Sequence record: MH752840.1
DNA from: Escherichia phage vB_EcoM-Pr121LW
Strand: one strand, 5' to 3'
Length of the DNA: 64,000 nt
Part shown: positions 1 to 64,000 of the stretch, piece after piece
How positions within the stretch are numbered: the first letter of the stretch is position 1
How the letters are laid out: each line of letters begins with the position of its first letter
The notes under the pieces: generated by a model
Told to the model about the DNA's origin: nothing
The model's input: only the letters and a program-made list of their open reading frames with translations
The model's database searches: none
Program-made: the position numbers and the translations under genes

Positions 1-87
1 TCAGAGATATTTATAAAATTAAGCAAAAAGTCGATGCTATGCAAAAAGGTGATAATATAGTTATCAACTTCTTTGAGGATTTCTAAG
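1..87 (+). CDS. 3' end of upstream tail gene (5'-truncated by window edge)
   Basis: Frame 3 open from window start to TAA 85-87, directly followed by ATG 88 of next gene; no homology assessed. Confidence 0.3.
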
Positions 88-639
88 ATGATTAGAGCGC
101 CATTAGATAATTTATTTCTTGAGAAGCTGGAGCTTGATGGTGTTGAGATCTTAATTGCTGCAAAGCTAGAGCTACCGACAGGGACTGTCAGGGTGTGCTC
201 AGGCACTGGTGTTGTAGTAATTGAGGGTCAACATTTTATAGGGATAGGTGGATCAGCAACATTAACTGCTGTGTCTGAGAAAGATGCCACCAACTTCGGA
301 TCTGTGGTAGCAACATTGAACGGGTTTGATCCTAAGTATGTTGGTGATCTACTGAAGACGGAGTATTCTGGTTGTCGTGCCACGTTGTACATTACCGCTA
401 TGGAGAATGGTCTGCCTGTTACAACTAATGGTTTGTTTGACGGCCTTATAACAGATATGGCTATTCAGACAGGTGAGAACAGTGCTTTGTCCATATCCAT
501 CTCTTCCATCTTCAACAGTTGGTTAAGAGGTTTTCCTTATCGGTACACGGAGGAAAGCCACAGCTCAAGAAACGATAATGACAGATTTTTTAAATATGTG
601 GATCAGGTGGCGAGCCGCCCGATCATTTGGGAGGTTTAA
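88..639 (+). CDS. minor tail protein (tail-tip module, gpL-like position)
   Basis: ORF track 73..639 (TTG); ATG 88 preferred, GAGGA SD 8 nt upstream; two genes upstream of J-like gene. Confidence 0.5.
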   Translation: MIRAPLDNLFLEKLELDGVEILIAAKLELPTGTVRVCSGTGVVVIEGQHFIGIGGSATLTAVSEKDATNFGSVVATLNGFDPKYVGDLLKTEYSGCRATLYITAMENGLPVTTNGLFDGLITDMAIQTGENSALSISISSIFNSWLRGFPYRYTEESHSSRNDNDRFFKYVDQVASRPIIWEV

Positions 640-1064
640 TGAGCACACATCCTCGTTTAGTAGATTGGCAAGAAAGATTGTGGAAAGTGTTTGACGAAGA
701 GGCCACCATACCTTTTGAATGGGGATTCCACGATTGTTGCACCTTTGCAGCCAAGTGTGTTGATGCCCAGTACGGAACAGATTTTCTTTCTAACTTCGAA
801 GGAACGTATAAAACAGAGTTGGAAAGCAAAAGATGGTGCATGCTCCGTTTCAAAACCACACACCTGCCTACTATTTTTGATCTCTTTATGACTCGGCTGG
901 ATACTCATAAACAGGTTCAGCGTGGAGATATTGTCATTTTCGAAGGTCTGAACGGGCTCACCGCTGGTGTGTTCTGGAACAACCAGATTTGGGCGAAAGG
1001 TGATAAAGGGGTCTTTATGTTCGACATGAAAGATTCTATCGTTGTTGATGTCTGGAGGTATTAA
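639..1064 (+). CDS. tail-tip associated protein with HDCC cysteine motif (candidate phage NlpC/P60-like peptidase family)
   Basis: ORF track 627..1064; ATG 639 overlaps upstream stop (TAATG) and its stop overlaps J start; motif GFHDCCTFAAKC. Confidence 0.45.
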   Translation: MSTHPRLVDWQERLWKVFDEEATIPFEWGFHDCCTFAAKCVDAQYGTDFLSNFEGTYKTELESKRWCMLRFKTTHLPTIFDLFMTRLDTHKQVQRGDIVIFEGLNGLTAGVFWNNQIWAKGDKGVFMFDMKDSIVVDVWRY

Positions 1065-4000
1065 TGCCAATTGCAATGATTGATAACATCGTTGCTTCTG
1101 CAAGATCTTCAAGTTATGACTGGAACGCATCCAAGGCAGCTCTGGCTGACAGCCTGAACACTGTTACCACCAGAACTCTGGATAAGATTTTTGAGGGCAA
1201 CAAATCTTACAGAAGTCAGCAAGATAGACAAAAGCTTCTCAGATCTTCTGCTGCACCCTGCTCTGTAGTGTATGGGAAGACACGCACGTCTGGGCTGCTT
1301 GCGTTTTTGGAGCAGGACAGAGACAGAACCCTCCATTGTGCCATTGTTCTTGCTAATCATCCTCTGGAAGGTATAGAAGACATACTCATCGACGGTAATC
1401 CTATTTCCTCGTATGGAGATCTGGTATCGTGGGAGCTACATAACGACAGAAAAACATCTGATCCTTTCATGGGTACACACTGCCCATCGTGGTCACCAGA
1501 TATGATAGGCAGAGGTATCAGTTGGCTGCGTGCCAGCTTCAAGTTTGACCCCAGTAAGTTTCCTTTTGGGTTGCCAAACGTTACACTGGTCAAGGTTGGT
1601 AAAAAATGCTATGACCCCCGCATCAGTAAAGAGGTGTATACCAATAACGCGGCCTTGGTGATCCTGGACTATTTAAGAACGTACCTTAAATGTCCTGACG
1701 AAACCATCAACTGGGAGTCCTTTAGGGAGGCTGCCAATATATGCGACGAGGCGGTAAAAAACGCTGACGGAACCAGTGAGCGACGTTACACCATTAACGG
1801 TGAGTTTGACATGGATGAGGCCCCAGCAAGTATTATGGCAGAAATGCTGAAAGCTTGCGGTGCAGACCTTAGTTATGTTGCTGGTAAGTATGGTTTGCTG
1901 GTTGGTGCATACTATGGCCCAGCAACAATGACACTGAGTGAGGATTGTGTCTGTGGTGAGGTCAAGATCTATCCGGAAGCCTCCTTTGACAAGAGATCCA
2001 ACACAATAACTGGCAGATTCACTAGTCCGACCAAAGGGTATTCTGAAACAGATTTTCCATCAGTGTTTGTCCCAGAGTGGATAGAGAAGGATGGAGAAAG
2101 AAAGATAATTGATATAGACTATCGCTTTGTTACCAGTCCTTATCAAGCTCAGCGTGTTTCTGCAATCTTCTTAAGACGTGCTAGAGCTGGCAGGATTATT
2201 GAAGTCACCTGCAATATGCGAGGTTTTAAATTTAAACCTGGCCGTTACGTTACAATGGACCTTCCAAGTATTGGTATAGTAGGCCAAGAAATGAGGGTTC
2301 TTGAATGGGAGTTCACCAAAAAGGGCGGTGTCAAGGTAAAACTTCGTCAAGATGCTAAAGAGTGGAATGATGCCACAGGGCAACTTCCGGATTCTGGTGA
2401 TGTAGATATTCCGATATCTCCATCTGGTGTAGCTCAACCGCAAAACTTCAGATATTCCGTTCTCCAAGCCGGGGAAGTAACTCACGGTGTTTTGGCTTGG
2501 GACAACGTTGGAACTTACGCTCAAAATATTGTGCAGGTAAGAAAGAACGGAGAGATTGTTTGGACAGCACAGACAGTTGAGCAGTTTGTCCGAGTAGAAG
2601 GCTTGACCAAAGGATCATACACAGCAACCGTGGTTGCAACATCTTATAAAGGTGGTGTATCTCCAGAAGCGTACTGCGAGTTCAACATTCAGGCACCTGA
2701 AGCTCCTGTTTCTGTGGAGGTTAAGCAGGGATACTTTGCTATTACCCTGATCCCGCACAGCAGAGACTTGGCTAGTGTAAGCACCCAGTACGACTTTTGG
2801 ACATCTGGGATGACAAGATTGCCAGATACCAGTGATGTAACAGTTACTTCAAAAGCCACTCGTATGGGTGTTGGTTCAACTTGGACATCTGAAGGTCTGC
2901 AGAACGATAAGATTTATTACTGGTATATCAGGACAACAAATGCTTTTGGTTCATCTGCTTTTGTGGAGTGTGCAGCCCACTGTTACACATCCATAGAAGA
3001 TCTTATGCCACAGATTGATGCTGAGTTCAAAAAGACAGAGACTTATAAAGAGCTTACCGCCAATCTTGATAATGCAGTCAAGGAAATGGATAAAAATGTT
3101 GGTGCAGTCAATGACCGTGTTACTAGCATTTTTGAAGAGCTTGGGGATACAATAGAGGGTGTTGTCAGAGAGACGACAGAAAAATTTACAGGGGTTAATG
3201 GAGAAATTTCTGCCCTTAACAGTAAGCTGGTAGCAGCTCAGCAATCCTTTGACGATAAACTTGCAGCAGAGTCTGGTAGGCTTGGGTCACTAATCGAGAC
3301 AACAAATAGATCAACCGTTGATCTTGTTAATCGTAAAACTCAAGCATTGAGTGAGCAAATAACTGCAACTCAAGGTGCTCTGCGGGAAGAGTTGAAGAAC
3401 ACTGAGAGCAAACTTAACTCCTCTATTCAAGAAACCAACAAGGCAACAACCGATCTGCTAAATAAGACAACGGAAGCTATTAAGCAGGATCTGGTGGCAG
3501 CTACAGGGAAGATCACCAAGCTGGAAGATGATGTGCAGAAAGAGGTTGCCAATCTGCAAGCATCTATTCAAGAAACTAATAGTACAACAGTTGATCTTGT
3601 TAATAATACAGCCACAGCGATCCGTCAAGAACTTACCTCTGCAAAACAAGAAATTGTTGACGAAATGGGTAATATTGATGAGCTCAGGGCTACAGTATCT
3701 AATACCTCTAAAGCTGTAACAACACTTGAGGGTAAAATAGATGCTCAGTGGGGAGCTAAGATTCAGGTTGACAGCCATGGTAATAAATATGTGGCAGGTA
3801 TCCAGCTGGGCATGGAGGGGTCTGGAGGACAAGTTCAATCATACTTCATGGTTAGTGCAAACAACTTTGCGGTATACAACCCCGGAAATGGAACAGCAAC
3901 CCTTGCTTTCGCAATCAAGAACAACCAAGCGTTCTTGAAAGACGCTTTTATAGAGAATGGCACGATCTCCTCTGCCAAGATCGCACAAGAAATTTCGTCA

Positions 4001-4483
4001 AACAACTACGATGGCAACGGGTACCATAAATACGGTTGGTATATTAACAAGAACGGGCATGCCCAATTTATGGATGTGTGGGTGAAAGGCAACATCAACG
4101 CCAGTTCTGGTAACTTCACAGGGGCAGTTAATGCCACCAGTGGTACCTTCCGTGGAGATGTTTATGCCAATAATGGTAGCTTTAGAGGCACCATAGATGC
4201 AACCGGAGGTACATTCCGTGGTCGTGTAGAAGCTTCTGTTATCCGTGCTAACCAGTTCGAAGGTGCAATTGTTGCACACAGGACTTACGGAGATTGTGCT
4301 CCAGTGCATAACTCCCAGCAGAGGGTTTGCCGTTGGAGGTGGAGATACGTAGATAACGTTTCAGGTCAAGGTAAGAACGTAACATTCTTCTTTAAACTGA
4401 ACGGTACTCGTGCCAACTCCCAACTAAATGCGTGGATAGCTGGTCATCAACTCCTTGCTGGCAAGAAGTACGGGAACGGATAA
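1064..4483 (+). CDS. tip attachment / host specificity protein, lambda J-like central tail fibre; 3' end frameshifted by tandem duplication
   Basis: 1139 aa; FN3-like region and segment AKIQVDSHGNKYVAGIQLGMEG...FMVSANNFAVYNP recalled as resembling lambda gpJ; central coiled-coil; G-rich beta-repeat C-terminus. Confidence 0.85.
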   Translation: MPIAMIDNIVASARSSSYDWNASKAALADSLNTVTTRTLDKIFEGNKSYRSQQDRQKLLRSSAAPCSVVYGKTRTSGLLAFLEQDRDRTLHCAIVLANHPLEGIEDILIDGNPISSYGDLVSWELHNDRKTSDPFMGTHCPSWSPDMIGRGISWLRASFKFDPSKFPFGLPNVTLVKVGKKCYDPRISKEVYTNNAALVILDYLRTYLKCPDETINWESFREAANICDEAVKNADGTSERRYTINGEFDMDEAPASIMAEMLKACGADLSYVAGKYGLLVGAYYGPATMTLSEDCVCGEVKIYPEASFDKRSNTITGRFTSPTKGYSETDFPSVFVPEWIEKDGERKIIDIDYRFVTSPYQAQRVSAIFLRRARAGRIIEVTCNMRGFKFKPGRYVTMDLPSIGIVGQEMRVLEWEFTKKGGVKVKLRQDAKEWNDATGQLPDSGDVDIPISPSGVAQPQNFRYSVLQAGEVTHGVLAWDNVGTYAQNIVQVRKNGEIVWTAQTVEQFVRVEGLTKGSYTATVVATSYKGGVSPEAYCEFNIQAPEAPVSVEVKQGYFAITLIPHSRDLASVSTQYDFWTSGMTRLPDTSDVTVTSKATRMGVGSTWTSEGLQNDKIYYWYIRTTNAFGSSAFVECAAHCYTSIEDLMPQIDAEFKKTETYKELTANLDNAVKEMDKNVGAVNDRVTSIFEELGDTIEGVVRETTEKFTGVNGEISALNSKLVAAQQSFDDKLAAESGRLGSLIETTNRSTVDLVNRKTQALSEQITATQGALREELKNTESKLNSSIQETNKATTDLLNKTTEAIKQDLVAATGKITKLEDDVQKEVANLQASIQETNSTTVDLVNNTATAIRQELTSAKQEIVDEMGNIDELRATVSNTSKAVTTLEGKIDAQWGAKIQVDSHGNKYVAGIQLGMEGSGGQVQSYFMVSANNFAVYNPGNGTATLAFAIKNNQAFLKDAFIENGTISSAKIAQEISSNNYDGNGYHKYGWYINKNGHAQFMDVWVKGNINASSGNFTGAVNATSGTFRGDVYANNGSFRGTIDATGGTFRGRVEASVIRANQFEGAIVAHRTYGDCAPVHNSQQRVCRWRWRYVDNVSGQGKNVTFFFKLNGTRANSQLNAWIAGHQLLAGKKYGNG

Positions 4484-4605
4484 CGTTTCAGGTCAAGGTA
4501 AGAACGTAACATTCTTCTTTAAACTGAACGGTACTCGTGCCAACTCCCAACTAAATGCGTGGATAGCTGGTCATCAACTCCTTGCTGGCAAGAAGTACGG
4601 GAACG
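4352..4605 (+). repeat. perfect tandem direct repeat, 2 x 127 bp (4352-4478 and 4479-4605)
   Basis: Both copies identical base for base on manual comparison; junction creates TAA 4481-4483 in J frame. Confidence 0.95.
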
Positions 4606-4790
4606 CCAACGATGGCATGTGTGCAATTGGGATAACAGGTCTAGGTGAACAAACTATAGACATTATTATTGAAATCTACACCCCGTGGTCAACGTCAAAC
4701 GTGACAGGTGTCACAATCTCCTGTCCCACTGTGATCGTTAGTCGTTCTAACTCAAGCTTCCAGGGACCTTGGAACGAGTCTCACGACTAA
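4479..4790 (+). other. displaced out-of-frame C-terminal coding segment of J-like gene
   Basis: ORF track 4455..4790 re-reads repeat copy 2 in the frame J uses in copy 1, then continues 61 codons (ANDGMCAIGITG...NESHD) to TAA 4788-4790. Confidence 0.6.
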
Positions 4791-4797
4791 CCTTTAA

Positions 4798-4826
4798 AGC
4801 CCCGCTTCGGCGGGGTTTATTTTTAT
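4798..4826 (+). terminator. rho-independent terminator, CCCCGC-UUCG-GCGGGG hairpin plus T-run
   Basis: 6-bp GC stem with UUCG tetraloop (4800-4815) followed by TTTATTTTTAT. Confidence 0.7.
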
Positions 4827-4833
4827 GCTCAGA

Positions 4834-4862
4834 TTGACTATTGTTACAAAATTTGGTAAAAT
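4834..4862 (+). promoter_or_regulatory. sigma70-like promoter TTGACT-17-TAAAAT
   Basis: -35 at 4834-4839, -10 at 4857-4862; 33 nt upstream of GTG 4896 with GGAGGA SD. Confidence 0.5.
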
Positions 4863-4895
4863 ACCTTGTAGAGATTTTCATACCGGAGGAGTGAC

Positions 4896-6386
4896 GTGGC
4901 TAAGTATGGATTGACAGAGGCTGGTTTCGTTATACCAACCCTAAATGACCTAATCGTTGAAACTAAGCAAAGCCTGATCCGTGCTTTTGGCGAAAACTTC
5001 AACGTACAGAGTAACTCCGTTGCAGATAAGCTGACCACTATCTTCAACGAGCGAGAGTATCAACTTATTCTTATGGCAGCATCTGTATACGCATCACAGA
5101 CGCTGTATGGGGCAGAAGGTATTTACCTAGACGAACTTCTTGGAAGACGGGGTATTTACCGAAGAGGCCGTTCTAAATCATCAGGTACCTGCCAGTTGAC
5201 GATCAACACAACTGTTCCGTACAATATGATTTACGATTCCAAAACTTATACGTTGGATAGTGGCAACTTTGTTCTTAGCAATGATGTGCAAGTAGCAGGG
5301 AATCTTATTGCTCACAGAATAAATGCTCCAGACCTAAGGATTGGTAAATACAACTTTCAAATTACCAACCAGACAGATGGAAGTATCAAAACAAAAAGTC
5401 TGGTTTTAACAGATAAGGCTCTGGACTCTTCTGATCTGCCAAGCTTTTACGGAGAGATTAAGCAATTCATTGTCGATAATACAACTCTGTTGAACGACGA
5501 TTTGATTCAGATCGATATGTTGACAGGAACGTTGTGGATAGGGTACAATTCGAATCTTGACCAAGTTGGACTTAATAGTAGGGTAGATTTCAGAGTATCC
5601 CCGATTGTAGGGGAAAGAACTATCACCCTAGATGTTATCGCTAACGAGGCTGGTGAGCTGTCAAGAGAGGCAGAAACCGTGACAACAATGTCACCTACTC
5701 CCAGTGGATTTATCAAGCTTACCAACCGAGAAAGATTCAATGAGGGAAGGGATGTTGAGAAAGACTCAGAGTACCGCTTAAGAGCTTCCAGCACAAAACA
5801 GTTAACATCTAAGGCTACCCGTCCTGCAATCCTTAGCGCTGTAAGCGAGGTGAAAGGTGTTGAGAAAGTGAGAGTGTTCTCTAACAATACCGATAAAACT
5901 GATGCTAAAGGTATACCTCCTTACAAGTTCCAAGTGGTTGTGTTTGGTGGTGCAACAGAGGACATTTGCCAAGCACTTTACCAAACTATAGCCTGTACGA
6001 ACAGGACTTATGGTAATATTTTCTACGATGTAACTACATCTGACGGTCAAACTGAAAGAATTTATTATTCCAAGGCAAATACCTACCGCCTGGATGTAAG
6101 AATTACCTACTCCGGTGCTGCGCTTTCCACAACCGAAAAAGATGCCATTGTAGAGGCTCTTTTGCAGGTTGTTAACGGACTGGATGTTGCAGATACGTTG
6201 TACAATATCCAATTGGTCGGTGCTGCATCTGCTGCTGTGTCGATAGGTAGATTTAATAGACTGGTAATTCAAGTTAAACCTGTGGGTGCTTCTGATGAAG
6301 CTTACACTGCAAACGATATTGTTGCAAACATGACCGAGGTGTTTGACCTCGATGAAAGTAATATAACTTTCCAACAAACTATTTAG
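4896..6386 (+). CDS. tail/baseplate structural protein (baseplate J-like candidate)
   Basis: 496 aa, GTG start with GGAGGA SD; position after J; N-terminal pattern loosely like baseplate J family. Confidence 0.5.
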   Translation: MAKYGLTEAGFVIPTLNDLIVETKQSLIRAFGENFNVQSNSVADKLTTIFNEREYQLILMAASVYASQTLYGAEGIYLDELLGRRGIYRRGRSKSSGTCQLTINTTVPYNMIYDSKTYTLDSGNFVLSNDVQVAGNLIAHRINAPDLRIGKYNFQITNQTDGSIKTKSLVLTDKALDSSDLPSFYGEIKQFIVDNTTLLNDDLIQIDMLTGTLWIGYNSNLDQVGLNSRVDFRVSPIVGERTITLDVIANEAGELSREAETVTTMSPTPSGFIKLTNRERFNEGRDVEKDSEYRLRASSTKQLTSKATRPAILSAVSEVKGVEKVRVFSNNTDKTDAKGIPPYKFQVVVFGGATEDICQALYQTIACTNRTYGNIFYDVTTSDGQTERIYYSKANTYRLDVRITYSGAALSTTEKDAIVEALLQVVNGLDVADTLYNIQLVGAASAAVSIGRFNRLVIQVKPVGASDEAYTANDIVANMTEVFDLDESNITFQQTI

Positions 6387-6397
6387 GGCGGTGAGAT

Positions 6398-7084
6398 ATG
6401 GCAGAGATTAAGTCGGATGTTAACCACATCCACACTCTGCCAGATTTTGTTCAGGGGGGTCTTGACTACCTGCCTGGAGATTTTCTGGCTGAGAAGGTTA
6501 ATTTAGTCACATTCTTAACCGTGTACCTTAAAAGGTTGGAGGATGTTGATAAGATGCTGGTAGGTTTGGCTGAAGGAAGATTGCTTAACAATGCCAGCGG
6601 AAGATACCTTGACGAAGTTGGTAATCAACTCGGTATTCTTAGGAATGGACTTTCAGATGCTGATTTTCGTGCCACACTAATTATTCAGCAGGCCGCAGCA
6701 TCAAGGGGCGGGACTCGCGAAGATGTCATCTCCACCTTGCGACAATTGTTCGGAAGAGACAATTTCGATACGTGGAAAGGAGACAACTTCAGGTTTGACA
6801 TAAATATTAGAAAAACTTGCTTTGACATATTGCAGTCTATTGATCAGATCTTAGACATGCTACCACTGCCTTGTCATTTGCGTCTTACAGAATCGCAAGG
6901 GCAAGCTTTTGGTTTTGAAGGTGACTCTACAGCTCTTGGCTTCGGATCAGTGTGGGAAGAAAACCAATTCGGAGTTGGTGGGCTGGCTACTTTGCTGTAT
7001 GTTCCTGACGTAAGACCTGATTGGGACACCACAACCATTTATTGTGAAAGCATTACAGTAAACGCAACTAGACAGGAGGGTTAA
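6398..7084 (+). CDS. tail/baseplate structural protein
   Basis: 228 aa; tightly packed within tail operon; stop overlaps next start. Confidence 0.5.
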   Translation: MAEIKSDVNHIHTLPDFVQGGLDYLPGDFLAEKVNLVTFLTVYLKRLEDVDKMLVGLAEGRLLNNASGRYLDEVGNQLGILRNGLSDADFRATLIIQQAAASRGGTREDVISTLRQLFGRDNFDTWKGDNFRFDINIRKTCFDILQSIDQILDMLPLPCHLRLTESQGQAFGFEGDSTALGFGSVWEENQFGVGGLATLLYVPDVRPDWDTTTIYCESITVNATRQEG

Positions 7085-9156
7085 TGGCAACAGCTGTTTT
7101 TAAACCTTACCGTGATTACTCTACAATGGCTGCACGGTTTCATTACCGCACAGTTCAGGATACTGCCGTTCCTGGTAGGGATTATGATCATGTTGAGGGC
7201 GATATAACTATCCCAGTTGGGGCAACCAGTATTGAGATTCCAGTGGAAATTGTTGACAAATTACCCAACAGGTTACCAAGAAGCTTCTTTATGGAGTTTT
7301 CATCAAAATCTCAAGGGGTGATGATTGGAACACAAAGGGCGAAATGCACAATAGTTTCAGATGAGAATCTTGACAGGATATCTTGGGATACTGTCGAGGA
7401 GAGAATGTTTCACCCAAGATATTGGGTTACAACTACTCAGCAGACTGAAAGTACCTGTATTGTTGCAGATGACAACTGTTGTATTAACCGTTTAGTGTCA
7501 AGAACATATGGAGGTATGGCTGGGTGCATTTGGGAAACAGTTGACAAGTATGACCATTTCGGTATTGGGTTTGATGATCACTATGAGATGAGAAACACCA
7601 AGCTTTGGTTCAGAATGTCAATAACCAATGCCAGCAACTTCTCCACTCCTGAAAAGATGATTATGACTGTAGACCTTGTTGATGGTACAATCATCTATGT
7701 TCCTTTAGCTCAATATGCTGTCAGCATCTCAGAGGATAAGAATGTTGCAGAGATTCATATTGATTTCGAGGACTGCGTCGGGATGGATCAGAACAACAAC
7801 ATGATGGGTGTTGATCCTCGACAGGTGAGAAGAATTTTAATACCGCTTATGCCTAAAGACTGGGTAAGTAATAGCACAGACCCGAGAACGGAAAATGTAG
7901 AGTGTGAGTTGCGCCTAGATCTGCTTCAGCCAGACACGGGCTGGAAAATGATGCAACTTAACAATATTCAGGTTAAAGAGCACGACGTTGGGATCTGCAC
8001 CGCATATGACGATATGTGGAACGTATCTCCTTTAAGGGTGTTGAACAATATCAAGCGTCTGGGCTATACCGGAACCATAAACCATTATGTTGGTATGAGT
8101 CATTATTATGACTACACATGGTCAGGAACCCAATGGTCTATAAACAGAACAGGGGCGCTAAACGCTGCAGCTTATAAATGGCATGATGATTTTATGTACA
8201 ATGCCAAACGACATAACTTCGACGTTATGCAGTCTGTAAGTTTTGAGCTTTACAGCGATGCCTGCCCGTTGGAATGGACCCAAAGAGACTGGAATGATAA
8301 CTACGCTAAAACAGGATATACACCTTGTAGCTACCTCCTGTCTCCAACCATTGAAGAGGGTATGAATTTCCTTACTGCAGTATTTAAGAATTTTGCATCA
8401 GCCGCTATGAGAAACAACCTGCCAGTGATTATGCAGGTTGGTGAACCGTGGTGGTGGTACAATACCGATACTCGTAGACCTTGTATTTATGATTACCCTA
8501 CAAAACAGGCGTTTTATGATGAGACAGGCGAGTATGCCTTAGATATTGGGACTATTGACGATCCTAAAACTGGAGGTGTTTACGACAAGTATGTAGCATT
8601 TTGTCGTGGTAAGCTTGGCGCTCGTATTGCGGCTATTTCAAAGGCAATAAAGGCGCATGCTGCATCAGCTAAGATGACAGCTCTGCTGTTTTTCCCAACC
8701 ATTATGGAAACCGAACTTACGCAAAAGCTTAACCTTGCTGACCAATATAAAAAAGAAGCAGGTGCTCTTGATTTCTTCTGCACTGAGTGCTACGATTGGG
8801 TGATGCAGGGAGGTATTGAAAAGGCAAAAGAGTCTGTAAACATACCTATCGTTAAGTTAGGTTGGCAACCGTCTGAAATACAATACCTTGCAGGGTTCGT
8901 TCCTAGTAAAGAGCTTGCTCCGGTATATGGATACGACCCAACTAGGAATTACCAAGAATTTTTATGGAGATGTATTTGCGGAAACATGGCAACTATAGAG
9001 TATAGATACCCTGAGGTAAAACAGTATGTGTGGGCATACCCGCAAGTAATGTCTGACAGCATCACTGTTACCGCTAGAGATTCTACCGTGCTTCATATGG
9101 GGCAGGTTGCTCTGAAAGGGTATGTAGAAGATGTTGTCCCGCCAGACTTCTCATAA
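7084..9156 (+). CDS. tail structural protein
   Basis: 690 aa; ATG overlaps upstream stop (TAATG); tail operon context. Confidence 0.5.
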   Translation: MATAVFKPYRDYSTMAARFHYRTVQDTAVPGRDYDHVEGDITIPVGATSIEIPVEIVDKLPNRLPRSFFMEFSSKSQGVMIGTQRAKCTIVSDENLDRISWDTVEERMFHPRYWVTTTQQTESTCIVADDNCCINRLVSRTYGGMAGCIWETVDKYDHFGIGFDDHYEMRNTKLWFRMSITNASNFSTPEKMIMTVDLVDGTIIYVPLAQYAVSISEDKNVAEIHIDFEDCVGMDQNNNMMGVDPRQVRRILIPLMPKDWVSNSTDPRTENVECELRLDLLQPDTGWKMMQLNNIQVKEHDVGICTAYDDMWNVSPLRVLNNIKRLGYTGTINHYVGMSHYYDYTWSGTQWSINRTGALNAAAYKWHDDFMYNAKRHNFDVMQSVSFELYSDACPLEWTQRDWNDNYAKTGYTPCSYLLSPTIEEGMNFLTAVFKNFASAAMRNNLPVIMQVGEPWWWYNTDTRRPCIYDYPTKQAFYDETGEYALDIGTIDDPKTGGVYDKYVAFCRGKLGARIAAISKAIKAHAASAKMTALLFFPTIMETELTQKLNLADQYKKEAGALDFFCTECYDWVMQGGIEKAKESVNIPIVKLGWQPSEIQYLAGFVPSKELAPVYGYDPTRNYQEFLWRCICGNMATIEYRYPEVKQYVWAYPQVMSDSITVTARDSTVLHMGQVALKGYVEDVVPPDFS

Positions 9157-9168
9157 TCAGGAGATAAA

Positions 9169-10209
9169 ATGTCAAAACCTAGTTTTCCATTAGAGATTTG
9201 GGCAGAGGAGGATCAGGTTCTGCCTAACACCCACAGACAGAACAGGCTACGCCCGATTGATGATTTGTGGAGAAAAGGTTGGGATCTTGGTCAAAAGCCC
9301 TCATGTGAAGAACTTAACTATATTTTCAATATGCTCGGAACTTGGGCAAAATATATTGCTGACGAGCAGATCCCCGCTCAAGAAGGCCGTTATCTGGTAC
9401 GCGATAATAACTTGAGTGATCTTTTGAACATTCCTGTTGCCCGTAGAAACCTTGGGATTATTACTAAGGAAGAGGCAGACGCCAGGTATGTAAAAGTTAC
9501 AGGTGATACAATGACAGGCCCACTGGGTTTGCAACGTATCAACTTTAAAGCTGCCGAGACAGATAAGGCTTGGATAGAGACAACTATTGGCCCAGATAAG
9601 ACAACTCTCGACTTTGGGTTAAGTGATAATACCGGGTCGTTTGATGATGGTGGTACATCTACAGTAGATGCGTTTCGTTGGAGATTCCAGCCAACTCAAC
9701 CGGATATCAATCCGGAGTTCACTTTGATGTACCTTAACGCGATCACGGCTAACCGTGCGCTGTTGAAAGTGATAGGCAATGTTGAAGTTGTCGATAACAT
9801 GAGGTGCAATAACCTTACTATCAGCAATACAGCAACATTCACCAACTGTAATGTGGCTAGTCAGTTGACGGCTGGGTCAGTGTATGTTAATGGTGGTACA
9901 AGTTGTGACAGTATGGTTGTAAGAAGTCAGCACTGTGTTGTCGGTAACAGAAATGTGGTGCGCTCTGTGAATGGAGTGACGGCTAACGGTAACGGTGATG
10001 TAACAATCACTATCCCGCAGACAGGTGTGCAAGACATCAGAATCGGTGCAAGACTTGTTGACGGCGTTTCTGAATCTCCAATTCGCAACGGCTACGTTGT
10101 CACAGGCTGGCATTTCGGTGACAAAAAAGAGATGCGTGGTTCAACCTACTGGGCAGGACCTTTACAAAAACTTGTAAATGGTCAATGGATCACTGTTAAT
10201 TATGCATAG
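9169..10209 (+). CDS. tail fibre protein, paralogue A
   Basis: 346 aa; GDTMTGPL motif; N- and C-termini (…KLVNGQWITVNYA) shared with 11224..12267; followed by Tfa-like gene. Confidence 0.7.
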   Translation: MSKPSFPLEIWAEEDQVLPNTHRQNRLRPIDDLWRKGWDLGQKPSCEELNYIFNMLGTWAKYIADEQIPAQEGRYLVRDNNLSDLLNIPVARRNLGIITKEEADARYVKVTGDTMTGPLGLQRINFKAAETDKAWIETTIGPDKTTLDFGLSDNTGSFDDGGTSTVDAFRWRFQPTQPDINPEFTLMYLNAITANRALLKVIGNVEVVDNMRCNNLTISNTATFTNCNVASQLTAGSVYVNGGTSCDSMVVRSQHCVVGNRNVVRSVNGVTANGNGDVTITIPQTGVQDIRIGARLVDGVSESPIRNGYVVTGWHFGDKKEMRGSTYWAGPLQKLVNGQWITVNYA

Positions 10210-10223
10210 ATCGGAGGACTAGC

Positions 10224-10808
10224 ATGAAAATACTTCAAGAGTTTAAACTTTACCAACCGGGATCTGGCGAATACCACCCTAACAAGGGAACCAAGGAGCT
10301 GACCCCTCAAGAGGTTGAGGATTACACCGCATACACTGGGTATTTTTTACGTAATGATGATGGCGATTGGTATGTGCAGTCACGAACATTGCGACAAGAA
10401 AATCCGGGTTGTATCTTCCTACTTGTTGACGAGAAGGGAATTCTTAAGACATCTACAGAAGAACCTGATGCCCTATGGCCTGCTCCAGGTCTTCGTGTGG
10501 TTATCGCCAAAAAAGAAGAGGTACCAGAAAACATTATGCTTCACCACGACGCTTTGCGTTTAGTTGGTGATGAATTTGTCACAGACAATGAATTCTTTGT
10601 TCAACAGGCAGAGGGTGTCATAGAGACAGAACTTGCTTGGGCTACTGCTAGAATTGGTGCCTATCAAGACATGATTGACCTTGAATATGATCTTACTGAT
10701 GACCAGAAACGTAACATCAGAGATTTGAAAATGTACAGGGTAAAACTTCTTGAAATAGATACATCTAAAGCCCCTGACATTTTCTTCCCGGAGCGACCTA
10801 CCCTCTAA
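10224..10808 (+). CDS. tfa: tail fibre assembly protein (Tfa-like chaperone)
   Basis: 194 aa; C-terminus QDMIDLEYDL…MYRVKLLEIDTSKAPDIFFPERP recalled as closely matching lambda Tfa C-terminal region. Confidence 0.8.
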   Translation: MKILQEFKLYQPGSGEYHPNKGTKELTPQEVEDYTAYTGYFLRNDDGDWYVQSRTLRQENPGCIFLLVDEKGILKTSTEEPDALWPAPGLRVVIAKKEEVPENIMLHHDALRLVGDEFVTDNEFFVQQAEGVIETELAWATARIGAYQDMIDLEYDLTDDQKRNIRDLKMYRVKLLEIDTSKAPDIFFPERPTL

Positions 10809-10819
10809 GAGGAGGTGTT

Positions 10820-11134
10820 GTGGAGTTGGATTTGGCGGCATTGTACGGTATCTGCATGGGTACCGTTGTCCCGATCTGTGTATGGGCTTTCAACCAGTGG
10901 CACACCAAATGGAAAGGCATTTCCAAGAGGTTGGATGAACTGGAGAAAGACCTCATCTTAGTGAAAAACAGTATGGTTACAAAAGATAAACTTGATTCCG
11001 TTATCGAGACCCGGTTAAGCAAGCTAGAGGCCGATATTAACGACCTTAAGCAGGATGTCAGGACAGATGTCTCCGGTATCCGAGCTGATGTACAAAAGAT
11101 TTTGCACATGCTCGTAGAGCATAGTAAAAGGTAA
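10820..11134 (+). CDS. small membrane-anchored coiled-coil protein
   Basis: 104 aa; GTG start 4 nt after AAGAGGAGG; N-terminal hydrophobic helix then heptad-like region. Confidence 0.45.
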   Translation: MELDLAALYGICMGTVVPICVWAFNQWHTKWKGISKRLDELEKDLILVKNSMVTKDKLDSVIETRLSKLEADINDLKQDVRTDVSGIRADVQKILHMLVEHSKR

Positions 11135-11144
11135 ACAAAGGTCA

Positions 11145-11176
11145 GGACGGAAAGGACTCCGTTCTTGCATTTTGTT
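11145..11176 (+). terminator. candidate rho-independent terminator
   Basis: 6-bp stem with one G-U pair (11145-11164), then TTGCATTTTGTT. Confidence 0.35.
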
Positions 11177-11223
11177 CACTAAAGTGTTAAAATAGTCCTA
11201 AGGAATTTTCTCAGGAGAACGTG

Positions 11224-12267
11224 ATGACTAAACCAGTTATCCCTCTTGATATTTGGGCCAATCAGGATGTTGTGCTTGAAAATACGGGAGAATTGAATAA
11301 GTCCCAACCAAAAAAAGAAGAGAGACTGAAAGGTTGGGATATGACACAAAGAGTGGCATGTGAAGTTGTTAACTTTGAACTTCACATGCTTTCTGCGTGG
11401 TTAAAGCATTTAACAGAAGATGTTGTCCCAGGATGGGATAATAGATTCTTAAGGGTCACTAATAATCTGGCAGACGTTCCAGACAAAGCTGCTGCACGTC
11501 AAGTTCTCAATGTATACTCGCCTGAAGAAATGGATGACCTTTATGTTGACAAGGCTGGAGACACAATGATCCAGACTCAAACTTTAGGTCTTCAAAGAAT
11601 CGAGTTTGCATCCGCGTCAACAGACAATGCGGCGATATACACCACCATAACTTCAGACAAGACGATGATGGATTTCTGGATTATGGACAACATCGGTGGT
11701 GCTGACGGCACAGACCTTGATGATCCCTCTCACCAAATAGACGGTTTCCGTTGGAGATTTCAACCTTCTGGTGGGCAGCCTGTGTTTTCAGCTATGAAGC
11801 TCAATGCTATAACTGCCAACCGTGCAAGACTGGCTATCCAAGGAAATCTTGAATGCAACGACGCAAAAAGTTCCTCTACAAATGCCAATGCAGCTACTAT
11901 ACCAAGAGCCACTGTTAATGGACAACAATCCTGTGGAAGCGCTCAAATAGGTGGAAGAGTTGATTGCAACGATGAAACCGTCAGGGGCCAATATGCAACA
12001 GTTGGTGGAAGAAACGTGGTCCGCAGGGTAAATGGTAACAGCGCAGACGGTAGTGGTAACCTTACTATCCCTATGCCCAGCAGAGGGGTTGATGATGTGA
12101 GGATAGCAAACCGTTTCAAAACCACCTACAGAGAGTCAAGAGTCTACCCTGGACATGTGATGTGCTCGGGTAACTACGCTTATAAACACCCTTATCAAGG
12201 TGATTACTGGACAGGTGCTATCCAAAAACTTGTAAATGGTCAATGGATCACTATATCTTATGCTTAA
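11224..12267 (+). CDS. tail fibre protein, paralogue B
   Basis: ORF track 11221 (GTG); ATG 11224 with CAGGAG SD; GDTMIQTQTLGL motif; termini paralogous to 9169..10209 (…KLVNGQWITISYA). Confidence 0.7.
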   Translation: MTKPVIPLDIWANQDVVLENTGELNKSQPKKEERLKGWDMTQRVACEVVNFELHMLSAWLKHLTEDVVPGWDNRFLRVTNNLADVPDKAAARQVLNVYSPEEMDDLYVDKAGDTMIQTQTLGLQRIEFASASTDNAAIYTTITSDKTMMDFWIMDNIGGADGTDLDDPSHQIDGFRWRFQPSGGQPVFSAMKLNAITANRARLAIQGNLECNDAKSSSTNANAATIPRATVNGQQSCGSAQIGGRVDCNDETVRGQYATVGGRNVVRRVNGNSADGSGNLTIPMPSRGVDDVRIANRFKTTYRESRVYPGHVMCSGNYAYKHPYQGDYWTGAIQKLVNGQWITISYA

Positions 12268-12278
12268 AAAGAGGGTAA

Positions 12279-12545
12279 ATGAAACTAACTCAGTTTTTAT
12301 GGGGACTGGTTGCGGCATCTGATGACCCTACGAAAGTGTCCCAATCTAAGCTATGGTCAAACATAGGTATGGCGGTGATGACTGGGGTGTTTATTCATAT
12401 GGGGTATAATGATACGCTTCCTGAATGGTATGCGTGGATATATGCGCCTTCGGTAGCTTGCCCCCAGCTTATTAGCAAATTCATCTCGCTCCGGTGGGGT
12501 TGCCAGCACCCTGACCACGTTAAAAACGAAGAGCAAAAAGCTTAA
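12279..12545 (+). CDS. small hydrophobic protein
   Basis: 88 aa; AAGAGGG SD; hydrophobic segments; downstream of fibre paralogue B. Confidence 0.45.
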   Translation: MKLTQFLWGLVAASDDPTKVSQSKLWSNIGMAVMTGVFIHMGYNDTLPEWYAWIYAPSVACPQLISKFISLRWGCQHPDHVKNEEQKA

Positions 12546-12554
12546 GGAGAGATC

Positions 12555-14300
12555 ATGGCGCAAGACATGACAAGCTTTGAGCAGGCGGTAGATCAAGTAA
12601 TTGTTGATTCTGAACGTTTGCACCTGATTGTCAACGGTAACGCTGTGGATGAGGTTGTCGTAGAGGATGGGACCACCATCCCTACGGTACGAAAAGCCAT
12701 GCTTGACACCCTTTATTTTAAAACGCCGCCGATCCCTTGGGCGTATGGTGCATCCACAACAGTTTTTAACCAGCTATATGAGTTTAAAGGGGACACAGGG
12801 CCCCAGTGGTGGTACGCTCCCGCAGCATCAAAATCTAACCCGGTTAGAATGCCAGCAGATCCTTCACAATCCCCAAACTGGAGATTATATACTGACTCTG
12901 CAGTAATGGCAAAATACTACGCAAAACTTAACAGCCCAAGGTTCGAAGGTGACCCGCGAGCACCTACACCCCCAATGGACGATAAGTCAGAGTCTATAGC
13001 AAACACAGAGTTTGTTGTTGACTATGTTGATAGCATATTTAAAGCCATGGAGGGGATGAAAGTTACTGTAGGATCTTTGGTGGTAAAAGGTCTTACAGAA
13101 CTCGCTAACACCATAGTTGGTGGCACCCTTACCTTACATGGACCTGTTAATGGGGCAGATTCTACTGCACGCTTTAGGAATCTAATCCTCACGGCAAATA
13201 CTTCTACACTTACTTTTGCGTGGAGCGATCCTAAGCATGCAGACTGGAGAAGTACAGAGCTGCAACCTCATGAAGTGTCCACCCACAGGGTTATAGCTGA
13301 CACTATAACTTCTGGGAAACCAGTGGCTAATAATAACGATGTACATTTTGATGGTCTGGGTAATAACTTTTTTGACTACGTGTACATTCGTGGTAATGCC
13401 ATGAAGGCAGCAACCGAACCGACATTGCAGGTCGATGGGACCACCAGGGTTAAGAACCTTGAGGTGACAGGTACCGTTACAGGGATAACCTACTCTGTTG
13501 ATGGCACCATGATCTACCCTAGCTATATCGAAAGCACGGGTGATGCATTGATAAATGGCGATTTGGAGGTTGGCGGGTCTGTAGTTATTCGAGGTACAGC
13601 CTCTATCCAAAATATAGCTCTGAATACTCTAAGGGTCAATGAGCGTGCAACTTTTGAAGGAGAAGGGCTTACAGCCAATAAAGGTACAATTACCGAGCTG
13701 ACCTCCACCACTTTGACTGCAACAACTGCAAACTCTGAAAACTGCAACATTACCAGAAACTTGCAGGTAAATGGAGATGTTAGTTTAAACGCCGCAGGGA
13801 CTGGCACCACCTACCTTCACAATCTTGAAATATCCGGCACAGTGACCGGGTGGCTGCCAGACTTCTCTAATGTCAACTTTGTCTGTAATGGTATTAACTC
13901 CAGTGGTAAGATAACCACCTCTCAAGAAATTGAGGCTGGTAAAACCATCACTGCCCCTACTTTCCACGCAGGGAAGGTAGATTTCGATTTAGAGGAGGTT
14001 GACGCGTCCAGTGGGACATGGACACCTAACGGGCAGGCCAGTATGTATGTTGTCCACGCTAAAGGGGATTTTACAATAGGGCAGTGGCCTGGGACATCAG
14101 CGGAAGATAAACCTTATCCATTTACTGCGGTTATCTATGTAATTCAGGATGCTGTAGGTCACAACGTGACTTTGCACGATAAGTATGCTATCCTGTCGGC
14201 AACACCTGTTATTAACAACAAGGCTAACAGTGTTACCTTGCTGCAATTAACGTATTGTGGTGTTGGTGATATCGTAGATGTAGTAATTGCACAACGTTAA
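12555..14300 (+). CDS. tail fibre / tail spike protein
   Basis: 581 aa; AAGGAG SD; N-terminal SPRFEGDPRAPTPP…IANTEFV fibre-like motif; repetitive beta-rich body. Confidence 0.6.
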   Translation: MAQDMTSFEQAVDQVIVDSERLHLIVNGNAVDEVVVEDGTTIPTVRKAMLDTLYFKTPPIPWAYGASTTVFNQLYEFKGDTGPQWWYAPAASKSNPVRMPADPSQSPNWRLYTDSAVMAKYYAKLNSPRFEGDPRAPTPPMDDKSESIANTEFVVDYVDSIFKAMEGMKVTVGSLVVKGLTELANTIVGGTLTLHGPVNGADSTARFRNLILTANTSTLTFAWSDPKHADWRSTELQPHEVSTHRVIADTITSGKPVANNNDVHFDGLGNNFFDYVYIRGNAMKAATEPTLQVDGTTRVKNLEVTGTVTGITYSVDGTMIYPSYIESTGDALINGDLEVGGSVVIRGTASIQNIALNTLRVNERATFEGEGLTANKGTITELTSTTLTATTANSENCNITRNLQVNGDVSLNAAGTGTTYLHNLEISGTVTGWLPDFSNVNFVCNGINSSGKITTSQEIEAGKTITAPTFHAGKVDFDLEEVDASSGTWTPNGQASMYVVHAKGDFTIGQWPGTSAEDKPYPFTAVIYVIQDAVGHNVTLHDKYAILSATPVINNKANSVTLLQLTYCGVGDIVDVVIAQR

Positions 14301-14307
14301 TATATCT

Positions 14308-14336
14308 AACCGCTCCTGACGGGGCGGTTTTCTTAT
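14308..14336 (+). terminator. rho-independent terminator
   Basis: 7-bp stem CCGCTCC/GGGGCGG with one G-U pair, then TTTTCTT. Confidence 0.55.
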
Positions 14337-14348
14337 CTGGAGAACACA

Positions 14349-17300
14349 ATGCTTCCAATCCCTTTGCTAAAACTTGGTCGTCATTTCCTCGATAAGAGGG
14401 GTGGAATTAAGGAACTTGCTGTTCTGTCATACCCAATAGACAACAGTGATGGTACAAGCAATACAGTATCCTATGTAAATAGCTTAGCTATACTTTTTGA
14501 TGATGGTCAGCTTAATATTACTGGCTATAATAGGTTCGGAGAGTGTCGGACTGGAGATCTTGATACAATAAACTATCCTAATGAGGCAGCTTGGAACGTA
14601 GACCATGTTTGGAGAGCTGACCGTGCATTTGTAATCCGCACATTCGATAATAAATTTTTCTATATTGGTTGCACAGCTGGTCTTATCGGATCTGAGGCAG
14701 CAGGTGGAAACGATGTTTGTGTCAGAGAGTGGACACCTTTGCCGGAACAGATTGTAACAGGGTTGCATTTGGACACCCATCCTGAGAGACTTGTTGAAGT
14801 AATGGGTGGCGTAAACAATACAGTGTGGGTAATTGCTGCACCAGAGGCTGATGGTATGCTTCACCTGTACGGCTCTGGCAATAATACTTACGGCTCTCTT
14901 CATGTTGACAAAAATCAACACGCTACTCCAGTTAAGATTGGTGAAACATCTGAAAGTCCAGAGACAGGTCCTTGGAAAAATCCAAGAATTAATTGTGAAG
15001 TTCATGACAACTCGGTTATTTTTGGTGGTCCTAACGGATTCTGGATTGCAGGTTACGATTTCTTAAGAAATAACAGCAAAAACGCACTAGTTTATCCAGC
15101 CGAGCATGTGACTCTTGACCAGTTTAAAGGCATCCCAGTGGGCGAGACATGGAAAGGGTTCATGTGTGGGCCTAATGGTGCAATTATAGCCACAGAAAGG
15201 ATGCACAAACCTGATGACCAACAGCTTGTTAATGTGTTTTATGGTCAGGATGTTTGGGGTGACGACACGTGGAGAAGCCTTAACATCACCTATACCCATG
15301 AAGTAATTATGGCTCGCGGGTACGGGACTAGTGGAATTTTCTTCAATAATGGTACAAAACAGTACCGTGGTTTCTCCAGAAACCTGTGTAACGATATTGG
15401 TGCTCAATCTGCTAATAATAATCCTAGGGCCAATTTTATTCATTACAGAGCGCTGGCAACAGCTAAGTTTGTTGAACAGACAGAGCCAGTAAGCTGGACA
15501 GAAAGCGTTTATTTTCAAGGGATCCACAGGGAAGGTTTCTTAGGCACATTTTGTGTGGTAAATGGAAAGCTTTGGTGGTCAGGAATACCACGTGGTAGTT
15601 TTTCAGGATCTAATAACCTCTTTGGCGGCAGACTTAACAGCCAAGGGTTCACAGAGATTCCGGAGAATTGGTATAAAAATGTCCCGGTAGATAGCTGGGG
15701 TATCGAAGACATCTTTGATGTCAATGGTGTGAGCAATGCTAGCAACATTTACATTGGAGATACTGTCAAGATGAAATTGAAACCTCAGCCGGAGGGTGCT
15801 ACGTTCATTATTGACAAGATTGAGTTGGTAAATGCTGCAGGCACTGTTGTTACAGATGCAAACTATCAGTTCTCCACTAACTGGAACCATGGTGGTGCTA
15901 ACGAAGTTGTGGTTACCCAGTATAACCGTAACATCAACAGACGTGGTTTGTATTCTATCAAGATCACCTACCATGACAAGCATGGCACTGGAAGAACCTA
16001 TACGACAAGGACTTTGAACTGGAACACTATAGTTCCTGCGTATCCGTCCGACGGCAAGTGGCATACCGTTGGTAGAAACAAGCAGTTCCATGTTAACGAT
16101 ACTGTATACTTTGGGCTGAATGGGACCCAGCCTGCAGTAGAAGGGGATACATCGTATATGGTCAGACTCCACAGAATGGATGCTGGATCAGTCACTTATG
16201 ATGTGACCCAAGAGATCTACGATCAAAGACGCGCCACGTATGACAATATTGTGAAAACACAAGCCTTGTGGGAGTTCAATCCCAATGGCAAGGGTGGTAA
16301 AATGTTGCAGGTTAATGAGCAGAACGGAACGTCGTTGACTGTTCACGAACACCCAGACCCTTGGCCTGATCCTGGAAAACCTCACCCGGGAGCTCGTACA
16401 CTGAAAATTGTCAGCCATGATGCAGGATATTTCGGAATACGCTGGGAAGCCACAGTAAGATATGCCGACGGGACAACAAACAACATAGGGATCACCCTTG
16501 GTGGCACTAGTGAGGATAACTCACTGAAAATTGCCTATACCCCTAGAGGCATCTCTATTGATAATATGGATGTTGTTCGCAACGGTTACGGTGATGTAAA
16601 TGTCAAAGTTACTCTTGGTGAACATCTCGGTGGGGAAAGGATCATCATGTATGCCTTTGATCATGATCCTCGCACCAACGGAACCTATGCAAATCAGGCG
16701 TGGAGTTACCTGATAAATGCACCTGAGCCGAATACTAAAGAGTTTTATTACGGTATGAAGCGGGATGTGTGCAAGAAAACAGGGACACATGATTGGATTG
16801 CTATCTGCGTTAAAGATGAACGAACCGCTTGGGACGAGCCTGTTAACCGATGGTTCATAGGGATTCCCACCAGAAGTGATAAGTATGTCGCAGAATATAT
16901 TGTGTGCATGGGCGGCACCAACCTGAACTTGTGTTGGAACGAGGATGCAAATAAATACTCTGATTATGACTATATGAGGGATATCTCTTGCAATCAGTGG
17001 TTTAGCCAATCAACAGGTTACCCTCCAAGACAGGCGAGAGTAAACCCTGCAATCTTCACAGACACGCAGGTTTTCTTGACAAAACAGGCCAACGAGGTTC
17101 AGACATTCAAGAATAAATACGATCCTAACAAGTGGTTCTACAACTGTTACGGCGCATTTTTCTGGGGACCTGGTGAGTTACCTGGTGGAGGATCTTGCTT
17201 GAATGAGGCAACTTACGCCAGTGACTACATCATGGGGCAGGTCAAGAAGTATAAGATAATCCCCGGTCCTGAGACTTTGGGCAATGCCGTTGACCCTTAT

Positions 17301-19985
17301 ATCATCATGACTGCACTGAGATCAAACATGGATGGGACATCCATGTCCATGCAAATTCCGGTAACAAACGGATACAAACGTGTTGTGATGATCATTAAGT
17401 GCGACCTGATAGGTAAACAAGTTCTTGCAGAAAACGGGACATCCACACATCCTTTTGAGATCGCTCTACACTATCAGTTTGCTGACTCACCTTTTGCAGG
17501 GGATAAGAGAATATCTGATACAGACGCACAGCGTTGTAAGAAAGTATTGTTGGGTGCAGGTTGGTGGTGGTATGAGTTTGATTTAACAGATAAATTCACC
17601 GACACGTCTAAAGTTGTAACAGGACTTCGTCTAGACTTTGGCGAGAACATGCACAAAGCTGTTTGTGATGGCACCTATGGTGACCCTACAATATACCTAA
17701 AATATGTTTCTTTTGAGCATCCGGAAGATGTTGTCTACGGTCCAAAACTGAGATTGTTTGGCAGCTGGATTGCAAAAGATAGGGTAGGTATGGGTAAGAA
17801 GGTAAGAGGGTTCTTGGTTGATGCAGGAACAGAAGACATGCTGGTTAATGCAGTATGGCCTGAATTACCTGGGACTCAGTGGGACAACTCAGCCAAATCT
17901 GTAAACTGGTTTAACATTCATAGGGCCATGTGGACCACTAACTGCTACTTGTGGAGAGAGCTTAACGATCAGGCCTTTGGCTTCAGCGATGGTAGAAGGA
18001 TGGCGATCATTTGCTGGACAACACTGCAAAGATGTTATGACCATAACTATGAGATTGGAGGCAGGGAATGGAAAAATATCAGGGACAGAATCATAACCAA
18101 TTTTGCAGACGACAACGGTGGCGGAGCACATAACTTTGGCACAAGCCGACTCATCCATTTGAACGGATCCTCAGCCTACAAGAAAGAAGGATACTCTGGG
18201 TCCATGATTGAGTGGGGTCTGGTAAAAGATGCTCGTGTGTTGATGGGTCAGCAACTTGCTGCTGCAATAGGGCCGAACGCAGTACAATCTGTTAAACCAG
18301 CGTGGTTCGATATCCCATTATGGTCATCTGGAACACCAGGAACTGCTGCAATCAACCCTGCCACTGGGGATTTGGAAATCTCCTGGGAAGACTTGAAGCA
18401 GGTCGGTGGTTGGGACAAAACAGGGTATCAGGTTCAGTGGTGGAGAGCTGACGGATCTTTAGCCGCTGATGAGTTTGTTAAGGACAATTTCTACACCATG
18501 TCCTCTGCAAAAGCACAGGAATTGTTCGGTCAGGCAACTCCGTCAACGATCACCATGTCCATGTGCTGTAAAGACAACAGGACTGGAGCTTTGGGGCCAA
18601 GGGTTGCTAAGGTTTTCTCAGGTATTAAATGGAATCCCTCTGTTCAAAGTGTTTCATGGAAGCAAATAGGTGATAACAAGCTGCTAGTTACCCCCGCCTG
18701 TCAGTTCAACGCAACTCTTAACGTTGATCCTGCTGCTGCGGCAAACTCAGCTAAAGCTTCTGACTTCTCTGTGTCTAACACTGCTATGGCAGATGTGAGG
18801 AAGATTGACACGCTGAACGCCAGAATTACCTGTAAAAACACTTATGGCACATTCCAGATCATCAACAACTTCACAGATGCTGATTCTAAGGTAGTGAGGA
18901 CAGCAAGCCAGACTCTGAGTTTAGGAACTCTGGCCTATGCAGCCCTGATCACTGAACAGTCGGCAACACTCCAAGGAGGTGGTGTAGGCAAGTCTATTAC
19001 AACACCTGTGTGGAAGCCAAATGAGTGGGTTGTGTTTGATTTGACTGTGGACTTCTCCAGTGATAATAACTGGACATGGGTAAGGGATTGCTTGTCACAA
19101 CTGATGGGTGGTCCAAGCTCCGTTAGTGATAGCCACGACTCCACTGACCCGAGTGTGTTTCAGGTGGGTAAAACTCACCCGGAGACTGGAGCAACTTTGC
19201 CTGACAGGAAGTATGCTTTGGTTTGCATCTCTTACGGAAAAGCAGATGTCACCTTCTCAGGAACACACACTTATAACGGTACATATAACTTCTCAAGGAA
19301 GTATAGTCTCAAGGCAGGGAACATTATAGATGAGGTTGGTCCGTTATATAACCCTGGCAACGGGATAGGGATTGTAGGCGGCAAACTGCAGATGCAGGAA
19401 CCTTCTATTACTCCTTCCAACGTGTCTGGGATCAGGAAGACTTGGGAAAGTAACAATACTGGCATCGCAACTGTGGATGCTACCACCGGACTGGTAACAT
19501 TTAAAGCTCCCGGTGATGTCACTATAACGTTTATAGTTACTGATGATGCAGGGCGCAAAACGTCTTCAACATCTTTTACTGTCAAACAGATGGCACCACA
19601 GTGGAGAATGTGGATAGGTACAGCAACAAACGGGGCATACCCTAATCCGGCAGGTACTTCTGGTATGAAGACTTTCTCTACAAGCGAACCGATGGAGTAC
19701 GGCAGCGGTCCTAAGGTAGGACAGATGGTATACTTTGGTGCGTATATTCCTGAAATTATAGGGCTTCCGAGAAGTCAGCTTCAGTTGCTGTTTGGGGCTG
19801 GTGTTGACGATCTTGCCACTTTCGGGTATAGCGACAACATCGAGGCTGCAAGGAGTTCAGGATGGGTAGGGTTCAGAATGGAGTCTGGAAAGGAAGGCAG
19901 GATTCTAGGGACAGCCTCTATAGGTGTTATGTTCCCTGGTGACCAGCAGTATCGCCTGAAAGCCTACGCAACTTTCTCTCTTTAA
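14349..19985 (+). CDS. large distal tail protein (1878 aa) with C-terminal Ig-like (Big_2-type) region
   Basis: Single long ORF; C-terminal segment VTFKAPGDVTITFIVTDDAGRKTSSTSFTV typical of bacterial Ig-like folds; last gene of late operon. Confidence 0.75.
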   Translation: MLPIPLLKLGRHFLDKRGGIKELAVLSYPIDNSDGTSNTVSYVNSLAILFDDGQLNITGYNRFGECRTGDLDTINYPNEAAWNVDHVWRADRAFVIRTFDNKFFYIGCTAGLIGSEAAGGNDVCVREWTPLPEQIVTGLHLDTHPERLVEVMGGVNNTVWVIAAPEADGMLHLYGSGNNTYGSLHVDKNQHATPVKIGETSESPETGPWKNPRINCEVHDNSVIFGGPNGFWIAGYDFLRNNSKNALVYPAEHVTLDQFKGIPVGETWKGFMCGPNGAIIATERMHKPDDQQLVNVFYGQDVWGDDTWRSLNITYTHEVIMARGYGTSGIFFNNGTKQYRGFSRNLCNDIGAQSANNNPRANFIHYRALATAKFVEQTEPVSWTESVYFQGIHREGFLGTFCVVNGKLWWSGIPRGSFSGSNNLFGGRLNSQGFTEIPENWYKNVPVDSWGIEDIFDVNGVSNASNIYIGDTVKMKLKPQPEGATFIIDKIELVNAAGTVVTDANYQFSTNWNHGGANEVVVTQYNRNINRRGLYSIKITYHDKHGTGRTYTTRTLNWNTIVPAYPSDGKWHTVGRNKQFHVNDTVYFGLNGTQPAVEGDTSYMVRLHRMDAGSVTYDVTQEIYDQRRATYDNIVKTQALWEFNPNGKGGKMLQVNEQNGTSLTVHEHPDPWPDPGKPHPGARTLKIVSHDAGYFGIRWEATVRYADGTTNNIGITLGGTSEDNSLKIAYTPRGISIDNMDVVRNGYGDVNVKVTLGEHLGGERIIMYAFDHDPRTNGTYANQAWSYLINAPEPNTKEFYYGMKRDVCKKTGTHDWIAICVKDERTAWDEPVNRWFIGIPTRSDKYVAEYIVCMGGTNLNLCWNEDANKYSDYDYMRDISCNQWFSQSTGYPPRQARVNPAIFTDTQVFLTKQANEVQTFKNKYDPNKWFYNCYGAFFWGPGELPGGGSCLNEATYASDYIMGQVKKYKIIPGPETLGNAVDPYIIMTALRSNMDGTSMSMQIPVTNGYKRVVMIIKCDLIGKQVLAENGTSTHPFEIALHYQFADSPFAGDKRISDTDAQRCKKVLLGAGWWWYEFDLTDKFTDTSKVVTGLRLDFGENMHKAVCDGTYGDPTIYLKYVSFEHPEDVVYGPKLRLFGSWIAKDRVGMGKKVRGFLVDAGTEDMLVNAVWPELPGTQWDNSAKSVNWFNIHRAMWTTNCYLWRELNDQAFGFSDGRRMAIICWTTLQRCYDHNYEIGGREWKNIRDRIITNFADDNGGGAHNFGTSRLIHLNGSSAYKKEGYSGSMIEWGLVKDARVLMGQQLAAAIGPNAVQSVKPAWFDIPLWSSGTPGTAAINPATGDLEISWEDLKQVGGWDKTGYQVQWWRADGSLAADEFVKDNFYTMSSAKAQELFGQATPSTITMSMCCKDNRTGALGPRVAKVFSGIKWNPSVQSVSWKQIGDNKLLVTPACQFNATLNVDPAAAANSAKASDFSVSNTAMADVRKIDTLNARITCKNTYGTFQIINNFTDADSKVVRTASQTLSLGTLAYAALITEQSATLQGGGVGKSITTPVWKPNEWVVFDLTVDFSSDNNWTWVRDCLSQLMGGPSSVSDSHDSTDPSVFQVGKTHPETGATLPDRKYALVCISYGKADVTFSGTHTYNGTYNFSRKYSLKAGNIIDEVGPLYNPGNGIGIVGGKLQMQEPSITPSNVSGIRKTWESNNTGIATVDATTGLVTFKAPGDVTITFIVTDDAGRKTSSTSFTVKQMAPQWRMWIGTATNGAYPNPAGTSGMKTFSTSEPMEYGSGPKVGQMVYFGAYIPEIIGLPRSQLQLLFGAGVDDLATFGYSDNIEAARSSGWVGFRMESGKEGRILGTASIGVMFPGDQQYRLKAYATFSL

Positions 19986-19991
19986 CAAGCG

Positions 19992-20030
19992 GTAAATAAA
20001 AAGGGGCCAAATGGCCCCTTTCTTTTTATA
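19992..20030. terminator. bidirectional rho-independent terminator between convergent operons
   Basis: AGGGGCC-AAAT-GGCCCCT hairpin (20002-20019) flanked by A-run upstream and T-run downstream. Confidence 0.75.
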
Positions 20031-20031
20031 A

Positions 20032-20232
20032 TTAGTAATATTCCCAACACGACCCATCTTCAGACGGCTGGACACGCTTGCCTTCATGATCGACATAGGT
20101 GTAACCGCAACCTTCGCAGATAACAGGTGCCGCATAACCTTCCTTCCACTGATCTTCTGTGATCAATCCTTCCAGATCTCTACAGTTAAAACCAAACAAC
20201 TCTTCAGAACAATCTTTGCAAAAATCAGCCAT
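20032..20232 (-). CDS. small zinc-ribbon protein
   Basis: 66 aa; CxxC…CxxC (CKDC, CEGC). Confidence 0.5.
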   Translation of the reverse strand: MADFCKDCSEELFGFNCRDLEGLITEDQWKEGYAAPVICEGCGYTYVDHEGKRVQPSEDGSCWEYY

Positions 20233-20235
20233 TTC

Positions 20236-20682
20236 TCAGTCCTCGCATTTAACAAATTTTTCTACAGATCCGCCAAGCACAGCTTGTTGCTTGATGGCAC
20301 TTGCTTCATCATAGTGGATAGACTTATGTTCCGTACCTCCAAACTTACCTGTGTGGAAGGTGTGCACCCAAATCTCTTTAGGAAGGGATTTATTCTCTTC
20401 CTCCACCAACTCCCACATACCCCACAAGTGATCTGTGATATCTTTGATGAAATATCCCTCTCCTAGGTTTGTATTCACACTATAGGCCGATTCGTGATTT
20501 CCGCAAATATAACGGAAGGCAGTGTACTCTTTTCCTGGTGTGAAGTGGGTATCCATTAGTATAGCTGTTAAAGAATAAGGGTCTCGAAAGCCCAAGAACT
20601 TTAGTTTAACAATTTCGACATTTACATCTGCAAGATTGTCCATGACGATCTCCTCTGTTTGGTTGGTGAGATAATCATACAT
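20236..20682 (-). CDS. hypothetical protein; candidate 2H phosphoesterase
   Basis: 148 aa; two H-x-T/S motifs (THFT at res 45-48, EHKS at 118-121) about 73 residues apart. Confidence 0.5.
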   Translation of the reverse strand: MYDYLTNQTEEIVMDNLADVNVEIVKLKFLGFRDPYSLTAILMDTHFTPGKEYTAFRYICGNHESAYSVNTNLGEGYFIKDITDHLWGMWELVEEENKSLPKEIWVHTFHTGKFGGTEHKSIHYDEASAIKQQAVLGGSVEKFVKCED

Positions 20683-20807
20683 AGATCTGATGTTAGGGTC
20701 AAGCTTAATTTTAAACTATTTTGGAGAGGTATTTTGTTCAGGAGGGTAATCACATAGGATAGGGCAATTTATGAAGGCACAGGCCTCTTTTGAGGCCTTA
20801 AAATCGA

Positions 20808-21188
20808 TTATGACACTTTGACGTAGCGCTCCGACAGAGCTGGAAAGCCAAAAGCAGTACCTATACTACCGTATGCTACCCACCATTGAAGTTCATCGTG
20901 ACACCATTTTCCGATCAGGAAGGTGCTGGGGTAGCGGGTCAGTATTTTGGCATAAGCTTTAGGGTCTGCATCCTCTGGGATAATGATGCTTGGAACATCT
21001 TTGTTATGACCACAGCAGCAGTTTAGAGTTTTCAGTCCTGCCGCCCATAGACTCATGATAGGCTTAGCCATGCACTTATCAAGGCACACACGTTTTTTGC
21101 CGTCTCGAAGTTTTTTAGGCACATCAACGATAACATTTGGATGCTTGGCACCTTTCACTTTCCAATTATAGGATTTACACTTGCACAT
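20808..21188 (-). CDS. Cys-rich hypothetical protein
   Basis: 126 aa; multiple Cys clusters (CKC, CLDKC, CCCGHN). Confidence 0.5.
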   Translation of the reverse strand: MCKCKSYNWKVKGAKHPNVIVDVPKKLRDGKKRVCLDKCMAKPIMSLWAAGLKTLNCCCGHNKDVPSIIIPEDADPKAYAKILTRYPSTFLIGKWCHDELQWWVAYGSIGTAFGFPALSERYVKVS

Positions 21189-21221
21189 CGTTTAATCAGT
21201 CTCCATCTAGAAAGCAATACT

Positions 21222-21392
21222 TTACTTAAAATCTTTGTCACCTATTACGATTGCACGAATCCACTCATTGTGATGTTCAATGGCGGTAAGGTGTAACATA
21301 ATGTAGTGATTGTCATTACTAAACACGGTGCGGTAAGCTTTAGCAGCACCATGATATAACTTCCACATCAGGTAATGATATCTTCGCCTCAT
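21222..21392 (-). CDS. small hypothetical protein (not in ORF track)
   Basis: 56-codon ORF; ATG 5 nt downstream of HAD gene stop; GGAG SD on minus strand. Confidence 0.25.
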   Translation of the reverse strand: MRRRYHYLMWKLYHGAAKAYRTVFSNDNHYIMLHLTAIEHHNEWIRAIVIGDKDFK

Positions 21393-21397
21393 GGCTC

Positions 21398-21868
21398 TTA
21401 CTCCGGTTCAGGATCTGGGTAATCTTCAATAATAAAGGTCCATCCGTTCCGCTTAGCCTCAGACTTATACTCAATCTCCTTCATTGCGAACTCTAACTGA
21501 TTTTTAGCCGGAATACATGCCGGAGAATCATCAATCCAAATATCCGGGTAGATATCAAACTGCGCCAGATAGGCTGCCTTCTGAACACCGCCAGTATAAA
21601 ACACACCAACATCGAGCTCCTTGCGCCAATACTCAATGTCCACGTTGTCTTGAGTGATGAATCGGGAAGTCACAAGGTATACTGTCCACCCTTCCTTTTT
21701 CAAGTCCCTAATCAGGCGGGAGAAGATGAAAGGACTCGCATTAAATGTTCCATCAAAGTCAATGGCAATGATGTGTGTGCCGTGGCGAGTCTCGTATGGA
21801 TTGCTTGTGGTAAGATTACTGTAGTTAAAAGGAACTTCTTCCCCGCAGTAGCTGTAGTCCATATTCAC
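21398..21868 (-). CDS. HAD-superfamily phosphatase (nucleotidase-like)
   Basis: 156 aa; HAD motif I IIAIDFDGTF, motif II VYLVTSR, motif IV IWIDDSP. Confidence 0.65.
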   Translation of the reverse strand: MNMDYSYCGEEVPFNYSNLTTSNPYETRHGTHIIAIDFDGTFNASPFIFSRLIRDLKKEGWTVYLVTSRFITQDNVDIEYWRKELDVGVFYTGGVQKAAYLAQFDIYPDIWIDDSPACIPAKNQLEFAMKEIEYKSEAKRNGWTFIIEDYPDPEPE

Positions 21869-22140
21869 ACCTTCTCGTTGATAAATTTACGGGCGGTTTG
21901 GTGAGTTGTTTCTGCTGTCTTCAGAATGATATTAATTTTATTGTCAAGATCATTCATCTCTGCAGTTAATTCAGGAATCTCTCCAGCATGCATAGTGAAA
22001 TCATACATAGACATGCCCAGAATCTCATTGATGCGACGGTTGCATTCTGCAGCACGCTGGTTCATTTTCCAAGCTAACACCAAAGCCTCCTGCGTAGCCT
22101 CTAGTGCAAAATCTAATACGTCTGCCTCTTCTTTCGTCAT
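21865..22140 (-). CDS. hypothetical protein
   Basis: 91 aa; overlaps downstream gene start by 4 nt. Confidence 0.45.
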   Translation of the reverse strand: MTKEEADVLDFALEATQEALVLAWKMNQRAAECNRRINEILGMSMYDFTMHAGEIPELTAEMNDLDNKINIILKTAETTHQTARKFINEKV

Positions 22141-22198
22141 CTCAGTCTCTCCTGTTGTATTGTTGGTAGGTGTATGAATACCTTATAACTCACCTTTT

Positions 22199-22765
22199 TT
22201 ATTCAAACTGCAATAGTAAGTCCACCACCGCGCTAGGTCTGTCAACAAATTCCCCAGGTCCACATGCCCACAGAGGGTATCCGTCCACATACCGCCAAAT
22301 CCAACCTGCAGTGTGGAGTTCGAGCAGGGCAGTACCGTCCTTACTGTCAACCACTCTTTCCCACAGTGTTGGGCAGCGAAGCTTGAGAATCGGATCACCT
22401 CCCTTATACCCGTCCATGTAGATACCTATTGCAAAGTTCAGCATCATCTTTTTGTGCACTGATCTCTTACTGAGGGTGCTCATCACTTCCTCTTTGTGAA
22501 TGTTTGTAAGCTTCTCTTTGGCTACCCGCAGATCGTTGCAACCATTGTTCAGCAGATCTTCCAGACACTTGATCCGGAGGTCGTGAATGTCTTTGTCGTG
22601 TACCGTTGGCACAGGGTCGTAGCGGTATAGCACTGTTGATACAAGGTTGCTCGGGTGTGGGTCTGACAGCAACCCATAACCCCAATACTCTTCTGTATCT
22701 GAAAGGACAAGACACCCAATGTCTCTGTCAAGCTTTCCTGTGTTGTAAGCCACATTGACCGCCAT
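22199..22765 (-). CDS. hypothetical protein
   Basis: 188 aa; longest ORF in interval, consistent operon strand. Confidence 0.5.
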   Translation of the reverse strand: MAVNVAYNTGKLDRDIGCLVLSDTEEYWGYGLLSDPHPSNLVSTVLYRYDPVPTVHDKDIHDLRIKCLEDLLNNGCNDLRVAKEKLTNIHKEEVMSTLSKRSVHKKMMLNFAIGIYMDGYKGGDPILKLRCPTLWERVVDSKDGTALLELHTAGWIWRYVDGYPLWACGPGEFVDRPSAVVDLLLQFE

Positions 22766-22767
22766 GA

Positions 22768-23013
22768 CTATAGCTCCACTAGCAAAGTGCTTTCAAAGTG
22801 CCGTTCATGCAGACCGTTGTAAGGGACCACTTCCACAACACCATCACGGACATACGGGGCCATCATCGTGGTATAATCTCCAAACGGGTTGGTATTGTCA
22901 CTAACCACAACCACCTTCTGCCCTTCCTTAGCAGAGTGCCAAATAGATCTACACTTCATCAGGTGTTCGAGAGCTCCAGGTAAAATTTTGTTACGTTCTT
23001 TACGGGTCTTCAT
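22768..23013 (-). CDS. hypothetical protein
   Basis: 81 aa; tight packing with neighbours. Confidence 0.45.
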   Translation of the reverse strand: MKTRKERNKILPGALEHLMKCRSIWHSAKEGQKVVVVSDNTNPFGDYTTMMAPYVRDGVVEVVPYNGLHERHFESTLLVEL

Positions 23014-23459
23014 AACAGATATAGCTCCTTATGAAAGTGGTCTTTTAATTTCTCACTGAGAAACTTCTTGATACCTTCCTCTAAAGTGTTTTCGATGTAG
23101 TCCAGCTTAACTGCTTCGATGGACATATCATAGATTGCCAGCTCTAAGCTGTCAAGTCCCATCATAGCATGAACCATAAGATTTTCATCTTCAGATACAT
23201 TCAGGGGACTTCCTATAACATCTGGAGGCAGAATAGTTTCCCAATTATTCTGGGTGGTAGTTCTCCCGCCATCTACTTTACGGCGCAGTTCGAATGTGTT
23301 CTTAGTGTAGAACACTTCATAAGAAACGATACGACTGTCACTCTCATAATAAACGAAGTTCAGGTAGGAGCCTAGCCGCAGTCGGCAAACTTCTACCCCA
23401 AACCATTGTTTCTTATAAGAATTCAGGCTAATGCTGTCGCATTCACGCTTGCTCAACAC
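23010..23459 (-). CDS. hypothetical protein
   Basis: 149 aa; 4-nt overlap with downstream gene. Confidence 0.5.
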   Translation of the reverse strand: MLSKRECDSISLNSYKKQWFGVEVCRLRLGSYLNFVYYESDSRIVSYEVFYTKNTFELRRKVDGGRTTTQNNWETILPPDVIGSPLNVSEDENLMVHAMMGLDSLELAIYDMSIEAVKLDYIENTLEEGIKKFLSEKLKDHFHKELYLL

Positions 23460-23475
23460 GGCTATCTCCTTTTTG

Positions 23476-23709
23476 TTAATCTTCGTAAATCAGGATTTCT
23501 GCTTTAGGTTTTCGTGCTTTCAAGTCCAGCTCTATCCAGTGCACCATGGCTGTTTCAAGAAAAACAGCTTGGATGCATCCGTCCTCAGCGTGCCCCACCA
23601 ACATAACAAGATCTTCACCTTCATCATCTGCATCACGAACATACAGAATCTCTCCAGATTCAAAGTCTTTCACAACCTGATTGCTGGATAATTTACGAAT
23701 TTTTGCCAT
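23476..23709 (-). CDS. hypothetical acidic protein
   Basis: 77 aa. Confidence 0.45.
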   Translation of the reverse strand: MAKIRKLSSNQVVKDFESGEILYVRDADDEGEDLVMLVGHAEDGCIQAVFLETAMVHWIELDLKARKPKAEILIYED

Positions 23710-23710
23710 A

Positions 23711-23974
23711 TCAGAAACCCTCTAAAAAGCTCTTGTAGAAAATAATTTCAGTGTCCACACCTGTCACGATCTTATCGTTTCGGATCTCATCTGTGAGGTA
23801 GGTATCGAAACGTAGTACTTGTGTGGTATTGTCACACATCCACTCAGCTGTGACCATAGCGAAAATCTTAGCATCTTCATTATCTGGTGTGAATGTTACC
23901 ACCTCGCCGCATTTAAACTTTTCGATAGGTTGTGTGTTAGCTTTCGGTTCTGCAATAGTGATTTTCGTGGTCAT
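23711..23974 (-). CDS. hypothetical protein
   Basis: 87 aa. Confidence 0.45.
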   Translation of the reverse strand: MTTKITIAEPKANTQPIEKFKCGEVVTFTPDNEDAKIFAMVTAEWMCDNTTQVLRFDTYLTDEIRNDKIVTGVDTEIIFYKSFLEGF

Positions 23975-24234
23975 TGCTCTTCCTCCATAGTTTCACCAAA
24001 TACTTCGATACGAGCATCGAGCTCGGTTGCTTTCAGCTCCCCAACAAAATATTTTAGTTCTTTCTCGTCCAGATCGTAAGCCCACACACAAGAAGAACAT
24101 GCCACAATCAGTAGCGTAGATACACGACCTGGCTCTGTGATCATGCTCACAATGGTTCCCACAGGGAACGTGTTGATAGCTTTTTTAACTGGGCGTTCAG
24201 CTTTAATTACTACCTCTGTTGCCATAAATAACAT
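23971..24234 (-). CDS. hypothetical protein
   Basis: 87 aa. Confidence 0.45.
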   Translation of the reverse strand: MLFMATEVVIKAERPVKKAINTFPVGTIVSMITEPGRVSTLLIVACSSCVWAYDLDEKELKYFVGELKATELDARIEVFGETMEEEQ

Positions 24235-24240
24235 CCTCTC

Positions 24241-25722
24241 TTACTTAGCGTACTCGATTAATTCCACAGTTTTACCAAAGCTAGGGATATAATTTTTATT
24301 ATACCCTTCGGTTAGAACCCATAAAGTATCGTACTTTTTCCACTTGTTGTCAACAGCCTTTTGTTCAAAGTTATGCTCAAAGTATAGGTCGGTCAGGACG
24401 ATGACATCTTTTGCATTCGGTATGTTAGCATCCAGATACTCGAACACGCAAGCAGCTGTTGTGCCCCATGTTGAGTGGACCTCATAGTTGATCATCTCGT
24501 CTATGTTGCCGCGAGTGTATACTTTAACCTCTCCAACCTCAGTTGACCAACAGAACATTGTAACCTTAAACTCTTTATACAGATTGCACAATCCTGTGAT
24601 TTCATTGAACATTTTCTTTAAAGTTCTTTGAGAGATCGAGCCAGAAACGTCCAAAGCCACCACAATATCTATAGTGTTTTCCGGATTACGACCAGGAACA
24701 ATAACGTGTTGGTTCTTGTTTATAGCTCCGACTTTTCGCATTGTGCTGGTCAAAGACCCAGATCGGCGACCAGGTTTTCTGTAGGTCAGTTCGGCCTTTC
24801 TTTTAGACAACATACGCTGCTTGATGATGTCTATATAATTGATTACAGGCTTACCTCTATTCTTGACAAACTCACGAACCGCCTCAGGGCAACGACCTCC
24901 GGAAGCTTGCATTGCTGCCTCAAGCATGTCACCAGAGTCCTGCATGGCCTGATCTTTATCAGATTGGCTGATTACAGGTTGTGGCTGATCATACCCCATC
25001 GCCTTTCCAAGATCATCACTAGTGCCACCGTTACCACTCATGTGATCGTCGGTTTGTCGTTTATCTCCTTGAGAGTTCTCGCCTTTACCGCTCTTACTTT
25101 TACCGTTATTCTGATCTCTTTGCTTATCAAGAACTGCATAAACGTTCTCAGCAATCCATCCATGAAACTTCATGTCGCAGTAGCAGCTGGCTAAGAAGCC
25201 AAAAGGCTTACCTTTCACGAACGTAGTGCTTTTCCCCTTCGGGAAGAAAACACAAGGAGGTTTGCTAAAGTCAACCACAAGGCCTGTGTTGATAACGTGA
25301 TCACAAGCAATATTGAACAGTTCCGGCTCAAAGCTTTTACCACGGACCAGGTGATCACAGATAATATGCCCCACCTCATGTGACAGAAGGAAGGCCACCT
25401 CTTTCACAGATTTTGGGGAATAGAAAACTTCAGCCATCTCAAACTGCTCGTCAGTTAGAGAAGCCTTAAGAATAGCCTTGCGTTCATCAGCCAATCCCAT
25501 AATGAACTCAGGACTGTAATAGATGCGTTTATGGTCGGTTGCCATGGTGGAGCACCATGTGTGGTTTTCTACGAACTGCAACCCTGACAGTAGTGTGCCA
25601 TAAAACGGCAGCTTTTCAAGGAGATACATACGTGCAGCCTGCAACATTCTCAGGGCATCATCTTTCTGTGAGGTAATGATTTCTGAACTTCTGCTATCCA
25701 TTAAAACTCCAGAAGGGGCCAT
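24241..25722 (-). CDS. VWA-domain protein with N-terminal HExxH metallopeptidase-like domain
   Basis: 493 aa; HEVGHIICDH zinc-binding motif; MIDAS-type VVALDVSGSIS in C-terminal half. Confidence 0.8.
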   Translation of the reverse strand: MAPSGVLMDSRSSEIITSQKDDALRMLQAARMYLLEKLPFYGTLLSGLQFVENHTWCSTMATDHKRIYYSPEFIMGLADERKAILKASLTDEQFEMAEVFYSPKSVKEVAFLLSHEVGHIICDHLVRGKSFEPELFNIACDHVINTGLVVDFSKPPCVFFPKGKSTTFVKGKPFGFLASCYCDMKFHGWIAENVYAVLDKQRDQNNGKSKSGKGENSQGDKRQTDDHMSGNGGTSDDLGKAMGYDQPQPVISQSDKDQAMQDSGDMLEAAMQASGGRCPEAVREFVKNRGKPVINYIDIIKQRMLSKRKAELTYRKPGRRSGSLTSTMRKVGAINKNQHVIVPGRNPENTIDIVVALDVSGSISQRTLKKMFNEITGLCNLYKEFKVTMFCWSTEVGEVKVYTRGNIDEMINYEVHSTWGTTAACVFEYLDANIPNAKDVIVLTDLYFEHNFEQKAVDNKWKKYDTLWVLTEGYNKNYIPSFGKTVELIEYAK

Positions 25723-25729
25723 TGGCCCC
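25713..25729 (-). promoter_or_regulatory. hairpin AGGGGCC-AAT-GGCCCCT spanning SD and start codon of VWA gene
   Basis: Near-identical to the bidirectional terminator palindrome at 20003-20019; start codon of 24241..25722 lies in the loop/stem. Confidence 0.35.
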
Positions 25730-25734
25730 TGTCA

Positions 25735-26775
25735 TTATTTAACGTGTTTGAAAATACCTGCCAACTCGGTCATTGTCATGCGGGTGGTCTTCATAAGATC
25801 TGTCATAGCTTTCTCCATAATTGGAGATACTACCATAAAGTTTCCTTTAGTGAAACCTTTATTCCAGTCGGTCACCAACAGTGGTTTAAGTCCAGCTCCG
25901 AGACGTTCACCAGTTAAAGCACAGCATTTGCGAATATACGAACTCTTAAATTGGCTGAACGACAGATCAACTTTCATACCTGCATCGTAGAACGTTTGAC
26001 AATAGAAAGTGTAAGCCTTAGCAATCTCAACATCATCAGGCAGTGCAGGAACCTCTTCTGCAATCCCCTCTTCGACCTCCTGAGGCTCTTTTTCCTCTTC
26101 AGAGTTCTGTTCTTCAACTTCTTCTGTCACAGTCTCGTTCACGATGTCTGAAATGTGTTTGTTGGCTGCACGATCAGCCATGAAATTTTTAAAGTCCTGC
26201 ATTGGTGACATATCTTCTTCCTCTTCGTCAAATAGTGCTAGTTTATCTTCTTCTGTCCCGTATTGCAAGATGAAATCTTCAAAAGTATAATCACCTTTCA
26301 ATTTCTCCATACGCTCTTCGCTCAGGTGGAGCATCATCTGCTGGACAATTTTTCGATCAGTTTTGTCTTTAATCAGGATTGCAGTCTTTTTATCTACCAG
26401 ACAGTCTTTCAGAGCATTGCACCTCAACCCTACCACACAACAATTGTCAATTGCGTAAGGACCTTCATCATCTATACGCTCCAAAGATGGGTAGAAAGGA
26501 TTTCCCAGCCCGTTTTCATCTGTGTGCATGTCAAAAGGTATAAGGGTATAGTCGCATACTCCATCTCCTAAAAGTTTTTTACCAAATAGGAGGTATTCTT
26601 CCCATGACAGGTTGAACTCTATATCTCGTTTCCGTGCATTATTCTGTTTGCGTCTATATTTTTTAAGCAGGCGCTCTAACTCTTCTGGTGTATAATATTT
26701 TTCAAGATTCATGCGTTGTCTCTCGTGCTCTGTAAGTGAAGAAATCGTATCAATTGTTTCAATAGATGTCAACAT
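25735..26775 (-). CDS. hypothetical protein with acidic linker
   Basis: ORF track 25735..26778 (TTG); ATG 26775 preferred; acidic EEEEDMSP/EEVEEQNSEEEKE stretch; first gene of minus operon. Confidence 0.55.
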   Translation of the reverse strand: MLTSIETIDTISSLTEHERQRMNLEKYYTPEELERLLKKYRRKQNNARKRDIEFNLSWEEYLLFGKKLLGDGVCDYTLIPFDMHTDENGLGNPFYPSLERIDDEGPYAIDNCCVVGLRCNALKDCLVDKKTAILIKDKTDRKIVQQMMLHLSEERMEKLKGDYTFEDFILQYGTEEDKLALFDEEEEDMSPMQDFKNFMADRAANKHISDIVNETVTEEVEEQNSEEEKEPQEVEEGIAEEVPALPDDVEIAKAYTFYCQTFYDAGMKVDLSFSQFKSSYIRKCCALTGERLGAGLKPLLVTDWNKGFTKGNFMVVSPIMEKAMTDLMKTTRMTMTELAGIFKHVK

Positions 26776-26785
26776 CAAAAACGTG

Positions 26786-26814
26786 TTGACTTTACTCTAA
26801 ATCTCCGATATAGT
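26786..26814 (+). promoter_or_regulatory. sigma70-like promoter TTGACT-17-TATAGT
   Basis: -35 at 26786-26791, -10 at 26809-26814, in the divergent intergenic region 41 nt upstream of ATG 26855. Confidence 0.6.
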
Positions 26815-26854
26815 GCACCCATTCGAAAGAAAACTAACATAGGAGCACTTACTT

Positions 26855-27754
26855 ATGGCAAATCTTAACAGTTTTAGTACGCGGTGGAAACAGGACATAA
26901 CAACCAATCTTTCAGCTGGGGACATCCTTTCTGCAATTTACGAGGCTTTAGATGATAAAGCTACTTCAAAAGCGGTTTGTACCAACCCACTAATTCCTGT
27001 AGTGATGAAGGTTATTGAGCGTAGATTGGTATCTGGGTCTGATAAGTGGACATATTTAGATAATGAAGGACACACCTATTCCAATGGGTATGTCGATATA
27101 AAAGTAGAATACGCGGTATCATACCGCCGGAGCGGTTCTGTAACTTTCAACTTCTCTGGAGGTTTTCGATCTCTGGCTACCTCACCTTTTGTTTCCTCAG
27201 AGGAGAAGTATGAGCTGCCATTTCTTTGGATGATGGCTAACGCGACAGGAAAAACCCCCGTTAGCATCCGAGTAAAATACAACTACAACGGATCTAGTAA
27301 GATCTATGCCGAAAGTGTCTCAGCAAGTTTTTATTTTGTGATGGGGGATGGAATCCTCAAACATATAAAGATGTGCGATATGCATGATGTTATAAATGAA
27401 GTGACTGATAAGAATGTTCTAGTGAAAGACCTCAACAATTTTTATACACCCGGAGACTATTACGTCAGCCGTCCACTGTGCATCTTTAATGCCGCACACC
27501 CTCTAGGTGAGTATTTGATCGCCAATAGCGATATTGCCAATAACCGCTTCGAGGTAGCAAGAGTTCAGAATGAGGTATTGACATCTTGCAAGAGCGGTGA
27601 TACGTTTACCGAAGAAGAGATGGGTGTTTTAGAAATGATGGGATATAAGTGTAGCCTTTGGGTAGATGAGGTGTTTAATGATTGCATCTATGGACAGGAT
27701 ATTTACCCATTAAAGAAGTATACTGATACAAGTTTAATTTATGCGAGGGTTTGA
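26855..27754 (+). CDS. hypothetical protein
   Basis: 299 aa; AGGAG SD; first gene of + strand early operon. Confidence 0.55.
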   Translation: MANLNSFSTRWKQDITTNLSAGDILSAIYEALDDKATSKAVCTNPLIPVVMKVIERRLVSGSDKWTYLDNEGHTYSNGYVDIKVEYAVSYRRSGSVTFNFSGGFRSLATSPFVSSEEKYELPFLWMMANATGKTPVSIRVKYNYNGSSKIYAESVSASFYFVMGDGILKHIKMCDMHDVINEVTDKNVLVKDLNNFYTPGDYYVSRPLCIFNAAHPLGEYLIANSDIANNRFEVARVQNEVLTSCKSGDTFTEEEMGVLEMMGYKCSLWVDEVFNDCIYGQDIYPLKKYTDTSLIYARV

Positions 27755-27756
27755 CT

Positions 27757-28029
27757 ATGATGAAGGCATGTGGTAATGTATATTACGTCGGTGAACATGT
27801 TCAGGCAGACAGTGTGTGGAAATCTATTAAGTCCACCACTGACGATGCCTTTCTGAGTGGACTATGTTTCCCCAATCCGGGAGACATCCTCCCTCATCCT
27901 GGAGATTTTGTTGTCAACAAGATGGACGGTTATACCGTGTGCCTGATGGTTGAAAAAATCTTTTTAGACACTAGACACAATCACCGTCTTGTGTTAAAAT
28001 TTCAAGAATGTAAAATGACAATTGCCTAA
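27757..28029 (+). CDS. hypothetical protein
   Basis: ORF track 27751 (TTG); ATG 27757 with GAGGG SD. Confidence 0.5.
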   Translation: MMKACGNVYYVGEHVQADSVWKSIKSTTDDAFLSGLCFPNPGDILPHPGDFVVNKMDGYTVCLMVEKIFLDTRHNHRLVLKFQECKMTIA

Positions 28030-28042
28030 GGAGACCTTACCG

Positions 28043-28399
28043 ATGTCTAAAGTTACTTATCGTGCAGCTATTTACTGCAATGAACACCCAATCAATAATG
28101 ATGGTCACTGCCTTTTCAAAGAAAATCAGTTGGGATGTATTGTCCTCCCTGATGAAGGGGAAGGTTATCTGATTGCATTAACAGGGTTTGAGCCTGAAGC
28201 TTTGGAAGCCAATCTGGACTACCTGGTAGAAGAGGGTGCTGCAGACCTGGTTGCCAATGGCTTCCCCGTAAGCCTTGACGAAGTGGAGCGCTTCATGGGC
28301 AATTACCGTGTAGTGCGTGAGTTTACTATCGAGGTGGAAACTCCAGAGTGGGGCAGCCATGAAACTAATGCCGAAGAAAAAGAAGAGGGGGTAGAATAA
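28043..28399 (+). CDS. acidic hypothetical protein
   Basis: ORF track 28022; ATG 28043 after AAGGAG; Asp/Glu-rich. Confidence 0.5.
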   Translation: MSKVTYRAAIYCNEHPINNDGHCLFKENQLGCIVLPDEGEGYLIALTGFEPEALEANLDYLVEEGAADLVANGFPVSLDEVERFMGNYRVVREFTIEVETPEWGSHETNAEEKEEGVE

Positions 28400-28656
28400 T
28401 GAAAGTGCAGATCTTGACTAATGCCGAGAAGATGTTTATCGAAGATACACCTTTTGAAGCTGGTGAGCTACAGTTCGTTTATTTTGTTGACTTAGATAAG
28501 GTGTTCCCTGCACTGAATCTGGGTCTGGATGAAGTTCCTCATAAGGTTTTGTGCCAAGTTGTTCGTGCATTAGCGGCAGATGGAGAGTTCCACACCCTTC
28601 AAGATGTCCAGACCTACGGGTATCTTGAACTACAACGAGAAGAAGAGGTGGACTGA
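28399..28656 (+). CDS. acidic hypothetical protein
   Basis: 85 aa; ATG overlaps upstream stop. Confidence 0.5.
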   Translation: MKVQILTNAEKMFIEDTPFEAGELQFVYFVDLDKVFPALNLGLDEVPHKVLCQVVRALAADGEFHTLQDVQTYGYLELQREEEVD

Positions 28657-28658
28657 TA

Positions 28659-29039
28659 ATGGCCCGGTGGAAGACAACAATTGACCTGCATGATCAGTGG
28701 TTAGGACGCATCACTGAAGACGGGAAACTAGTGGAGTGGGACAATAAGCATGTTAGCGAGTTGGCAAGCATTGTGGCTGGCAAGTTACGCTCCAAGTTCC
28801 CTGAACAACTGGATCCTGATAATTCAAAGTTCGATCCTGAGTTGGAGGATGTTGTATACTACTTCGATACCGTGGATGACTACGATGCGTGGTTTGCAGC
28901 ACGGGAGCTTTACCCACAAGGCTCTGCTATGCGCCAGATGGAAGAAGATTATCCTCCGTGCGAGCAATTTAATAGCGCAATGACTTGCCTCTACGATTGG
29001 GCAGATAAGAACCTTGTCTGGATTCGGACTGCATTTTAG
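28659..29039 (+). CDS. acidic hypothetical protein
   Basis: 126 aa. Confidence 0.5.
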   Translation: MARWKTTIDLHDQWLGRITEDGKLVEWDNKHVSELASIVAGKLRSKFPEQLDPDNSKFDPELEDVVYYFDTVDDYDAWFAARELYPQGSAMRQMEEDYPPCEQFNSAMTCLYDWADKNLVWIRTAF

Positions 29040-29083
29040 TGGGCAGGAATGGCGGCAAGGATGCTGCTTAAGGAGTAGTAGAG

Positions 29084-29353
29084 ATGTTATACCAGCAATA
29101 TGAACTTCGTGCAGAAAAAGAGTTAAATTTTGACAAAGATATTCACAGATATTATTATGGGAAAGTTAGAGGGCAAGCAAGAAAGTGTACTCCAACACTC
29201 TTTTATGCCAGCAGACGACTAGCGCCAGAAGAGGCAACAGCAGAAAGGGTTGCGTACAACTGGAGAGTCACGTATGATATTGACAGATCCGATGTGATAT
29301 CTGTTTTGGAAAACTTTGAAAACACTTACACACAAGTAGAGGACTTTTACTAA
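29084..29353 (+). CDS. hypothetical protein
   Basis: 89 aa; GGAG SD. Confidence 0.5.
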   Translation: MLYQQYELRAEKELNFDKDIHRYYYGKVRGQARKCTPTLFYASRRLAPEEATAERVAYNWRVTYDIDRSDVISVLENFENTYTQVEDFY

Positions 29354-30537
29354 TGTCAAGAAACGTATTTGAAAGTGGTCAAATCACTGTCCGTGAGTTG
29401 CCAGCTATCATTCAGTTTGCCCAGCGTCATAACCGATCTGTCCTGATTTTAGGACCAATGGGCGTGGGAAAGAGCCAAGTGATGAAGCAGATCGCCGATA
29501 ATATGTTCGGTGAGCGAGATGATAACTTGGTTGACGTGCGACTGTCAGATAAAGATCCTGCCGACTTATCTGGGCTACCTATCCCTGTAGAAGCGGATGG
29601 AACTACACGTACAGTATTTGCAATTCCAGAATTTTGGCCTGCGGATCCTGACTGGAGCGGAATTATCTTTCTGGATGAGCTCACTCATGCAGATAACTAC
29701 CTGCAAAAGGTTGCAATGCAAATTATGCTCGACCACAAGTGCGGTACCTATGCATTCCCTAAGGGTTCTGTTTTTGTGGCTGCTGGTAACCGTTCTACAG
29801 ATGGTGCGGTTCTTTCGGCGCTCGAAGCCCCTCTGGCTAACCGTTTTATCATTGTAGAAGTTACAAGCAATGCAGAGGTGTTTATTGAGGACTACGCATT
29901 CCTTAATGGGGTGCACTCCTCTGTAATTGGATATCTGAAAAGAGTTCCATCAGCTATCGATAATTATGAGGCCATGGCTGAGATTAATTGTCCATCTTTT
30001 GCCACACCACGATCTTGGGTTGCTGCATCTGATATCTTGCACGATTTTGACAGCGGTATTATTTCTGACGCTATGGCCCGTGTTCTTCTGCAAGGTGCTA
30101 TCGGTCACACTGCAGCGGTAGAGATCTGGACTTACCACACCAAGAAACGCAACTTACCGGAAATCGGTCGGATTATGGCAGGAGGTTGCAAAGAATATGT
30201 AGGTCCTAAACAGCCAGACATCTTGTGGATTCTTGGATCTGAAGGCTGTATCGCTATTCGTAATATGATGGAAAATGCAAGTATCTCCGACGAAGATCTT
30301 GTTAGCTGTGTGGCAAACTTCCTCGATTTCCTTTGGGAAAACTTCAAGGACGAGAACCGAGATTTTGTATTCTCGGTCTTTATGGCGATGATGAAACCTA
30401 ATGCCTTAGGAAATGCCTTGCTTATCGGTAAAGGTCGTGACAAGATTGTTGCTCAGCTGATCAAAGCATACCCAAACCTGATGAAGATTGTAAAAGAGTT
30501 TGGTGAAGAGTTTAGCGCCATTTTGGCTAAAGCTTAA
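29353..30537 (+). CDS. AAA+ ATPase, MoxR/AAA_5-like
   Basis: 394 aa; Walker A LILGPMGVGKSQ; Walker B IIFLDELTHA; sensor region AAGNRSTDG. Confidence 0.8.
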   Translation: MSRNVFESGQITVRELPAIIQFAQRHNRSVLILGPMGVGKSQVMKQIADNMFGERDDNLVDVRLSDKDPADLSGLPIPVEADGTTRTVFAIPEFWPADPDWSGIIFLDELTHADNYLQKVAMQIMLDHKCGTYAFPKGSVFVAAGNRSTDGAVLSALEAPLANRFIIVEVTSNAEVFIEDYAFLNGVHSSVIGYLKRVPSAIDNYEAMAEINCPSFATPRSWVAASDILHDFDSGIISDAMARVLLQGAIGHTAAVEIWTYHTKKRNLPEIGRIMAGGCKEYVGPKQPDILWILGSEGCIAIRNMMENASISDEDLVSCVANFLDFLWENFKDENRDFVFSVFMAMMKPNALGNALLIGKGRDKIVAQLIKAYPNLMKIVKEFGEEFSAILAKA

Positions 30538-30546
30538 GGAGGTTGT

Positions 30547-30927
30547 ATGGCTAAAGTAGGTAAGCGGGGGAACTACCTGGTGATATTGACCGAGGAGCCG
30601 GAGAAGGAGTATGAATGCAGCTCCACTTGCGTGATCGATATCCGAGAAAAAGATGTAGATGAAATCTGGTTTAAAATATTGGACGCTTGCGATAGCAGTG
30701 ATTATTTCTTCATCTATGTCAACGATAAGGCTGGGTTCTTCCATGACGACGGAGAGTTGCCGTATGAAATCTATGAACTTGTAGAGGCTTGCCATCGTGG
30801 AGATGCGGAGTTGTTTGGCTTACGGCTGAAAAGCGGTAAATTCTTCTATCAAGATGAGTGCATGAATCTTCATAACTTTGTAGAGGGAACTTGCAACGAT
30901 GGAGAGATTTTGGCACACTACGATTAA
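30547..30927 (+). CDS. hypothetical protein
   Basis: 126 aa; AAGGAGG SD. Confidence 0.5.
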   Translation: MAKVGKRGNYLVILTEEPEKEYECSSTCVIDIREKDVDEIWFKILDACDSSDYFFIYVNDKAGFFHDDGELPYEIYELVEACHRGDAELFGLRLKSGKFFYQDECMNLHNFVEGTCNDGEILAHYD

Positions 30928-30937
30928 TTTCTAAGAC

Positions 30938-30966
30938 CACCCCGCTTCGGCGGGGATTTTCTATTT
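30938..30966 (+). terminator. rho-independent terminator, CCCCGC-UUCG-GCGGGG hairpin
   Basis: Same hairpin core as 4800-4815, followed by ATTTTCTATTT. Confidence 0.7.
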
Positions 30967-30975
30967 GGAGTTATT

Positions 30976-31476
30976 GTGAAAATTAAGATCTTTGCTATTA
31001 TTTTGAGCGCATTTTTATCGCTGCCTGTTGTTGCAGCACCAAAACAAAAAGTATACCATACTTGCAAGCCATCAGATACTAAGGAAAACATTCTAGCATG
31101 CAATATCTACAGGGAAGCTAGAGGGGATGGCACGATGGGTATGCTGGCATCTGGGTTTGCCACCCTAAACAGGAAATCTCATCCCAAATACCCAGACACT
31201 ATAAGAAAGATTGTCTACCAACCTAATCAGTTTTCGTGGACAAACTACGGCAAAACTTTTAAGGTGACAGAAAAAGATTCATGGGATCACGCTAAAAGTC
31301 TTGCAAAGATGCTTCTAAAGGTCTATAATAACAACCATGTTGCATACATGGCTATGGATATAACAGGTGGAGCAACACACTACCATACAACCAAAGTACG
31401 ACCGAAATGGGCAAAAAAGATGCAGAGGACAGCTCAATTCGGGAGCCATATCTACTACAAGGAGCGCAATAAATGA
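30976..31476 (+). CDS. secreted cell-wall hydrolase, SleB/Hydrolase_2-like
   Basis: 166 aa; N-terminal signal peptide MKIKIFAIILSAFLSLPVVAAP; motifs CNIYREARGDG…MLASGFATLNR…YQPNQFSW. Confidence 0.7.
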   Translation: MKIKIFAIILSAFLSLPVVAAPKQKVYHTCKPSDTKENILACNIYREARGDGTMGMLASGFATLNRKSHPKYPDTIRKIVYQPNQFSWTNYGKTFKVTEKDSWDHAKSLAKMLLKVYNNNHVAYMAMDITGGATHYHTTKVRPKWAKKMQRTAQFGSHIYYKERNK

Positions 31477-33455
31477 TCGTAAACAGTAATGAAACTAAAG
31501 CGGTACTGACCGGGAATATGGAGGTAACCAGGGGATCAATTTCTCTGAACAAAGAGACTTTTGGGCTAATCATTAAAGGGATTTACGAAGATAAGGTGCT
31601 GGCAAGCTGCCGTGAACCAATCTTCAATGCTGTGGACTCTCATGTTGAGTCTGGACGTGGTGATGTACCGATCATCATTCACTCTCCTACAGACCTTGAA
31701 CCATACTTCTTTGTACAGGACGTTGGATTGGGCATGTCAGAAGAGATGGTCCGCAACACTTTCATGAACCTCGGGGAGTCAACCAAGCGCAACAGCAACG
31801 CTCTGGTAGGTAATAAAGGTGTTGGTTCAAAGGCTCCGTTCAGCATGGTGGACACTTTCGATGTGATCAGCGTGCATAACGGTGTTGAAAGCACATATCT
31901 ATTGTTCTTGGATCAGGGTATCCCAAACGTTACCAAGATCCGCGAGCGGAAGACTGAAGAGCACAACGGGGTAAAAGTTCAGTTCCATGTTAAGAAAGAG
32001 CATGTCCTGAAATATCGCACTGCTATTGCATCGTGCTTACGCTATGCGAAGTTTCCGTTCACCGTCACCGATCCCATGACCAGTAAGATGTTAGAAGGTG
32101 ACAAGGTTGAGGCACAGTATCGTTACGAGAAGGATGGCTGGAAAATGACCATCCTGAAAGGTTATACCAGTTCTGATGAGAGCCGTGTTGTGATGGGTCA
32201 CCAACCTTACCGCTCTAAGTTCCTGGAGACATTGACCGATTACCCTGCAATCTGCGTGGAAATTCCTATTGGGGATTGCAATATTAACCCTGGGCGTGAA
32301 TGGACCATAGAGGGCCATGACGACGGTGGATTCCAGGATCGCCTGGAGGCCTTTGTCAAAGAAGGTATACGTCTTCGCGGGGCAGAAGTTGTTGCAGAAC
32401 TGGAGACGGCAAAAACCTCCGCAGAAGCACGTGAAATGATGAAGAATAGTGGTGTGTTCGGACACATCTTCGGCAAAAACTTTATGTGGAACCGTTGGGA
32501 AGAAACAGGGCTTGGTGACTTAGGCGATTGTGAAATTTTCGCTGGCGGCTTAAATAAGGGCCGCATAGGCTATGCTCGTTACGGAAAGTCGGAGTTCTTA
32601 CGAGGTGTATACCTTGTATTTAACGACGGAGACGGCAAATATAACCGGAATAAGTGTAACTACTTAAGCGAGATCACCGGACGCAACGTTTTCTATTGCC
32701 GTAACACGGATCTGGTGGAAGAGTTTAAAGAAGCGGCACACCACCCGTTCTTTGCAGATACGGTCAAATTGTTATCAGAACTCCCTCGCCGACCTGTCAA
32801 GAAAGGTGAAACAAAAACTCGTTATGAGCCAGGCTATTGGGTTAAAAAACTTGAGAAGGATGGTTACTTCCGCCGTGAGCGTATTACTAAGGCAGAGTTC
32901 CGGAAGATTAAACACTGCATCCCTTATGAGGGTGATATCCAACGTGGAAGTTGTTGGCTGGGGCAGATGAGTAACATCTACCAGCAAAATTATGACCGTG
33001 TGCGTGCGGCACTTCAGATTCCTGAAGGTGAAGATCTGTACCTGGTATCAGAATCTCGTCTGCTTTGGACTGGTCCTGATTGCCAGTATGTTACAGAGAA
33101 AAATGTGGAACATTTGTTGAAAGAGGACGCCTGGCAATTCTTACTGACTCGCGCAGCAAATGAAACTTCATATGACAGCCTGTATAGACAATTAGGGAAA
33201 ATTATCCCCATGCAAGATTTTGGAAATTATCGGCCACATTTCCACAAGTGGGAAGGTAACACCGCGTGGAAGCACAGTGAGCTAAATCATCGTGCCAAAA
33301 TCTTAATCGCTAACCGAGTCAAGTGCGGGAAGGCCTATATTGCAAGATTGGAAAAGAAATATCCGCTTTTGAAGCATGTGGGCTTGAAATATTGGGACAC
33401 TCCTGCTATGATTGAATACCGTGAACTGATCGACGCAAAGAATAACACCAAATAA
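31473..33455 (+). CDS. rIIA: rIIA-like protein with GHKL-type ATPase domain
   Basis: 660 aa; N box REPIFNAVDSH, G1 box FVQDVGLGMS, G2 GNKGVGSKAPFSMVDTFDVIS; resembles T4 rIIA as recalled. Confidence 0.8.
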   Translation: MIVNSNETKAVLTGNMEVTRGSISLNKETFGLIIKGIYEDKVLASCREPIFNAVDSHVESGRGDVPIIIHSPTDLEPYFFVQDVGLGMSEEMVRNTFMNLGESTKRNSNALVGNKGVGSKAPFSMVDTFDVISVHNGVESTYLLFLDQGIPNVTKIRERKTEEHNGVKVQFHVKKEHVLKYRTAIASCLRYAKFPFTVTDPMTSKMLEGDKVEAQYRYEKDGWKMTILKGYTSSDESRVVMGHQPYRSKFLETLTDYPAICVEIPIGDCNINPGREWTIEGHDDGGFQDRLEAFVKEGIRLRGAEVVAELETAKTSAEAREMMKNSGVFGHIFGKNFMWNRWEETGLGDLGDCEIFAGGLNKGRIGYARYGKSEFLRGVYLVFNDGDGKYNRNKCNYLSEITGRNVFYCRNTDLVEEFKEAAHHPFFADTVKLLSELPRRPVKKGETKTRYEPGYWVKKLEKDGYFRRERITKAEFRKIKHCIPYEGDIQRGSCWLGQMSNIYQQNYDRVRAALQIPEGEDLYLVSESRLLWTGPDCQYVTEKNVEHLLKEDAWQFLLTRAANETSYDSLYRQLGKIIPMQDFGNYRPHFHKWEGNTAWKHSELNHRAKILIANRVKCGKAYIARLEKKYPLLKHVGLKYWDTPAMIEYRELIDAKNNTK

Positions 33456-33465
33456 GGAGACAGCT

Positions 33466-34671
33466 ATGATTTTCATCTACGAACATTTCAAAACTCGTAA
33501 AGAAGCACGCGACCGCCGTGCAGAACTTGAGAAGAAGGGTTTCACATGTGCTATTGAGAAAGGTACTACAACATGGACACTGGCAGTAGGTGCCCCAGAG
33601 CTGTTTGATCCTGACCGAGACAGTGTCTGCTATACCCGTGAGGATTTTGAAACCCGCGAAGAGGCCCGTTTATTCCGCTACGGACTGGAAGACAACGGTA
33701 AGTACGCCATGATCTTAGATTCAGGAGAAGGTTCCGTTAAACGTTGGAGTGTGGTATACCCACTGTGCGTTGTTCACGGTGTGGGGTTCACTGGAGTAGC
33801 AATCAAGTCAGAAGAACCTTCAGTAGAAGTCAAAGATCCGGTGCTGGAGGTGGTAAGCAGTGTTTCTCAACAACAGACTCGAAGCATAGAGCCTTTAGTA
33901 GTTATTTGTGGAGAACTTCTCCAAATCACCTGCAACGAAGGTATTTTTGAAATTCGCCGCAGTGAAAGTGAAGAAGTTTACCAGAAAGTCTTCGACCATA
34001 TCTCTGTTCAGAAATATGACGAGGCAATTGGTGAAATCCTTGTCTGGTTGGAACGCAAGAATGAGTTCACTACACTTGCAGACAACCTGATTATGAAAGA
34101 TGGTAAGCTCTATTACTACGGTGTAGAGATGCAATCTACCATTGCAAAGAAAATTGAGGAAGATTATGTAGATGGAACACTGGACGACCGATATGTTAAA
34201 TTCCTTGTCCGTCTGCTACGCAACCCGTCTGCAAAATCTGTGAACATGCTCTACGATTTCATGCAGGCTAATGACATCCAGGTTGCAGAAGATGGTCGAA
34301 TCATTTGCTATAAAGGGGTTCAGTTTAACGGAGGCAAGTGGGTGGATTGGCACAGCGGTAAAGTTCCACAATACCAGGGTGCTTTTGTATCCATGCCTCG
34401 TAACTTTGTAGAAGATGATCCGGAAGCTGCGTGTTCTTATGGCCTGCACTGCGCCAGCAAAGAGTATGCAGCTGGCTATGGCACCGTAATGATGGTTATG
34501 GTTGACCCTGCGGATGTGGTTAGTGTGCCATACCAACACAACAGTGCTAAGTGCCGTGCATGCCGCTACGAAATCGTAGCAGCACCGGAATCACGCAAAG
34601 ATGGCGATCCGATTGAATACGTAGTTGACCGTGATGGTAACATCATCGACATTATCTACGAGGAGGCGTAA
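33466..34671 (+). CDS. rIIB: rIIB-like protein
   Basis: 401 aa; C-terminal MLYDFMQANDIQVAEDG…SYGLHCASKEY…VDPADVVSVP…AKCRACRYEIV resembles T4 rIIB as recalled; adjacent to rIIA. Confidence 0.8.
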   Translation: MIFIYEHFKTRKEARDRRAELEKKGFTCAIEKGTTTWTLAVGAPELFDPDRDSVCYTREDFETREEARLFRYGLEDNGKYAMILDSGEGSVKRWSVVYPLCVVHGVGFTGVAIKSEEPSVEVKDPVLEVVSSVSQQQTRSIEPLVVICGELLQITCNEGIFEIRRSESEEVYQKVFDHISVQKYDEAIGEILVWLERKNEFTTLADNLIMKDGKLYYYGVEMQSTIAKKIEEDYVDGTLDDRYVKFLVRLLRNPSAKSVNMLYDFMQANDIQVAEDGRIICYKGVQFNGGKWVDWHSGKVPQYQGAFVSMPRNFVEDDPEAACSYGLHCASKEYAAGYGTVMMVMVDPADVVSVPYQHNSAKCRACRYEIVAAPESRKDGDPIEYVVDRDGNIIDIIYEEA

Positions 34672-36041
34672 TGGAAAAAGGGCAGTATGACGTAGGCACA
34701 GATGCTGCCCTCATTGCAATCATGAGCGGTGAGAATGTCTTCGTTTCAGGACCCGCAGGTTGTGGGAAGACGTATCTCATCAACATGATCCAGTCCATGT
34801 ATGGAGACTCTTGCATAACGGTTGCCCCGACAGGGGTAGCCGCATTAAACGTTAATGGAGCAACAGCACACCGAACATTCGATCTTGCAGCAGGTGTGAG
34901 CATGGAGTCGGACTGGACTGCAATAAGGGCAAAAACAGCAAAGCCTTTGAAAAGCAAGGCATTTACCATCCTAATTATCGATGAAATCTCTATGATCCGT
35001 GCTGATAAGTTTATAGAGATGGATAGGAAACTCCGCTTCCTTCGAAAAAATGACAAACCTTTCGGAGGCATACAGGTCATATTGTTTGGCGATTTTTACC
35101 AAGCACCTCCTGTTGTCTCTTCTATGGAGAAGGAAGCCTACTTCAACTTCTACCATACGGACCTGTGTTGCTATACCGAATCTTGGAAAGAGCTTGACCT
35201 CCACAACATAGCCCTAGTAGATCAGTTCCGACAGGAGTCTATTCGATTTGCCACAATGCTCAACTGTGTTCGTGAGGGTCGTCGCATAAAAGAGGTTGTA
35301 GCAGAACTTAATGCTCGTTGTTACAAAGGCGGTGTACCAACAGACGCTCTCACAATTTGCGCCACCAACAAACAAGCGGAGGAAGTGAACAGAAGGTTCT
35401 ATGATGCCATCAACGCCCCAGAAAAGGTATACACTGGTGAAATGAAGGGTAAGTTTCCCTCCACCCTGCCAGTTGAGCAGGAGATGAAGTTGAAAATTGG
35501 CATGAAAGTTATGATAACCGCCAACGATGTTGACCCGACGCACAAAGTACCTTATTATGTTAACGGAACACGTGCCACAATTGTTAAATTTAAGAACAAG
35601 GCGGTGGTGGTAGAGCTTGAAGATGGAACACAGGTTGACATAGAACAGAGGTTGTGGGAGAATAACGAGTATAAGCCATCTCAAAGATACAACATTGCAG
35701 AAAGGAAGATGGAGAAGTTTATAGAGAGGGTAGTGATTGGATCATACAAGCAACTTCCTCTGAAATCTGGGTATGCCGTAACATCTCATAAAAGTCAAGG
35801 ACTTACGCTAGATTGTTACAACCTGGACCTTGGAAAGAACGGAGCTTTCTCTCCTGGGATGACGTATGTTGCTTTGAGTCGAGTTAAGACAATACAAGGG
35901 ATAAACTTGTTGCGTCCACTAAGAGAAGTTGATATTATTGTTGACCCGCGAGTCGTAGAGTTTTACAATACAACATTCCCTGACTTAGACAAAATTGTCA
36001 GGAAAGATTTTGAAACCAGAGCAGAAGAGGGGGACGTATGA
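34671..36041 (+). CDS. SF1B DNA helicase, Pif1/RecD/Dda-like
   Basis: 456 aa; Walker A GPAGCGKTY; Walker B LIIDEISM; motif SHKSQGLTLD. Confidence 0.8.
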   Translation: MEKGQYDVGTDAALIAIMSGENVFVSGPAGCGKTYLINMIQSMYGDSCITVAPTGVAALNVNGATAHRTFDLAAGVSMESDWTAIRAKTAKPLKSKAFTILIIDEISMIRADKFIEMDRKLRFLRKNDKPFGGIQVILFGDFYQAPPVVSSMEKEAYFNFYHTDLCCYTESWKELDLHNIALVDQFRQESIRFATMLNCVREGRRIKEVVAELNARCYKGGVPTDALTICATNKQAEEVNRRFYDAINAPEKVYTGEMKGKFPSTLPVEQEMKLKIGMKVMITANDVDPTHKVPYYVNGTRATIVKFKNKAVVVELEDGTQVDIEQRLWENNEYKPSQRYNIAERKMEKFIERVVIGSYKQLPLKSGYAVTSHKSQGLTLDCYNLDLGKNGAFSPGMTYVALSRVKTIQGINLLRPLREVDIIVDPRVVEFYNTTFPDLDKIVRKDFETRAEEGDV

Positions 36042-36379
36042 GTTTGTGGAGAAATATAGTTAACTACGTGTGTGGCAATCCAACTCCTGAAGAGAAGGAT
36101 GTTGTGATTCACGATTTTACTAAAAGATCTCGTGAAAAAGACCTGCTGCTAACAAAGGTGGTTGATAAAGATCCTGCAGTCGGGGACTGGGCAGGTTTTG
36201 CGTTTACATCGGACAAATACACCTTTAACAAAGGTGACTATCTTGTTGTAGATTTTAACGAAGACATTGAGGGTGCTGAACCTTACTATCAGACCCTTAT
36301 TATTGCAGGGTGCGTTGATCTCTCTGCAGGAATGCACAGTTTGATTCTTTTTGAGCTTGACTCTGAAGACCTTCAGTAG
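36038..36379 (+). CDS. hypothetical protein
   Basis: 113 aa; ATGA overlap with helicase stop. Confidence 0.5.
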   Translation: MSLWRNIVNYVCGNPTPEEKDVVIHDFTKRSREKDLLLTKVVDKDPAVGDWAGFAFTSDKYTFNKGDYLVVDFNEDIEGAEPYYQTLIIAGCVDLSAGMHSLILFELDSEDLQ

Positions 36380-36439
36380 TAAGATGTTAGTCTAAAGGGG
36401 AGGCACTCCTCCCCACAAAAACTAAGGAAGCACTAAACG

Positions 36440-36742
36440 ATGAAACGTTATAAACCATACACTTTTGAAATCGATTTCGAACTTGACGATATGTTTACTG
36501 TGGAAGCTCAAGCAGTTGTCCAGTTGCCAGACTCGGAGTGCCGTGACTCTGATGTTGACTATTACGGATTTAGACAAATTACCGATGTGCGTGTTTACCA
36601 CAACGGTGAAGAGGTGGACTTCCACCAACTACCAAACGATATGCGCCACTCAATTTACAAACGTGCAGCCCGTGAACTAGAGTCCTATCTGGATGCAGCG
36701 ACGACAGCAGCTGCATTTGCTGAAGAAGTTGGAGGTTTCTGA
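36440..36742 (+). CDS. hypothetical protein
   Basis: 100 aa; AAGGAAG SD. Confidence 0.5.
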   Translation: MKRYKPYTFEIDFELDDMFTVEAQAVVQLPDSECRDSDVDYYGFRQITDVRVYHNGEEVDFHQLPNDMRHSIYKRAARELESYLDAATTAAAFAEEVGGF

Positions 36743-37137
36743 TGATTACAGGTGTAAAGATTATCCAATACCACTTAACCAAATTGGAAGATGCTGAAAA
36801 AGAGCTTGCAGAAGTTCTGAATAGTGGATATACTTTGCTATCATGCGCCTGCTCAGATACCTACGCTGTGTGGACACTTACCCGGAAGGAAGAGCCTGCA
36901 TGGGTCTTGGTGCCAAACCCTAAGATTATTAGTGAGGTGGATGACTACCCTCAGGACGGCCTGTCAGAAGACTGGGAAGTATGGGAAGGTGGTGAAAACC
37001 CTGCACCAGGTAAGTGGGTAAAATATAAACTACGTAGTGGTGCACAGTACGCTGACTACTCTGATAACCTAGACTGGAGTCATTCTTCACTAGGATCGTC
37101 TGCAAGTTCATATGATATCGTTGCTTTTCAGGAATAA
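36742..37137 (+). CDS. hypothetical protein
   Basis: 131 aa; start overlaps upstream stop. Confidence 0.5.
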   Translation: MITGVKIIQYHLTKLEDAEKELAEVLNSGYTLLSCACSDTYAVWTLTRKEEPAWVLVPNPKIISEVDDYPQDGLSEDWEVWEGGENPAPGKWVKYKLRSGAQYADYSDNLDWSHSSLGSSASSYDIVAFQE

Positions 37138-37149
37138 GGAGAAGGTGGT

Positions 37150-37632
37150 ATGTCAGATTTTATGTGGAAAGTTGGTTATTCCTCCCCTGAAATGTGTAAG
37201 GCCTGTTTTGTGAAAATAGGTCGCGAAGATATCGACAAAGTGATCCTTAAGTTTCGTGATGTGGCTGTGATCGGCAACCGAGTGCTTAAGCACTTAAAGA
37301 ATCTGAAGCTCACCAAAAAGAAATTCTTCGGACTTTTCGAAGAGAAAGTTGATGCTTGGACCCATTGCATTCAGGAAGCTAAATCTCACTACAGTGCTAT
37401 CGTTACCCCAGAACGGGTAGCCAAGATGGAAGGACTCATCAACAGCACAGAGTTTGAGTGTCTGAAAGCTGCACTCGATAGTTATCCGAAATGCCTCAAG
37501 CACTTGGACAAGTATGTAGAAAAGGATGGGGAAATGTATCTCACCCTGGACGCATACTATGAGATGCAAGAAATTTTAAATTTAGATTTGACATTGGTAT
37601 CCACCGAGTATACAATAGGTATCCGGGTTTAA
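37150..37632 (+). CDS. hypothetical protein
   Basis: 160 aa; AGGAGAAGG SD. Confidence 0.5.
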   Translation: MSDFMWKVGYSSPEMCKACFVKIGREDIDKVILKFRDVAVIGNRVLKHLKNLKLTKKKFFGLFEEKVDAWTHCIQEAKSHYSAIVTPERVAKMEGLINSTEFECLKAALDSYPKCLKHLDKYVEKDGEMYLTLDAYYEMQEILNLDLTLVSTEYTIGIRV

Positions 37633-37638
37633 CACTAG

Positions 37639-37666
37639 GCCCTGCCCGAAAGGGTGGGGCTTTTTG
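37639..37666 (+). terminator. rho-independent terminator GCCCTGCCC-GAAA-GGGTGGGGC plus T5
   Basis: GC-rich stem with G-U pairs, GAAA loop, TTTTT; identical hairpin recurs at 47785. Confidence 0.7.
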
Positions 37667-37683
37667 CATTAGGAGACAGCAAA

Positions 37684-38448
37684 TTGAAATTTATCTACAA
37701 AGAACACTACCACAAAGGTGTTGTGTGGAGTCTATTTGACGGGTCTGGTGGTGCAGTCATTGACTGGGCAAAAGCTGGGTACCTGTGCCTGTGCTTTAAT
37801 GCAGAAGGTGCTGATCACGGCAGTTATGCAGAGGTGATAACCGATCATCCCAACATTCACTATGTGGATTATTGGATTGACCCATGGTTCCCTCAGGAAA
37901 CTTTTTGCATGTACCCAGCTCCAGACTTTATTCTTGCATTTCCTCCGTGCACGCATTTAGCGGTATCAGGTGCTGCACATTTTAAGAAAAAGCTGGCTAA
38001 GGACCCTATGATCCAAATTAATGCTGTAAAGGATGCTCGGGTTGCGGAAGAGCTGGGAGAGATTTACGATTGCCCGTGGCATGTAGAGAATCCTGTAGGT
38101 GTTATGTCCACACTGTGGCGCAAACCTGATTACCGTTTTCATCCTTCTGACTATGGCGGGTATTTACCGGAGGATGATGTAAACCCTTGGTTTCCTGAAT
38201 TTATAGCTCCACGCGATGCCTATCCAAAAATAACTTGCGGCTGGATAGGTAATGGATTTATAATCCCGGCCACAAAACCTGTCCCGCAAATAGTTGACGC
38301 GGTTAGCGGGTATTCCATGCAACACGCTAAGCTAGGTGGAAAAAGTGCAAGGACGAAGATGATTCGAAGCCTCACACCCCGTGGCTGGGCAAAAGCCGTA
38401 TTCTTAGCAAACGAGCCTGTAGTAAGGAGCAGAATTAATGGGAAGTAA
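37684..38448 (+). CDS. C5-cytosine DNA methyltransferase-like protein (non-canonical)
   Basis: ORF track 37654 (GTG inside terminator); TTG 37684 preferred, AGGAG SD 8 nt upstream; motif I SLFDGSGG, motif IV-like FPPCTH, motif VI-like HVENPVG with canonical spacing; PCT replaces PCQ. Confidence 0.5.
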   Translation: MKFIYKEHYHKGVVWSLFDGSGGAVIDWAKAGYLCLCFNAEGADHGSYAEVITDHPNIHYVDYWIDPWFPQETFCMYPAPDFILAFPPCTHLAVSGAAHFKKKLAKDPMIQINAVKDARVAEELGEIYDCPWHVENPVGVMSTLWRKPDYRFHPSDYGGYLPEDDVNPWFPEFIAPRDAYPKITCGWIGNGFIIPATKPVPQIVDAVSGYSMQHAKLGGKSARTKMIRSLTPRGWAKAVFLANEPVVRSRINGK

Positions 38449-40516
38449 ATTTATGGCATCTGCATATAACCGTTTCGGTGAGCCAAACCCGAAAGCAACT
38501 AAGTATAAAAGTGGGGGAAGTGTGAAACGAGACTATCGTGATGAAAAAGAAGTTGAAACTGTAGAGACTGTTTTAGAAAATACTAAAATCGTCCCTGTCC
38601 CACAACAAAATATTGGTCTGATGGCTGCACAATATTTTGGTGTGCGATCAGCATTGTCCCAAGAAGACGGTGTGACAGTTACTGCAACATATTTCCCATA
38701 TTACGACCGCTACGGGAATCTGTCCGGTTTCAAAAAGCGTGACTGGACGATCCCCAAAGAGCAACGTGGGCACTTTACGACGGTTGGGATCGTAAAGGCT
38801 AACTCCCAGATGTTTGGGCAAAAGCTGTGTGCATCTTCTAACAACCGTAAGCAGATTAACGTTTGTGAGGGGGAAGGCGATGTTATTGCAGCATGGCAGG
38901 CTGCATATCAGATACAAGTAAAAGGGATTCTCACCAACGCTAAAGCCCCGGCAAAGGTGAAACAGTGGGCTAAAGAGGTCCAGGACGGGATCGATGCAGT
39001 TATCAACGGGGGTGATCTGGCAGGAAAACCCTGCCTACCTTTTGTTGGAATTAACTGTGGATGTGCAAACGCAGTAGATACTTTTGCAAACAATGAGAAA
39101 TTTATCCGTAGCTACGGAACAGTGGTCCTTGCAATGGACAACGATGCAGCTAACGAGGTAGAGAAGCAAAAACACGTTATCAAAGGTGTTGAAGCCACAC
39201 ATAATATCGCGGCATTTTTGATGGCTGATAACGTTTACCACGTGGAATACCCCAGCGAGGTAAACGATCCTGACGGTGTAAAAGATATCCGTGACATGCT
39301 GAAGGCTAAAAAGCTGGAAGATATTGTCAACATGTTCCGTCACCCAGTCAAATATGTGCCCGATGCTGTATCTGATTTAGAAGACTTCTCCATTGAATCT
39401 CTTCGTAAGAAGACTTCTAATGGCGTAGATATCAGCGCGGAGTTCCCTAAATTACAGAAGATGCTGAAAGGACTCCACAAAGGCACCTTGATGATGCTGA
39501 CAGGCCCATCTGGCGGTGGTAAAACAACTGTAGCCAAGAAACTAGAGCACTGCATTGCAAAATACTTGATGGATCCGACATGCCCTAAAGCCGATGATTA
39601 TGAAGAGGATGATCGCCTGTGTCTGATTCACCTTGAAGAGGACCCTGAGGAAGCAATTAACTCTCTGTACGCCAACCAGTTGGGGTTTGATGTTAAAGAG
39701 TTTGTTGAAGACCCTAGTCAGTTCCTGACTGATCAGGAGCATGCTGAGATTCACCAATCTTGGGCCAAGGCTGGAAAAATCAAAGTGTTCAAGCATTTTG
39801 GGTCTATTCCTGTAGATGAGTTGATCACTAAGCTTAAACAAATGGTGTGTCTGTATCACTGCCGTTACATTGTGCTGGATCACCTGTCCATGGTAATTTC
39901 AGGGCTTAATGTTAAGGATGAGCGCAAAGAACTTGACATGGCTATGACGCAACTAGCCGCGTTCTGTAAGCAGTTTAATGTATTTATCTTGGTGATCGCT
40001 CACCTGAAACGCACAGAGATTGTGCCTCCAAAGGACAAGGATGGGAATCCGTTACCTTTCTGGTATCCTGTACGAAAAGAGAACCTTCGGGGTAGTGCCG
40101 GATTGGAGCAACTTAGCTGGGTAGTTGTTGGGGTGGAGGCAGAAGAGATGGTGGATCGTTCCCGTGGACGTGTCCGACTGGTAGGTCTTAAAAACCGCCC
40201 AGCAAAAACGTTAGGCATTGCGGATACCTTAGTTATGGATCCCCACACAGGTAAGTTCCATGATGCCAGCAACTGGTACTGGGACAAAGAAATGCAGATG
40301 TTCACAGACGGCGAAGGTGGGGAAGTTGTTTGGAGACCTCAAGCTATGTTTGAGGATCAAGAGCACGCAGTTGTAGAAACACCTGTAGGTAGGGTTGTGG
40401 CTGATAAGGTTGTAACTCCTACTGTTAACCCTGTTGACACACAGGAAGACCTTCCGTATGATGATCCGTCCTCTGACCCTGTTCCTGGCTTTGAAGACGA
40501 TGAAACACCTTTTTAA
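38438..40516 (+). CDS. DNA primase-helicase (Toprim primase fused to DnaB-like helicase)
   Basis: 692 aa; Walker A LTGPSGGGKTT in C-terminal half; T7 gp4-like architecture. Confidence 0.85.
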   Translation: MGSKFMASAYNRFGEPNPKATKYKSGGSVKRDYRDEKEVETVETVLENTKIVPVPQQNIGLMAAQYFGVRSALSQEDGVTVTATYFPYYDRYGNLSGFKKRDWTIPKEQRGHFTTVGIVKANSQMFGQKLCASSNNRKQINVCEGEGDVIAAWQAAYQIQVKGILTNAKAPAKVKQWAKEVQDGIDAVINGGDLAGKPCLPFVGINCGCANAVDTFANNEKFIRSYGTVVLAMDNDAANEVEKQKHVIKGVEATHNIAAFLMADNVYHVEYPSEVNDPDGVKDIRDMLKAKKLEDIVNMFRHPVKYVPDAVSDLEDFSIESLRKKTSNGVDISAEFPKLQKMLKGLHKGTLMMLTGPSGGGKTTVAKKLEHCIAKYLMDPTCPKADDYEEDDRLCLIHLEEDPEEAINSLYANQLGFDVKEFVEDPSQFLTDQEHAEIHQSWAKAGKIKVFKHFGSIPVDELITKLKQMVCLYHCRYIVLDHLSMVISGLNVKDERKELDMAMTQLAAFCKQFNVFILVIAHLKRTEIVPPKDKDGNPLPFWYPVRKENLRGSAGLEQLSWVVVGVEAEEMVDRSRGRVRLVGLKNRPAKTLGIADTLVMDPHTGKFHDASNWYWDKEMQMFTDGEGGEVVWRPQAMFEDQEHAVVETPVGRVVADKVVTPTVNPVDTQEDLPYDDPSSDPVPGFEDDETPF

Positions 40517-40574
40517 TGTTTAACCAAGAGTGGGAGGGGTAGTACAACCGCCTCCCCTTTAAGGAGAACACTTT

Positions 40575-43352
40575 ATGAGTATGTATAGCTTCGATTTTGA
40601 GGCCTCTGGGCTTTTGGAAGATCCAGACCTTTATTATCACTGCGGCCTGTTTAAAGCGTTGAATAAGAACCGTTTTATGCTGTTCCTTCCTCTGAATGAC
40701 CGCACACACTACTCCGAGGAGGATATAGAGAAGGCTAAGAACTTTATTCTGGCAAAGAAAACTCTTTATAAGGATTTTGAAGTTCGCATAGCAGATTTTT
40801 CGGAGTTGGAAGGTTGGCTTACAGGAAATTCTGACTGGTCACCAACAGCTTTGAACTGCCATAACTGCTACAGTTATGACTTTATGCTGATGGAGAGATT
40901 GTCCGGTATTCATTTTGATATGTTCCGTGACCCTAAGTGTATGGGGACTATCAACGACCACCAGGTTAATCTGTTTGATACGTTGGCGATGAGCCGAATC
41001 TTGTGGCCTGATCGCCCTTTACCAAAAGGTTGTCCGGACTCTGTATTCAACCCGGTTACTAAGAAAATGCAGCCTGTTGGTCCTCACGGACTTATGGCAT
41101 GGGGCTACGCCCTTGGTAACCAGAAAGTTCAAATTGATGACTGGCGCGATCTTCCGTTGTGGAAGTATGTGGATCGTGTATTCGAGGACGTTATCATCCA
41201 GGAGCTGCTCTGGAAAGAGCTGGTAGCGGAATCAAAAGGTGTATTCTACGGCAAATCTGACATGCAGAACTTTATGTACGATCCTGCCAAAGAGAAGCCG
41301 AAAGGGTTCAAGAAGATCACCTGGAAGAACGCATTACGCCGAGGCATGCTGCAGCACTTCCTGATGGAACTGCAGGCCCGTCAGGGTGTGTATTTTGACA
41401 TAGATGGAGCTATTGCTTTACGTGACCGTTGCGATGCGTGGATGAAAGAAATCGCTGATCGTGTTGAACCTCAACTTCCTTTAAAAGAGTTATCAATATC
41501 TCAGCGGCCCAAGTTCCCTGAAAAGCCGTTTAACCAAGACGGGACAATCTCTAATAATGGTTGGAAATGGTTAAAAGATAAGCTTGGCTATCCTGTAGAC
41601 ATGAGCGCTTTAGATTTCAAATCCCCGCCTAAGCGAGCATTTACCTCTACAGGAGATGTCAGCAAGATGGGGATAAAATGGTGTGAAGAGATGGGCTGCA
41701 AAGACCCCGATAAGATGGCTGATTTCTTGAGAGGCTATATTAAGGGCACTTCCACACCTCACCCTTTGCCTAAAGAGCTGATGGATCAGGCAATAAGTGA
41801 TCTACAGCAGAAGCGAATGCCGGACTGCAAGATACCTATGAAAATCAGCAATCAGGACGACATTAAGCGGTATCTGATCAGTGCTGGCTGGCTACCGACA
41901 ATGTGGAGAACTAAGGATGTAACTAAAGATAGCAAGAAGAAAGCTCTACCTGATGCGGATGTTGATGCACGAGTATATGCATATATGGACGAGCTTTTAG
42001 AGTCAGAGTATTGTGACCTGATTATCAACTTCTGGAACAAAACTGATGCCAAGTTCCAGACAACTGTGCACAAGTTCCGAAGCTTTCCTAACTCTGAAAG
42101 GATTAAAAAGGAAGTATTCGGGAAAATACGTAGAAAAGCCAGAGCACTTATTACTTCTCCGCAACTGAAAGATACGTTTGGACACCTGTGTCCGAATCTT
42201 GAAAAATTGAACGGAGAGATGGCTAAAGATATCGTCTTGTGGTTATCATTGCGAAACCGCAGATCAGTCCTTGACCCAATCAAGGAGGATAAGGTTGATA
42301 CTGGTCTTCTTAATCACCCACGTTTGAAGATTGACCATAAGCTTCCTGCTAAAAGCTCTGGATTAACAAACACTTCCAGACAGAAACACAGTATTTGTGC
42401 AAACATGCCTAAACCATCCCCCAAAGTGGTTATGGGTAAAGAGATGCGCAGTCTGTGGGGTGTTCCTCCTGGATACTTTCAGATCGGTATTGACGGGTCC
42501 AACTTAGAGCAGCTTATCGGGGCTTGGGGTGCCTTTGAGTTCGACAACGGCTTGTATTATGATGTTGTAAGTAACGGGGACGCACACCAAAACAATGCTG
42601 AGGCATATACAAAAGTAGCAGGCAGAGAGGTGTCTCGTAACGACGGTAAACCTATCACGTATGGGGTTATGTACGGGGCACAAAAAGATAAAGTTGCAGA
42701 TATGCTGGACATCTCTCCAGAGTTGGGACAAAGGGTAATCGATGCACTCTGGGATGCCAACCCTGGTCTCAAGGGGCGCAAAGAGGATCTGGAGAAATTC
42801 TGGGAAGCAACTGGTAAGAAGTTTATCTACTCTTTTGATGGTCATGCTATCTGGACCAGATCTAAACACTCTTTACTTAATGCATACCAACAGAATGGTG
42901 GTGCATCGCTGTGTGACTTAGTTGGGATACTTATGCACCACCAGATGGTGAAGCGTGGGTGGTACGATGAAGGTGTTCGTCGTATTATCTATTACCATGA
43001 TGAGTACCAACTTCAGGTCCCTGACACTCCTAAGTATAAGACTGTGTACACCTTCGACACAATTGAAGAACTGGAAGCATTTAAGGCAGAGCAGGAGGCC
43101 AAACTTCATGTGTTCGACGGTCATAAGTACAAAAAGGCACGCAAGGATGAGGACGGAAACGAAGTGGTTGACAGAGACGGAAACACGGTGTACGATCCTA
43201 TCCTGAACGATGACGGAAAGCTTGAACTTATCTGGAGCCCTGTGGGTGAAATGGTGGTGCATTGCTTCTGGCAAGCTTCTAAAATGATGGGAGTCCCGTT
43301 CCAGATCACAGGTGAATACTTGTGTGGTCGTAACTGGGGTGATTGTCACTAA
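40575..43352 (+). CDS. family A DNA polymerase with 3'-5' exonuclease domain
   Basis: 925 aa; Exo I FDFEASGL; motif A-like IGIDGSNLEQ; motif B K…YGVMYGAQ; motif C YYHDEYQ. Confidence 0.9.
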   Translation: MSMYSFDFEASGLLEDPDLYYHCGLFKALNKNRFMLFLPLNDRTHYSEEDIEKAKNFILAKKTLYKDFEVRIADFSELEGWLTGNSDWSPTALNCHNCYSYDFMLMERLSGIHFDMFRDPKCMGTINDHQVNLFDTLAMSRILWPDRPLPKGCPDSVFNPVTKKMQPVGPHGLMAWGYALGNQKVQIDDWRDLPLWKYVDRVFEDVIIQELLWKELVAESKGVFYGKSDMQNFMYDPAKEKPKGFKKITWKNALRRGMLQHFLMELQARQGVYFDIDGAIALRDRCDAWMKEIADRVEPQLPLKELSISQRPKFPEKPFNQDGTISNNGWKWLKDKLGYPVDMSALDFKSPPKRAFTSTGDVSKMGIKWCEEMGCKDPDKMADFLRGYIKGTSTPHPLPKELMDQAISDLQQKRMPDCKIPMKISNQDDIKRYLISAGWLPTMWRTKDVTKDSKKKALPDADVDARVYAYMDELLESEYCDLIINFWNKTDAKFQTTVHKFRSFPNSERIKKEVFGKIRRKARALITSPQLKDTFGHLCPNLEKLNGEMAKDIVLWLSLRNRRSVLDPIKEDKVDTGLLNHPRLKIDHKLPAKSSGLTNTSRQKHSICANMPKPSPKVVMGKEMRSLWGVPPGYFQIGIDGSNLEQLIGAWGAFEFDNGLYYDVVSNGDAHQNNAEAYTKVAGREVSRNDGKPITYGVMYGAQKDKVADMLDISPELGQRVIDALWDANPGLKGRKEDLEKFWEATGKKFIYSFDGHAIWTRSKHSLLNAYQQNGGASLCDLVGILMHHQMVKRGWYDEGVRRIIYYHDEYQLQVPDTPKYKTVYTFDTIEELEAFKAEQEAKLHVFDGHKYKKARKDEDGNEVVDRDGNTVYDPILNDDGKLELIWSPVGEMVVHCFWQASKMMGVPFQITGEYLCGRNWGDCH

Positions 43353-43401
43353 TGTAAACTATCAGCACAGGGAGGTGCTGTCAAGCAAAGAGGAAACTTT
43401 T

Positions 43402-43686
43402 ATGGTAGTAGAACCAACAAAAACATTTACATCCATGACTATTCCTGTTATTATGCAGGTGGAGTGTGTTCAGGTATCTCAAGTGTGGCCTGGCACCAAA
43501 ATCCCAACAGGGCCTGATTTCTTTCAGGTTGGGAAAGTGTACAATGTCTGGAAGGCACCAGATTGTTACCCTTTCATTAAAGATGACCGTGGGATGCTGT
43601 GGTACCTTGGAAATGACTTGACACTGCACCTTGGGAATACTATTATTGCAGTATTCAGACTTAACAAGAAGGAGACCGATCAATGA
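43402..43686 (+). CDS. small protein, paralogue family member 1
   Basis: ORF track 43312 overlaps pol; ATG 43402 with AGAGGA SD; motif IKDDRGMLWY. Confidence 0.5.
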   Translation: MVVEPTKTFTSMTIPVIMQVECVQVSQVWPGTKIPTGPDFFQVGKVYNVWKAPDCYPFIKDDRGMLWYLGNDLTLHLGNTIIAVFRLNKKETDQ

Positions 43687-43910
43687 CGACTTTGGTTAAA
43701 GCTACCTTTGTAGAAGAAAAGATGACAGACCTGTCATTCTTTAAAGAAGGAAAGACCTACGAGGTTTATTACGATAAAGCTCGTGCAAACAAAATGATTA
43801 AAGACGAGGAAGGGGTTGCCTGGTATATCTCTCACCTGGCAAACGGTGAGTATCATATCTACGGGACCACTTTGCTTGCCAAGTTTGTAGTTGTTGAAGA
43901 GGACCTATGA
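43683..43910 (+). CDS. small protein, paralogue family member 2
   Basis: 75 aa; motif IKDEEGVAWY. Confidence 0.5.
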   Translation: MTTLVKATFVEEKMTDLSFFKEGKTYEVYYDKARANKMIKDEEGVAWYISHLANGEYHIYGTTLLAKFVVVEEDL

Positions 43911-44101
43911 AAGCAAAGTATCTTGCTGAAGGTATGAATAGGTATTTTACCCTTGGTGAAGAATATTGGCCCTTTACAAACAACGGCGATGTCTACGTGA
44001 AAGATAATTTCGGCACGCCGTGGTTTCTGCACTCTAATGGGCTGGGATACTCTATTTACTGCGGTGCAGTGAACAACACAACTCTTGCAGAGTTCGTTTA
44101 G
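43907..44101 (+). CDS. small protein, paralogue family member 3
   Basis: 64 aa; motif VKDNFGTPWF. Confidence 0.5.
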   Translation: MKAKYLAEGMNRYFTLGEEYWPFTNNGDVYVKDNFGTPWFLHSNGLGYSIYCGAVNNTTLAEFV

Positions 44102-44111
44102 AGGAGGTAGG

Positions 44112-44483
44112 ATGCTAGTAAAAGGTACCCACACAGTCAAACAACGTATTGAAGTTGAGATTGATGACTGTGAGCTGAAGCATATTTTACGGTCATGCTC
44201 CAACGTTTTGCTCCTTAGTATTCTTCAGGAGCGAGCGGAGAACGAGTTCTTAAATGCATTGGCAGGCCGTCCAGGTGACTTTTGTGTGCGTAAGCGTGGT
44301 GACAACAAGTCATGGTTGTGGGAAATCGATGCCGACTGGGATTACCACAAAAATGAGGGCATAGATGAGCCTATTCGTGAACTGACGGACAAAGAGATTC
44401 AGATGTACAATGAAGTTTGTCATTGGGCAACACGCCAACAAATTTACCTAGACCCTGTGTGGCTGATTGAAAATAGCCATTGA
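44112..44483 (+). CDS. hypothetical protein
   Basis: ORF track 44085; ATG 44112 after AGAGGAGG. Confidence 0.5.
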   Translation: MLVKGTHTVKQRIEVEIDDCELKHILRSCSNVLLLSILQERAENEFLNALAGRPGDFCVRKRGDNKSWLWEIDADWDYHKNEGIDEPIRELTDKEIQMYNEVCHWATRQQIYLDPVWLIENSH

Positions 44484-44559
44484 CAAGAAGTAAGATTAGA
44501 TATAAGATGCTTCACACAAACAAAGCGTTGATTTTTAAATAACTAAGGAGACTGCCAAG

Positions 44560-44814
44560 ATGAAAATTACTTTGAAGCCAGAATGCGTTGCAAATGACCG
44601 AGCTTTTAAAGATTGCACAGTCGGTGCAATCTATGAAGCAGAGTTTTGTGAGAACCCTCTGGTAAAAGCCCTTCTGGAAGAAGGGGCCCCTTTATCACAA
44701 GAAGAGATTGATGAGCTGGAAAACTCAGCACAGTGCCTTACCTTTAAAGATGATGAAGGAGACTCTGTCTGGTGCACTGTTAATGAGGTAGTTTTTGTAA
44801 AACCTGAACATTAA
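44560..44814 (+). CDS. small protein, paralogue family member 4
   Basis: 84 aa; motif FKDDEGDSVWC; AAGGAG SD. Confidence 0.5.
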   Translation: MKITLKPECVANDRAFKDCTVGAIYEAEFCENPLVKALLEEGAPLSQEEIDELENSAQCLTFKDDEGDSVWCTVNEVVFVKPEH

Positions 44815-44817
44815 TAC

Positions 44818-44846
44818 TTGACAACAGTGATAGGGCCTAATATAAT
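44818..44846 (+). promoter_or_regulatory. sigma70 promoter TTGACA-17-TATAAT with -10 inside a 9-bp-arm palindrome
   Basis: -35 at 44818-44823, -10 at 44841-44846; palindrome GATAGGGCC-N9-GGCCCTATC at 44829-44855. Confidence 0.65.
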
Positions 44847-44877
44847 GGCCCTATCAAAACGAAAGGGGACCACAGCA

Positions 44878-45150
44878 ATGACCAAACAATATCAACGAAT
44901 TAAAGCCAAGGTTAAGCCAGACTATCTGGAGAAAGACTCTGCTTTTCGGGACTGCACAGCCGACAAAGTTTACACAGGGGCCGTCCTGTTGAACGATGAA
45001 CTTGAAGTAGATATTCTGGGTAAAGAGGCCACTATTAAGGACGACCAAGGCGATTATGTTTGCTGCACCACACGTGAGCTAGAAATCTTAGAATACTTCG
45101 GTGAAATCTTCACCTCTCTTGATGATTACTTAGATGATGAGGAAGCGTGA
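44878..45150 (+). CDS. small protein, paralogue family member 5
   Basis: ORF track 44818 would include the promoter; ATG 44878 preferred; motif IKDDQGDYVCC. Confidence 0.5.
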   Translation: MTKQYQRIKAKVKPDYLEKDSAFRDCTADKVYTGAVLLNDELEVDILGKEATIKDDQGDYVCCTTRELEILEYFGEIFTSLDDYLDDEEA

Positions 45151-45539
45151 TGAAAAATATTTGGGATATCAATATCTTTGAAGCCTCTAAGCTTGATGGT
45201 GCTGATGGAGTGATTATGGTATCTGATGGCAAGGCAACACTAACTTCCGGAGATATCATCTATGCCTTGGACGAGCTGGCGCTTCTGAAATCTACCGGTA
45301 ACACTCTAGAGGAGCGTCTTCAAGGCTTCGCCTTCAAAGAAGGTACAAATACAGCCATGATGTGCACCACACGGACAGTTCAGATGGGTAACGGTGTCTA
45401 TATGATTATTGCTGTGTGTCCTAAATTCAGCAACGTCAACAAAGATGATGCTGACGCGGTGAACGATGTGGTTGTTCTCTTCGTGGGTGACGCTATGGCA
45501 GATCTGATGAATGCAGGGGAAGCAGCAAATGAAGACTGA
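45147..45539 (+). CDS. hypothetical protein
   Basis: 130 aa. Confidence 0.5.
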   Translation: MMKNIWDINIFEASKLDGADGVIMVSDGKATLTSGDIIYALDELALLKSTGNTLEERLQGFAFKEGTNTAMMCTTRTVQMGNGVYMIIAVCPKFSNVNKDDADAVNDVVVLFVGDAMADLMNAGEAANED

Positions 45540-45831
45540 AAACATCACCCCAGCAGGGTTCTTAAAAGTATACCGTGAACTGCTGTATACTACAGAGGAC
45601 AGTGTTCTAGAGTATCCAGAATATCTCTTGCTGTATAAGTATCTGCAGGAGGCTGGTGAAAATCTGCCAGTTAGTGCAGAAGGCGGTCCGAACTGGGTAT
45701 ACAGCGCATGGAGAAAGGTTGACATTATCCCAGACCCAGGCAAAGATATGGTAGTTTGGCAGCTTATCAACAACATCGGGATTCCAATCTTTGATGAAGC
45801 TGTTAAAATCTATTTTGAACTTGACGATTAA
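45529..45831 (+). CDS. hypothetical protein
   Basis: ORF track 45511; ATG 45529 preferred. Confidence 0.45.
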   Translation: MKTENITPAGFLKVYRELLYTTEDSVLEYPEYLLLYKYLQEAGENLPVSAEGGPNWVYSAWRKVDIIPDPGKDMVVWQLINNIGIPIFDEAVKIYFELDD

Positions 45832-45848
45832 TATCAGGAGACCTTAAG

Positions 45849-46094
45849 ATGACTGAAGTAGTTGCTCGCGCAGGACAGAAAGTACGTTGTGTTGAAGTAG
45901 GTTTTGGTGGCAAAGGGTGTCAAAACTTGACTCAAGGTAAGGAATACGCTGTTATCTCTGGTGGTGGCGACGAAAGTATTGTGTTCGAGGGCCACATCCT
46001 GGATGCTGAAAACTTTGAAATCTTTGACGACGATGGGGATCCGATCACCTGCCTGCTGGACGGGAATTGGGGAACTTTCGAAGTGATTGGCTAA
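45849..46094 (+). CDS. small protein, paralogue family member 6
   Basis: 81 aa; motif FDDDGDPITC. Confidence 0.5.
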   Translation: MTEVVARAGQKVRCVEVGFGGKGCQNLTQGKEYAVISGGGDESIVFEGHILDAENFEIFDDDGDPITCLLDGNWGTFEVIG

Positions 46095-46104
46095 CAAATA
46101 CCTA

Positions 46105-46133
46105 TTGTAATTTACAGAAGGGGATGCTAAAAT
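46105..46133 (+). promoter_or_regulatory. candidate promoter TTGTAA-17-TAAAAT
   Basis: -35 at 46105-46110, -10 at 46128-46133; upstream of ATG 46178. Confidence 0.4.
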
Positions 46134-46177
46134 AGTGTCTCCTTCTATGTTGTTCAAATAAAATCGGAGATTCCATA

Positions 46178-46543
46178 ATGGAACAAATGAACGATCAAGA
46201 GTCGGTTGCGATGAACGAGCAAGAACAACCTCAAGAATTTTTCTTAGGGTTAAGTAAAGATCAAGTGTCTCTTTTGCTAGTGCTTTCTTCTTTCATGGGA
46301 AGACTTCAGGAGCTCACACAACAACCGGAGGCTGAACAATTATTTCAGGCTCTGCGTGAAGAAGAAAAATATCGTCGTTTGGACTATGCCTTAGGTTGGG
46401 TAGCTCAACAACGAGATATGCTAATGGCCCTCTCTGGGACCACAAGTTTTGCAATGGGCCTATTGGCTCAAGTTCAGGACAAATTAATTCAAGCAGGGTT
46501 TGCACACACGGCAAACACTAACGAAGAACAAGGAGACAAATAA
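46178..46543 (+). CDS. hypothetical protein
   Basis: 121 aa; Gln/Glu-rich. Confidence 0.5.
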   Translation: MEQMNDQESVAMNEQEQPQEFFLGLSKDQVSLLLVLSSFMGRLQELTQQPEAEQLFQALREEEKYRRLDYALGWVAQQRDMLMALSGTTSFAMGLLAQVQDKLIQAGFAHTANTNEEQGDK

Positions 46544-47769
46544 TGAGCGTTATTCAACAATTTGCTAACCCGATGAATCCGCGTGAAACTGTTTTACTGG
46601 CTCACGGTATGATCAAGCGTGTTAGCATCAAACCTATTAAAGGAGCTGATCCTGCAACAGGTATTAAAACCACCGTGTGGCAAGGTAAGAAAATTGAATC
46701 CAGCCACACCATCTCTTTACTGATTTCTGAACTGGATTCCTCTGATAACCTACTTCAAGGCGGTGAAGAAGTCTGGATCAGCATGGGTGATAAGCTGCTT
46801 AAACCTGGCCATCAAGACTCTGTCTCTGTTAAGATTGATGACAAGTGGGAAACCGTAACGCCAGGATGGATCGTAAATATTCCTTTGAAGGCAAACGAGC
46901 ATAACGGTAAGACCTATTACAAAGGCTCACTGGCTAAGATGGTCAAGCTGGGTGCAGGAGAGGCTCCAGCAGCGACTCAGCAGCAAAAACAGCAACAAGG
47001 TGCACAATCACAAGGCCAGAAGCAGAAACCTCAGCAGAATGCCAATCAGGACGTTTTACGCATCTATGGCGATGTGACTCAGATTGTTGGCAACGTGGTT
47101 ACTGTTAATGACCACAAGATCGGCGAAGGTGCTATGGTTGTCACGGATGAGCAGCTTAAAGACCTGGTGGTAGGTGGTCGTGTTGCAGCCATTGTTGACA
47201 AAGACACCGGAAACATTATCAGTGGTTTCAAAGCCTATCCACCTAAGGCAGAGAACGGCACCCAAGGTTCTGGTGGCAAGCGTAAATCCTCTTACGACCC
47301 TATTGGTGTGGAGACTGGGCATAGCATCAATGCGTTGCAAATCATCCTGGATCGCGGGTTTAAGGTAGACGACCCACTAGGTGTGGCTAAAGCACTGCAC
47401 GTAGTCACCATTGAGCTTAAGAAAGAGTATGCTCAAGCCACCAACCGAACTGAAGATGAAGTAGGTGCCAGTGTCGGTAATGCGGTGTTGAACGCTTGTC
47501 GCCGTATTGACAAGAAAACGAAAGTTGATGATTTTGCAGCGGCAATTACTGCAGAAGCAAAAGATGTGTTGACTAATCTGGCTGAGCCGTTGTACGATTG
47601 GATCAAGAACGGTGCTGGGTCAACTGACCATCAAGAACCTCAGGCTGCCAAACAGGAAGCAGCTCCACAGCAAAACACTGTAGACGCTCCTCCTGTAAAT
47701 GATGGGGAAGACGACCCGATGGATCAGAATCCAGCACAGTACGCCTTTGATGATGACATCCCCTTCTAA
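46543..47769 (+). CDS. ssDNA-binding protein-like, C-terminus DDDIPF
   Basis: 408 aa; Gln-rich linker; acidic C-terminal tail ending FDDDIPF as in bacterial SSB; replication-module context. Confidence 0.5.
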   Translation: MSVIQQFANPMNPRETVLLAHGMIKRVSIKPIKGADPATGIKTTVWQGKKIESSHTISLLISELDSSDNLLQGGEEVWISMGDKLLKPGHQDSVSVKIDDKWETVTPGWIVNIPLKANEHNGKTYYKGSLAKMVKLGAGEAPAATQQQKQQQGAQSQGQKQKPQQNANQDVLRIYGDVTQIVGNVVTVNDHKIGEGAMVVTDEQLKDLVVGGRVAAIVDKDTGNIISGFKAYPPKAENGTQGSGGKRKSSYDPIGVETGHSINALQIILDRGFKVDDPLGVAKALHVVTIELKKEYAQATNRTEDEVGASVGNAVLNACRRIDKKTKVDDFAAAITAEAKDVLTNLAEPLYDWIKNGAGSTDHQEPQAAKQEAAPQQNTVDAPPVNDGEDDPMDQNPAQYAFDDDIPF

Positions 47770-47784
47770 CATCTAGTTAACATA

Positions 47785-47814
47785 GCCCTGCCCGAAAGGG
47801 TGGGGCATTTTTGT
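47785..47814 (+). terminator. rho-independent terminator GCCCTGCCC-GAAA-GGGTGGGGC plus T-run
   Basis: Second copy of the 37639 terminator hairpin, followed by ATTTTTGT. Confidence 0.7.
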
Positions 47815-47831
47815 ATAAGGAGATCTGAAAA

Positions 47832-48248
47832 ATGACATTAGAAGATATCATTGTTAAACCTGAGAACTATGACCAATACAACCTGTCAACTCAATCTGTA
47901 GACCTTGGATGCGCCACAGTCAGTGCGTGGCTGGTTAACGGAAAAGAGCTGGACAAGTGCTTAGAAGCTCACATGTCTGTTAACAAGTTTCTGGATGAAA
48001 ATACTCACTGGCTTGAGGGTGCTGGAGTATATGCTTCATGGTTGGAGAGCATGGGCTTTGACTATCAATCTGATGAAGGGTGGTGGAGCTATCTAGCTAT
48101 CTGTCCAGAAACACTGCAATGCTTCATGAAATATTCTGAAGATTTGGAGTACCGGGCGGTGGTTGATAGTGCTATTGCCCGTTATAGCCGTAAACCTTTT
48201 TCCCACGACATTAAAACTGTGGAAGAGTTTGTTGAAGTTTTCTGTTGA
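47832..48248 (+). CDS. hypothetical protein
   Basis: 138 aa; AAGGAG SD. Confidence 0.5.
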   Translation: MTLEDIIVKPENYDQYNLSTQSVDLGCATVSAWLVNGKELDKCLEAHMSVNKFLDENTHWLEGAGVYASWLESMGFDYQSDEGWWSYLAICPETLQCFMKYSEDLEYRAVVDSAIARYSRKPFSHDIKTVEEFVEVFC

Positions 48249-48343
48249 CACAGGTTGAAAGGTGTGCAATTATAACTTCATAGACTGGAGGACGTGATGA
48301 ACGAAGAAAACTGGGATGTATAACTAACAGGAGGCCACTGCCC

Positions 48344-48541
48344 ATGATTTATCGAATCCGTGTAAGAGAAGATGCACCAGGCTGTTACTTTGACTGGCGT
48401 GGGTGGTGGTTTCTCCACCCAATGGATGGACTCACAGATAGAATGCTGGATGCTGCCTTTTATACAGATACCGACATAGAATATAATCTCTATCTGAAAG
48501 ACGGTATAGATAACGGCCTGTTTGAAGCAATTCCTGTGTAA
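48344..48541 (+). CDS. hypothetical protein
   Basis: 65 aa; AGGAGG SD. Confidence 0.45.
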   Translation: MIYRIRVREDAPGCYFDWRGWWFLHPMDGLTDRMLDAAFYTDTDIEYNLYLKDGIDNGLFEAIPV

Positions 48542-48609
48542 GAGACTGTGATAGCTATGTTTTATGATCTTCCTGTAGCACCACCACCTGTTGAACCCGG
48601 AGAACTAAG

Positions 48610-49035
48610 ATGATCTATGAAATGCCAAAACTGATTCATGACGATGCCCAAAACGCTCACACCATTATTATGGGTAAGCGCATGGATATTATTTGTCATA
48701 AAGATTTCTGGGAAGGGAGTTACTTCACGGAATATTTTGGTAAACTGGATAATGGTCTGCTGATCCAGTTCTACACCGATGCGGAAAACAATATCTGCTG
48801 GGAGTTCGAAACTGAAGATATCCATAAACTTTTCACCTTCCTAGGTATTAAGGTTGAGGCCAAGTTCGAAGAAGGTGAGTGCGACGATTGTGGATTCTAC
48901 GAGGTAACAGATTTCTATCTCCCAAGTGGTGAGAACCTTTACTATGAAAGCCACTTCGGCAACTCAAATATGCCACAAGGTTGGGATGAGTTTTTTGAAA
49001 TTGTGGAAGAGGAGCTGGCATACCGTGATTATTGA
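48610..49035 (+). CDS. hypothetical protein
   Basis: 141 aa. Confidence 0.5.
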   Translation: MIYEMPKLIHDDAQNAHTIIMGKRMDIICHKDFWEGSYFTEYFGKLDNGLLIQFYTDAENNICWEFETEDIHKLFTFLGIKVEAKFEEGECDDCGFYEVTDFYLPSGENLYYESHFGNSNMPQGWDEFFEIVEEELAYRDY

Positions 49036-49483
49036 TACTGTAGAGGGAGATTTAATCTCCCTTTTTAAGAGCGGCGCTGGTCACCTGATCCACGGTTGTA
49101 ACTGCTTCCACACAATGGGCAAGGGGATAGCAAAACAGATTGCCCGTGAGTTCCCTCAAGCATTGGCAGCTGACAAAGAGACCAGACATGGTTGCCTAAG
49201 TAAACTGGGTGCGTTCTCCCGATGGGAGCACTTATCTCCGAGAGGTATTGTCTACGGAATCAATCTGTATACTCAGTTCTACCCAGGACCTAATGCTGAA
49301 TATTTCTCAATCCTGAAAGGCTTTGAGCTAGTCAATGAGGTATTCAGTGGATCGACTTTACCATTCTACATCCCTAAGATCGGGTGCGGCATAGGCGGTT
49401 TGAAGTGGGAGCACGTAGAGGACGTTATTAACCTTGCCACTTTTGATATGAATATTATCGTGGTGGAGTACAAAAAGTGTTGA
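49025..49483 (+). CDS. macro-domain protein (ADP-ribose binding/processing)
   Basis: ORF track 48926 overlaps upstream gene; GTG 49025 preferred; motifs HGCNCFHTMGKGIAKQIAREFP and PKIGCGIGGL. Confidence 0.65.
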   Translation: MIIDTVEGDLISLFKSGAGHLIHGCNCFHTMGKGIAKQIAREFPQALAADKETRHGCLSKLGAFSRWEHLSPRGIVYGINLYTQFYPGPNAEYFSILKGFELVNEVFSGSTLPFYIPKIGCGIGGLKWEHVEDVINLATFDMNIIVVEYKKC

Positions 49484-49508
49484 CAGCGGGTTTTTGAGAT
49501 GGTATAGT
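49480..49508 (+). promoter_or_regulatory. sigma70 promoter TTGACA-17-TATAGT
   Basis: -35 at 49480-49485 overlaps macro gene stop; -10 at 49503-49508. Confidence 0.6.
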
Positions 49509-49536
49509 CACCACAACGATTGAGAGAGGGAGCACT

Positions 49537-49707
49537 ATGGAGACTAAAATCTTAATTCTGGCTGTGATAGATACAACCGAAGGGGCTGTGTTCGAATCTG
49601 CAGGAGGGTATTTCTACCTACCCTACGGAAAAAGAACTGCTGAACCAGGTAAAGATTCAATCATCAAAGTGTTCCCGTGTGCTTTCTGGCTGGATATTTT
49701 GGTATAA
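49537..49707 (+). CDS. small hypothetical protein (not in ORF track)
   Basis: 56 codons; GAGGGAG SD; directly downstream of promoter. Confidence 0.3.
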   Translation: METKILILAVIDTTEGAVFESAGGYFYLPYGKRTAEPGKDSIIKVFPCAFWLDILV

Positions 49708-49733
49708 GATTGCAGAGGATTTGGGAGAGAATT

Positions 49734-49928
49734 ATGAGAAACAAGAGAGAGCTTTACTCTGGCGAGTGGATAAACGATCAACAGGTTGGAGAGGTAACCT
49801 GCTTCCGGTGTTTTACTCGGTACAATCTTAAAACTGCACCAAAAAGTGTTCCAAAGACTGATGGTTATTACATAAAAGAGCCTCATTGCCCGAAATGTAA
49901 ATGCCGAGTATACTGGAGTAACCTGTAA
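49734..49928 (+). CDS. small zinc-ribbon protein
   Basis: ORF track 49677 (GTG); ATG 49734 with GGAGAG SD; CFRC…CPKC. Confidence 0.45.
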   Translation: MRNKRELYSGEWINDQQVGEVTCFRCFTRYNLKTAPKSVPKTDGYYIKEPHCPKCKCRVYWSNL

Positions 49929-49932
49929 AAGA

Positions 49933-49960
49933 TTGACATCTGAAAACTGCGGTGTATAAT
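49933..49960 (+). promoter_or_regulatory. sigma70 promoter TTGACA-16-TATAAT
   Basis: -35 at 49933-49938, -10 at 49955-49960. Confidence 0.6.
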
Positions 49961-49991
49961 ACAAACATAAACTAGCAGAGAGGGATATATT

Positions 49992-50183
49992 ATGGTAATT
50001 TTTAATCGAGACGGTATCATAGTCAGGCAGCACCCATTCCTTGAATACTATCAAATTGAGCAATGGTGCTACGGAGATTGCAGTCACTCCTATGGGCAAA
50101 GTTGGGGATATCGCACAGTTTTTGAATCAACAGACCTTGACAAAGTAAGACAGAAAGTTTTAGAACTTATTAACAACAAGTGA
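49992..50183 (+). CDS. hypothetical protein
   Basis: 63 aa. Confidence 0.45.
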   Translation: MVIFNRDGIIVRQHPFLEYYQIEQWCYGDCSHSYGQSWGYRTVFESTDLDKVRQKVLELINNK

Positions 50184-50193
50184 GTATCGTGCC

Positions 50194-50526
50194 ATGGTAA
50201 CATTGGAAAGACGTAAAGCTATCGCCGCCACACTGGCAGACATCTTTTGGGATTGCAACTTAAAAGATACCCGAAATTGTGGCGCATCTGTAGATGTATT
50301 ATTCCCACGGCCTACCATTGTTGCAATGGGAAACCTGTCAAACGTAGTGTACGGAGCATGGGACAAAGAAGGTGGATTCTATATCTGGCAACCTGACTAC
50401 GGAGCCTGGAAAGAGGTAAGGGGTGCGGTTGACTTTGGGCCTACAAGTGCTAAGATGGATGGCTGGGAAATTTATGTTGGAAACGACATGAAGCTGAAAG
50501 GCGAGATTGTTTACTGGTTGCCTTAA
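50194..50526 (+). CDS. hypothetical protein
   Basis: 110 aa. Confidence 0.5.
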   Translation: MVTLERRKAIAATLADIFWDCNLKDTRNCGASVDVLFPRPTIVAMGNLSNVVYGAWDKEGGFYIWQPDYGAWKEVRGAVDFGPTSAKMDGWEIYVGNDMKLKGEIVYWLP

Positions 50527-50546
50527 GAACGTGCAGGAGATAAAGT

Positions 50547-50792
50547 ATGAACAAAGGGTGGACATTCGTAGACGGCGTTAAAAACATGCCTCTTGGAAAG
50601 TATATTGTAGCCATGGCAGATGAGAATGGCAAGGTGGATTTCGGAGTTTGCGAGGTTGTTCTTGCAGGATCTGGCGACTATGTGCACAAAACTGGGATAA
50701 TTAACGGTCATTTCTACTTTGATTACAACCCTGTTGTGGCGTATATGGCTATGCCAGAGTTTAAGTTCCCAAAGGAGGGTGCTGATGTTTAA
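50547..50792 (+). CDS. hypothetical protein
   Basis: 81 aa; AGGAG SD. Confidence 0.5.
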   Translation: MNKGWTFVDGVKNMPLGKYIVAMADENGKVDFGVCEVVLAGSGDYVHKTGIINGHFYFDYNPVVAYMAMPEFKFPKEGADV

Positions 50793-50982
50793 GCTTAAAT
50801 CCGCATGGAACATTGCTGTAGGTGACGAGATCCGTATTCCCGGTGGAGAAACTATTATGAAGATATCTCGTATCGAGTATGAAGGTGACCGTGTATTCCA
50901 CATCTTTGCAGAAGATGGTCGAGAAATTTATATACAGGCAGGCTCTCACATCTATATCCGTAAGAAAGGGGACGACAAATGA
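50785..50982 (+). CDS. hypothetical protein
   Basis: ORF track 50719; ATG 50785 after AAGGAGGG preferred. Confidence 0.45.
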   Translation: MFKLKSAWNIAVGDEIRIPGGETIMKISRIEYEGDRVFHIFAEDGREIYIQAGSHIYIRKKGDDK

Positions 50983-51311
50983 CAGAGATCATCGTTTCAA
51001 CTGCAGGGTATGTATTCCTGACAATCATTGCGCTGGCTATTCTGGTGGCGGTGTATGGATTTGTTATCCTGCCTATTCTTGAGACATTTAGTTTGTGTCG
51101 GTGTTGGAGAAAAGCTTACGGACCACAACCGTGGAAAGACTGGTTCCATTTGGTGCGTATAGCGTTCTCTTATGCCTATGACCACTCTAGCAGTGCATGC
51201 GTAACCGGGTACCATGCCTACAACTGGAACTGGGAAGGGTTGGGGAGATGGACTGTTACAAAAACTATACCCTTACGGTTGTACAAAGGAAAGAACAAAC
51301 TGGGCACCTGA
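50979..51311 (+). CDS. small membrane protein
   Basis: 110 aa; N-terminal hydrophobic helix FLTIIALAILVAVYGFVILPIL. Confidence 0.5.
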   Translation: MTEIIVSTAGYVFLTIIALAILVAVYGFVILPILETFSLCRCWRKAYGPQPWKDWFHLVRIAFSYAYDHSSSACVTGYHAYNWNWEGLGRWTVTKTIPLRLYKGKNKLGT

Positions 51312-51355
51312 TATTTTAAGTTATCAGGTTCCCAGAGATCAGGAGGATTTCTAAA

Positions 51356-51568
51356 ATGGATTTCCTCCTTTTGATATTTCACCGGACCAGATATTTTAAA
51401 ATTCTTAGAAAATCAGAAAATGGATCGAAAACTAAAATGGATTTTTTCAACACAGGCGCGGAAAATTGTGCCAATCTATCTAGCCGTTTGCACCATATTC
51501 GAAATCACCGTTCCAGATTTCCCACACATACACACCTCCCCGCCATACCTTTCTCCACTCACTCTTAG
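51356..51568 (+). CDS. basic His/Arg-rich hypothetical protein
   Basis: 70 aa; strong AGGAGG SD 7 nt upstream; sits inside repeat-rich region so coding status uncertain. Confidence 0.35.
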   Translation: MDFLLLIFHRTRYFKILRKSENGSKTKMDFFNTGAENCANLSSRLHHIRNHRSRFPTHTHLPAIPFSTHS

Positions 51569-51620
51569 TGATTTATGACGGAAAACCCATCACTATCAGT
51601 GAGTTGCGGTACAATTTTTC

Positions 51621-51800
51621 CAGTACTCGATCTACTTTTCATTTCATGGTTTGGATTTTCTGAAAATTTTTCTCGATAAATTTCTCAGTACTCGATCTGT
51701 TTTTCGTTTTCTGAATCGGATTTTCTGGAAATCGTTCCGGCTCTCGACCTGAAATTTTTGGGGACGAAATCGATTTTTCGTTTTCAGAAATGGATTTTTA
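51621..51800. repeat. AT-rich direct repeats with ~65-bp period (two good copies plus a degenerate third)
   Basis: CAGTACTCGATCT at 51621 and 51686; shared TTTTCnTTTTC…GGATTTTCTGRAAA tails. Confidence 0.7.
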
Positions 51801-51912
51801 AAATTTCTATATGGGAATATTTTATGGGGTACTGTTTTATAGGAAATTGTTACGGATGGTAATTAGCATGCTAATTAAATTTATTAAATGCGAGGAGTTC
51901 TCATTTAGAATT

Positions 51913-51931
51913 TTGAATGATAATCATTCTC
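51913..51931. promoter_or_regulatory. Fur-box-like palindrome (15/19 to GATAATGATAATCATTATC)
   Basis: ttgAATGATAATCATTcTC; core AATGATAATCATT is a perfect 6-1-6 palindrome. Confidence 0.35.
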
Positions 51932-51946
51932 GTTTGCAGAATAACG

Positions 51947-51969
51947 GGCAGGCCCGGTGATTGTCTCCC
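51947..51969 (+). repeat. GC-rich 23-bp element GGCAGGCCCGGTGATTGTCTCCC (copy A)
   Basis: Inverted copy at 61604-61626 (22/23 identical); variant at 52088-52121. Confidence 0.8.
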
Positions 51970-52048
51970 GGCCCCTACTGCCCCGGCTTGCTATTATAGT
52001 AACACACAGGACAAAGAAAGCAAGAAGTTTTTGCATAAATTTTTAGAC

Positions 52049-52067
52049 GATAATGATAATCGTTCTC
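52049..52067. promoter_or_regulatory. Fur-box-like site (17/19 to GATAATGATAATCATTATC)
   Basis: GATAATGATAATCgTTcTC; followed 20 nt later by GC element variant, repeating the arrangement at 51913-51969. Confidence 0.4.
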
Positions 52068-52087
52068 ATTTCATGCAGCGCCCATCC

Positions 52088-52121
52088 CCGGTGGTTGTCT
52101 CCCCCGTCACCGGTGCCTGCC
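52088..52121. repeat. variant GC element CCGGTGGTTGTCTCCC…CACCGGTGCCTGCC (copy B)
   Basis: Carries both halves of the 23-bp element in rearranged, partly inverted form. Confidence 0.6.
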
Positions 52122-52146
52122 GTCCTTTCGATAGGTATATTGTGCC

Positions 52147-52285
52147 ACCTGGCGGGGCCGCTGTCAACACTTTTCAAAAAATTTTTCTAACCTGATGCGC
52201 TAACCGCTGCAACCTGGCGGGGCCAGCCTGGCAGTACCTAACTGACCAGGTAGGAGAGAATGAAGGCTTGTAAACCTGGTGGGCC
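52147..52285 (+). repeat. three direct copies of ACCTGG(C/T)GGGCC at 62-65 bp spacing
   Basis: Copies at 52147, 52212 and 52274; related copies at 52451 and 59321. Confidence 0.6.
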
Positions 52286-52326
52286 TATGCTATAGGATAG
52301 GTAACAATTGAAGAGGAGGTACAAAA

Positions 52327-52503
52327 ATGAAAGGTAATATAATCCCCCTGGAAAATGTAGCTATTAATGACGCTGAGGCTATCGCCCTGGTTGAAAAGGC
52401 TATGGCGGGAGCGTTGGAACATAAAGAAGAGTACGAAAAAATGATGGTTAACCTGGCAGGGGCGGCGGCTGGAGAATTCTGCCCAAAAAATAATTTTACA
52501 TAA
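52327..52503 (+). CDS. small hypothetical protein (58 aa, not in ORF track)
   Basis: GAGGAGG SD 7 nt upstream of ATG; stop abuts next promoter. Confidence 0.45.
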   Translation: MKGNIIPLENVAINDAEAIALVEKAMAGALEHKEEYEKMMVNLAGAAAGEFCPKNNFT

Positions 52504-52506
52504 TGG

Positions 52507-52535
52507 TTGACAGCTCGGATAGTTCTTGTTATTCT
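52507..52535 (+). promoter_or_regulatory. sigma70-like promoter TTGACA-17-TATTCT
   Basis: -35 at 52507-52512, -10 at 52530-52535. Confidence 0.5.
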
Positions 52536-52587
52536 TATCCTCGCAAGGTGAACAACACCACACTAATTAACAAAGAGGATAAAAATC

Positions 52588-52785
52588 ATGAACGCATACG
52601 GAATCAAAGTACGTCGCAACACTCGCCAGGTGGTCACCGACCAAGTGATTTGCCGGGTGGATGTAACCATCAACAACGGGCAAGGCCTTTATAAATTTCG
52701 TCGCGGTCATAGCTATACCCTGCAACAGCTTAACCGTTGCGCCCTGACAAAAGGTCAGATCAACCACTGGTTTAATAAAAAATAA
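52588..52785 (+). CDS. small basic hypothetical protein
   Basis: 65 aa; SD/start context AAGAGGATAAAAATCATG. Confidence 0.5.
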   Translation: MNAYGIKVRRNTRQVVTDQVICRVDVTINNGQGLYKFRRGHSYTLQQLNRCALTKGQINHWFNKK

Positions 52786-52788
52786 ATA

Positions 52789-52817
52789 TTGACATATAGT
52801 CTGACACAAAATATACT
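52789..52817 (+). promoter_or_regulatory. sigma70 promoter TTGACA-17-TATACT
   Basis: -35 at 52789-52794, -10 at 52812-52817. Confidence 0.65.
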
Positions 52818-52849
52818 GAAATCACAAAAGACACTAAGAGGATAAAATC

Positions 52850-53248
52850 ATGAAAACCACAACCTTTAATTTTGATAATGCCGACTTCTCTTTTTCTGAT
52901 GTCAAGAACTGCCGCCGTGATCGTGGATTTTACAAGGCTTATAATCTGGTGGGCCTGGACGATGACAATAATTTGCACGAAGTAGCTGAGATCCGGTATT
53001 ATGCCGCCTCCAGCGGTAACACTCATTATTGCGTCTTTTGGATGCACGACAGCAAGAACAACAAGTACGGTTATACTGGTGGCAAGGCGAGCGGTCACGG
53101 TTATGATAAGGCCAATGCAGCACTTGAAAGCGCGTTAAATGCTATGGGGATCACTGCCAACGGCTGGATCTATGAAGATGAGTTTTTGTCAGCACTTGCT
53201 GCCCACCTGGGGTATAAAAAGCACATTGTGACATGCGCCCACGAATAA
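52850..53248 (+). CDS. hypothetical protein
   Basis: 132 aa; SD AAGAGGATAAAATCATG. Confidence 0.55.
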   Translation: MKTTTFNFDNADFSFSDVKNCRRDRGFYKAYNLVGLDDDNNLHEVAEIRYYAASSGNTHYCVFWMHDSKNNKYGYTGGKASGHGYDKANAALESALNAMGITANGWIYEDEFLSALAAHLGYKKHIVTCAHE

Positions 53249-53260
53249 AAAAAAAAAAAA
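53247..53260 (+). repeat. A14 homopolymer tract immediately upstream of promoter
   Basis: 14 consecutive A starting within stop codon of 52850..53248. Confidence 0.9.
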
Positions 53261-53263
53261 TTA

Positions 53264-53291
53264 TTGACACGCTGCAAAATTAAAGTAAACT
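53264..53291 (+). promoter_or_regulatory. sigma70-like promoter TTGACA-16-TAAACT
   Basis: -35 at 53264-53269, -10 at 53286-53291; A-tract upstream. Confidence 0.55.
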
Positions 53292-53301
53292 AGACACAAA
53301 A

Positions 53302-53320
53302 GGCGGGAATGTTTCCCGCC
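53302..53320 (+). promoter_or_regulatory. 5' leader hairpin GGCGGGA-N5-TCCCGCC
   Basis: 7-bp GC stem between -10 and SD; same stem recurs at 55813-55831. Confidence 0.6.
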
Positions 53321-53339
53321 AACACAAAGGAAAAAGATC

Positions 53340-53735
53340 ATGAATAAGAACGTACGCCGCATCATGAACGAACTGGCAAACGATGAAAAAATTATTGATA
53401 TGCATTTGGTCAACATTTGCCGCCGTTGTGTAACATATAACAACCGCGCCGCAAAAGCGCGTGAGATGAACGCAAAAGGCACCTTAAAGCCCTTTCAGGT
53501 GGTTGTAAAATCTATAGCTAATGCAGCAGGCCAGGCGCATGACCACAACAACGAGAGCACTAATATTGATCCGTCTTACGTAATGAAACGGATCCGGACT
53601 TGCAAGAATAAAGAGCAGGTGTATAACGTCATAGATTGGCTGGACTCCATGGGCGATGTGGTTTATAATAGGTTTTCTGCAGCTATCGAGATCCAGCTTG
53701 ACAGACTGGACGGGAAAGTACTGAAAACTTACTGA
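53340..53735 (+). CDS. hypothetical protein
   Basis: 131 aa. Confidence 0.55.
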   Translation: MNKNVRRIMNELANDEKIIDMHLVNICRRCVTYNNRAAKAREMNAKGTLKPFQVVVKSIANAAGQAHDHNNESTNIDPSYVMKRIRTCKNKEQVYNVIDWLDSMGDVVYNRFSAAIEIQLDRLDGKVLKTY

Positions 53736-53783
53736 GTTTATTTTTAGATGGCCTTGACTCCAGGGCCATCAATAAAGTAAACT
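53736..53783 (+). repeat. 45-bp repeated element copy 1: promoter with -35 TTGACT in loop of GATGGCC/GGCCATC inverted repeat
   Basis: TTTATTTTTAGATGGCCTTGACTCCAGGGCCATCAATAAAGTAAA identical at 54357 and 58075; -35 at 53754-53759, -10 TAAACT at 53778-53783. Confidence 0.75.
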
Positions 53784-53814
53784 AACCACAGTTGAGCGGA
53801 AAGGGGGCTTAAAG

Positions 53815-53934
53815 ATGAGTACTACACGCCAGCACACAAAGGTAACTATTATCGTTTGCATCATTGGTTACATCCTGGCGCAAATGTTGATGGGTAGCGC
53901 CAACGGTATCGCAAAATTTTTCTTAAACTTTTAA
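53815..53934 (+). CDS. small hydrophobic peptide (39 aa, not in ORF track)
   Basis: AAAGGGGG SD; predicted single TM helix IIVCIIGYILAQMLMG. Confidence 0.4.
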   Translation: MSTTRQHTKVTIIVCIIGYILAQMLMGSANGIAKFFLNF

Positions 53935-53962
53935 TTGACAAGCTAACTTAGATCAGTATACT
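53935..53962 (+). promoter_or_regulatory. sigma70 promoter TTGACA-16-TATACT
   Basis: -35 at 53935-53940, -10 at 53957-53962. Confidence 0.6.
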
Positions 53963-54012
53963 AAACACATAAACGGGAAAACTTCCCAGAACACACAAAA
54001 GGAGAAAACACC

Positions 54013-54354
54013 ATGACTACTATGACCGCCGCAGAAAAAGCTATGCAGATCGCTGCGCTGAAAAAACAGATCGCAGACCTTGAGAACAAGATCGATAACT
54101 TTGAAATCGACGAGGACAAGTACGACGAAAACTATGATGAATGGTTAGACGAGATCTACGGCGAAATTATGATCGGAAACATTTCTTTTCTTCCGTCGCG
54201 TATCCTCAAGGAGCTAGATCCTATCGCTTACCGCTGCGGATTTAGCGACTACATCGACAGCCTGGATATTGAGGACGATGAAGAATACCAGGAATTGCAG
54301 ACAGAGCTTGAAGAAGTGAAAGAAGAGCTTTCAGAGCTGGAAGAAAACGAGTAA
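54013..54354 (+). CDS. acidic coiled-coil hypothetical protein
   Basis: 113 aa; AAGGAG SD; Glu/Asp-rich C-terminus. Confidence 0.55.
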   Translation: MTTMTAAEKAMQIAALKKQIADLENKIDNFEIDEDKYDENYDEWLDEIYGEIMIGNISFLPSRILKELDPIAYRCGFSDYIDSLDIEDDEEYQELQTELEEVKEELSELEENE

Positions 54355-54402
54355 ATTTATTTTTAGATGGCCTTGACTCCAGGGCCATCAATAAAGTAAA
54401 CT
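54355..54402 (+). repeat. 45-bp repeated element copy 2 (promoter in inverted repeat)
   Basis: -35 TTGACT 54373-54378 between GATGGCC 54366-54372 and GGCCATC 54383-54389; -10 TAAACT 54397-54402. Confidence 0.75.
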
Positions 54403-54443
54403 TTACACTGTTAACACTGAACTAATACAGAGGAGTTAAAACC

Positions 54444-54689
54444 ATGGCCGCACTAATTACCAAATATTACGCCCCTACCAACACCAAAAGCGCCCGTATC
54501 ATGGTAAAAGGCTTCGGACGTAAAAAGGTTTACACCTGGGATTATTCCCTAGACATGGAAGACAACTACACCAACGCGATGACCGATTTTATTAACGAGC
54601 TGAATACGCGGATCTTAACAAATTATAAAATTACCGACATTGCTTATATAGGTGAAGGCGGGATCTGTTTTGTAGGCATTGTGAAATAG
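54444..54689 (+). CDS. hypothetical protein
   Basis: 81 aa; GAGGAG SD. Confidence 0.55.
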   Translation: MAALITKYYAPTNTKSARIMVKGFGRKKVYTWDYSLDMEDNYTNAMTDFINELNTRILTNYKITDIAYIGEGGICFVGIVK

Positions 54690-54737
54690 TTATTTTTTCG
54701 GTGGTCCTTGCTGCAGGGCCATCTATAAAGATAATTT
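54690..54737 (+). repeat. diverged copy of the 45-bp element with CTTGCT-17-GATAAT
   Basis: TTATTTTTTCGGTGGTCCTTGCTGCAGGGCCATCTATAAAGATAATTT; partial inverted repeat retained. Confidence 0.5.
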
Positions 54738-54764
54738 ACTAACACCATGAAAGGAGAAAGTAAC

Positions 54765-55118
54765 ATGATCAGCGGGGCTAGTTTTATTATTGGCGCTATT
54801 GCTACGGCTTTAATTGTAAACAAGATCCAGGATAAAAAGGAAAGAGGAAGTACCGCCCTTGCAGAATATCCATTTTGGACATTCAACGATAACGAAGATT
54901 ATATTGTAAAGTATAAAAATAAAGAAGGTTACCAAGTAACACCGCGACCGATCCCTGCTTACAAGATGCAGGAAACACTATACCGCCTGGAGGCGGGGGG
55001 CGCAAAAATTGTAGACTTTTGGGGATACGATCACACAGATCAGGAAGCTATAAAGCGACGTATCAGGGCTATTCAGGCCAATATTGAAGTTAGCAAGGGG
55101 GGAATATATGAAGATTAA
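54765..55118 (+). CDS. hypothetical protein with N-terminal hydrophobic segment
   Basis: ORF track 54747; ATG 54765 after AAAGGAG preferred. Confidence 0.5.
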   Translation: MISGASFIIGAIATALIVNKIQDKKERGSTALAEYPFWTFNDNEDYIVKYKNKEGYQVTPRPIPAYKMQETLYRLEAGGAKIVDFWGYDHTDQEAIKRRIRAIQANIEVSKGGIYED

Positions 55119-55305
55119 TTTTGAGAAAATTGTAAAGCGATCTCATGATTCCGAAGAGCTGCCGGAACGCCGCCAGCGTAACAATAAACTGAATAAGCCA
55201 AAAAGATTTGGGAAGATCTGGCGGAATCATTATGATCGTAAATTGCCGGGCCTCCTTTTGGAACGTGAACGGCAGGCGGAACGATACCGCCACAAAGGCA
55301 ACTAA
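55106..55305 (+). CDS. small basic hypothetical protein
   Basis: ORF track 55084; ATG 55106 after AAGGGGGG preferred; overlaps upstream stop. Confidence 0.45.
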
Positions 55306-55313
55306 CAACCAAC

Positions 55314-55342
55314 GCCCCGCCATAGTGCGGGGCTTTTTATTT
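55314..55342 (+). terminator. rho-independent terminator GCCCCGC-CATAGT-GCGGGGC plus T5
   Basis: 7-bp GC stem followed by TTTTTATTT. Confidence 0.75.
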
Positions 55343-55464
55343 CTATCCTACGAATAGCGCCCCTGGTTGGCCCTGTAAGCGCCAAAAAGCCCCCCCACCT
55401 ATGCAATCGCCCCCTTTAACCTGAAAACATCGCCCAGGGCCGTTTTATGGCGTTAAAAATATCA

Positions 55465-55492
55465 TTGACATCGTCAACAGGTTAGCTATACT
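55465..55492 (+). promoter_or_regulatory. sigma70 promoter TTGACA-16-TATACT
   Basis: -35 at 55465-55470, -10 at 55487-55492. Confidence 0.6.
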
Positions 55493-55524
55493 AACCACAT
55501 CAAAGAGAGAAAGGAGTAAACGCC

Positions 55525-55785
55525 ATGCGTAAATTAAAAAATTTTGATAAAGTTGATGTTATCCTGAATAATTTCTACTACTGCAACAACAAGGCTATTT
55601 GGTGGCGTGATAGTTCCACCGATAAAGTCAAGGCGCGCTTTCTTCAGGGGCATTGGCAAGGCCGCCCAGTGATTAAAATCATGGGGCAATTGGTAGCGTT
55701 TAAAAATTGCCGCCGTGTTGATGACGTTGAGGAGATTTTAAACATTTTGCGCCACAATAATTTAAAAAATAGTGTTGACAAGTAA
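55525..55785 (+). CDS. hypothetical protein
   Basis: 86 aa; AAGGAG SD. Confidence 0.55.
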   Translation: MRKLKNFDKVDVILNNFYYCNNKAIWWRDSSTDKVKARFLQGHWQGRPVIKIMGQLVAFKNCRRVDDVEEILNILRHNNLKNSVDK

Positions 55786-55802
55786 ATCTCAATAAGTATA
55801 AT
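55775..55802 (+). promoter_or_regulatory. sigma70 promoter TTGACA-16-TATAAT
   Basis: -35 at 55775-55780 overlaps upstream stop; -10 at 55797-55802; leader hairpin at 55813-55831. Confidence 0.65.
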
Positions 55803-55859
55803 TAAACACACAGGCGGGAAAACTTCCCGCCACCAACAAAGAAAACAGGAGAAAATATC

Positions 55860-56483
55860 ATGACCACCGTTAACATTACCACAGGTTACAATTTATCTTT
55901 CGACGTGCTGACCGACGAACAAAAAGAAAAAGCCGTTGAAATGGTCCGCGAAAGAGAAGAACACAGCGGGGATAACTTTTTTGCAGAAAGTGTAATTGAA
56001 TACTATAAAGAATATGTTTTTCCAGAGTACGGGCTTGAAGATACAGATGTACATTGGTCCGGCTTTTGGTGCCAGGGCGACGGCGCGTCAATTAGCGCTG
56101 AAAATGTAAACTTAGAAAAATTCTTGCGTAAAGTCAAGTCTTTGACTAAATTCCGCTCAATTCGTCACTTGTTCGGCACAATGCACGATGGCGAGCTATC
56201 CGCAAGCGTTGAGCGTATCCCGTTTAGCCATTATCACCACGAAAACACAATAGGCGGGTGCATCGATACCAATTGGCTAGACCTGACCACCAAGCAAGAG
56301 GATAAAGTTGAAGAGCTGGAAGAGCTGATCACCGAGACGGTACGGGAGCTATCCCGCAAGGTTTACGTAGACCTGGAGCAAGCCTATCTTGAACAATTCA
56401 CTACCGAAAACCTGATCGGCCTTATCGAGGCCAATGATTGGCGGTTTGATGTGGATGAATATGGCGAGATGACTTTTTCATAA
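55860..56483 (+). CDS. acidic hypothetical protein (207 aa)
   Basis: CAGGAG SD; Asp/Glu-rich. Confidence 0.55.
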   Translation: MTTVNITTGYNLSFDVLTDEQKEKAVEMVREREEHSGDNFFAESVIEYYKEYVFPEYGLEDTDVHWSGFWCQGDGASISAENVNLEKFLRKVKSLTKFRSIRHLFGTMHDGELSASVERIPFSHYHHENTIGGCIDTNWLDLTTKQEDKVEELEELITETVRELSRKVYVDLEQAYLEQFTTENLIGLIEANDWRFDVDEYGEMTFS

Positions 56484-56491
56484 ATAAAGTG

Positions 56492-56519
56492 TTGCAATAA
56501 CCTAAAAACCTGCTATATT
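56492..56519 (+). promoter_or_regulatory. sigma70-like promoter TTGCAA-16-TATATT
   Basis: -35 at 56492-56497, -10 at 56514-56519; leader hairpin G6CAA…TTGC7 at 56529-56551. Confidence 0.5.
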
Positions 56520-56576
56520 AAAACTCAAGGGGGGCAAGACGTTTGCCCCCCCACACAAAACAAAGAGGAAAACATC

Positions 56577-56957
56577 ATGAAAAACACTACTAAAGCTATT
56601 GACACCGTCATGTTTAACCTGGTTACCTTTCGCGAGGATATGAAAGATCTTCCACGTGAAACAGTGTGCGATCACATTGAAAACTATCGCAAACTAATCA
56701 AAGAGTTGCCTTTAAAACGTGACCAGTATGCGGCTAACGCTATGCTCAACGCCATGATCAAAAAGATGATTCAGTGTGATTTAACCATGGCCTATGATTA
56801 TGCAGGTGGTCGTTTTGCAGTATACAATCAGCCCGTGCCTGGTATGGGCACCACCGAAGAATTGCACGCGCTCAATCTAAAACAAGACGTGTGGGATAGT
56901 ATGCCCCGCGTGGTGGTGTGGGCAGAAAGCGGAAAGATTTACGGCGATAATTTTTAA
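56577..56957 (+). CDS. hypothetical protein
   Basis: 126 aa; AAGAGGAAAACATCATG context. Confidence 0.55.
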   Translation: MKNTTKAIDTVMFNLVTFREDMKDLPRETVCDHIENYRKLIKELPLKRDQYAANAMLNAMIKKMIQCDLTMAYDYAGGRFAVYNQPVPGMGTTEELHALNLKQDVWDSMPRVVVWAESGKIYGDNF

Positions 56958-56966
56958 TCAGGTAAC

Positions 56967-56992
56967 AGGCGGCATATTTGCCGCCTTATTGT
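56967..56992 (+). terminator. candidate terminator AGGCGGCA-TATT-TGCCGCCT
   Basis: 8-bp stem, then TATTGTT (weak T-run). Confidence 0.45.
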
Positions 56993-57021
56993 TAAACAGA
57001 ACTGCAAAAGAGGTACATAGA

Positions 57022-57393
57022 ATGGAATTTATTATTTTGGCTGTATTGGTTGCCTTGTTTAACGCCTGGATCGCTGGCAAGATAGGTAGATCCGCCTTTT
57101 TATGGTTTATTATATCTATTTTCCTGGGGGTGGTTGCAACTATTGTATTGGTTATCCTTGCAATTGTTGACAAGGGGAATAATAGAAAGGGTAAAGTATT
57201 TTCAGACCTGTACGACGCTCAAACGTTTGTCAACGCCTATTATAGTGATCTTCCAGTCTCCCTACGCTGCAGCCTGGCACAACAGGTTTTTGATGAGGCT
57301 AAAACCAGAGATCAAGCCCACGAGATATGTTTAACTGAGGCGGATCGCCTATTTGAGAGGAATAGAAAATATGTGGGCCAACCGTTTAAATAA
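57022..57393 (+). CDS. small membrane protein (two predicted TM helices)
   Basis: ORF track 56989; ATG 57022 after AAGAGG preferred. Confidence 0.5.
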   Translation: MEFIILAVLVALFNAWIAGKIGRSAFLWFIISIFLGVVATIVLVILAIVDKGNNRKGKVFSDLYDAQTFVNAYYSDLPVSLRCSLAQQVFDEAKTRDQAHEICLTEADRLFERNRKYVGQPFK

Positions 57394-57503
57394 TGCCACG
57401 TTAATTAATCCCTTTAGTGAAGATTTGAAGCCAGCCGCCTGGCGTGACGGATTCAATAACGAACGCTTTATTTTCAGGCCTGATCTTGAGGAATTTTATA
57501 ACA

Positions 57504-57629
57504 ATGGATCGAACAACAGCGGAGATAATTTTTCTTGTGGTGTGCGTCGTGATAGGACTCCTGGGGGCCATTGTAAACCACGTCACTACTACCAGAAGGA
57601 AAGGGGGAGACGATGACAACCAAGGATAA
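57504..57629 (+). CDS. small membrane peptide (41 aa)
   Basis: ATG 57504 after GAGGA; TM helix IIFLVVCVVIGLLGAIV then charged tail; conflicts with alternative frame 57371..57616. Confidence 0.35.
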   Translation: MDRTTAEIIFLVVCVVIGLLGAIVNHVTTTRRKGGDDDNQG

Positions 57630-57732
57630 GCCCAGCACCGATAAGGTGCGCCGGGTTATGGTATGGCTGGAGATCATCGCCCTTGAAATATTGTTAGGCG
57701 TAGGGATGTACTTTATCGCTGTAAGTAACTAA
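57613..57732 (+). CDS. small membrane peptide (39 aa, not in ORF track)
   Basis: AAAGGGGGAG SD; TM helix VMVWLEIIALEILLGVGMYFIAV; followed by terminator. Confidence 0.4.
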   Translation: MTTKDKPSTDKVRRVMVWLEIIALEILLGVGMYFIAVSN

Positions 57733-57737
57733 GAACG

Positions 57738-57766
57738 GCCCCCGATCATGGGGGCTTATCTTTTTA
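57738..57766 (+). terminator. rho-independent terminator GCCCCC-GATCAT-GGGGGC plus T-run
   Basis: 6-bp GC stem followed by TTATCTTTTT. Confidence 0.75.
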
Positions 57767-57787
57767 AAAAATTTTTCTTCCAGGGTG

Positions 57788-57815
57788 TTGCAATCCGGTC
57801 CGGAATGTGGATAAT
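57788..57815 (+). promoter_or_regulatory. sigma70-like promoter TTGCAA-16-GATAAT
   Basis: -35 at 57788-57793, -10 at 57810-57815. Confidence 0.5.
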
Positions 57816-57871
57816 GACAATCAACGGGGAGCTAATCCCCACCAACACAAAAACCAGAAAGGAGAAACAAA

Positions 57872-58072
57872 ATGAGCAACAATATCCGCGTTATTAACTT
57901 CAAAAAAGAAGAAAAAATTGCCGTGCTGATTGACGGTCAAGAAATCTTCAAGGGCGACTATGAAGATCATCAAACGGCGATTAGTATCACTCGCGTGATT
58001 GGTTACCATAATTTTTACCCCCAAGGCGCTGAGGCAGCGATTAAACGAATCAAAGAGATTGTAGGCCTGTAA
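57872..58072 (+). CDS. hypothetical protein
   Basis: 66 aa; AAAGGAG SD. Confidence 0.55.
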   Translation: MSNNIRVINFKKEEKIAVLIDGQEIFKGDYEDHQTAISITRVIGYHNFYPQGAEAAIKRIKEIVGL

Positions 58073-58073
58073 A

Positions 58074-58121
58074 ATTTATTTTTAGATGGCCTTGACTCCA
58101 GGGCCATCAATAAAGTAAATT
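58074..58121 (+). repeat. 45-bp repeated element copy 3 (promoter in inverted repeat)
   Basis: -35 TTGACT 58092-58097 between GATGGCC 58085-58091 and GGCCATC 58102-58108; -10 TAAATT 58116-58121. Confidence 0.75.
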
Positions 58122-58165
58122 TAAACCCTGTTAAAATACCACGCAGTTAACAAGGAGTGATAGAC

Positions 58166-58465
58166 ATGTTTATCCAGGCTAATAATCTTTATTTCTTTGA
58201 TGGTCAGATCGTAGATGGTGTGGAAGTGGAGATCACCGGGTGCCCTGGCGGTCAGGCTATGACTTTTCGGAATAATGCCTTTAATGATTCTCATATCGTT
58301 ATGAGAATGGAAGTTACGAAGCTGGATGACAAGAAAACACTTATTGACTATTCTGTGAAAGATCATCCAGACTACCACATGATCCATGGTGATTTGTGCA
58401 CTGTTGACCGTGACAAGGTGGGCGGCATCGTGATCGCTATTGTGAACGATGTTTTCTCAAACTAA
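58166..58465 (+). CDS. hypothetical protein
   Basis: ORF track 58157; ATG 58166 after AAGGAG preferred. Confidence 0.5.
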   Translation: MFIQANNLYFFDGQIVDGVEVEITGCPGGQAMTFRNNAFNDSHIVMRMEVTKLDDKKTLIDYSVKDHPDYHMIHGDLCTVDRDKVGGIVIAIVNDVFSN

Positions 58466-58482
58466 TTTCAACAGGTGATTTT

Positions 58483-58833
58483 ATGAAAGTTAAATTATAT
58501 TACCTTAATGAGCTTAACCCCCTTGCCCAGGTCCGCGCCCTAGCTAATACCTTGATTTGTGAGAAATCTGTATATTGTGTTGAGCTTAACGCTATGCGTG
58601 AACGTCTCAAAGGTGGTTACTTTAACATCCATGCTGCAATCAACGGCCTGAATATGGAATTTATCCGTTTACGTAACAGCCGCCGGAATCTGGCAAGAAT
58701 GGAACAAGATCCGGCCCACCTTCGTAAGCTGGTTATTGAAAATCATCTGATGTTTAATGCCGAGGGTGATTATTACCATTTTCACCGCAAACGCTGGTAC
58801 CGTGGCGGCAATACAGGCAAGAATGCAAAATAA
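58483..58833 (+). CDS. hypothetical basic protein
   Basis: 116 aa. Confidence 0.5.
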   Translation: MKVKLYYLNELNPLAQVRALANTLICEKSVYCVELNAMRERLKGGYFNIHAAINGLNMEFIRLRNSRRNLARMEQDPAHLRKLVIENHLMFNAEGDYYHFHRKRWYRGGNTGKNAK

Positions 58834-58870
58834 GGCCCCAGGCAGGGCCTACAGCGACCTAAACACTAGC

Positions 58871-58902
58871 AGGCTATGCAATCGCATAGCCTTTATTGTT
58901 TT
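58871..58902 (+). terminator. rho-independent terminator AGGCTATGC-AATC-GCATAGCCT plus T-run
   Basis: 9-bp stem followed by TTATTGTTTT; a second hairpin AGGCCC-CAGGCA-GGGCCT lies at 58833-58850. Confidence 0.7.
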
Positions 58903-58949
58903 GACGTTACAACGGCCCTAAGGCGCTTAAAAAATTTTTAAAGAAGTAC

Positions 58950-58977
58950 TTGCATCATTCCCGACAATATGGATAAT
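58950..58977 (+). promoter_or_regulatory. sigma70-like promoter TTGCAT-16-GATAAT
   Basis: -35 at 58950-58955, -10 at 58972-58977. Confidence 0.5.
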
Positions 58978-59035
58978 AAGAGTTGTCGAGGGGGGAGGCC
59001 CCCAATCATTGACCAGATAGATAGGAGTTAAAATC

Positions 59036-59320
59036 ATGGCTATTGTTACCGCTGGCGATGTAGTAGAAATGGAAGCAAAATACTTAAAAGAGGGTATGCA
59101 TATCCTACGGAATGATCAAGAGTTATTATTAACGATGGTTGACTATAATCCCGGCCAGGATTATCCAAGCATCGACTACTTTTTTGAGTATGTTAATGAA
59201 GAGTTGAAAGAGGATGAGGCCTACTGCGGTGAGTTCTGCAACTTCTTTTGTCCTGATGAGGTTGTAAAGGTTATTTATCAACCTGGCGTAGCTTTCCCGC
59301 TGCACGCTATCAATAAATAA
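59036..59320 (+). CDS. acidic hypothetical protein
   Basis: 94 aa; TAGGAG SD. Confidence 0.55.
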   Translation: MAIVTAGDVVEMEAKYLKEGMHILRNDQELLLTMVDYNPGQDYPSIDYFFEYVNEELKEDEAYCGEFCNFFCPDEVVKVIYQPGVAFPLHAINK

Positions 59321-59384
59321 ACCTGGCGGGGCCGAAAAGGCCCCTACAGCATAAAATTATGAAAATAAAGAGAGGTAAATCATC

Positions 59385-59618
59385 ATGATGGAACAAATTA
59401 AACGCACCGAGGCTATTAATGGCAATGTGATCTATTTTGTTAGCAAAAACGAAAAAGGCGTACCATATGCGGCGGTAATAGTACAACCTGACGGCGATTA
59501 TTGGTTTACTGTGTACGGCGCTTATTCTTTTGGGCGTCCAGTGCATGATAAAATTTTGAAAGTAGCGAACCCTACCGGGAAGAATATCACAGCAGAAAAA
59601 TTTTTTGAAAATAGTTGA
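59385..59618 (+). CDS. hypothetical protein
   Basis: 77 aa; AGAGAGG SD; ACCTGGCGGGGCC motif and GGGGCC…GGCCCC hairpin in leader. Confidence 0.5.
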   Translation: MMEQIKRTEAINGNVIYFVSKNEKGVPYAAVIVQPDGDYWFTVYGAYSFGRPVHDKILKVANPTGKNITAEKFFENS

Positions 59619-59642
59619 CATGACCATATAAAACTGTAATAT
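59615..59642 (+). promoter_or_regulatory. sigma70 promoter TTGACA-16-TAATAT
   Basis: -35 at 59615-59620 overlaps upstream stop; -10 at 59637-59642. Confidence 0.55.
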
Positions 59643-59693
59643 ATAAATCAAAGGGAGCAACAAGCCCCACCAACCACAAAGAGGATAAAAATC

Positions 59694-59873
59694 ATGGCTA
59701 TTATTGCAAAGACCGAGATCGTAGGCTTAGATTCTATTCTCCTCGCATATGAGGAAGCTATAGAAATGTATGTGGTTTCCTATGGTGAGTATATCCGTGA
59801 ATATGAATCTATTGATCTAGCTTTTGAATGTTATATTCGCCAGGTTAATAAAGCGTACGATGATTATCGTTAA
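59694..59873 (+). CDS. small acidic hypothetical protein (59 aa, not in ORF track)
   Basis: AAGAGGATAAAAATCATG start context identical to other array genes. Confidence 0.45.
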   Translation: MAIIAKTEIVGLDSILLAYEEAIEMYVVSYGEYIREYESIDLAFECYIRQVNKAYDDYR

Positions 59874-59965
59874 AATAGTTTGACAACAAACAACCATCTA
59901 ACAAAGCATAATACATAAGGTGGTAGAATGATCCGCCACCCCGGAACAAAGAAGAGGTAAACATC

Positions 59966-60211
59966 ATGAAAAGCAATAAAGGTTATAACGGTTACAAAAA
60001 CAAAACTCATTGGAATGTAAGCCTTTGGATTAATAACGATGAGTCATTGTACCGGTTGGCCCAAGGCTTTATTAACGCTAATGCTAATCGTAATGATGCG
60101 GCGCGGGATATGATGCTTTTTCTGGAGCTAACCGGACAAGATAAGACCCCGGACGGCTTCAAGTACAGCACTACGGCGATCCGTGCCGCGATGGTTGGAA
60201 TGAAACACTAA
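59966..60211 (+). CDS. hypothetical protein
   Basis: 81 aa; AAGAGG SD; leader hairpin GGTGG…CCACC. Confidence 0.55.
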   Translation: MKSNKGYNGYKNKTHWNVSLWINNDESLYRLAQGFINANANRNDAARDMMLFLELTGQDKTPDGFKYSTTAIRAAMVGMKH

Positions 60212-60288
60212 AAGCACATAGCCGCCTTACCCTGGGGCTGTGGTAGCGGCCCCATGAATAAGGTTACTAACAGAAGAGAATAAACACC

Positions 60289-60393
60289 ATGAAACAGAAA
60301 TTAATCGATGCAGTGATCTTGATTATTGCCCTGGGTATTGGCCTGATTGCAACCATGTCTAATATGATCTTGTCTTCCAACGGTATCGGGTGA
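60289..60393 (+). CDS. small hydrophobic peptide (34 aa, not in ORF track)
   Basis: TM-like AVILIIALGIGLIATM; weak SD GAAGAG. Confidence 0.3.
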   Translation: MKQKLIDAVILIIALGIGLIATMSNMILSSNGIG

Positions 60394-60402
60394 GGTTGGC
60401 AA

Positions 60403-60618
60403 ATGATCACTAACAAAACGGGCAAAACAGAATTTTTACGCAACTTACAGATCGGCAAGCCTGAGATCTGGTACTGCACTAAAACACCGCGTGACGAAAT
60501 GAAAGACTTCACCGCCACGCTGCAACGGGTAAAGATATCTATCACGCAGAAAAAGGCCTTACTAGTGGTGGAAGGGGAGATCCCCCAAACCGTTGTTATA
60601 GTTGAGCGTACCGCATAG
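60403..60618 (+). CDS. hypothetical protein
   Basis: 71 aa. Confidence 0.45.
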   Translation: MITNKTGKTEFLRNLQIGKPEIWYCTKTPRDEMKDFTATLQRVKISITQKKALLVVEGEIPQTVVIVERTA

Positions 60619-60709
60619 TTTAATTTATACCGATACCCGAAAATTAACCAACAAATCATAAACAGGCGGTTACCGCCGCCTTAAACGTAGCAGAAAGAGG
60701 ATAGGCACA

Positions 60710-61000
60710 ATGAAAAAGATGATCGCAGTGGTTGCCCTGGTTGTTGGACTTAGTGCGCCTGCAATGGCTAATGAGCTGGCAAAAGAGGTTAATCTAACGG
60801 ATATTCATGCCGTCAATCGAATCGGGGTTACTTATCGCTTATGCCTTGCCACTAAAACTTTTAGTGACGGTACAACAGAGTACTACGGATTCGAGGGTAT
60901 CCGGTGCGGTGAACTTGCTCGCGACCTTAAGGAAGATCCAGACCTGGAAGATTTGCCGATGACGGTAAACGGTAAAGCTTACGTAAACCGCCAACAATAA
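60710..61000 (+). CDS. secreted/periplasmic small protein
   Basis: 96 aa; signal peptide MKKMIAVVALVVGLSAPAMA; AAGAGGATAGG SD. Confidence 0.55.
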   Translation: MKKMIAVVALVVGLSAPAMANELAKEVNLTDIHAVNRIGVTYRLCLATKTFSDGTTEYYGFEGIRCGELARDLKEDPDLEDLPMTVNGKAYVNRQQ

Positions 61001-61016
61001 GTAAGGGAGATGTAAA

Positions 61017-61208
61017 ATGAATACTGAACAAGTTAGAAAGGTATTGGCGGTACTGCGTTATCATAATCATAGAAAGGTCATAGACGATCCTGATTATGTT
61101 GATTCAAGCCTGGAAGAGGATACACTACAAGCTATAAGTAACATGCACGAATTGCTAAAGCGCATGACAGAGAAAAACCGACCTGACTACATAGGGGGTA
61201 AAATATGA
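61017..61208 (+). CDS. hypothetical protein
   Basis: 63 aa; AAGGGAG SD. Confidence 0.5.
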   Translation: MNTEQVRKVLAVLRYHNHRKVIDDPDYVDSSLEEDTLQAISNMHELLKRMTEKNRPDYIGGKI

Positions 61209-61516
61209 TCGCTATTACGCCAACCGTTTTAGATTGGTATCGGCAACGTATAGCGCCACCGCTGGCTATCTTCAAAGATGCGGAAGCAAAACAACGCCGG
61301 ATCTCAATACATGAGATCATCAACCTTAACGCTGGAGGCACACCATACCGCCCAGGACCTGGCCGTGAGATGGACAATACATTGGCGATCCTGAAGATAC
61401 GCCGTAAACGGTCCTCCCTTACGCTGGATTCATTACACACAATGCAGTCTCCGTTCCAGGTGACTGGGAAACGGATCGCCAGGTCCTGGACAAAGGCCAA
61501 TGACCGGACCGTATAA
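61205..61516 (+). CDS. hypothetical protein
   Basis: 103 aa; ATGA overlap with upstream gene. Confidence 0.5.
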   Translation: MIAITPTVLDWYRQRIAPPLAIFKDAEAKQRRISIHEIINLNAGGTPYRPGPGREMDNTLAILKIRRKRSSLTLDSLHTMQSPFQVTGKRIARSWTKANDRTV

Positions 61517-61603
61517 ATAAAAAGTGTTTTGGTACTGATTTTGGGGTTGACTTGTTCGGCCCCTTTTGCTATTCTTATTAAACGGGCGGCACTTGGGAAC
61601 AGG

Positions 61604-61626
61604 GGGAGACAATCACCAGGCCTGCC
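61604..61626 (-). repeat. GC-rich 23-bp element, inverted copy C (reverse complement GGCAGGCCTGGTGATTGTCTCCC)
   Basis: 22/23 identical to copy A at 51947-51969 in opposite orientation. Confidence 0.8.
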
Positions 61627-61651
61627 TGTCATATAAGAACTATAAAAACCG

Positions 61652-61680
61652 TTGACATCTGCCATGGGGTGGGGTAACAT
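61652..61680 (+). promoter_or_regulatory. sigma70-like promoter TTGACA-17-TAACAT
   Basis: -35 at 61652-61657, -10 at 61675-61680; leader hairpin GGGCA…TGCCC at 61691-61704. Confidence 0.55.
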
Positions 61681-61733
61681 TATCTTGAAGGGGCAAAGGT
61701 GCCCACACAACAACCAGAAGAGAGGAAAACACT

Positions 61734-62006
61734 ATGTCAAGCTGGATTAATCAAGAAGTCGAATCACGTTTTAATGCTATTTGGGATCTCATCGAAAAAG
61801 AAGACGGCACATCAAGCCCCTACCTCAACAATTTGGAATTCCATTTTGTGGAAGCGATGAACGCAGAACATGATCACGAAGGTGGTGCGGACGAGTTCGC
61901 TAAAGGGTATGGCTTCAACAATGCCAATGAAATGATCGAGGCGGTTGTGCTCCAGGCTGAGGAAGATTATCAATTAAAAACGCTTGAATTCTGCCGCCGT
62001 AAGTAA
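61734..62006 (+). CDS. acidic hypothetical protein
   Basis: 90 aa; AGAGAGGAAAACACTATG context. Confidence 0.55.
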   Translation: MSSWINQEVESRFNAIWDLIEKEDGTSSPYLNNLEFHFVEAMNAEHDHEGGADEFAKGYGFNNANEMIEAVVLQAEEDYQLKTLEFCRRK

Positions 62007-62066
62007 TAAGATAATGACACGGGCCGGGAGGCCCACTAATCAGAACCACACAAAGAGGTAAACATC

Positions 62067-62330
62067 ATGAAACGTCTTGATCAGCTTAAACTAGTTCAGT
62101 ACATGGCCTACAAAGTTCTTGAAGTCCAAAAAGGTAGCAAAAAAGAGGTTTGCGAGAAAGCATATAAGATCTTTACCCGTAAAAAAGATGATTGGATGTT
62201 ACGCCAGACTAAAAAAGCCGATATCTTGGGGTACCTGGAAGAAGAGATCCGACTTGAAGAGCAAGAAGAGATCCGTCGCAGTGAGGCAGATTATCAGGCA
62301 GCTTGGGAAAACTGGATGAGTAACAAATAA
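62067..62330 (+). CDS. hypothetical protein (Lys/Glu-rich)
   Basis: 87 aa; AAAGAGG SD. Confidence 0.55.
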   Translation: MKRLDQLKLVQYMAYKVLEVQKGSKKEVCEKAYKIFTRKKDDWMLRQTKKADILGYLEEEIRLEEQEEIRRSEADYQAAWENWMSNK

Positions 62331-62397
62331 TACAACAAGTTACATGGTCAGGGGGCAATAAAGCCCCTTGATCGCATAAAAATTATGCCATCCTTGG

Positions 62398-62426
62398 TTG
62401 ACATGGATCGGCAGTTTTGCTATATT
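62398..62426 (+). promoter_or_regulatory. sigma70 promoter TTGACA-17-TATATT
   Basis: -35 at 62398-62403, -10 at 62421-62426. Confidence 0.6.
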
Positions 62427-62475
62427 CTTTTTTGAAGGGAAGTTGTAAGAAAATTAACTAAGAGGTAAAAACACC

Positions 62476-62895
62476 ATGAACATCAAATCTAATAATCCGG
62501 CATATAGCTTTGATAACGCTTTTTGTCACGGTCCGGCGGCGAAAGGATTCGAAATCGATGGTAAACTAATTATTGTCAATGTTGACGGGGAAGAGGTTGC
62601 AGTATATCCGGTGGCAGACGTAAAAAGCCGTTTGCAATGCCGCATGGATGTTACCGCCTATCAGCTTGATCCGGTCCGCATAGTTGCCCTGGTCCTGGAA
62701 GAAGAAATTAAAGCCATGCACCATAGCAACAGGTTTATTGGTGACGCACAGGATAATATGAAGGTATGCCGCCATAAAGTTAATGAAGTGCTTAAAGAAT
62801 ATGGCTTTAAAGATCTGATGATCAAACGTGAGGAAAAATTCCGCTACCGTAACGACCTGGCAAATCGAATCTATGAAATATACGAATCATTATAA
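62476..62895 (+). CDS. hypothetical protein
   Basis: 139 aa; AAGAGG SD. Confidence 0.55.
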   Translation: MNIKSNNPAYSFDNAFCHGPAAKGFEIDGKLIIVNVDGEEVAVYPVADVKSRLQCRMDVTAYQLDPVRIVALVLEEEIKAMHHSNRFIGDAQDNMKVCRHKVNEVLKEYGFKDLMIKREEKFRYRNDLANRIYEIYESL

Positions 62896-62913
62896 TTTCT
62901 TAACTAAACTATC

Positions 62914-62942
62914 AGGGGCTTTAAAAGGCCCCTTTCTTTTTG
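62914..62942 (+). terminator. rho-independent terminator AGGGGC…GCCCCT plus T-run
   Basis: 6-bp stem followed by TTCTTTTTG; last terminator before noncoding end region. Confidence 0.7.
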
Positions 62943-63549
62943 TCTGTATTTCTCCTACCACAAACGGCCCCACCTGGCAAGTGGAATAATTGACTAGCCA
63001 TCAATCCCACACACTGTACAAATATACATGTAAAATAGCTATTGCATAATCTTTCATTGTGTGGTAGCAGGGCCATTTTTACACGTTTTTCCTTCCAAAA
63101 TTGCACGTAATGCAGCTATTGCACAAAATTTAACCTGATGCATATCTTCAGTGTCCTGTCAACAACTAAAAATCTTTATAAGTCATACACTTACACAACC
63201 ACAAAAGCGTGTTCTACGTGAAAAATCGGGTATAACTATAGCCACTAAATTCCAGAATTCACGTAGCGTCACCATTCTATAGTCTGCTAAGCATTTATTC
63301 CAACCATAGAATAACGGAATAGTCAATACCTGCATAAAATAATTATTCGTTTAAACTGCATAACATAAATCAGCCAGGGTGTCAACATTTTTCGTAAACA
63401 GTCAGAAATTGTCACGGTTAGTTATCATAAACAGAGAAATATTTAGTTGTCTAATGTTTACTGTACATTACTATATTGACTGGAATCATTAGATGACTAA
63501 GAGAAAGATAAGAAATAATTAACAATACAACTATTTTATCCGTAACAAT

Positions 63550-63743
63550 AAGGCAACTATGCAAACGAATGGCATGGCGCGACGGAGTCGCGACATAATA
63601 TAAAAGCAGTAACCATCACCCCCGTGATAGTTTGTCTGCAAACTATTAATCAGATCATAGTTGCCTTGTATTTAGTTAATCATGACATAACAAGCAAGGC
63701 AACTATAGATCTGCTAATAGTTGCCCTGCTTTTATATTATGTC
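63550..63743. repeat. palindrome/iteron cluster: four copies of AAGGCAACTAT in alternating orientation, 18-bp inverted repeat pair, CGCGAC-GGA-GTCGCG palindrome
   Basis: Sites at 63550, 63657(rc), 63696, 63717(rc); GACATAATATAAAAGCAG at 63592-63609 and its reverse complement at 63726-63743. Confidence 0.8.
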
Positions 63744-63836
63744 ATATATTATTAACCTGTTAATTGTCAGCTTATTGGCTGTTAGCTTGTCAATTGTTAA
63801 CTTGCTAATTGTTTTCATGCAAACGAATGTCATGGC
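63559..63836. repeat. 20-bp direct repeat ATGCAAACGAATG(G/T)CATGGC (two copies)
   Basis: Copies at 63559-63578 and 63817-63836. Confidence 0.8.
63757..63815. repeat. short tandem AT-rich repeats (TTAATTGTCAGC / TTGTCAATTGTTAAC / TTGCTAATTGTT)
   Basis: Four imperfect 12-15 bp units in tandem. Confidence 0.6.
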
Positions 63837-63849
63837 TTATCATCTTTGT

Positions 63850-63895
63850 GTAAACTGTCAAGGTGTAAACTATCCAGGCGTAAACAGTCTATGCA
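63850..63895. repeat. three tandem GTAAAC-containing ~15-bp units
   Basis: GTAAACTGTCAAGG / GTAAACTATCCAGG / GTAAACAGTCTATGCAGG. Confidence 0.6.
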
Positions 63896-64000
63896 GGAAC
63901 AATCTATACGTGAACAGTGAAACATGAAATAATAACGATTGTTATTGTGTCATATTGTGCTGCAGTGTGTTATGTTGTGCCCAGTGTGTCCAGTATGTCA

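Follow-up and report, generated by a model that had tools for sequence, protein, structure and literature searches.

A perfect 127-nt tandem duplication in the J-like tail-tip gene of Escherichia phage vB_EcoM-Pr121LW, very probably an untrimmed assembly overlap

The stretch of DNA analysed here, hereafter the window, comprises 64,000 nucleotides of the sequence record of Escherichia phage vB_EcoM-Pr121LW (MH752840.1). Judged by sequence similarity, it comes from a Vequintavirus, a myovirus of E. coli similar to rV5 and with a genome of about 137 kb. The window aligns collinearly with the region from ~61.2 to 125.6 kb of phage phiWec196 (LC739542), and apart from the tandem repeat described below its structural-gene module is free of structural anomalies. 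The surroundings of the repeat (3800-5200) are matched by 116 phage records at 90 to 99% identity, phiWec196 being the best of them at 99.0%. Elsewhere in the alignment with phiWec196, some 840 nt of that phage are absent from the window at 42998/42999, and past ~48.8 kb an accessory region of small genes is more indel-rich and contains stretches of lower identity.

The affected gene codes for a J-like tail-tip protein and, once restored by the in silico deletion of one copy of the repeat, consists of a 3600-nt ORF encoding 1199 aa. The restored protein carries a Phage_Tail_Tip domain (PF09327) at residues 878-1017, with 132.1 bits for a cut-off of 22, and an Ig_J_second domain (PF24489) at 547-652, with 104.6 bits for a cut-off of 27; PF24421 scores 24.4 bits, under its cut-off of 29. 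Among known structures it matches those of lambda J (8iyk, chain 8iyk_J, E=2.4e-27, and 8xcg), as well as other J-like tail-tip proteins. In relatives, the gene is labelled 'host specificity protein J', 'central tail fiber J' or 'lateral tail fiber protein with fibronectin type III domain'. Past residue ~1036 of 1199 we found no Pfam or PDB sequence match, so that the last ~160 aa, including the duplicated part, have none. An AlphaFold2 model of the C-terminal 329 aa of the relative P0002, built on an alignment of 8 sequences, reached a mean pLDDT of 37 and gave no usable fold; the homologous-protein search had returned 8 proteins, mostly fragments, which is enough for locating the ends of homologues and shallow for modelling.

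Near its distal end the gene contains two adjacent copies of a 127-nt unit (Table 1), which are identical base for base according to a reading of the sequence, a direct string comparison and a repeat search. Tandem Repeats Finder reports a repeat at 4352-4605 with a period of 127, 2.0 copies, 100% matches and 0 indels, that is, no divergence between the copies. Chance cannot produce a perfect match of 127 nt. The register of the repeat is unique, the bases at the edges being different (A at 4351 and G at 4478; G at 4479 and C at 4606), and comparison of both edges reveals zero microhomology at the endpoints.

Table 1. Features of the J-like tail-tip locus, in window coordinates
Feature	Position	Strand	Remarks
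J-like tail-tip ORF as written	1064..4483	+	1139 aa, shortened by the junction stop; assigned from Pfam, lambda J matches and the annotation of relatives
Copy 1 of the 127-nt unit	4352..4478	+	codons 1097-1138 plus 1 nt of the J-like gene
Copy 2 of the 127-nt unit, very probably spurious	4479..4605	+	equals the k=127 graph node ending one base before 4606
Junction TAA stop	4481..4483	+	formed by the junction of copies 1 and 2; absent from every relative inspected
Window-private SNP	4606	+	C, against A in six near-identical contigs; first base after copy 2; D1139A
Displaced last 61 codons and stop (A/D-NDGMCAIGITG...NESHD, stop)	4605..4790	+	conserved, purifying selection
Intrinsic-terminator-like hairpin and T-run	4797..4826	+	directly 3' of the natural stop
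Next gene, 496-aa baseplate protein	4896..6386	+	product identical in six independent contigs

The two copies meet where AAGTACGGGAACG is directly followed by GATAACGTTTCAGG, which is read as ...AAC G/GA TAA (the slash marks the junction), and the TAA so formed ends the ORF that starts at 1064. The repeat is out of frame (127 = 3 x 42 + 1) and its product lacks 61 conserved residues; the +1 frame runs through copy 2 and then through the native end, ...NESHD, to the stop at 4788-4790. No decay is seen in the now 'untranslated' tail of the gene, and the hairpin beyond the natural stop marks the true end of the J-like gene. A preliminary description of this DNA had reported these points of anatomy from the letters alone, namely the identity of the two 127-bp copies, the interruption of the J frame by a TAA at their junction, the original C-terminus of 61 codons in the +1 frame, and a single ORF of about 1,200 aa upon removal of one copy. 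Tandem Repeats Finder, the string comparison, the ORF ending at 4483, the translation of the +1 frame and the 1199-aa product all agree with it.

In the whole 64-kb window, the repeat search found no other pair of long perfect repeats, and in particular no further 127-bp repeat of the kind that would signal a concatenation of multiple contigs. Other repeated elements were observed. Four intergenic repeats of 57 nt, 65 to 100% identical, lie at 53737-53793, 54356-54412, 54690-54746 and 58075-58131; in each, the arms GATGGCC...GGCCATC of an inverted repeat enclose a TTGAC motif, and ATAAAGT comes next, and by their sequence they look like a repeated promoter/operator of the small-gene (early) region. 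A 62-nt direct repeat with 84% identity (10147-10208 and 12205-12266) is found within two neighbouring genes of ~346 aa; the Vequintavirinae reportedly possess two short-tail-fibre paralogues, as the BASEL paper is said to describe, and the repeat in this gene pair fits such paralogy. Near the right end of the window, 63848-63990 contains imperfect tandem repeats with periods of 15 (2.8 copies) and 20 (2.3 copies).

We then asked how relatives are organized at this site, using the best 40 of the 116 Vequintavirus matches and 60 records spread over their ranking. In the best 40, a 1401-nt query was covered in two pieces over 1273 to 1275 nt, which corresponds to one copy. In the 60 records, evenly stepped through the ranking of 116, an 801-nt query was also covered in two pieces, with a span shorter by ~127 nt; the exceptions, only partly covered, were V18 (76%) and C11, whose contig ends at the site. 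An 80-nt query centred on the junction had no match in one piece among these phages, and aligned in two pieces on the ends of a single 127-nt unit. Much closer relatives are provided by six contigs from independent samples (ENA ERZ27275487, NCBI GCA_038314665.1 and four Logan SRA assemblies), which encode an identical 496-aa downstream protein. They are 99.1 to 99.8% identical to the window over ~12 kb and all have a single copy, the 1199-aa J-like gene being intact in five of them, while the sixth begins inside the gene. The exact junction had no match in IMG/VR, JGI metagenomes or GTDB genomes, where the single-copy control was likewise empty; these negatives carry no weight, because no close relative at this site is held in those collections. 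A further match of the J-like region, at 94%, was to PLSDB entry CP057073.1 (137,565 bp), filed as an E. coli plasmid from cattle faeces; its size is that of a Vequintavirus genome, and a phage has probably been deposited here under a plasmid label. Complete E. coli genomes gave no match, and exact look-ups of the truncated J product and of a neighbouring 690-aa protein found neither on record.

The displaced C-terminal end is well conserved. Even homologues of as little as 41-60% identity show no interruption at the KKYGN position and extend to a common C-terminal end, and rV5, ECP32, JEP1 and CarlMeissner stop at one common codon. Over the last ~61 codons, pN/pS is ~0.08 to 0.14 relative to divergent relatives; on this measure, the displaced codons are to be regarded as functional coding sequence under strong purifying selection, and not as a dispensable tail. 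The preliminary description had raised the question of where homologues end: all those examined run on to the ...NESHD end, and the arrangement it had named as a counter-case, natural termination at KKYGNG with a separate downstream gene, was seen in none.

A second particularity of the locus is found immediately downstream of the repeat. When the single-copy version of the window was compared with the six close relatives over 11,873 positions, 27 private differences were counted, of which two are in the J-like gene. One of these two is position 4606, where the window has C and the six near-identical contigs have A, which would give D1139A. This base directly follows copy 2, which begins 127 nt upstream of it, at 4479. 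The probability that a private SNP falls at a given base is ~0.2%, and at either outer flank of the repeat ~0.5%. No phage record perfectly matches the 60-nt stretch around 4606. This stretch (4577-4636, codons ~1130-1150) is at 80-90% identity in 101 of 113 records, compared to ~95% for the surrounding 1.4 kb, and its residues follow the pattern KKYGN-A/D-N-D/N-GMCA-I/V-G, with D1139A inside. Among Vequintaviruses, a well-conserved 127-nt unit is followed by 60 nt of unusual variability, which may form a host-contact patch of the tip domain. The private differences of the window relative to its six closest relatives cluster at 8655-8715, 9675-9975 and 10999-11113, in tail-fibre and baseplate genes, a pattern more suggestive of small recombination tracts than of point mutations scattered along the sequence.

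The question arises as to how such a perfect repeat, ending at such a base, could be generated. De Bruijn graphs branch at the k-mer directly preceding a variable or erroneous site, and it is with this node that contigs end and begin. The repeated unit is precisely the 127-mer whose last base directly precedes the private variant at 4606, so that if this position was biallelic or error-bearing in the reads, the branching node of a k=127 graph would be the unit itself. The contig would then have begun with 'U-C-...' and ended with '...-U', where U is the 127-nt unit, and copy 2 would be the k-length overlap shared by the start and the end of a circular path, or by two neighbouring contigs. Upon re-opening or joining of the contig to match the orientation of a reference, the overlap would have been left untrimmed, placing U-U inside the J-like gene and giving rise to the apparent frameshift.

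The series of k values used by SPAdes is 21, 33, 55, 77, 99 and 127 (PMC4956461), and the length of the repeat is equal to the largest of them, the assembler of the record being one that we infer. Artificial end overlaps of 127 bp are documented for SPAdes phage contigs, and in a coliphage genome report 127-bp terminal repeats were removed, the genome then being re-opened to match the reference (PMC8104045). Should this removal be skipped, re-opening leaves the genome with an internal tandem duplication of 127 bp, both copies being identical. We reconstructed such a course of events from the single-copy sequence, in which 4606 was made biallelic and from which a k=127 graph was built. The only out-branching node, with two successors, was the repeat unit, and a circular walk from that node via the C branch, with the overlap kept and the sequence rotated untrimmed, reproduced the window base for base. 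This reconstruction fits by design, and would speak for consistency and not for proof, although it has no free parameters beyond k=127.

A second, independent assembly breaks within 2 nt of the edge of the unit. In the record MG065652.1 ('Campylobacter phage C11', UNVERIFIED, partial, 58,772 bp), the contig start lies 2 nt outside the right-hand edge of the unit, positions 1-129 being the equivalent of window 4479-4607, and the opposite end falls within nrdD. Where a conserved segment gives way to a variable one, the assembly graph of a mixed or polymorphic phage sample is prone to branching, and two assemblies break at one place because such a transition is located there; by this evidence the boundary looks like a recurrent break point of assembly graphs. 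We also considered, and rejected, that the genome might physically end at the site or carry a short direct terminal repeat there: the C11 record is partial and ends inside nrdD, none of the other records begins at this point, and a conserved structural gene surrounds it. The ends of MG065652.1 are accordingly those of a fragment interrupted at graph branches rather than those of a genome. It belongs to a set (MG065635-MG065690) in which ~18 to 23 'Campylobacter phage' records (C. jejuni, UNVERIFIED, unannotated) are 90-98% identical to E. coli Vequintaviruses; either the C. jejuni host label of this set is wrong or coliphage was present in the samples, probably.

We consider it very probable that the extra 127 bp are an untrimmed k=127 assembly overlap, and thus an error of the record, the assembler and its k being those that we infer. 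The length of the repeat, the position of the SNP and the single-copy state of the relatives favour this explanation, which the preliminary description had listed as the third of its options without placing its emphasis there; of its interpretation, the artefact option stands together with the anatomy, and the two options that it had put before it, a host-range mutation and a reversible switch, are not supported. The true gene is the single-copy J-like ORF of 1199 aa, in which 1064-4478 is joined to 4606-4790.

Three biological scenarios were weighed against the assembly overlap. Phage tail-fibre genes do acquire tandem duplications, and a real, very recent one, arising by slippage or unequal recombination, would leave a J-like protein devoid of 61 aa and act on adsorption or host range, a mutation that may have been tolerated, or selected for, during growth on a laboratory host. 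Perfect copies are what a recent event is expected to produce, and the most variable part of the gene end adjoins the unit, which suggests selection there. However, the length of the repeat coincides with an assembler k, its endpoints are without microhomology, and the private SNP is at the outer flank, which speaks against a real duplication because the only novel junction of such a duplication is the middle one. Moreover, the event is out of frame and costs a segment under strong purifying selection, and neither the inspected relatives nor the six near-identical contigs contain it. A perfect 127-bp tandem repeat readily reverts by recombination, and it is for this reason unlikely that a costly real duplication would become the consensus of a lysate. 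The host-range or adsorption mutation proposed earlier therefore finds little room, no inspected relative carrying the duplication, its length being an assembler k and the unit abutting the SNP; we hold a real duplication to be improbable. The same low credence applies to the broader proposition that the duplication is physically in the stock, which would represent a viable Vequintavirus whose J-like protein is devoid of the conserved last 61 residues, and which could revert via the 127-bp copies. If true, the propagation host would not require the distal domain, or the domain would be toggled. In a weaker form, the proposition would be that only the A/C polymorphism at 4606 (D1139A) is real, as a within-lysate heterogeneity in a host-contact residue; this variant site, perhaps polymorphic in the sequenced stock, is the sole possible biological residue of the locus.

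Alternatively, the gain and loss of one copy could act as a reversible on/off switch, similar to phase variation, since homologous recombination losing one copy restores the frame exactly. Such a switch should recur in the lineage, but ~100 inspected Vequintavirus records and the six contigs are all single-copy and none has the junction, a result on which the switch advanced in the preliminary description founders. In addition, the single-copy sequence is without a feature, such as flanking microhomology, that would promote regeneration of the duplication, and every argument for the artefact counts here too, so that we give the switch next to no credence. Barely credible, to the same degree, is a natural split gene, in which a shorter J-like protein ending at KKYGNG and a separately translated ORF (4455-4790) would reassemble. 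That ORF, of 111 codons with a TTG start, does hold the whole of copy 2 and the native C-terminus in frame, but its TTG has no Shine-Dalgarno-like sequence upstream; more generally, no ribosome-binding site with a start codon is evident in the sequence near 4455-4620, and no ATG, GTG or TTG is located near the TAA for a coupled restart. All homologues, including those of 41-60% identity, are continuous here, and no relative has a separate downstream gene. The alignment of homologues thus effectively refutes the split gene; the fact that they run to NESHD removes this reading, but does not rescue a biological one.

Annotated as it is written, the record would show the J-like gene as truncated or as a pseudogene, together with a spurious small ORF, and its genome length would be 127 bp in excess. 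The main value of the present analysis is one of data hygiene: the mining of records for host-range determinants, or for 'frameshifted' tail genes, would be misled by such an entry. A perfect internal tandem repeat, the length of which equals an assembler k and the outer edge of which abuts a private or variable base, can serve as a diagnostic for errors of this kind.

Three known systems may be compared with the present locus. With lambda J, the gene shares the Phage_Tail_Tip and Ig_J_second domains, both above cut-off, the structure matches and the J annotation of its relatives. In contrast to lambda, a siphovirus, it comes from a contractile-tailed Vequintavirus of ~137 kb, its product has a long coiled-coil-like insert at roughly 660-890, and its C-terminal ~160 aa are without detectable similarity to the receptor-binding end of lambda J. 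The parallel with this receptor-binding C-terminus, on which the preliminary description had relied, hence finds no support in the sequence of residues ~1037-1199. In the T4 tail-fibre adhesin gp37, host-range-expanding duplications are in-frame duplications of domains, which yield a longer functional protein. The present case resembles these in duplicating, in tandem, a segment close to the distal end of a gene of the tail-fibre type, and differs from them in that it is out of frame and shortens the protein. The closest likeness is to the k-mer end overlaps of SPAdes contigs: the repeat is exactly 127 nt long, its copies are identical, the unit is the graph node before a variant site, and independent assemblies of near-identical phages lack the extra copy. 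Such overlaps are normally found at contig ends, whereas this one is internal, and an additional step of re-opening or concatenation without trimming would thus have taken place; the fact that Vequintavirus records open at many different positions is in keeping with an end-overlap artefact of this type.

Follow-up and report, generated by a model that had tools for sequence, protein, structure and literature searches.

What is the run of minus-strand genes that interrupts the plus-strand order of Escherichia phage vB_EcoM-Pr121LW (MH752840.1): an accessory, counter-defence island, as originally predicted, or a regular part of the phage genome? The window, a 64,000-nucleotide stretch of this genome, is that of an rV5-like Vequintavirus. 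According to the ORF list, 14 tightly packed minus-strand genes occupy positions 20032-26712 (~6.7 kb) between two long plus-strand runs. The GC skew also supports the predicted opposite-strand unit: it is negative only between 20 and 27 kb, and positive at 1-20 kb and from 27 up to about 63 kb. All 14 ORFs match a PHROG family (E 1e-33 to 1e-135), and are therefore real genes, whereas the fifteenth gene allowed for in the original prediction is due to an overlapping ORF that was called in the rV5 record. A strong bidirectional terminator separates the block from the late tail-fibre operon, on which it converges; at its other end, a back-to-back sigma-70 promoter pair (26744-26814) lies between it and the divergent rightward arm (rIIA-like, MoxR and Pif1/Dda-like helicase genes).

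Gene set and gene order are those of rV5 ORFs 11-26, with 95.6% nucleotide identity. In rV5, Kropinski et al. 2013 (PMC3606486) had defined 'genes 11-26' as one transcription unit, with precisely the same boundaries and an Srd-like first gene. The block is this already published, largely ordinary unit, and its reading as a mobile counter-defence island is not supported. The window represents another isolate, and the two records differ in some details. In the rV5 record ORF11 starts further downstream, ORF12 starts at a different ATG, and g2 is frameshifted (ORF12/13), whereas it is intact in the window. We placed the start of g1 at ATG 26712 and not at TTG 26778, because the leftward promoter would fall inside the extended ORF. 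For g2, ATG 25701, which has a GGAG Shine-Dalgarno sequence, was preferred over 25722, because the ATG at the latter position is inside a hairpin loop and is missing from two relatives. The features are listed in Table 1.

Table 1. Genes and expression signals of the minus-strand block and its surroundings (positions in the window)
Feature	Position	Strand	Description	Family, basis or elements
g1	25735..26712	-	325 aa, Srd-family protein	BLASTP and HHalign vs T4 Srd
g2	24241..25701	-	486 aa, zincin metallopeptidase (HEVGH) fused to vWA domain (DVSGS MIDAS motif)	
g3	23971..24234	-	87 aa, acidic, polymorphic slot	
g4	23711..23974	-	87 aa, acidic	phrog_12861
g5	23476..23709	-	77 aa, acidic	phrog_12046
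g6	23010..23459	-	149 aa	phrog_6790, labelled 'tail protein'
g7	22768..23013	-	81 aa	phrog_4868
g8	22199..22765	-	188 aa, genus-specific	phrog_12232 only
g9	21865..22140	-	91 aa, acidic	phrog_12604
g10	21398..21868	-	156 aa, probable minimal (cap-less) HAD-superfamily phosphatase	
g11	21222..21392	-	56 aa, basic	phrog_12006
g12	20808..21188	-	126 aa, basic, Cys/His-rich, large uncharacterised family	
g13	20236..20682	-	148 aa, polymorphic mosaic slot	
g14	20032..20232	-	66 aa, acidic, CxxC...CxxC zinc-ribbon-like (rV5 ORF26)	phrog_2210, E 2e-35
ATPase	29353..30537	+	MoxR-type AAA+ ATPase, inferred g2 partner, beyond the block on the rightward arm	
Leftward promoter	26744..26774	-	sigma-70, extended -35	TGTTGACA 26774-26767, 17 nt, TACGAT 26749-26744
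Rightward promoter	26784..26814	+	sigma-70, drives the opposite arm	TGTTGACT 26784-26791, 17 nt, TATAGT 26809-26814
Terminator	19993..20028	.	bidirectional, intrinsic, common to the block and the late lateral tail-fibre gene (14349-19985)	
Hairpin	25714..25730	-	GC-rich, in the g1-g2 spacer	AGGGGCC-AAT-GGCCCCT, then UCUGGAGUUUU

Both the terminator and the divergent promoter that had been predicted at the ends of the block were found. The terminator has a GC-rich stem and T-runs on both strands (z -3.6 and -4.4); the site carries two terminators in the rV5 annotation and is also described in PMC3606486. The promoter coordinates had to be corrected: because the g1 start was moved to 26712, the promoter region of the block spans about 26713-26854, not 26779-26854. 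The -35 boxes of the two promoters form an inverted repeat. The leftward promoter, in which TG precedes the -10 box, is P11 of the rV5 annotation. Sequences of the form TGTTGAC-N16-19-TANNNT occur 10 times in the window (0.58 expected), and the TGTTGAC -35 box agrees with the consensus put forward for early promoters in Certrevirus (PMC7344957). An enrichment was also seen for the rV5 'late' motif (18 copies vs 6.4 expected); ten of these copies belong to the tail-fibre module, on the plus strand, and just one is on the strand of the block. Promoter type places the block in the early region rather than between the late and early modules, where it had been put originally. The rV5 authors reported sigma-70-like promoters throughout the genome (PMC3606486), thus timing is not fixed by promoter type alone. 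The term 'early' is used here on the basis of promoter sequence and neighbouring genes only, and the literature search returned no transcriptome or proteome time course for any Vequintavirinae phage.

Further signals were found inside the block. A candidate promoter for g3 (TGTTGACA-17-GATACT) occupies positions 24325-24355. The TGTTGACA box of the rV5 'P20' promoter (22240-22247) has a spacer of 20-21 nt and is therefore non-canonical. The hairpin in the g1-g2 spacer is kept in all five Vequintavirus loci compared, in one of them with a stem mismatch, and it may serve as an attenuator, or as a 3'-end or RBS structure.

The first gene, g1, encodes an N-domain, an acidic linker (27 D/E in 80 aa) and a probable second, degenerate Srd-like domain, an architecture that is kept across four genera. 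In comparisons with T4 Srd, BLASTP gave E 3e-7 for the N-domain and E 1e-3 for the C-domain, and HHalign gave 96.6% (E 7e-10) and 64% (E 6.5e-5), respectively. The homology is limited to about 90-130 N-terminal residues with 24-26% identity, which include the motifs C-x-Y-(T/S) and S-L-E-R-(I/F)-D ... G-Y ... G-N; no Pfam HNH or EndoVII match was found. Both genes are in early-type regions under host promoters. T4 Srd is shorter (248 aa), and its C-terminal half is helical, where g1 has the linker and the second domain instead. T4 Srd was formerly postulated to be a sigma-70/sigma-S decoy. It stimulates RNase E (PMC7430671), and g1, by analogy, would bind and stimulate the host enzyme, speeding host mRNA decay.

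The HAD phosphatase of the original prediction probably corresponds to g10. Residues D37, D39, T41, K97, D113 and D114 are invariant, and T67 is nearly so, in 41 diverse homologues, but none of the database matches was statistically significant, and all Pfam and NCBIfam models scored under threshold. The four catalytic motifs and the modelled Rossmannoid b-a-b-a-b-a-b core (pLDDT 60) are shared with cap-less/class B acid phosphatases (AphA; PDB 2obb), and the weak matches in sequence (2obb, E 0.15; AphA, E 0.26) and in fold (Foldseek: CopA P-domain, 3mpo, AphA) are all to HAD members. Unlike those phosphatases, the g10 family has a short conserved core of about 100 aa. The two predicted Cys-rich proteins, g12 and g14, were confirmed at the level of motifs. 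The g12 family has neither a Pfam model nor a solved relative. In g14 (6 Cys, pI 4.1) DNA-level matches of 67-70% were detected in FelixO1-like and T5-like phages.

Neither a function nor a domain could be assigned to the other nine small products (g3-g9, g11 and g13), in agreement with the original prediction. No membrane segment was predicted in any of the 14 proteins, and 11 are acidic. The stop of g9 overlaps the start of g10 by 4 nt, and g9 itself is preceded by a 58-nt spacer with a good Shine-Dalgarno sequence. The least conserved small gene is g11 (82% identity to rV5). For g8, there was no match in Pfam, NCBIfam or PADLOC. In g13, which would be 135 aa long with the start given in the annotations of rV5 and the BASEL phages (ATG 20643), residues 25-94 and 104-146 match separate PHROGs. 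Neither g8 nor g13 showed similarity to Acb1 of T4, and the predicted 2H phosphoesterase failed all tests run.

Are these genes nevertheless an accessory island, whose small proteins inhibit host immune systems and whose content turns over between relatives? Most products are small, acidic, soluble and without known function, a host-type promoter could fire straight after injection, and for 9 of the 14 genes no counterpart was detected in the other Vequintavirinae genera that were compared. Two slots, and only these, are polymorphic: the window-type g3 is present in 73 records and replaced by two divergent g3-like copies (35-40% identity) in 44, whereas the window-type g13 is present in about 85 records, with a two-gene replacement in others, and its C-terminal 45 aa also occur in unrelated coliphages. 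However, at least 80% of the block is present in 113 sequenced Vequintavirus relatives with 90-97% identity (96.8% in the closest records), its genes show no more divergence than the flanks, and in GC content it is like the remaining window. Near-fixed content, which would speak against the original prediction, was thus seen in the genus but not in the subfamily, and no structural or replication gene was found in the block. The largest genes, g1, g2 and g10, are conserved in the subfamily and housekeeping-like: g1 and g2 head the block, with the same layout, in four other genera (the divergent layout was seen in a Seunavirus-like phage, Mydovirus and Avunavirus), and g10 was also found in the Seunavirus-like phage and Mydovirus. 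In Av-05, a gene annotated as 'Lar-like restriction alleviation protein' is located between the g1 and g2 homologues. This position would fit an island, but no block product, g14 included, resembles the Lar-like protein, and with the exception of the Srd-like domain of g1 none matches PADLOC models or PHROG anti-defence categories. Moreover, an exceptional sensitivity to restriction-modification has been reported for Vequintavirinae, as has the fact that they are commonly hit by Abi systems (PMC8594841). An island therefore appears unlikely.

The VWA/metallopeptidase protein predicted earlier is g2 (Pfam DUF2201_N, E 3e-28; DUF2201, E 4e-11), homologues of which occur in 670 phage records, including Vequintavirinae, RaK2/121Q-type jumbo phages (28% identity) and N4-like phages. 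In the phage form of MoxR AAA+/vWA pairs described by Iyer et al. 2021 (PMC7824862), the vWA protein carries an N-terminal metallopeptidase; likewise, g2 combines a DUF2201_N zincin with HExxH and a vWA domain with an intact DxSxS MIDAS, and the genome also encodes a cognate ATPase. The latter has weak AAA/AAA_5 Pfam matches, below threshold for every AAA family, but it shares 50-53% identity with the protein annotated 'ATPase' in other genera, is labelled 'MoxR ATPase' in YP-6, and is homologous to the ATPases whose genes immediately precede that of the g2 homologue in an N4-like phage (E 8e-18) and in Certrevirus CR9. The two genes are adjacent and co-directional in N4-like phages and in CR9, whereas here they are split over opposite arms of the divergent promoter, ~3.6 kb apart.

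Iyer et al. proposed that in group 2.2 jumbo phages this domain pair acts in virion assembly, with tail assembly of Acidianus two-tailed virus as the MoxR-vWA precedent (PMC7824862); in that case the g2/MoxR pair would not serve early takeover. The pair, possibly with g6, would then be a chaperone/protease for virion assembly and structural-protein maturation, and the block would be tied in function to the late tail-fibre module, which it abuts. The conservation of the pair in 670 lytic phage genomes fits such a core function, and weak homologues of g6, the family of which is labelled 'tail protein', come right after g2 in the gene order of the Seunavirus-like phage and Avunavirus. However, 'tail protein' is a PHROG family name, for which experimental support in rV5 was not found (PMC3606486), and none of gp11-26, g6 included, is among the virion proteins named there. 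Taking into account also that the late-type motif is absent before the block, that the N4-like pair is located beside a Dda-like helicase in the replication region and not with structural genes, and that the ATPase of rV5-like phages lies among rIIA-like and helicase genes, support of morphogenesis seems quite improbable.

From the architecture, conservation, domain content and AAA+/vWA linkage observed here, we consider it reasonably probable that two divergent operons are read here by host RNA polymerase (sigma-70), and that the block, as their leftward arm, is a vertically inherited early host-takeover/auxiliary operon. It resembles early host-takeover blocks such as T4 srd-modA-modB in its dense small acidic soluble ORFs, strong host-type promoters and Srd-family gene, but lacks an ADP-ribosyltransferase, Alc-like or other characterised takeover gene. 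We infer timing, substrates and every biochemical activity from the sequence. Transcription would start at the TGTTGACA-17-TACGAT promoter (26774-26744), cross the 14 translationally packed genes and end at the terminator common to the tail-fibre operon, and the weaker internal promoter candidates and the hairpin after g1 may tune relative expression. In such an operon, g2 and the MoxR-type AAA+ ATPase would form an ATP-driven remodelling/processing pair and g10 would act as a minimal HAD phosphatase on some phospho-substrate, whereas the remaining small, mostly acidic soluble products would be genus-specific early proteins, with the g3 and g13 slots exchanging alleles between isolates. Most likely, the block has been inherited vertically as part of the genus genome and belongs to the early, pre-replicative programme.

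The 14 genes of the block, numbered from g1 at the head to g14, are tightly packed minus-strand ORFs at 20032-26778 with long plus-strand runs on either side, and 20-27 kb is the only part of the window where GC skew is negative. This layout, together with the hairpin at the left end and the promoters at the right end, shows that the opposite-strand block with a terminator and divergent promoters at its ends, as outlined in the original prediction, is real and was correctly described. The predicted extent of 20032-26778 held for the 14 ORFs but not for the upstream end: g1 starts at ATG 26712 (325 aa), and a TTG-extended ORF would contain the leftward promoter. The start of g2 was assigned to ATG 25701 (486 aa), which is served by the Shine-Dalgarno sequence GGAG. 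ATG 25722 was rejected as g2 start: it belongs to a conserved hairpin, where it occupies the loop, and two relatives lack it. All 14 ORFs matched PHROG families (E 1e-33 to 1e-135), 11 of the products are acidic, and none has membrane-like segments. An Rfam scan of the block matched no RNA family, and a repeat scan found two hairpins and nothing further. Coordinates of the features are collected in the table.

Features of the minus-strand block and its surroundings, with occurrence in relatives according to the presence/absence matrix
Feature	Coordinates (strand)	Description	Occurrence
Tail-fibre gene	14349-19985	late gene, left flank	
Left-boundary hairpin	19993-20028	bidirectional terminator, GC-rich, T-runs on both strands; -18.7 and -19.6 kcal/mol; z -3.6 and -4.4	
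g14	20032-20232 (-)	Cys-rich	
g13	20236-20682 (-)	two-module mosaic	
g13 C-terminal module	20236-20372 (-)	about 45 aa	
g12	20808-21188 (-)	candidate metal-binding family	
g10	21398-21868 (-)	probable minimal HAD phosphatase	Seunavirus-like phage, Mydovirus
g8	22199-22765 (-)		
g6	23010-23459 (-)		Seunavirus-like phage, Avunavirus
Sigma-70-type match	23127-23155 (-)	TTGACA-17-TATGAT, inside g6, 114 nt upstream of g7 start	
g3	23971-24234 (-)	variable slot	
g2	24241-25701 (-)	vWA-like/zincin protein	every genus checked, plus N4-like phages
g1-g2 hairpin	25714-25730 (-)	AGGGGCC-AAT-GGCCCCT, 7-bp GC-rich stem	
g1	25735-26712 (-)	Srd-family protein	four genera, Vequintavirus included
Other nine block genes	(-)		Vequintavirus only (among these relatives)
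Right boundary	26744-26814	two sigma-70 promoters back to back; TGTTGAC -35 boxes form an inverted repeat	
ATPase	29353-30537 (+)	394-aa AAA+ protein, rightward arm	every genus checked, plus N4-like phages
SleB-type cell-wall hydrolase	30976-31476 (+)	rightward arm	
GHKL-ATPase protein	within 31473-34671 (+)	660 aa	
Pif1/Dda-like helicase	34671-36041 (+)	rightward arm	

The architecture of the block is already known. Using 19500-27500 as query, megablast matched 121 phage records, nearly all of them from Vequintavirus phages of Escherichia (rV5, FV3, Murica and Bas48-59 of BASEL included), and 112 of the 121 cover 80% or more of the query, with identities of 90-97%. The rV5 reference (DQ832317, 5957-13982) matched with 100% coverage and 95.6% identity; its ORF11-ORF26 are collinear with the block gene for gene and sit between the tail-fibre gene and a 'fucosyltransferase-like' gene. 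Kropinski et al. (2013) proposed four transcription units for rV5, 'genes 11-26' among them, and described a bidirectional terminator at one end of this unit and bidirectional sigma-70 promoters at the other (PMC3606486). The block shares gene order, bidirectional terminator and back-to-back promoters with that unit, for which the boundaries and the Srd-like first gene have been on record since 2013. The rV5 virion proteins that PMC3606486 names do not include any of gp11-26. Sixteen GenBank records of 'Campylobacter phage' (MG0656xx, host Campylobacter jejuni) are 95-97% identical, over its full length, to the block of this rV5-like E. coli phage; host mislabelling or contamination of those stocks seems likely.

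The block had been taken for an accessory island of the kind that carries counter-defence genes. At the genus level this interpretation is largely wrong, since neither patchy presence nor variable content was found. In a sensitive blastn search at least 80% of the block was covered in 113 of about 120 Vequintavirus records, and the lowest coverage in a full genome was about 90%. Compared with rV5, two BASEL phages and YP-6, the most divergent member, the individual genes have 90-100% amino-acid identity, on par with the C-terminus of the tail-fibre protein and with the genes of the rightward arm (the plus-strand genes across the divergent promoters). Nucleotide identity to YP-6 was 91.3% for the block and 89.9% and 93.4% for the flanks, and the GC content of the block (0.40-0.48) is like that of the rest of the window. 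Variation among the relatives is confined to the slots of g3 and g13. At the g3 slot, 73 records have the window-type gene and 44 have two divergent g3-like genes; at the g13 slot, about 85 records have the window-type gene and others a two-gene replacement. Mutual paralogy of g3, g4 and g5 was rejected, as an all-against-all comparison gave no significant matches. The additional genes of some relatives are g3-like only.

The presence/absence data also argue against a counter-defence reading of the block as a whole. Such a role may still apply to the nine small proteins specific to the genus, although no positive evidence speaks for it. Comparisons with PHROGs, Pfam, NCBIfam and PADLOC revealed no homologue of a characterised anti-defence protein among the block products, the PADLOC and NCBIfam scans giving sub-threshold noise only. 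Direct comparisons with Acb1 and with a Lar-like protein were negative, g14 and g12 were rejected as Lar-like restriction alleviation proteins, and no mapped anti-defence gene in the block was found in the literature searched. In the BASEL study Vequintavirinae were exceptionally susceptible to RM systems and frequently hit by Abi systems (PMC8594841).

The best-supported reading of the block is a conserved early operon. The motif TGTTGAC-N16-19-TANNNT occurs 10 times in the window (0.58 expected), and the unit begins at a consensus-like host promoter of this TGTTGAC class, which resembles the putative early promoter of Certrevirus (PMC7344957). The rV5 'late' motif TGGTAAAATA was found 18 times in the window with at most one mismatch (6.4 expected); 10 of the 18 matches lie in the tail-fibre module (1-19000) on its plus strand, and the motif is nearly absent from the strand of the block. 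Such a distribution is consistent with a phage-specific late promoter. The T4-type late promoter TATAAATA was not enriched. Among the genes of the opposite arm are rIIA-like, MoxR and Pif1/Dda-like helicase genes. Taking into account the host promoter class, the distribution of the late motif and the gene content of the opposite arm, we infer that the unit belongs to the early region. The literature searched contained no Vequintavirinae transcriptome. On the rightward arm, the GHKL-ATPase protein matches rIIA-annotated genes in Av-05 and in an N4-like phage, and the 401-aa ORF that follows may, by its position, be the rIIB counterpart. The internal rV5 promoter 'P20' is doubtful because its spacer is 20-21 nt long. 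The best sigma-70 match in the whole block (11/12) lies inside g6; it could either be an internal promoter or have arisen by chance. Two other candidate promoters are at 24325-24355 and 20674-20702.

Homology to T4 Srd links the N-terminal domain of g1 with the Srd N-terminus (BLASTP E 3e-7, 143 columns; HHalign probability 96.6%, E 7e-10), and g1 matched phrog_1400 and phrog_4592. The C-terminal half of Srd does not align to that of g1, which instead has a length-variable acidic linker (27 acidic residues in 80) and a second segment with a weaker match to the same stretch of Srd (E 1e-3; HHalign 64%, E 6.5e-5). Because the direct comparison between the two g1 segments was marginal (E 0.047), g1 can be regarded only as a probable tandem Srd-domain protein. 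According to the account of Qi et al. (2015) in PMC7430671, T4 Srd stimulates RNase E and speeds host mRNA decay, and binding to the N-terminal half of RNase E is a property reported there for Srd from T4 alone. The label 'HNH endonuclease' carried by g1 and g2 in PHROG and RefSeq derives from the PHROG family name; neither protein matched the curated HNH or Endonuclease_7 models of Pfam and NCBIfam at E<=0.1. A single-sequence PDB search with g1 found nothing.

The predicted VWA/metallopeptidase protein was borne out in g2, which combines a zincin domain (DUF2201_N, PF13203, E 3.4e-28) with a visible HEVGH (HExxH) motif and a vWA-like domain (DUF2201, PF09967, E 3.6e-11) with an intact MIDAS motif (DVSGS for DxSxS). 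Homologues of g2 were found in 670 phage records, among them those of RaK2/121Q-type jumbo phages and of many N4-like podoviruses. A MoxR/vWA-metallopeptidase pair was described in jumbo phages by Iyer et al. (2021), who suggested that it serves virion assembly and processing (PMC7824862). In the window the candidate partner is the AAA+ ATPase of the rightward arm, 3.6 kb from g2 and on the other strand; its matches to AAA_5 and to all other AAA models were below threshold, and the name MoxR comes from the annotation of the YP-6 record only. It is homologous (E 8e-18) to the ATPase of an N4-like Klebsiella phage, where the gene order is ATPase, vWA-peptidase, Dda-like helicase. Certrevirus CR9 has the ATPase gene immediately upstream of its g2 homologue, in the same orientation. 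At both loci (L010, 8696-11542, and L008, 2454-4697) the two genes are adjacent and co-directional, whereas in Vequintavirus, a Seunavirus-like phage, Mydovirus and Avunavirus they lie on opposite arms of a divergent promoter. The two layouts imply an inversion in the common ancestor of the four genera with the split arrangement, and the divergent promoter would allow co-regulation of g2 and the ATPase. The g2 homologue of the rV5 reference (DQ832317, 6269-7748) is broken into the overlapping ORF12 and ORF13 by a frameshift near residue 423. Since g2 is intact in the window and in every other relative examined, a sequencing error in the rV5 reference is likely.

The divergent layout is kept in the Seunavirus-like phage, Mydovirus and Avunavirus, with g1 and g2 homologues heading one arm and the ATPase (about 400 aa) on the other. 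In these genera the arm headed by g1 and g2 is much longer, and its annotated genes include nudix, DenV-like, GrcA-like and endoribonuclease genes, a content typical of early or auxiliary regions. The Salmonella phage record PQ002171.1, filed under Demerecviridae, has the Vequintavirinae divergent layout and homologues of g1, g2, g10 and the ATPase that are 42-50% identical; its taxonomy line looks wrong.

The spacer between g1 and g2 (33 nt) contains a hairpin, followed by UCUGGAGUUUU, which holds the g2 Shine-Dalgarno sequence. The stem is almost identical to that of the terminator at 20 kb, and each of the five Vequintavirus loci examined has kept the hairpin. Possible roles are those of an attenuator, a protector of the 3' end of the g1 message or a translational element.

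For the HAD phosphatase predicted in the block, identified here with g10, the motifs were confirmed but a significant family or structure match was not obtained. HAD motifs I (DxDxT), II (T/S), III (K) and IV (DD) are present in order; among 41 homologues (24-69% identity) D37, D39, T41, K97, D113 and D114 show no variation and T67 almost none. The family comprises at least 369 proteins, mostly about 100 aa long. Many members of this core family are from marine metagenomes (Tara, JGI). Pfam gave no match to g10, no family member has a precomputed Pfam domain, and the match to NCBIfam HAD-IIB (E 0.022) was below the model cut-off. A single-sequence PDB search found nothing, nor did a profile of the 5 close relatives that were all the first word-indexed homologue search had yielded; the 41-sequence profile gave weak HAD-type matches (2obb, E 0.15, full length; AphA, E 0.26). 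The AF2 model (pLDDT 60) has a Rossmannoid core. Foldseek with this model returned nothing at E<=1e-3, the non-significant HAD-type matches (CopA P-domain, 3mpo, AphA) being mixed with generic Rossmann folds. The database matches are weak but all lead in the direction of HAD, and g10 is probably a minimal HAD phosphatase.

The two Cys-rich or zinc-ribbon proteins of the prediction correspond to g14 and g12, both with a conserved Cys/His ligand pattern. The acidic g14 has a CxxC...CxxC arrangement and 6 Cys, and occurs also in FelixO1-like and T5-like phages. In g12, four positions (C4, C58, C59 and H61) are fixed among 40 family members and two more (C2 and C39) almost so, the invariant signature being CxCxSxN...DxC...LW...T...CCGH. 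As the family is without a Pfam model and without a solved or predicted structural neighbour, it is a candidate new metal-binding domain family. It includes at least 692 clusters at 50% identity, with members mostly of about 100 aa. The 2H phosphoesterase, also proposed for the block, found no support: no product matched a 2H model of Pfam or NCBIfam, and there was no similarity to T4 Acb1, itself a 2H enzyme. A 2H protein should have two HxT/Sx motifs within one domain of about 150-190 aa. Of the two proteins considered, g8 has a single HxS, and g13 has HFTP, HESA and HKSI but is a mosaic of two modules that occur elsewhere as separate small ORFs, the second half being replaced in part of the genus. 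Unrelated coliphages share the C-terminal module of g13 with 42-55% identity; most of them are small, about 43-52 kb, like NBD2, Rogue1 and AKS96. The gene overlapping this type of module is labelled 'putative fusion protein' in some coliphage records, which suggests a mobile mini-domain.

The early operon would encode an Srd-family protein and one partner of a MoxR/vWA-metallopeptidase machine, together with a minimal HAD phosphatase and small proteins specific to the genus. A bolder reading, which taken as a whole we consider improbable, makes its head a two-pronged early host-remodelling module. The g1 protein, with tandem Srd domains and an acidic linker that resembles nucleic acid, would act to re-programme either RNase E or the degradosome, and the MoxR ATPase and vWA-zincin, co-fired by the back-to-back promoters, would unfold and cleave a specific host protein rather than serve virion assembly; at the same time g12, as a new Cys/His metal-binding fold, and g10, as a minimal HAD of about 100 aa, would found two widespread families, both absent from Pfam. 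If true, such a module would be one not characterised in any phage.

The main value of the present check is negative: when a virulent phage has small ORFs grouped in a block on the opposite strand, presence/absence data are needed before the block is called a counter-defence island. Besides the rV5 unit, the MoxR/vWA-peptidase pair was also already known, from jumbo phages, in 2021. What is new is limited to the corrected starts of g1 and g2, the probable tandem arrangement of Srd domains, the AAA+/vWA linkage in its split form, the hairpin between g1 and g2, and two protein families still to be curated. MoxR and vWA-peptidase genes are linked in three unrelated phage lineages, and their split layout around a divergent promoter in Vequintavirus and three related genera makes an easy target for co-expression and pull-down. 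For a phage group that is therapeutically popular and poorly studied, the split MoxR/vWA-peptidase pair, the probable tandem-domain Srd homologue and curation of the g12 and g10 families are the leads.

Follow-up and report, generated by a model that had tools for sequence, protein, structure and literature searches.

Two oppositely transcribed genes of Escherichia phage vB_EcoM-Pr121LW, encoding a MoxR-type ATPase and a VWA/metallopeptidase-like protein, as probable halves of one conserved phage machine

Do two genes that lie on opposite strands, 3651 bp apart, encode partners in one machine, and what would such a machine do for the phage? This question was raised by a locus in Escherichia phage vB_EcoM-Pr121LW (MH752840.1), of which a 64,000-nucleotide stretch (hereafter the window) was analysed. 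The window belongs to a Vequintavirus (rV5-like myovirus) with 98% identity to sequenced phages, in which the existing GenBank labels for the two genes are 'putative metallopeptidase' and 'MoxR ATPase'. The ORFs reported in the initial annotation (24241-25722, minus strand, 493 aa; 29353-30537, plus strand, 394 aa) were present exactly as described. Translation located the expected motifs in both genes, confirming a HExxH zincin-like protein with a MIDAS-bearing VWA domain and a MoxR-type AAA+ protein. The features of the pair are:

24241..25701, minus strand: zincin-like and VWA protein gene, 486 aa from ATG 25701, orthologue of bas54_0055 and N4 gp25
24241-25722, minus strand: longest ORF of the same gene, 493 aa from ATG 25722
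24760..25440, minus strand: DUF2201_N putative metallopeptidase domain, residues 95-321 in 493-aa numbering
25351..25380, minus strand: HEVGHIICDH, a putative HExxHxxxxH zinc site (H115, E116, H119, H124), checked by translation
24259..24666, minus strand: VWA (DUF2201) domain, residues 353-488
24637..24651, minus strand: MIDAS DxSxS motif DVSGS (D358-S362), checked by translation
29353..30537, plus strand: MoxR-type AAA+ ATPase, 394 aa, orthologue of bas54_0063 and N4 gp24
29452..29475, plus strand: Walker A GPMGVGKS, checked by translation
29662..29679, plus strand: Walker B IIFLDE, checked by translation

The minus-strand gene probably starts at ATG 25701, giving 486 aa, because this codon follows GGAG and five bases and because GenBank orthologues and cluster P0121 are also 486 aa long. 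The upstream ATG 25722 is disfavoured because it is buried in a 7-bp G+C hairpin. In the encoded protein, PF13203 DUF2201_N (E=3.4e-28, 99.4 bits against a cutoff of 23.2) was followed by PF09967 DUF2201 (VWA-like; E=3.6e-11, 43.7 bits against a cutoff of 26.4), placing it in the DUF2201 family. Across 49 phage and bacterial homologues, H115, E116, H119, H124, A139 and D141 were invariant, i.e. both the HExxH motif and a third metal ligand of a zincin were conserved. Likewise invariant were D358, S360, G361, S362, G420, T421 and D445, with T421 and D445 completing the DxSxS…T…D MIDAS on a Rossmann-like VWA fold. Structure comparison of the predicted model matched this fold to proteins including NorD bound to NorQ; structure searches matched no solved structure to the N-terminal domain, and no demonstration of peptidase activity for any DUF2201_N member was found in the literature searched. 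The protein also matched phrog_1314 (5e-123, PHROGs), which carries, as do many GenBank records, the label HNH endonuclease. No HNH family was found in Pfam at E≤0.01, and this label looks like an annotation error because DUF2201_N and DUF2201 fill the whole length.

For the ATPase, conservation across 46 homologues covered the MoxR motif set: Walker A (G37, G39, K40, S41), Walker B (D108, E109), the sensor 1 region (N146/R147, including the sensor-1 Asn) and two arginines (R164, R220) were all invariant. The protein matched phrog_1297 (1e-110, PHROGs). Its own Pfam score was below the gathering threshold (AAA_5, 16.7 bits against a cutoff of 22; no AAA_3 match) and an NCBIfam search returned nothing specific, whilst homologues at 31-35% identity (E about 1e-45) carry AAA_3/AAA_5 and sometimes PF20030 (bpMoxR), some of them weakly. 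Its AF2 monomer model (pLDDT 85) was closest to known AAA+ modules of the MoxR/dynein/midasin clade; a profile search of the PDB returned midasin at E=2e-10, and the closest solved folds were CbbQ (Rubisco activase) and NorQ (iron insertion into NO reductase).

The two genes were tightly linked across phage lineages. Among 80 IMG/VR loci retrieved by the ATPase profile, 70 were informative; left out were nine loci whose sequence stopped no more than about 180 bp from the ATPase gene and one (L037) with a radical-SAM-like ORF inserted before the contig end. A DUF2201 gene was present in 70/70 informative loci. It lay on the same strand as the ATPase gene in 68/70 loci, starting no more than 270 bp from the ATPase ORF in 66 of the 68; the remaining two had overlapping ORFs and a 517-bp gap (L083), respectively. 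Adjacency was found in 67/70 loci (68 counting L083). The two opposite-strand loci were Vequintavirus and Mydovirus. ATPase-then-VWA order on one strand was also found in Certrevirus CB7, cyanophage S-TIM5, jumbo phage Atu_ph07 and the Sulfurivermis fontis chromosome, and gp24 (AAA) and gp25 (vWFA) of N4 form the equivalent pair. By tblastn, homology of the pair was detectable as far as jumbo phages, N4-like phages and S-TIM5, with near-equal genus counts for the two proteins (Escherichia 213/211, Pseudomonas 108/104, Pectobacterium 26/26, Cronobacter 17/17). Identity fell in parallel (MoxR/VWA, %: 99.7/99.6, 53/43, 35/35, 34/24-27, 26/23). From gene order, the pair is best read as an old, widespread phage module, and the divergent split as a derived rearrangement of an ancestral ATPase-VWA operon confined to Vequintavirus and Mydovirus. 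Certrevirus, from the same subfamily as the split lineages, retains the co-directional order. Hence the opposite-strand layout at about 3.6 kb noted in the initial annotation stands as a description, whereas divergence as the basis of the partnership does not; evidence for partnership includes the same-strand DUF2201 gene that follows the ATPase gene in nearly all other ATPase-encoding lineages.

The intervening region was also proposed to hold a shared, divergent promoter. Its elements, and those around the two transcription units, are:

25714..25730, minus strand: 7-bp G+C hairpin, AGGGGCC-AAU-GGCCCCU, separating the stop of the upstream gene from the start of the VWA gene
25735..26712, minus strand: leftward gene nearest the promoter, labelled 'anti-sigma factor' in GenBank (phrog_3118), outside the pair
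26713..26854, no strand: divergent intergenic region with back-to-back sigma-70-like promoters (consensus matches)
26786-26791 and 26809-26814: rightward promoter, TTGACT and TATAGT with a 17-bp spacer (consensus match)
26772-26767: leftward promoter, TTGACA, then a 17-bp spacer and TACGAT with TG in front (consensus match)
29084..29353, plus strand: 89-aa ORF, its stop codon overlapping the start of the ATPase gene (TAATG), orthologue of bas54_0062
29130-29158, plus strand: sigma-70-like site inside the 89-aa ORF, 11/12 consensus match
30940..30955, plus strand: strong intrinsic-terminator-like hairpin, CCCCGC-TTCG-GCGGGG, then a T-rich tract

The neighbouring leftward gene starts at ATG 26712 rather than at TTG 26778, and the divergent intergenic region therefore spans 142 bp. 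Its two -35 boxes form a palindrome (GTCAACA…TGTTGAC), and its promoter elements were conserved in five Vequintavirus sequences. A divergent pair of sigma-70-like promoters is thus present by consensus match. Neither gene of the pair is promoter-proximal, the VWA/peptidase gene being second in the leftward unit and the ATPase gene seventh in the rightward unit; shared control of both from this region is a plausible hypothesis. The TAATG overlap suggests translational coupling of the 89-aa ORF and the ATPase, and the hairpin at 30940..30955 would end the rightward unit one gene past the ATPase. The hairpin in front of the VWA gene (54 nt around it fold at -18 kcal/mol, z = -2.25) may serve as an attenuator or affect RNA stability or processing.

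Fitness data were available for near-identical orthologues in Escherichia phage MaxBurger (Bas54), in which gene order and spacing are as in the window, with no material difference. The ATPase is identical to bas54_0063 at 393/394 positions and the VWA/peptidase protein to bas54_0055 at 479/486. In the HIDEN-SEQ preprint, both genes were non-essential on K-12, with 60/64 (bas54_0063) and 81/86 (bas54_0055) TA sites hit, whereas no insertions fell in the genes for portal, capsid, sheath and tube (10.1101/2025.11.20.689424). Burst size on the laboratory host is therefore probably uninformative for either gene. On strain CFE311, the MoxR gene was depleted (log2FC -7.23, adj. p 0), as was the metallopeptidase gene (log2FC -2.20, adj. 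p 0.009), whilst the remaining eight genes within and beside the interval (bas54_0056-0062 and 0064) were neutral, the 'anti-sigma factor' orthologue having a log2FC of -0.08 (10.1101/2025.11.20.689424). That screen returned 27 significant genes, tail-fibre genes among them, on a host that differs from K-12 in many ways (10.1101/2025.11.20.689424). A MoxR deletion was reported to be sensitive to cloned DS-28 (Fig. 4e text), and bas54_0063 and bas54_0140 were named as the DS-28 counter-defence genes; the peptidase gene was neither discussed nor tied to the ATPase (10.1101/2025.11.20.689424). DS-28 consists of a hypothetical protein and a HEPN-family nuclease. The DS-28 effect thus belongs to the ATPase deletion, and the phenotype of the VWA gene is depletion on the whole strain CFE311, far weaker than that of the ATPase (about 4.6-fold versus complete loss).

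These effect sizes (-7.2 and -2.2), the separation on opposite strands and the coupling of bas54_0063 with bas54_0140 would suit two proteins that became functionally independent after the split, the ATPase acting alone or with a partner such as bas54_0140 and the VWA/peptidase protein having a separate or decaying role. We consider this unlikely. The split is old: Vequintavirus and Mydovirus, at 53/43% identity, have it in common. Both genes have nevertheless stayed intact, with all catalytic and MIDAS residues kept, and 114/121 related records retain the entire 6.3-kb arrangement. Independent splits elsewhere (PA5oct, 3 kb; Dorisvirus, 6.2 kb) have also retained both genes, and the VWA gene was significantly depleted on CFE311, unlike every neighbour. 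Together with the parallel divergence and the shared pattern of neutrality on K-12 and depletion on CFE311, this co-retention strengthens the MoxR-VWA partnership first proposed.

The literature offers a different role. Iyer et al. 2021 described MoxR together with a vWA protein bearing an N-terminal metallopeptidase in jumbo phages, and proposed virion assembly and peptidolytic processing (PMC7824862). A pair that folds, assembles and proteolytically processes structural proteins would agree with the vWFA gene being core in N4-like phages, and with S-TIM5, where Hsp20 lies directly upstream of the pair and gp054, 'virion structural protein and packaging', two genes downstream of the VWA gene. 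It fits poorly with non-essentiality in Bas54, where about 94% of TA sites in both genes tolerate insertions and structural genes tolerate none. The pair also flanks a sigma-70-type divergent promoter among early/host-takeover genes ('anti-sigma factor', rIIA, rIIB), distant from the structural module; its neighbours in other phages include replication and nucleotide-metabolism genes (5'-3' exonuclease, thymidylate synthase); and a separate prohead protease is present (bas54_0006). A virion-assembly chaperone is accordingly quite improbable.

Comparison with characterised systems shows that the system is already known in kind and that its arrangement is unusual. The jumbo phages of group 2.2 and N4 gp24/gp25 share the two-protein architecture and Pfam families (DUF2201_N and DUF2201, AAA_5-type ATPase); their genes are adjacent, in contrast to those in the window. 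The window ATPase has about 35-40 extra residues, mostly C-terminal, relative to environmental homologues of roughly 360 aa (85% coverage), and the window VWA protein has about 35 aa inserted before the HExxH helix (about 35-40 aa among Vequintavirinae-type sequences, ≥35% identity). RavA-ViaA of E. coli, too, is a jointly encoded MoxR ATPase and VWA cofactor, an accessory system that becomes important under certain conditions. RavA, however, carries a LARA domain and falls in another MoxR subfamily, there is no peptidase domain in ViaA, and PDB searches gave no significant sequence match to either. The Acidianus two-tailed virus encodes a pair named p618 and p892. Iyer et al. 2021 cite a MoxR-vWA pair of this virus as a chaperone shown to act in tail development (PMC7824862); by description, it differs in coming from an archaeal virus, in lacking a peptidase domain and in its structural role. 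The likeness to FtsH-type AAA+ zinc proteases, which combine AAA+ unfolding with a HExxH zincin, is one of analogy only, since FtsH carries both activities in one membrane-anchored chain, is assigned to another AAA+ clade and to another peptidase family (M41), and lacks a VWA/MIDAS.

The same logic is found in CbbQ-CbbO and NorQ-NorD (MoxR CGN subfamily), in which an AAA+ ring works with a MIDAS adaptor; NorD in NorQD complexes was matched by the VWA model, with only about 18-20% identity for the pairs. The genes of these systems are cellular and operonic, and their clients, Rubisco and NO reductase, are absent here. A cofactor-insertion or enzyme-activase module (NorQD, CbbQO, CobST type) serving a phage or host metalloenzyme of nucleotide/DNA metabolism, with a secondary defence phenotype, could thus be envisaged: CbbQ and NorQ both act through a VWA partner, many phages carry the pair beside thymidylate synthase, MazG, radical-SAM-like or exonuclease genes, and in a bacterium the homologous pair is separated from a downstream ferrochelatase gene by a single unannotated gene. 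We regard this as very doubtful. CbbO, NorD and CobT have no counterpart of the N-terminal HExxH domain. No enzyme neighbour is constant across lineages, a Pfam search found no metabolic enzyme genes in this phage's neighbourhood, and growth on K-12 in rich medium was unimpaired.

The domain identities, conserved catalytic and MIDAS residues, cross-lineage linkage and published fitness phenotypes point to a single conserved phage machine of which the two proteins are the halves. It would be accessory, serving counter-defence or host adaptation, and its split would be a lineage-specific rearrangement; we give this reading a probability of roughly 0.6. By analogy with CbbQ and NorQ, the ATPase would form an ATP-driven, probably hexameric ring, and the 486-aa protein would be its adaptor, docking through the C-terminal VWA domain. 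A target protein would be gripped through one of its acidic residues by the MIDAS metal site and, once remodelled, cut by the N-terminal zincin-like domain. The ATPase would be required for growth on a host with DS-28, and the VWA/peptidase protein would contribute on CFE311, the natural host where the ATPase matters, and presumably to the DS-28 effect. The counter-defence effect may also be indirect, through chaperoning of some other phage protein.

A more specific form of this machine, which we put forward only tentatively and think rather unlikely, is a two-chain ATP-dependent protease in which the MoxR ring and VWA-zincin adaptor unfold and cleave a MIDAS-recognised host immunity protein, here the DS-28 HEPN nuclease or its partner. 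If so, the phage would counter host defence by energy-dependent proteolysis, and the long-open question of the role of N4 gp24/gp25 would be answered. Because the module is common to N4-like phages, jumbo phages, Vequintavirinae and some cyanophages, it would represent a broad, previously unrecognised anti-immunity class.

The window was identified as coming from an rV5-like E. coli myovirus (Vequintavirus). Its interval of 6.3 kb carrying both genes was 98% identical to that of SophiaRose, MaxTheCat and other phages, and a single match spanned at least 80% of it in 114 of 121 matching records. Close relatives in GenBank label the two products 'putative metallopeptidase' and 'ATPase / MoxR ATPase'. 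Both ORFs described in the initial annotation were present (24241-25722, minus strand; 29353-30537, plus strand, 394 aa), and their translations agreed with the four motifs it had quoted. Sixteen 'Campylobacter phage' records (MG065644-MG065682, host C. jejuni) showed ~97% identity to E. coli Vequintavirus over the whole interval, and their host assignment looks doubtful.

Pfam divided the minus-strand protein into DUF2201_N ('putative metallopeptidase', 3.4e-28) followed by DUF2201 ('VWA-like', 3.6e-11), both well over threshold. When 49 homologues from phages and bacteria (≥21% identity) were aligned, the sole invariant columns, numbered on the 493-aa form, were those of an HExxHxxxxH…AxD motif (H115, E116, H119, H124, A139, D141) and a complete MIDAS (D358, S360, G361, S362, G420, T421, D445). 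Profile and fold searches surfaced no solved relative of the N-terminal domain, the profile matches being weak ones, around the HExxH helix, to the minimal zincin MJ1213 and M48 peptidases; peptidase activity is therefore a prediction from the conserved motif. A direct sequence search of the PDB with this protein gave no match. NCBIfam and PADLOC searches yielded no meaningful family. PHROGs lists the DUF2201 zincin+VWA proteins as phrog_1314 under the label 'HNH endonuclease', which has spread to many GenBank/RefSeq records, including S-TIM5 gp056, Atu_ph07 gp263, Murica and ECP2309. Members of the family covered here were as follows.

Window 24241-25722, minus strand: VWA/metallopeptidase gene
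L090 (cyanophage S-TIM5) 3964-5112: DUF2201 zincin+VWA gene
L091 (phage Atu_ph07) 4254-5543: DUF2201 zincin+VWA gene

Pfam found DUF2201 domains only and no HNH domain in the protein, leaving the endonuclease identity without support. Elsewhere the family is named 'anti-sigma factor', 'tail protein' or 'DNA repair ATPase'.

The plus-strand protein had been called MoxR/AAA_5, which its sequence alone did not bear out, as AAA_5 and all other AAA families scored under the Pfam gathering thresholds. The call was recovered by way of relatives: homologues at 31-35% identity (E about 1e-45) bear AAA_3, AAA_5 and sometimes the bpMoxR family, whilst Walker A, Walker B, the sensor-1 Asn and three arginines were invariant across 46 homologues. 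A family profile searched against the PDB returned midasin as its top match (2e-10), and direct sequence search returned P-loop-level Clp/p97 matches only. Indirectly, these data support a MoxR-type ATPase.

We further investigated the co-occurrence of the two genes. By tblastn, 812 of 50,697 phage records contained the ATPase and 670 the VWA protein, and the two tallies were nearly the same for each host genus. In two environmental phage contigs with an ATPase at 35% identity, a DUF2201_N + DUF2201 gene lay directly downstream. Eighty IMG/VR loci were then retrieved with the ATPase profile, 70 of which had usable downstream sequence; nine of the excluded loci ended no more than about 180 bp past the ATPase gene. 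The tenth, L037, has a 340-aa ORF bearing a radical-SAM-like CxxxCxxC motif (2961-3983) inserted directly after the ATPase, in the usual place of the VWA gene, and its contig ends there, making it uninformative as a locus lacking a downstream VWA gene. A DUF2201 gene was present in 70/70 usable loci and lay on the same strand as the ATPase in 68. Among these, 66 started within 270 bp of the ATPase ORF, one overlapped it and one (L083) followed after 517 bp. Opposite strands were confined to 2/70, namely Vequintavirus (gap -3.6 kb) and Mydovirus BIS47 (gap -3.8 kb).

The order ATPase then VWA was also found in cyanophage S-TIM5, the 490-kb phage Atu_ph07, the Sulfurivermis fontis chromosome and, with an HNH gene between the two, Certrevirus CB7 of the same subfamily. 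In S-TIM5 (L090 2477-5112), an Hsp20 small heat-shock gene sits directly upstream on the same strand, which hints at a proteostasis context for the pair in that lineage. Phage N4 carries the pair as gp24 (AAA) and gp25 (vWFA), the vWFA gene being one of 14 N4-like core genes. Independent same-strand separations likewise kept both genes, over ~3 kb in PA5oct (234123-239156) and 6.2 kb in the Vibrio Dorisvirus 1.097.O (L094 11798-19975). The latter had been considered an ATPase-only lineage, with SPFH/Band 7 and Nmad5 genes downstream and no VWA gene within 9 kb. In the whole record, a same-strand DUF2201 gene lay 6.2 kb downstream, beyond SPFH/Band 7, Nmad5, cold-shock and GIY-YIG genes, so this phage is no exception to the pairing. 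Relative to the window copies, both proteins lost identity in parallel across lineages.

This comparative evidence argues strongly that the ATPase and VWA protein constitute a pair. The MoxR-VWA pairing proposed in the initial annotation was thus right, on grounds that its reader could not see. The partnership does not rest on the divergent arrangement, which is a derived state of Vequintavirus and Mydovirus, since the ATPase-VWA order prevails elsewhere. Precise excision of the VWA gene was considered and rejected: it would make the 126-aa ORF after the ATPase (30547-30927) a homologue of the 126-aa ORF after the Certrevirus CB7 VWA gene, and the two had no similarity (E = 0.44). A reading of the two 87-aa ORFs beside the VWA gene as tandem paralogues was likewise rejected, the two showing no similarity.

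The architecture itself has been described: in group 2.2 jumbo phages, Iyer et al. 2021 (PMC7824862) reported it, N-terminal metallopeptidase included, as a 'previously unrecognized' chaperone-cochaperone pair of MoxR and vWA, and proposed virion assembly as its role. Saturating transposon mutagenesis of Bas54 (MaxBurger) in the HIDEN-SEQ preprint (10.1101/2025.11.20.689424) bears on this proposal. Bas54 has the same gene order, and its proteins are identical to those of the window at 393/394 (ATPase) and 479/486 (VWA) residues. On K-12, insertions hit 60/64 and 81/86 TA sites and both genes were classed as non-essential (10.1101/2025.11.20.689424), which argues against an essential assembly role in this phage; we regard a virion-assembly chaperone as improbable. 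Literature searches on Vequintavirus transcription timing and virion proteomics gave nothing usable, and a term search of CRISPRi-ART data (SUSP1, T4, T5, PTXU04) gave nothing on the MoxR-VWA pair.

The same preprint reported that bas54_0063, the MoxR ATPase, and bas54_0140 are needed to overcome DS-28 of the clinical strain CFE311 (10.1101/2025.11.20.689424). DS-28, a DefensePredictor system, has two genes, one for a hypothetical protein and one for a HEPN-family nuclease; a survey of E. coli isolates found it on plasmids only. In the K-12 versus CFE311 resampling table (10.1101/2025.11.20.689424), the ATPase was depleted with a log2FC of -7.23 (adjusted p 0) and the VWA gene, bas54_0055, on which the authors are silent, with a log2FC of -2.20 (adjusted p 0.009). 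The 'anti-sigma factor' and 'fucosyltransferase' genes, the five small ORFs of the interval and the ORF after the ATPase were neutral on CFE311. In Extended Data Table 8, sheet S6 ('resampling_K-12_vs_CFE303') repeats the CFE311 comparison, command line and numbers alike, and is identical to S7. The depletion of both genes therefore rests on the CFE311 run, the sheet headed CFE303 being the same run.

This pattern is expected if both genes serve one conditionally required pathway, an accessory one in the window phage, linked to growth on a HEPN-nuclease-defended host. We put the probability that the ATPase and VWA protein act jointly in an accessory pathway of host adaptation or counter-defence at roughly 60%. 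As the VWA effect was far smaller, that gene may be partly independent; functions that became independent after the split appear unlikely beside the retention of both genes in each separated lineage. Under joint action, the MoxR AAA+ ring would work with a MIDAS adaptor bearing its own zincin domain. The adaptor would capture a client through its metal site, the ring would remodel that client using ATP, and the zincin domain would then cut it. We infer the complex, the proteolysis and the client; the last could be a host factor, a protein of the defence itself, or a phage protein that provokes defence when it misfolds. Enzyme activation or cofactor insertion by the pair seems the least probable of these readings.

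The initial annotation had also suggested coordinated expression from the shared control region. The elements relevant to regulation, and the genes flanking the gap, were as follows.

25714-25730, minus strand: 7-bp G+C hairpin AGGGGCC-AAU-GGCCCCU, between the 'anti-sigma' stop and the VWA start, enclosing ATG 25722
25735-26712, minus strand: 'anti-sigma factor' gene (phrog_3118, itself labelled HNH endonuclease)
26713-26854 (142-bp gap), minus strand: sigma-70-like site TTGACA-17-TACGAT with upstream TG, consensus match
26713-26854 (142-bp gap), plus strand: sigma-70-like site TTGACT-17-TATAGT, consensus match
26855-27754, plus strand: 'putative (alpha) 1-3 fucosyltransferase' gene of relatives (phrog_12338, unknown-function class)
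29130-29158, plus strand: sigma-70 site TTGACA-17-TATTAT (11/12), inside an 89-aa ORF
30940: strong terminator-like hairpin, one gene past the ATPase

The limits of the gap follow from correcting the start of the promoter-proximal leftward gene to ATG 26712. The -35 boxes of its two sites form a palindrome, and its promoter-like elements are kept in five Vequintavirus sequences, which carries little weight at an overall identity of 93%. Single promoter-like matches are weak evidence, because 35 were observed in 13.5 kb against 24 ± 5 expected. Both genes may be co-regulated from the gap. GC skew and AT skew were negative across the leftward-gene block (~20000-26800) and flipped back at the gap, a sign change that agrees with the strand switch; elsewhere in the 64-kb window the genes lie on the plus strand and the skew is positive.

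In the leftward unit the VWA gene comes second, behind the stable hairpin at 25714-25730, whose 54-nt context folds at -18 kcal/mol (z = -2.25) and whose plus strand was flagged terminator-like; it may act in attenuation, in RNA processing or as a stability element. Its loop and stem contain the upstream in-frame ATG 25722. The most likely start, judged from a GGAG five bases ahead, is ATG 25701, giving 486 aa, the length of GenBank orthologues and of the 90%-identity cluster P0121. In the rightward unit the ATPase comes seventh, and it appears to be translationally coupled to the 89-aa ORF upstream (TAATG). The site at 29130-29158, joint-best in the 13.5-kb scan with a minus-strand site at 23155-23127, is possibly an internal ATPase promoter, or chance.

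The fucosyltransferase annotation appears unsupported, as no Pfam match was obtained at E≤0.01 and phrog_12338 belongs to the unknown-function class; its Bas54 orthologue was neutral in the screens. The 'anti-sigma factor' had no Pfam match, a very acidic middle segment and weaker PHROG matches to the T4 Srd anti-sigma factor, sigma-70 decoy and endonuclease VII families.

Existing records already named both genes in this way, the literature had the architecture, and the preprint the counter-defence role of the ATPase. Added here are the derivation of the split pair from a near-universal operon, with several independent splits all keeping both genes, the VWA partner's depletion in a published screen, on which its authors did not comment, and the start-codon and annotation corrections. 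The divergent arrangement is of minor interest, serving as a natural experiment in which the pair survives separation. The MoxR-VWA module is among the more widespread phage gene pairs without an assigned role, and this phage group makes it tractable, both genes being dispensable in the laboratory and the restrictive condition defined (DS-28 or CFE311). The function of this very common module is now a testable question. If shown, joint action and its target would supply a function for hundreds of genes now annotated 'hypothetical', 'HNH endonuclease' or 'ATPase', and might expose an ATP-driven counter-defence mechanism.
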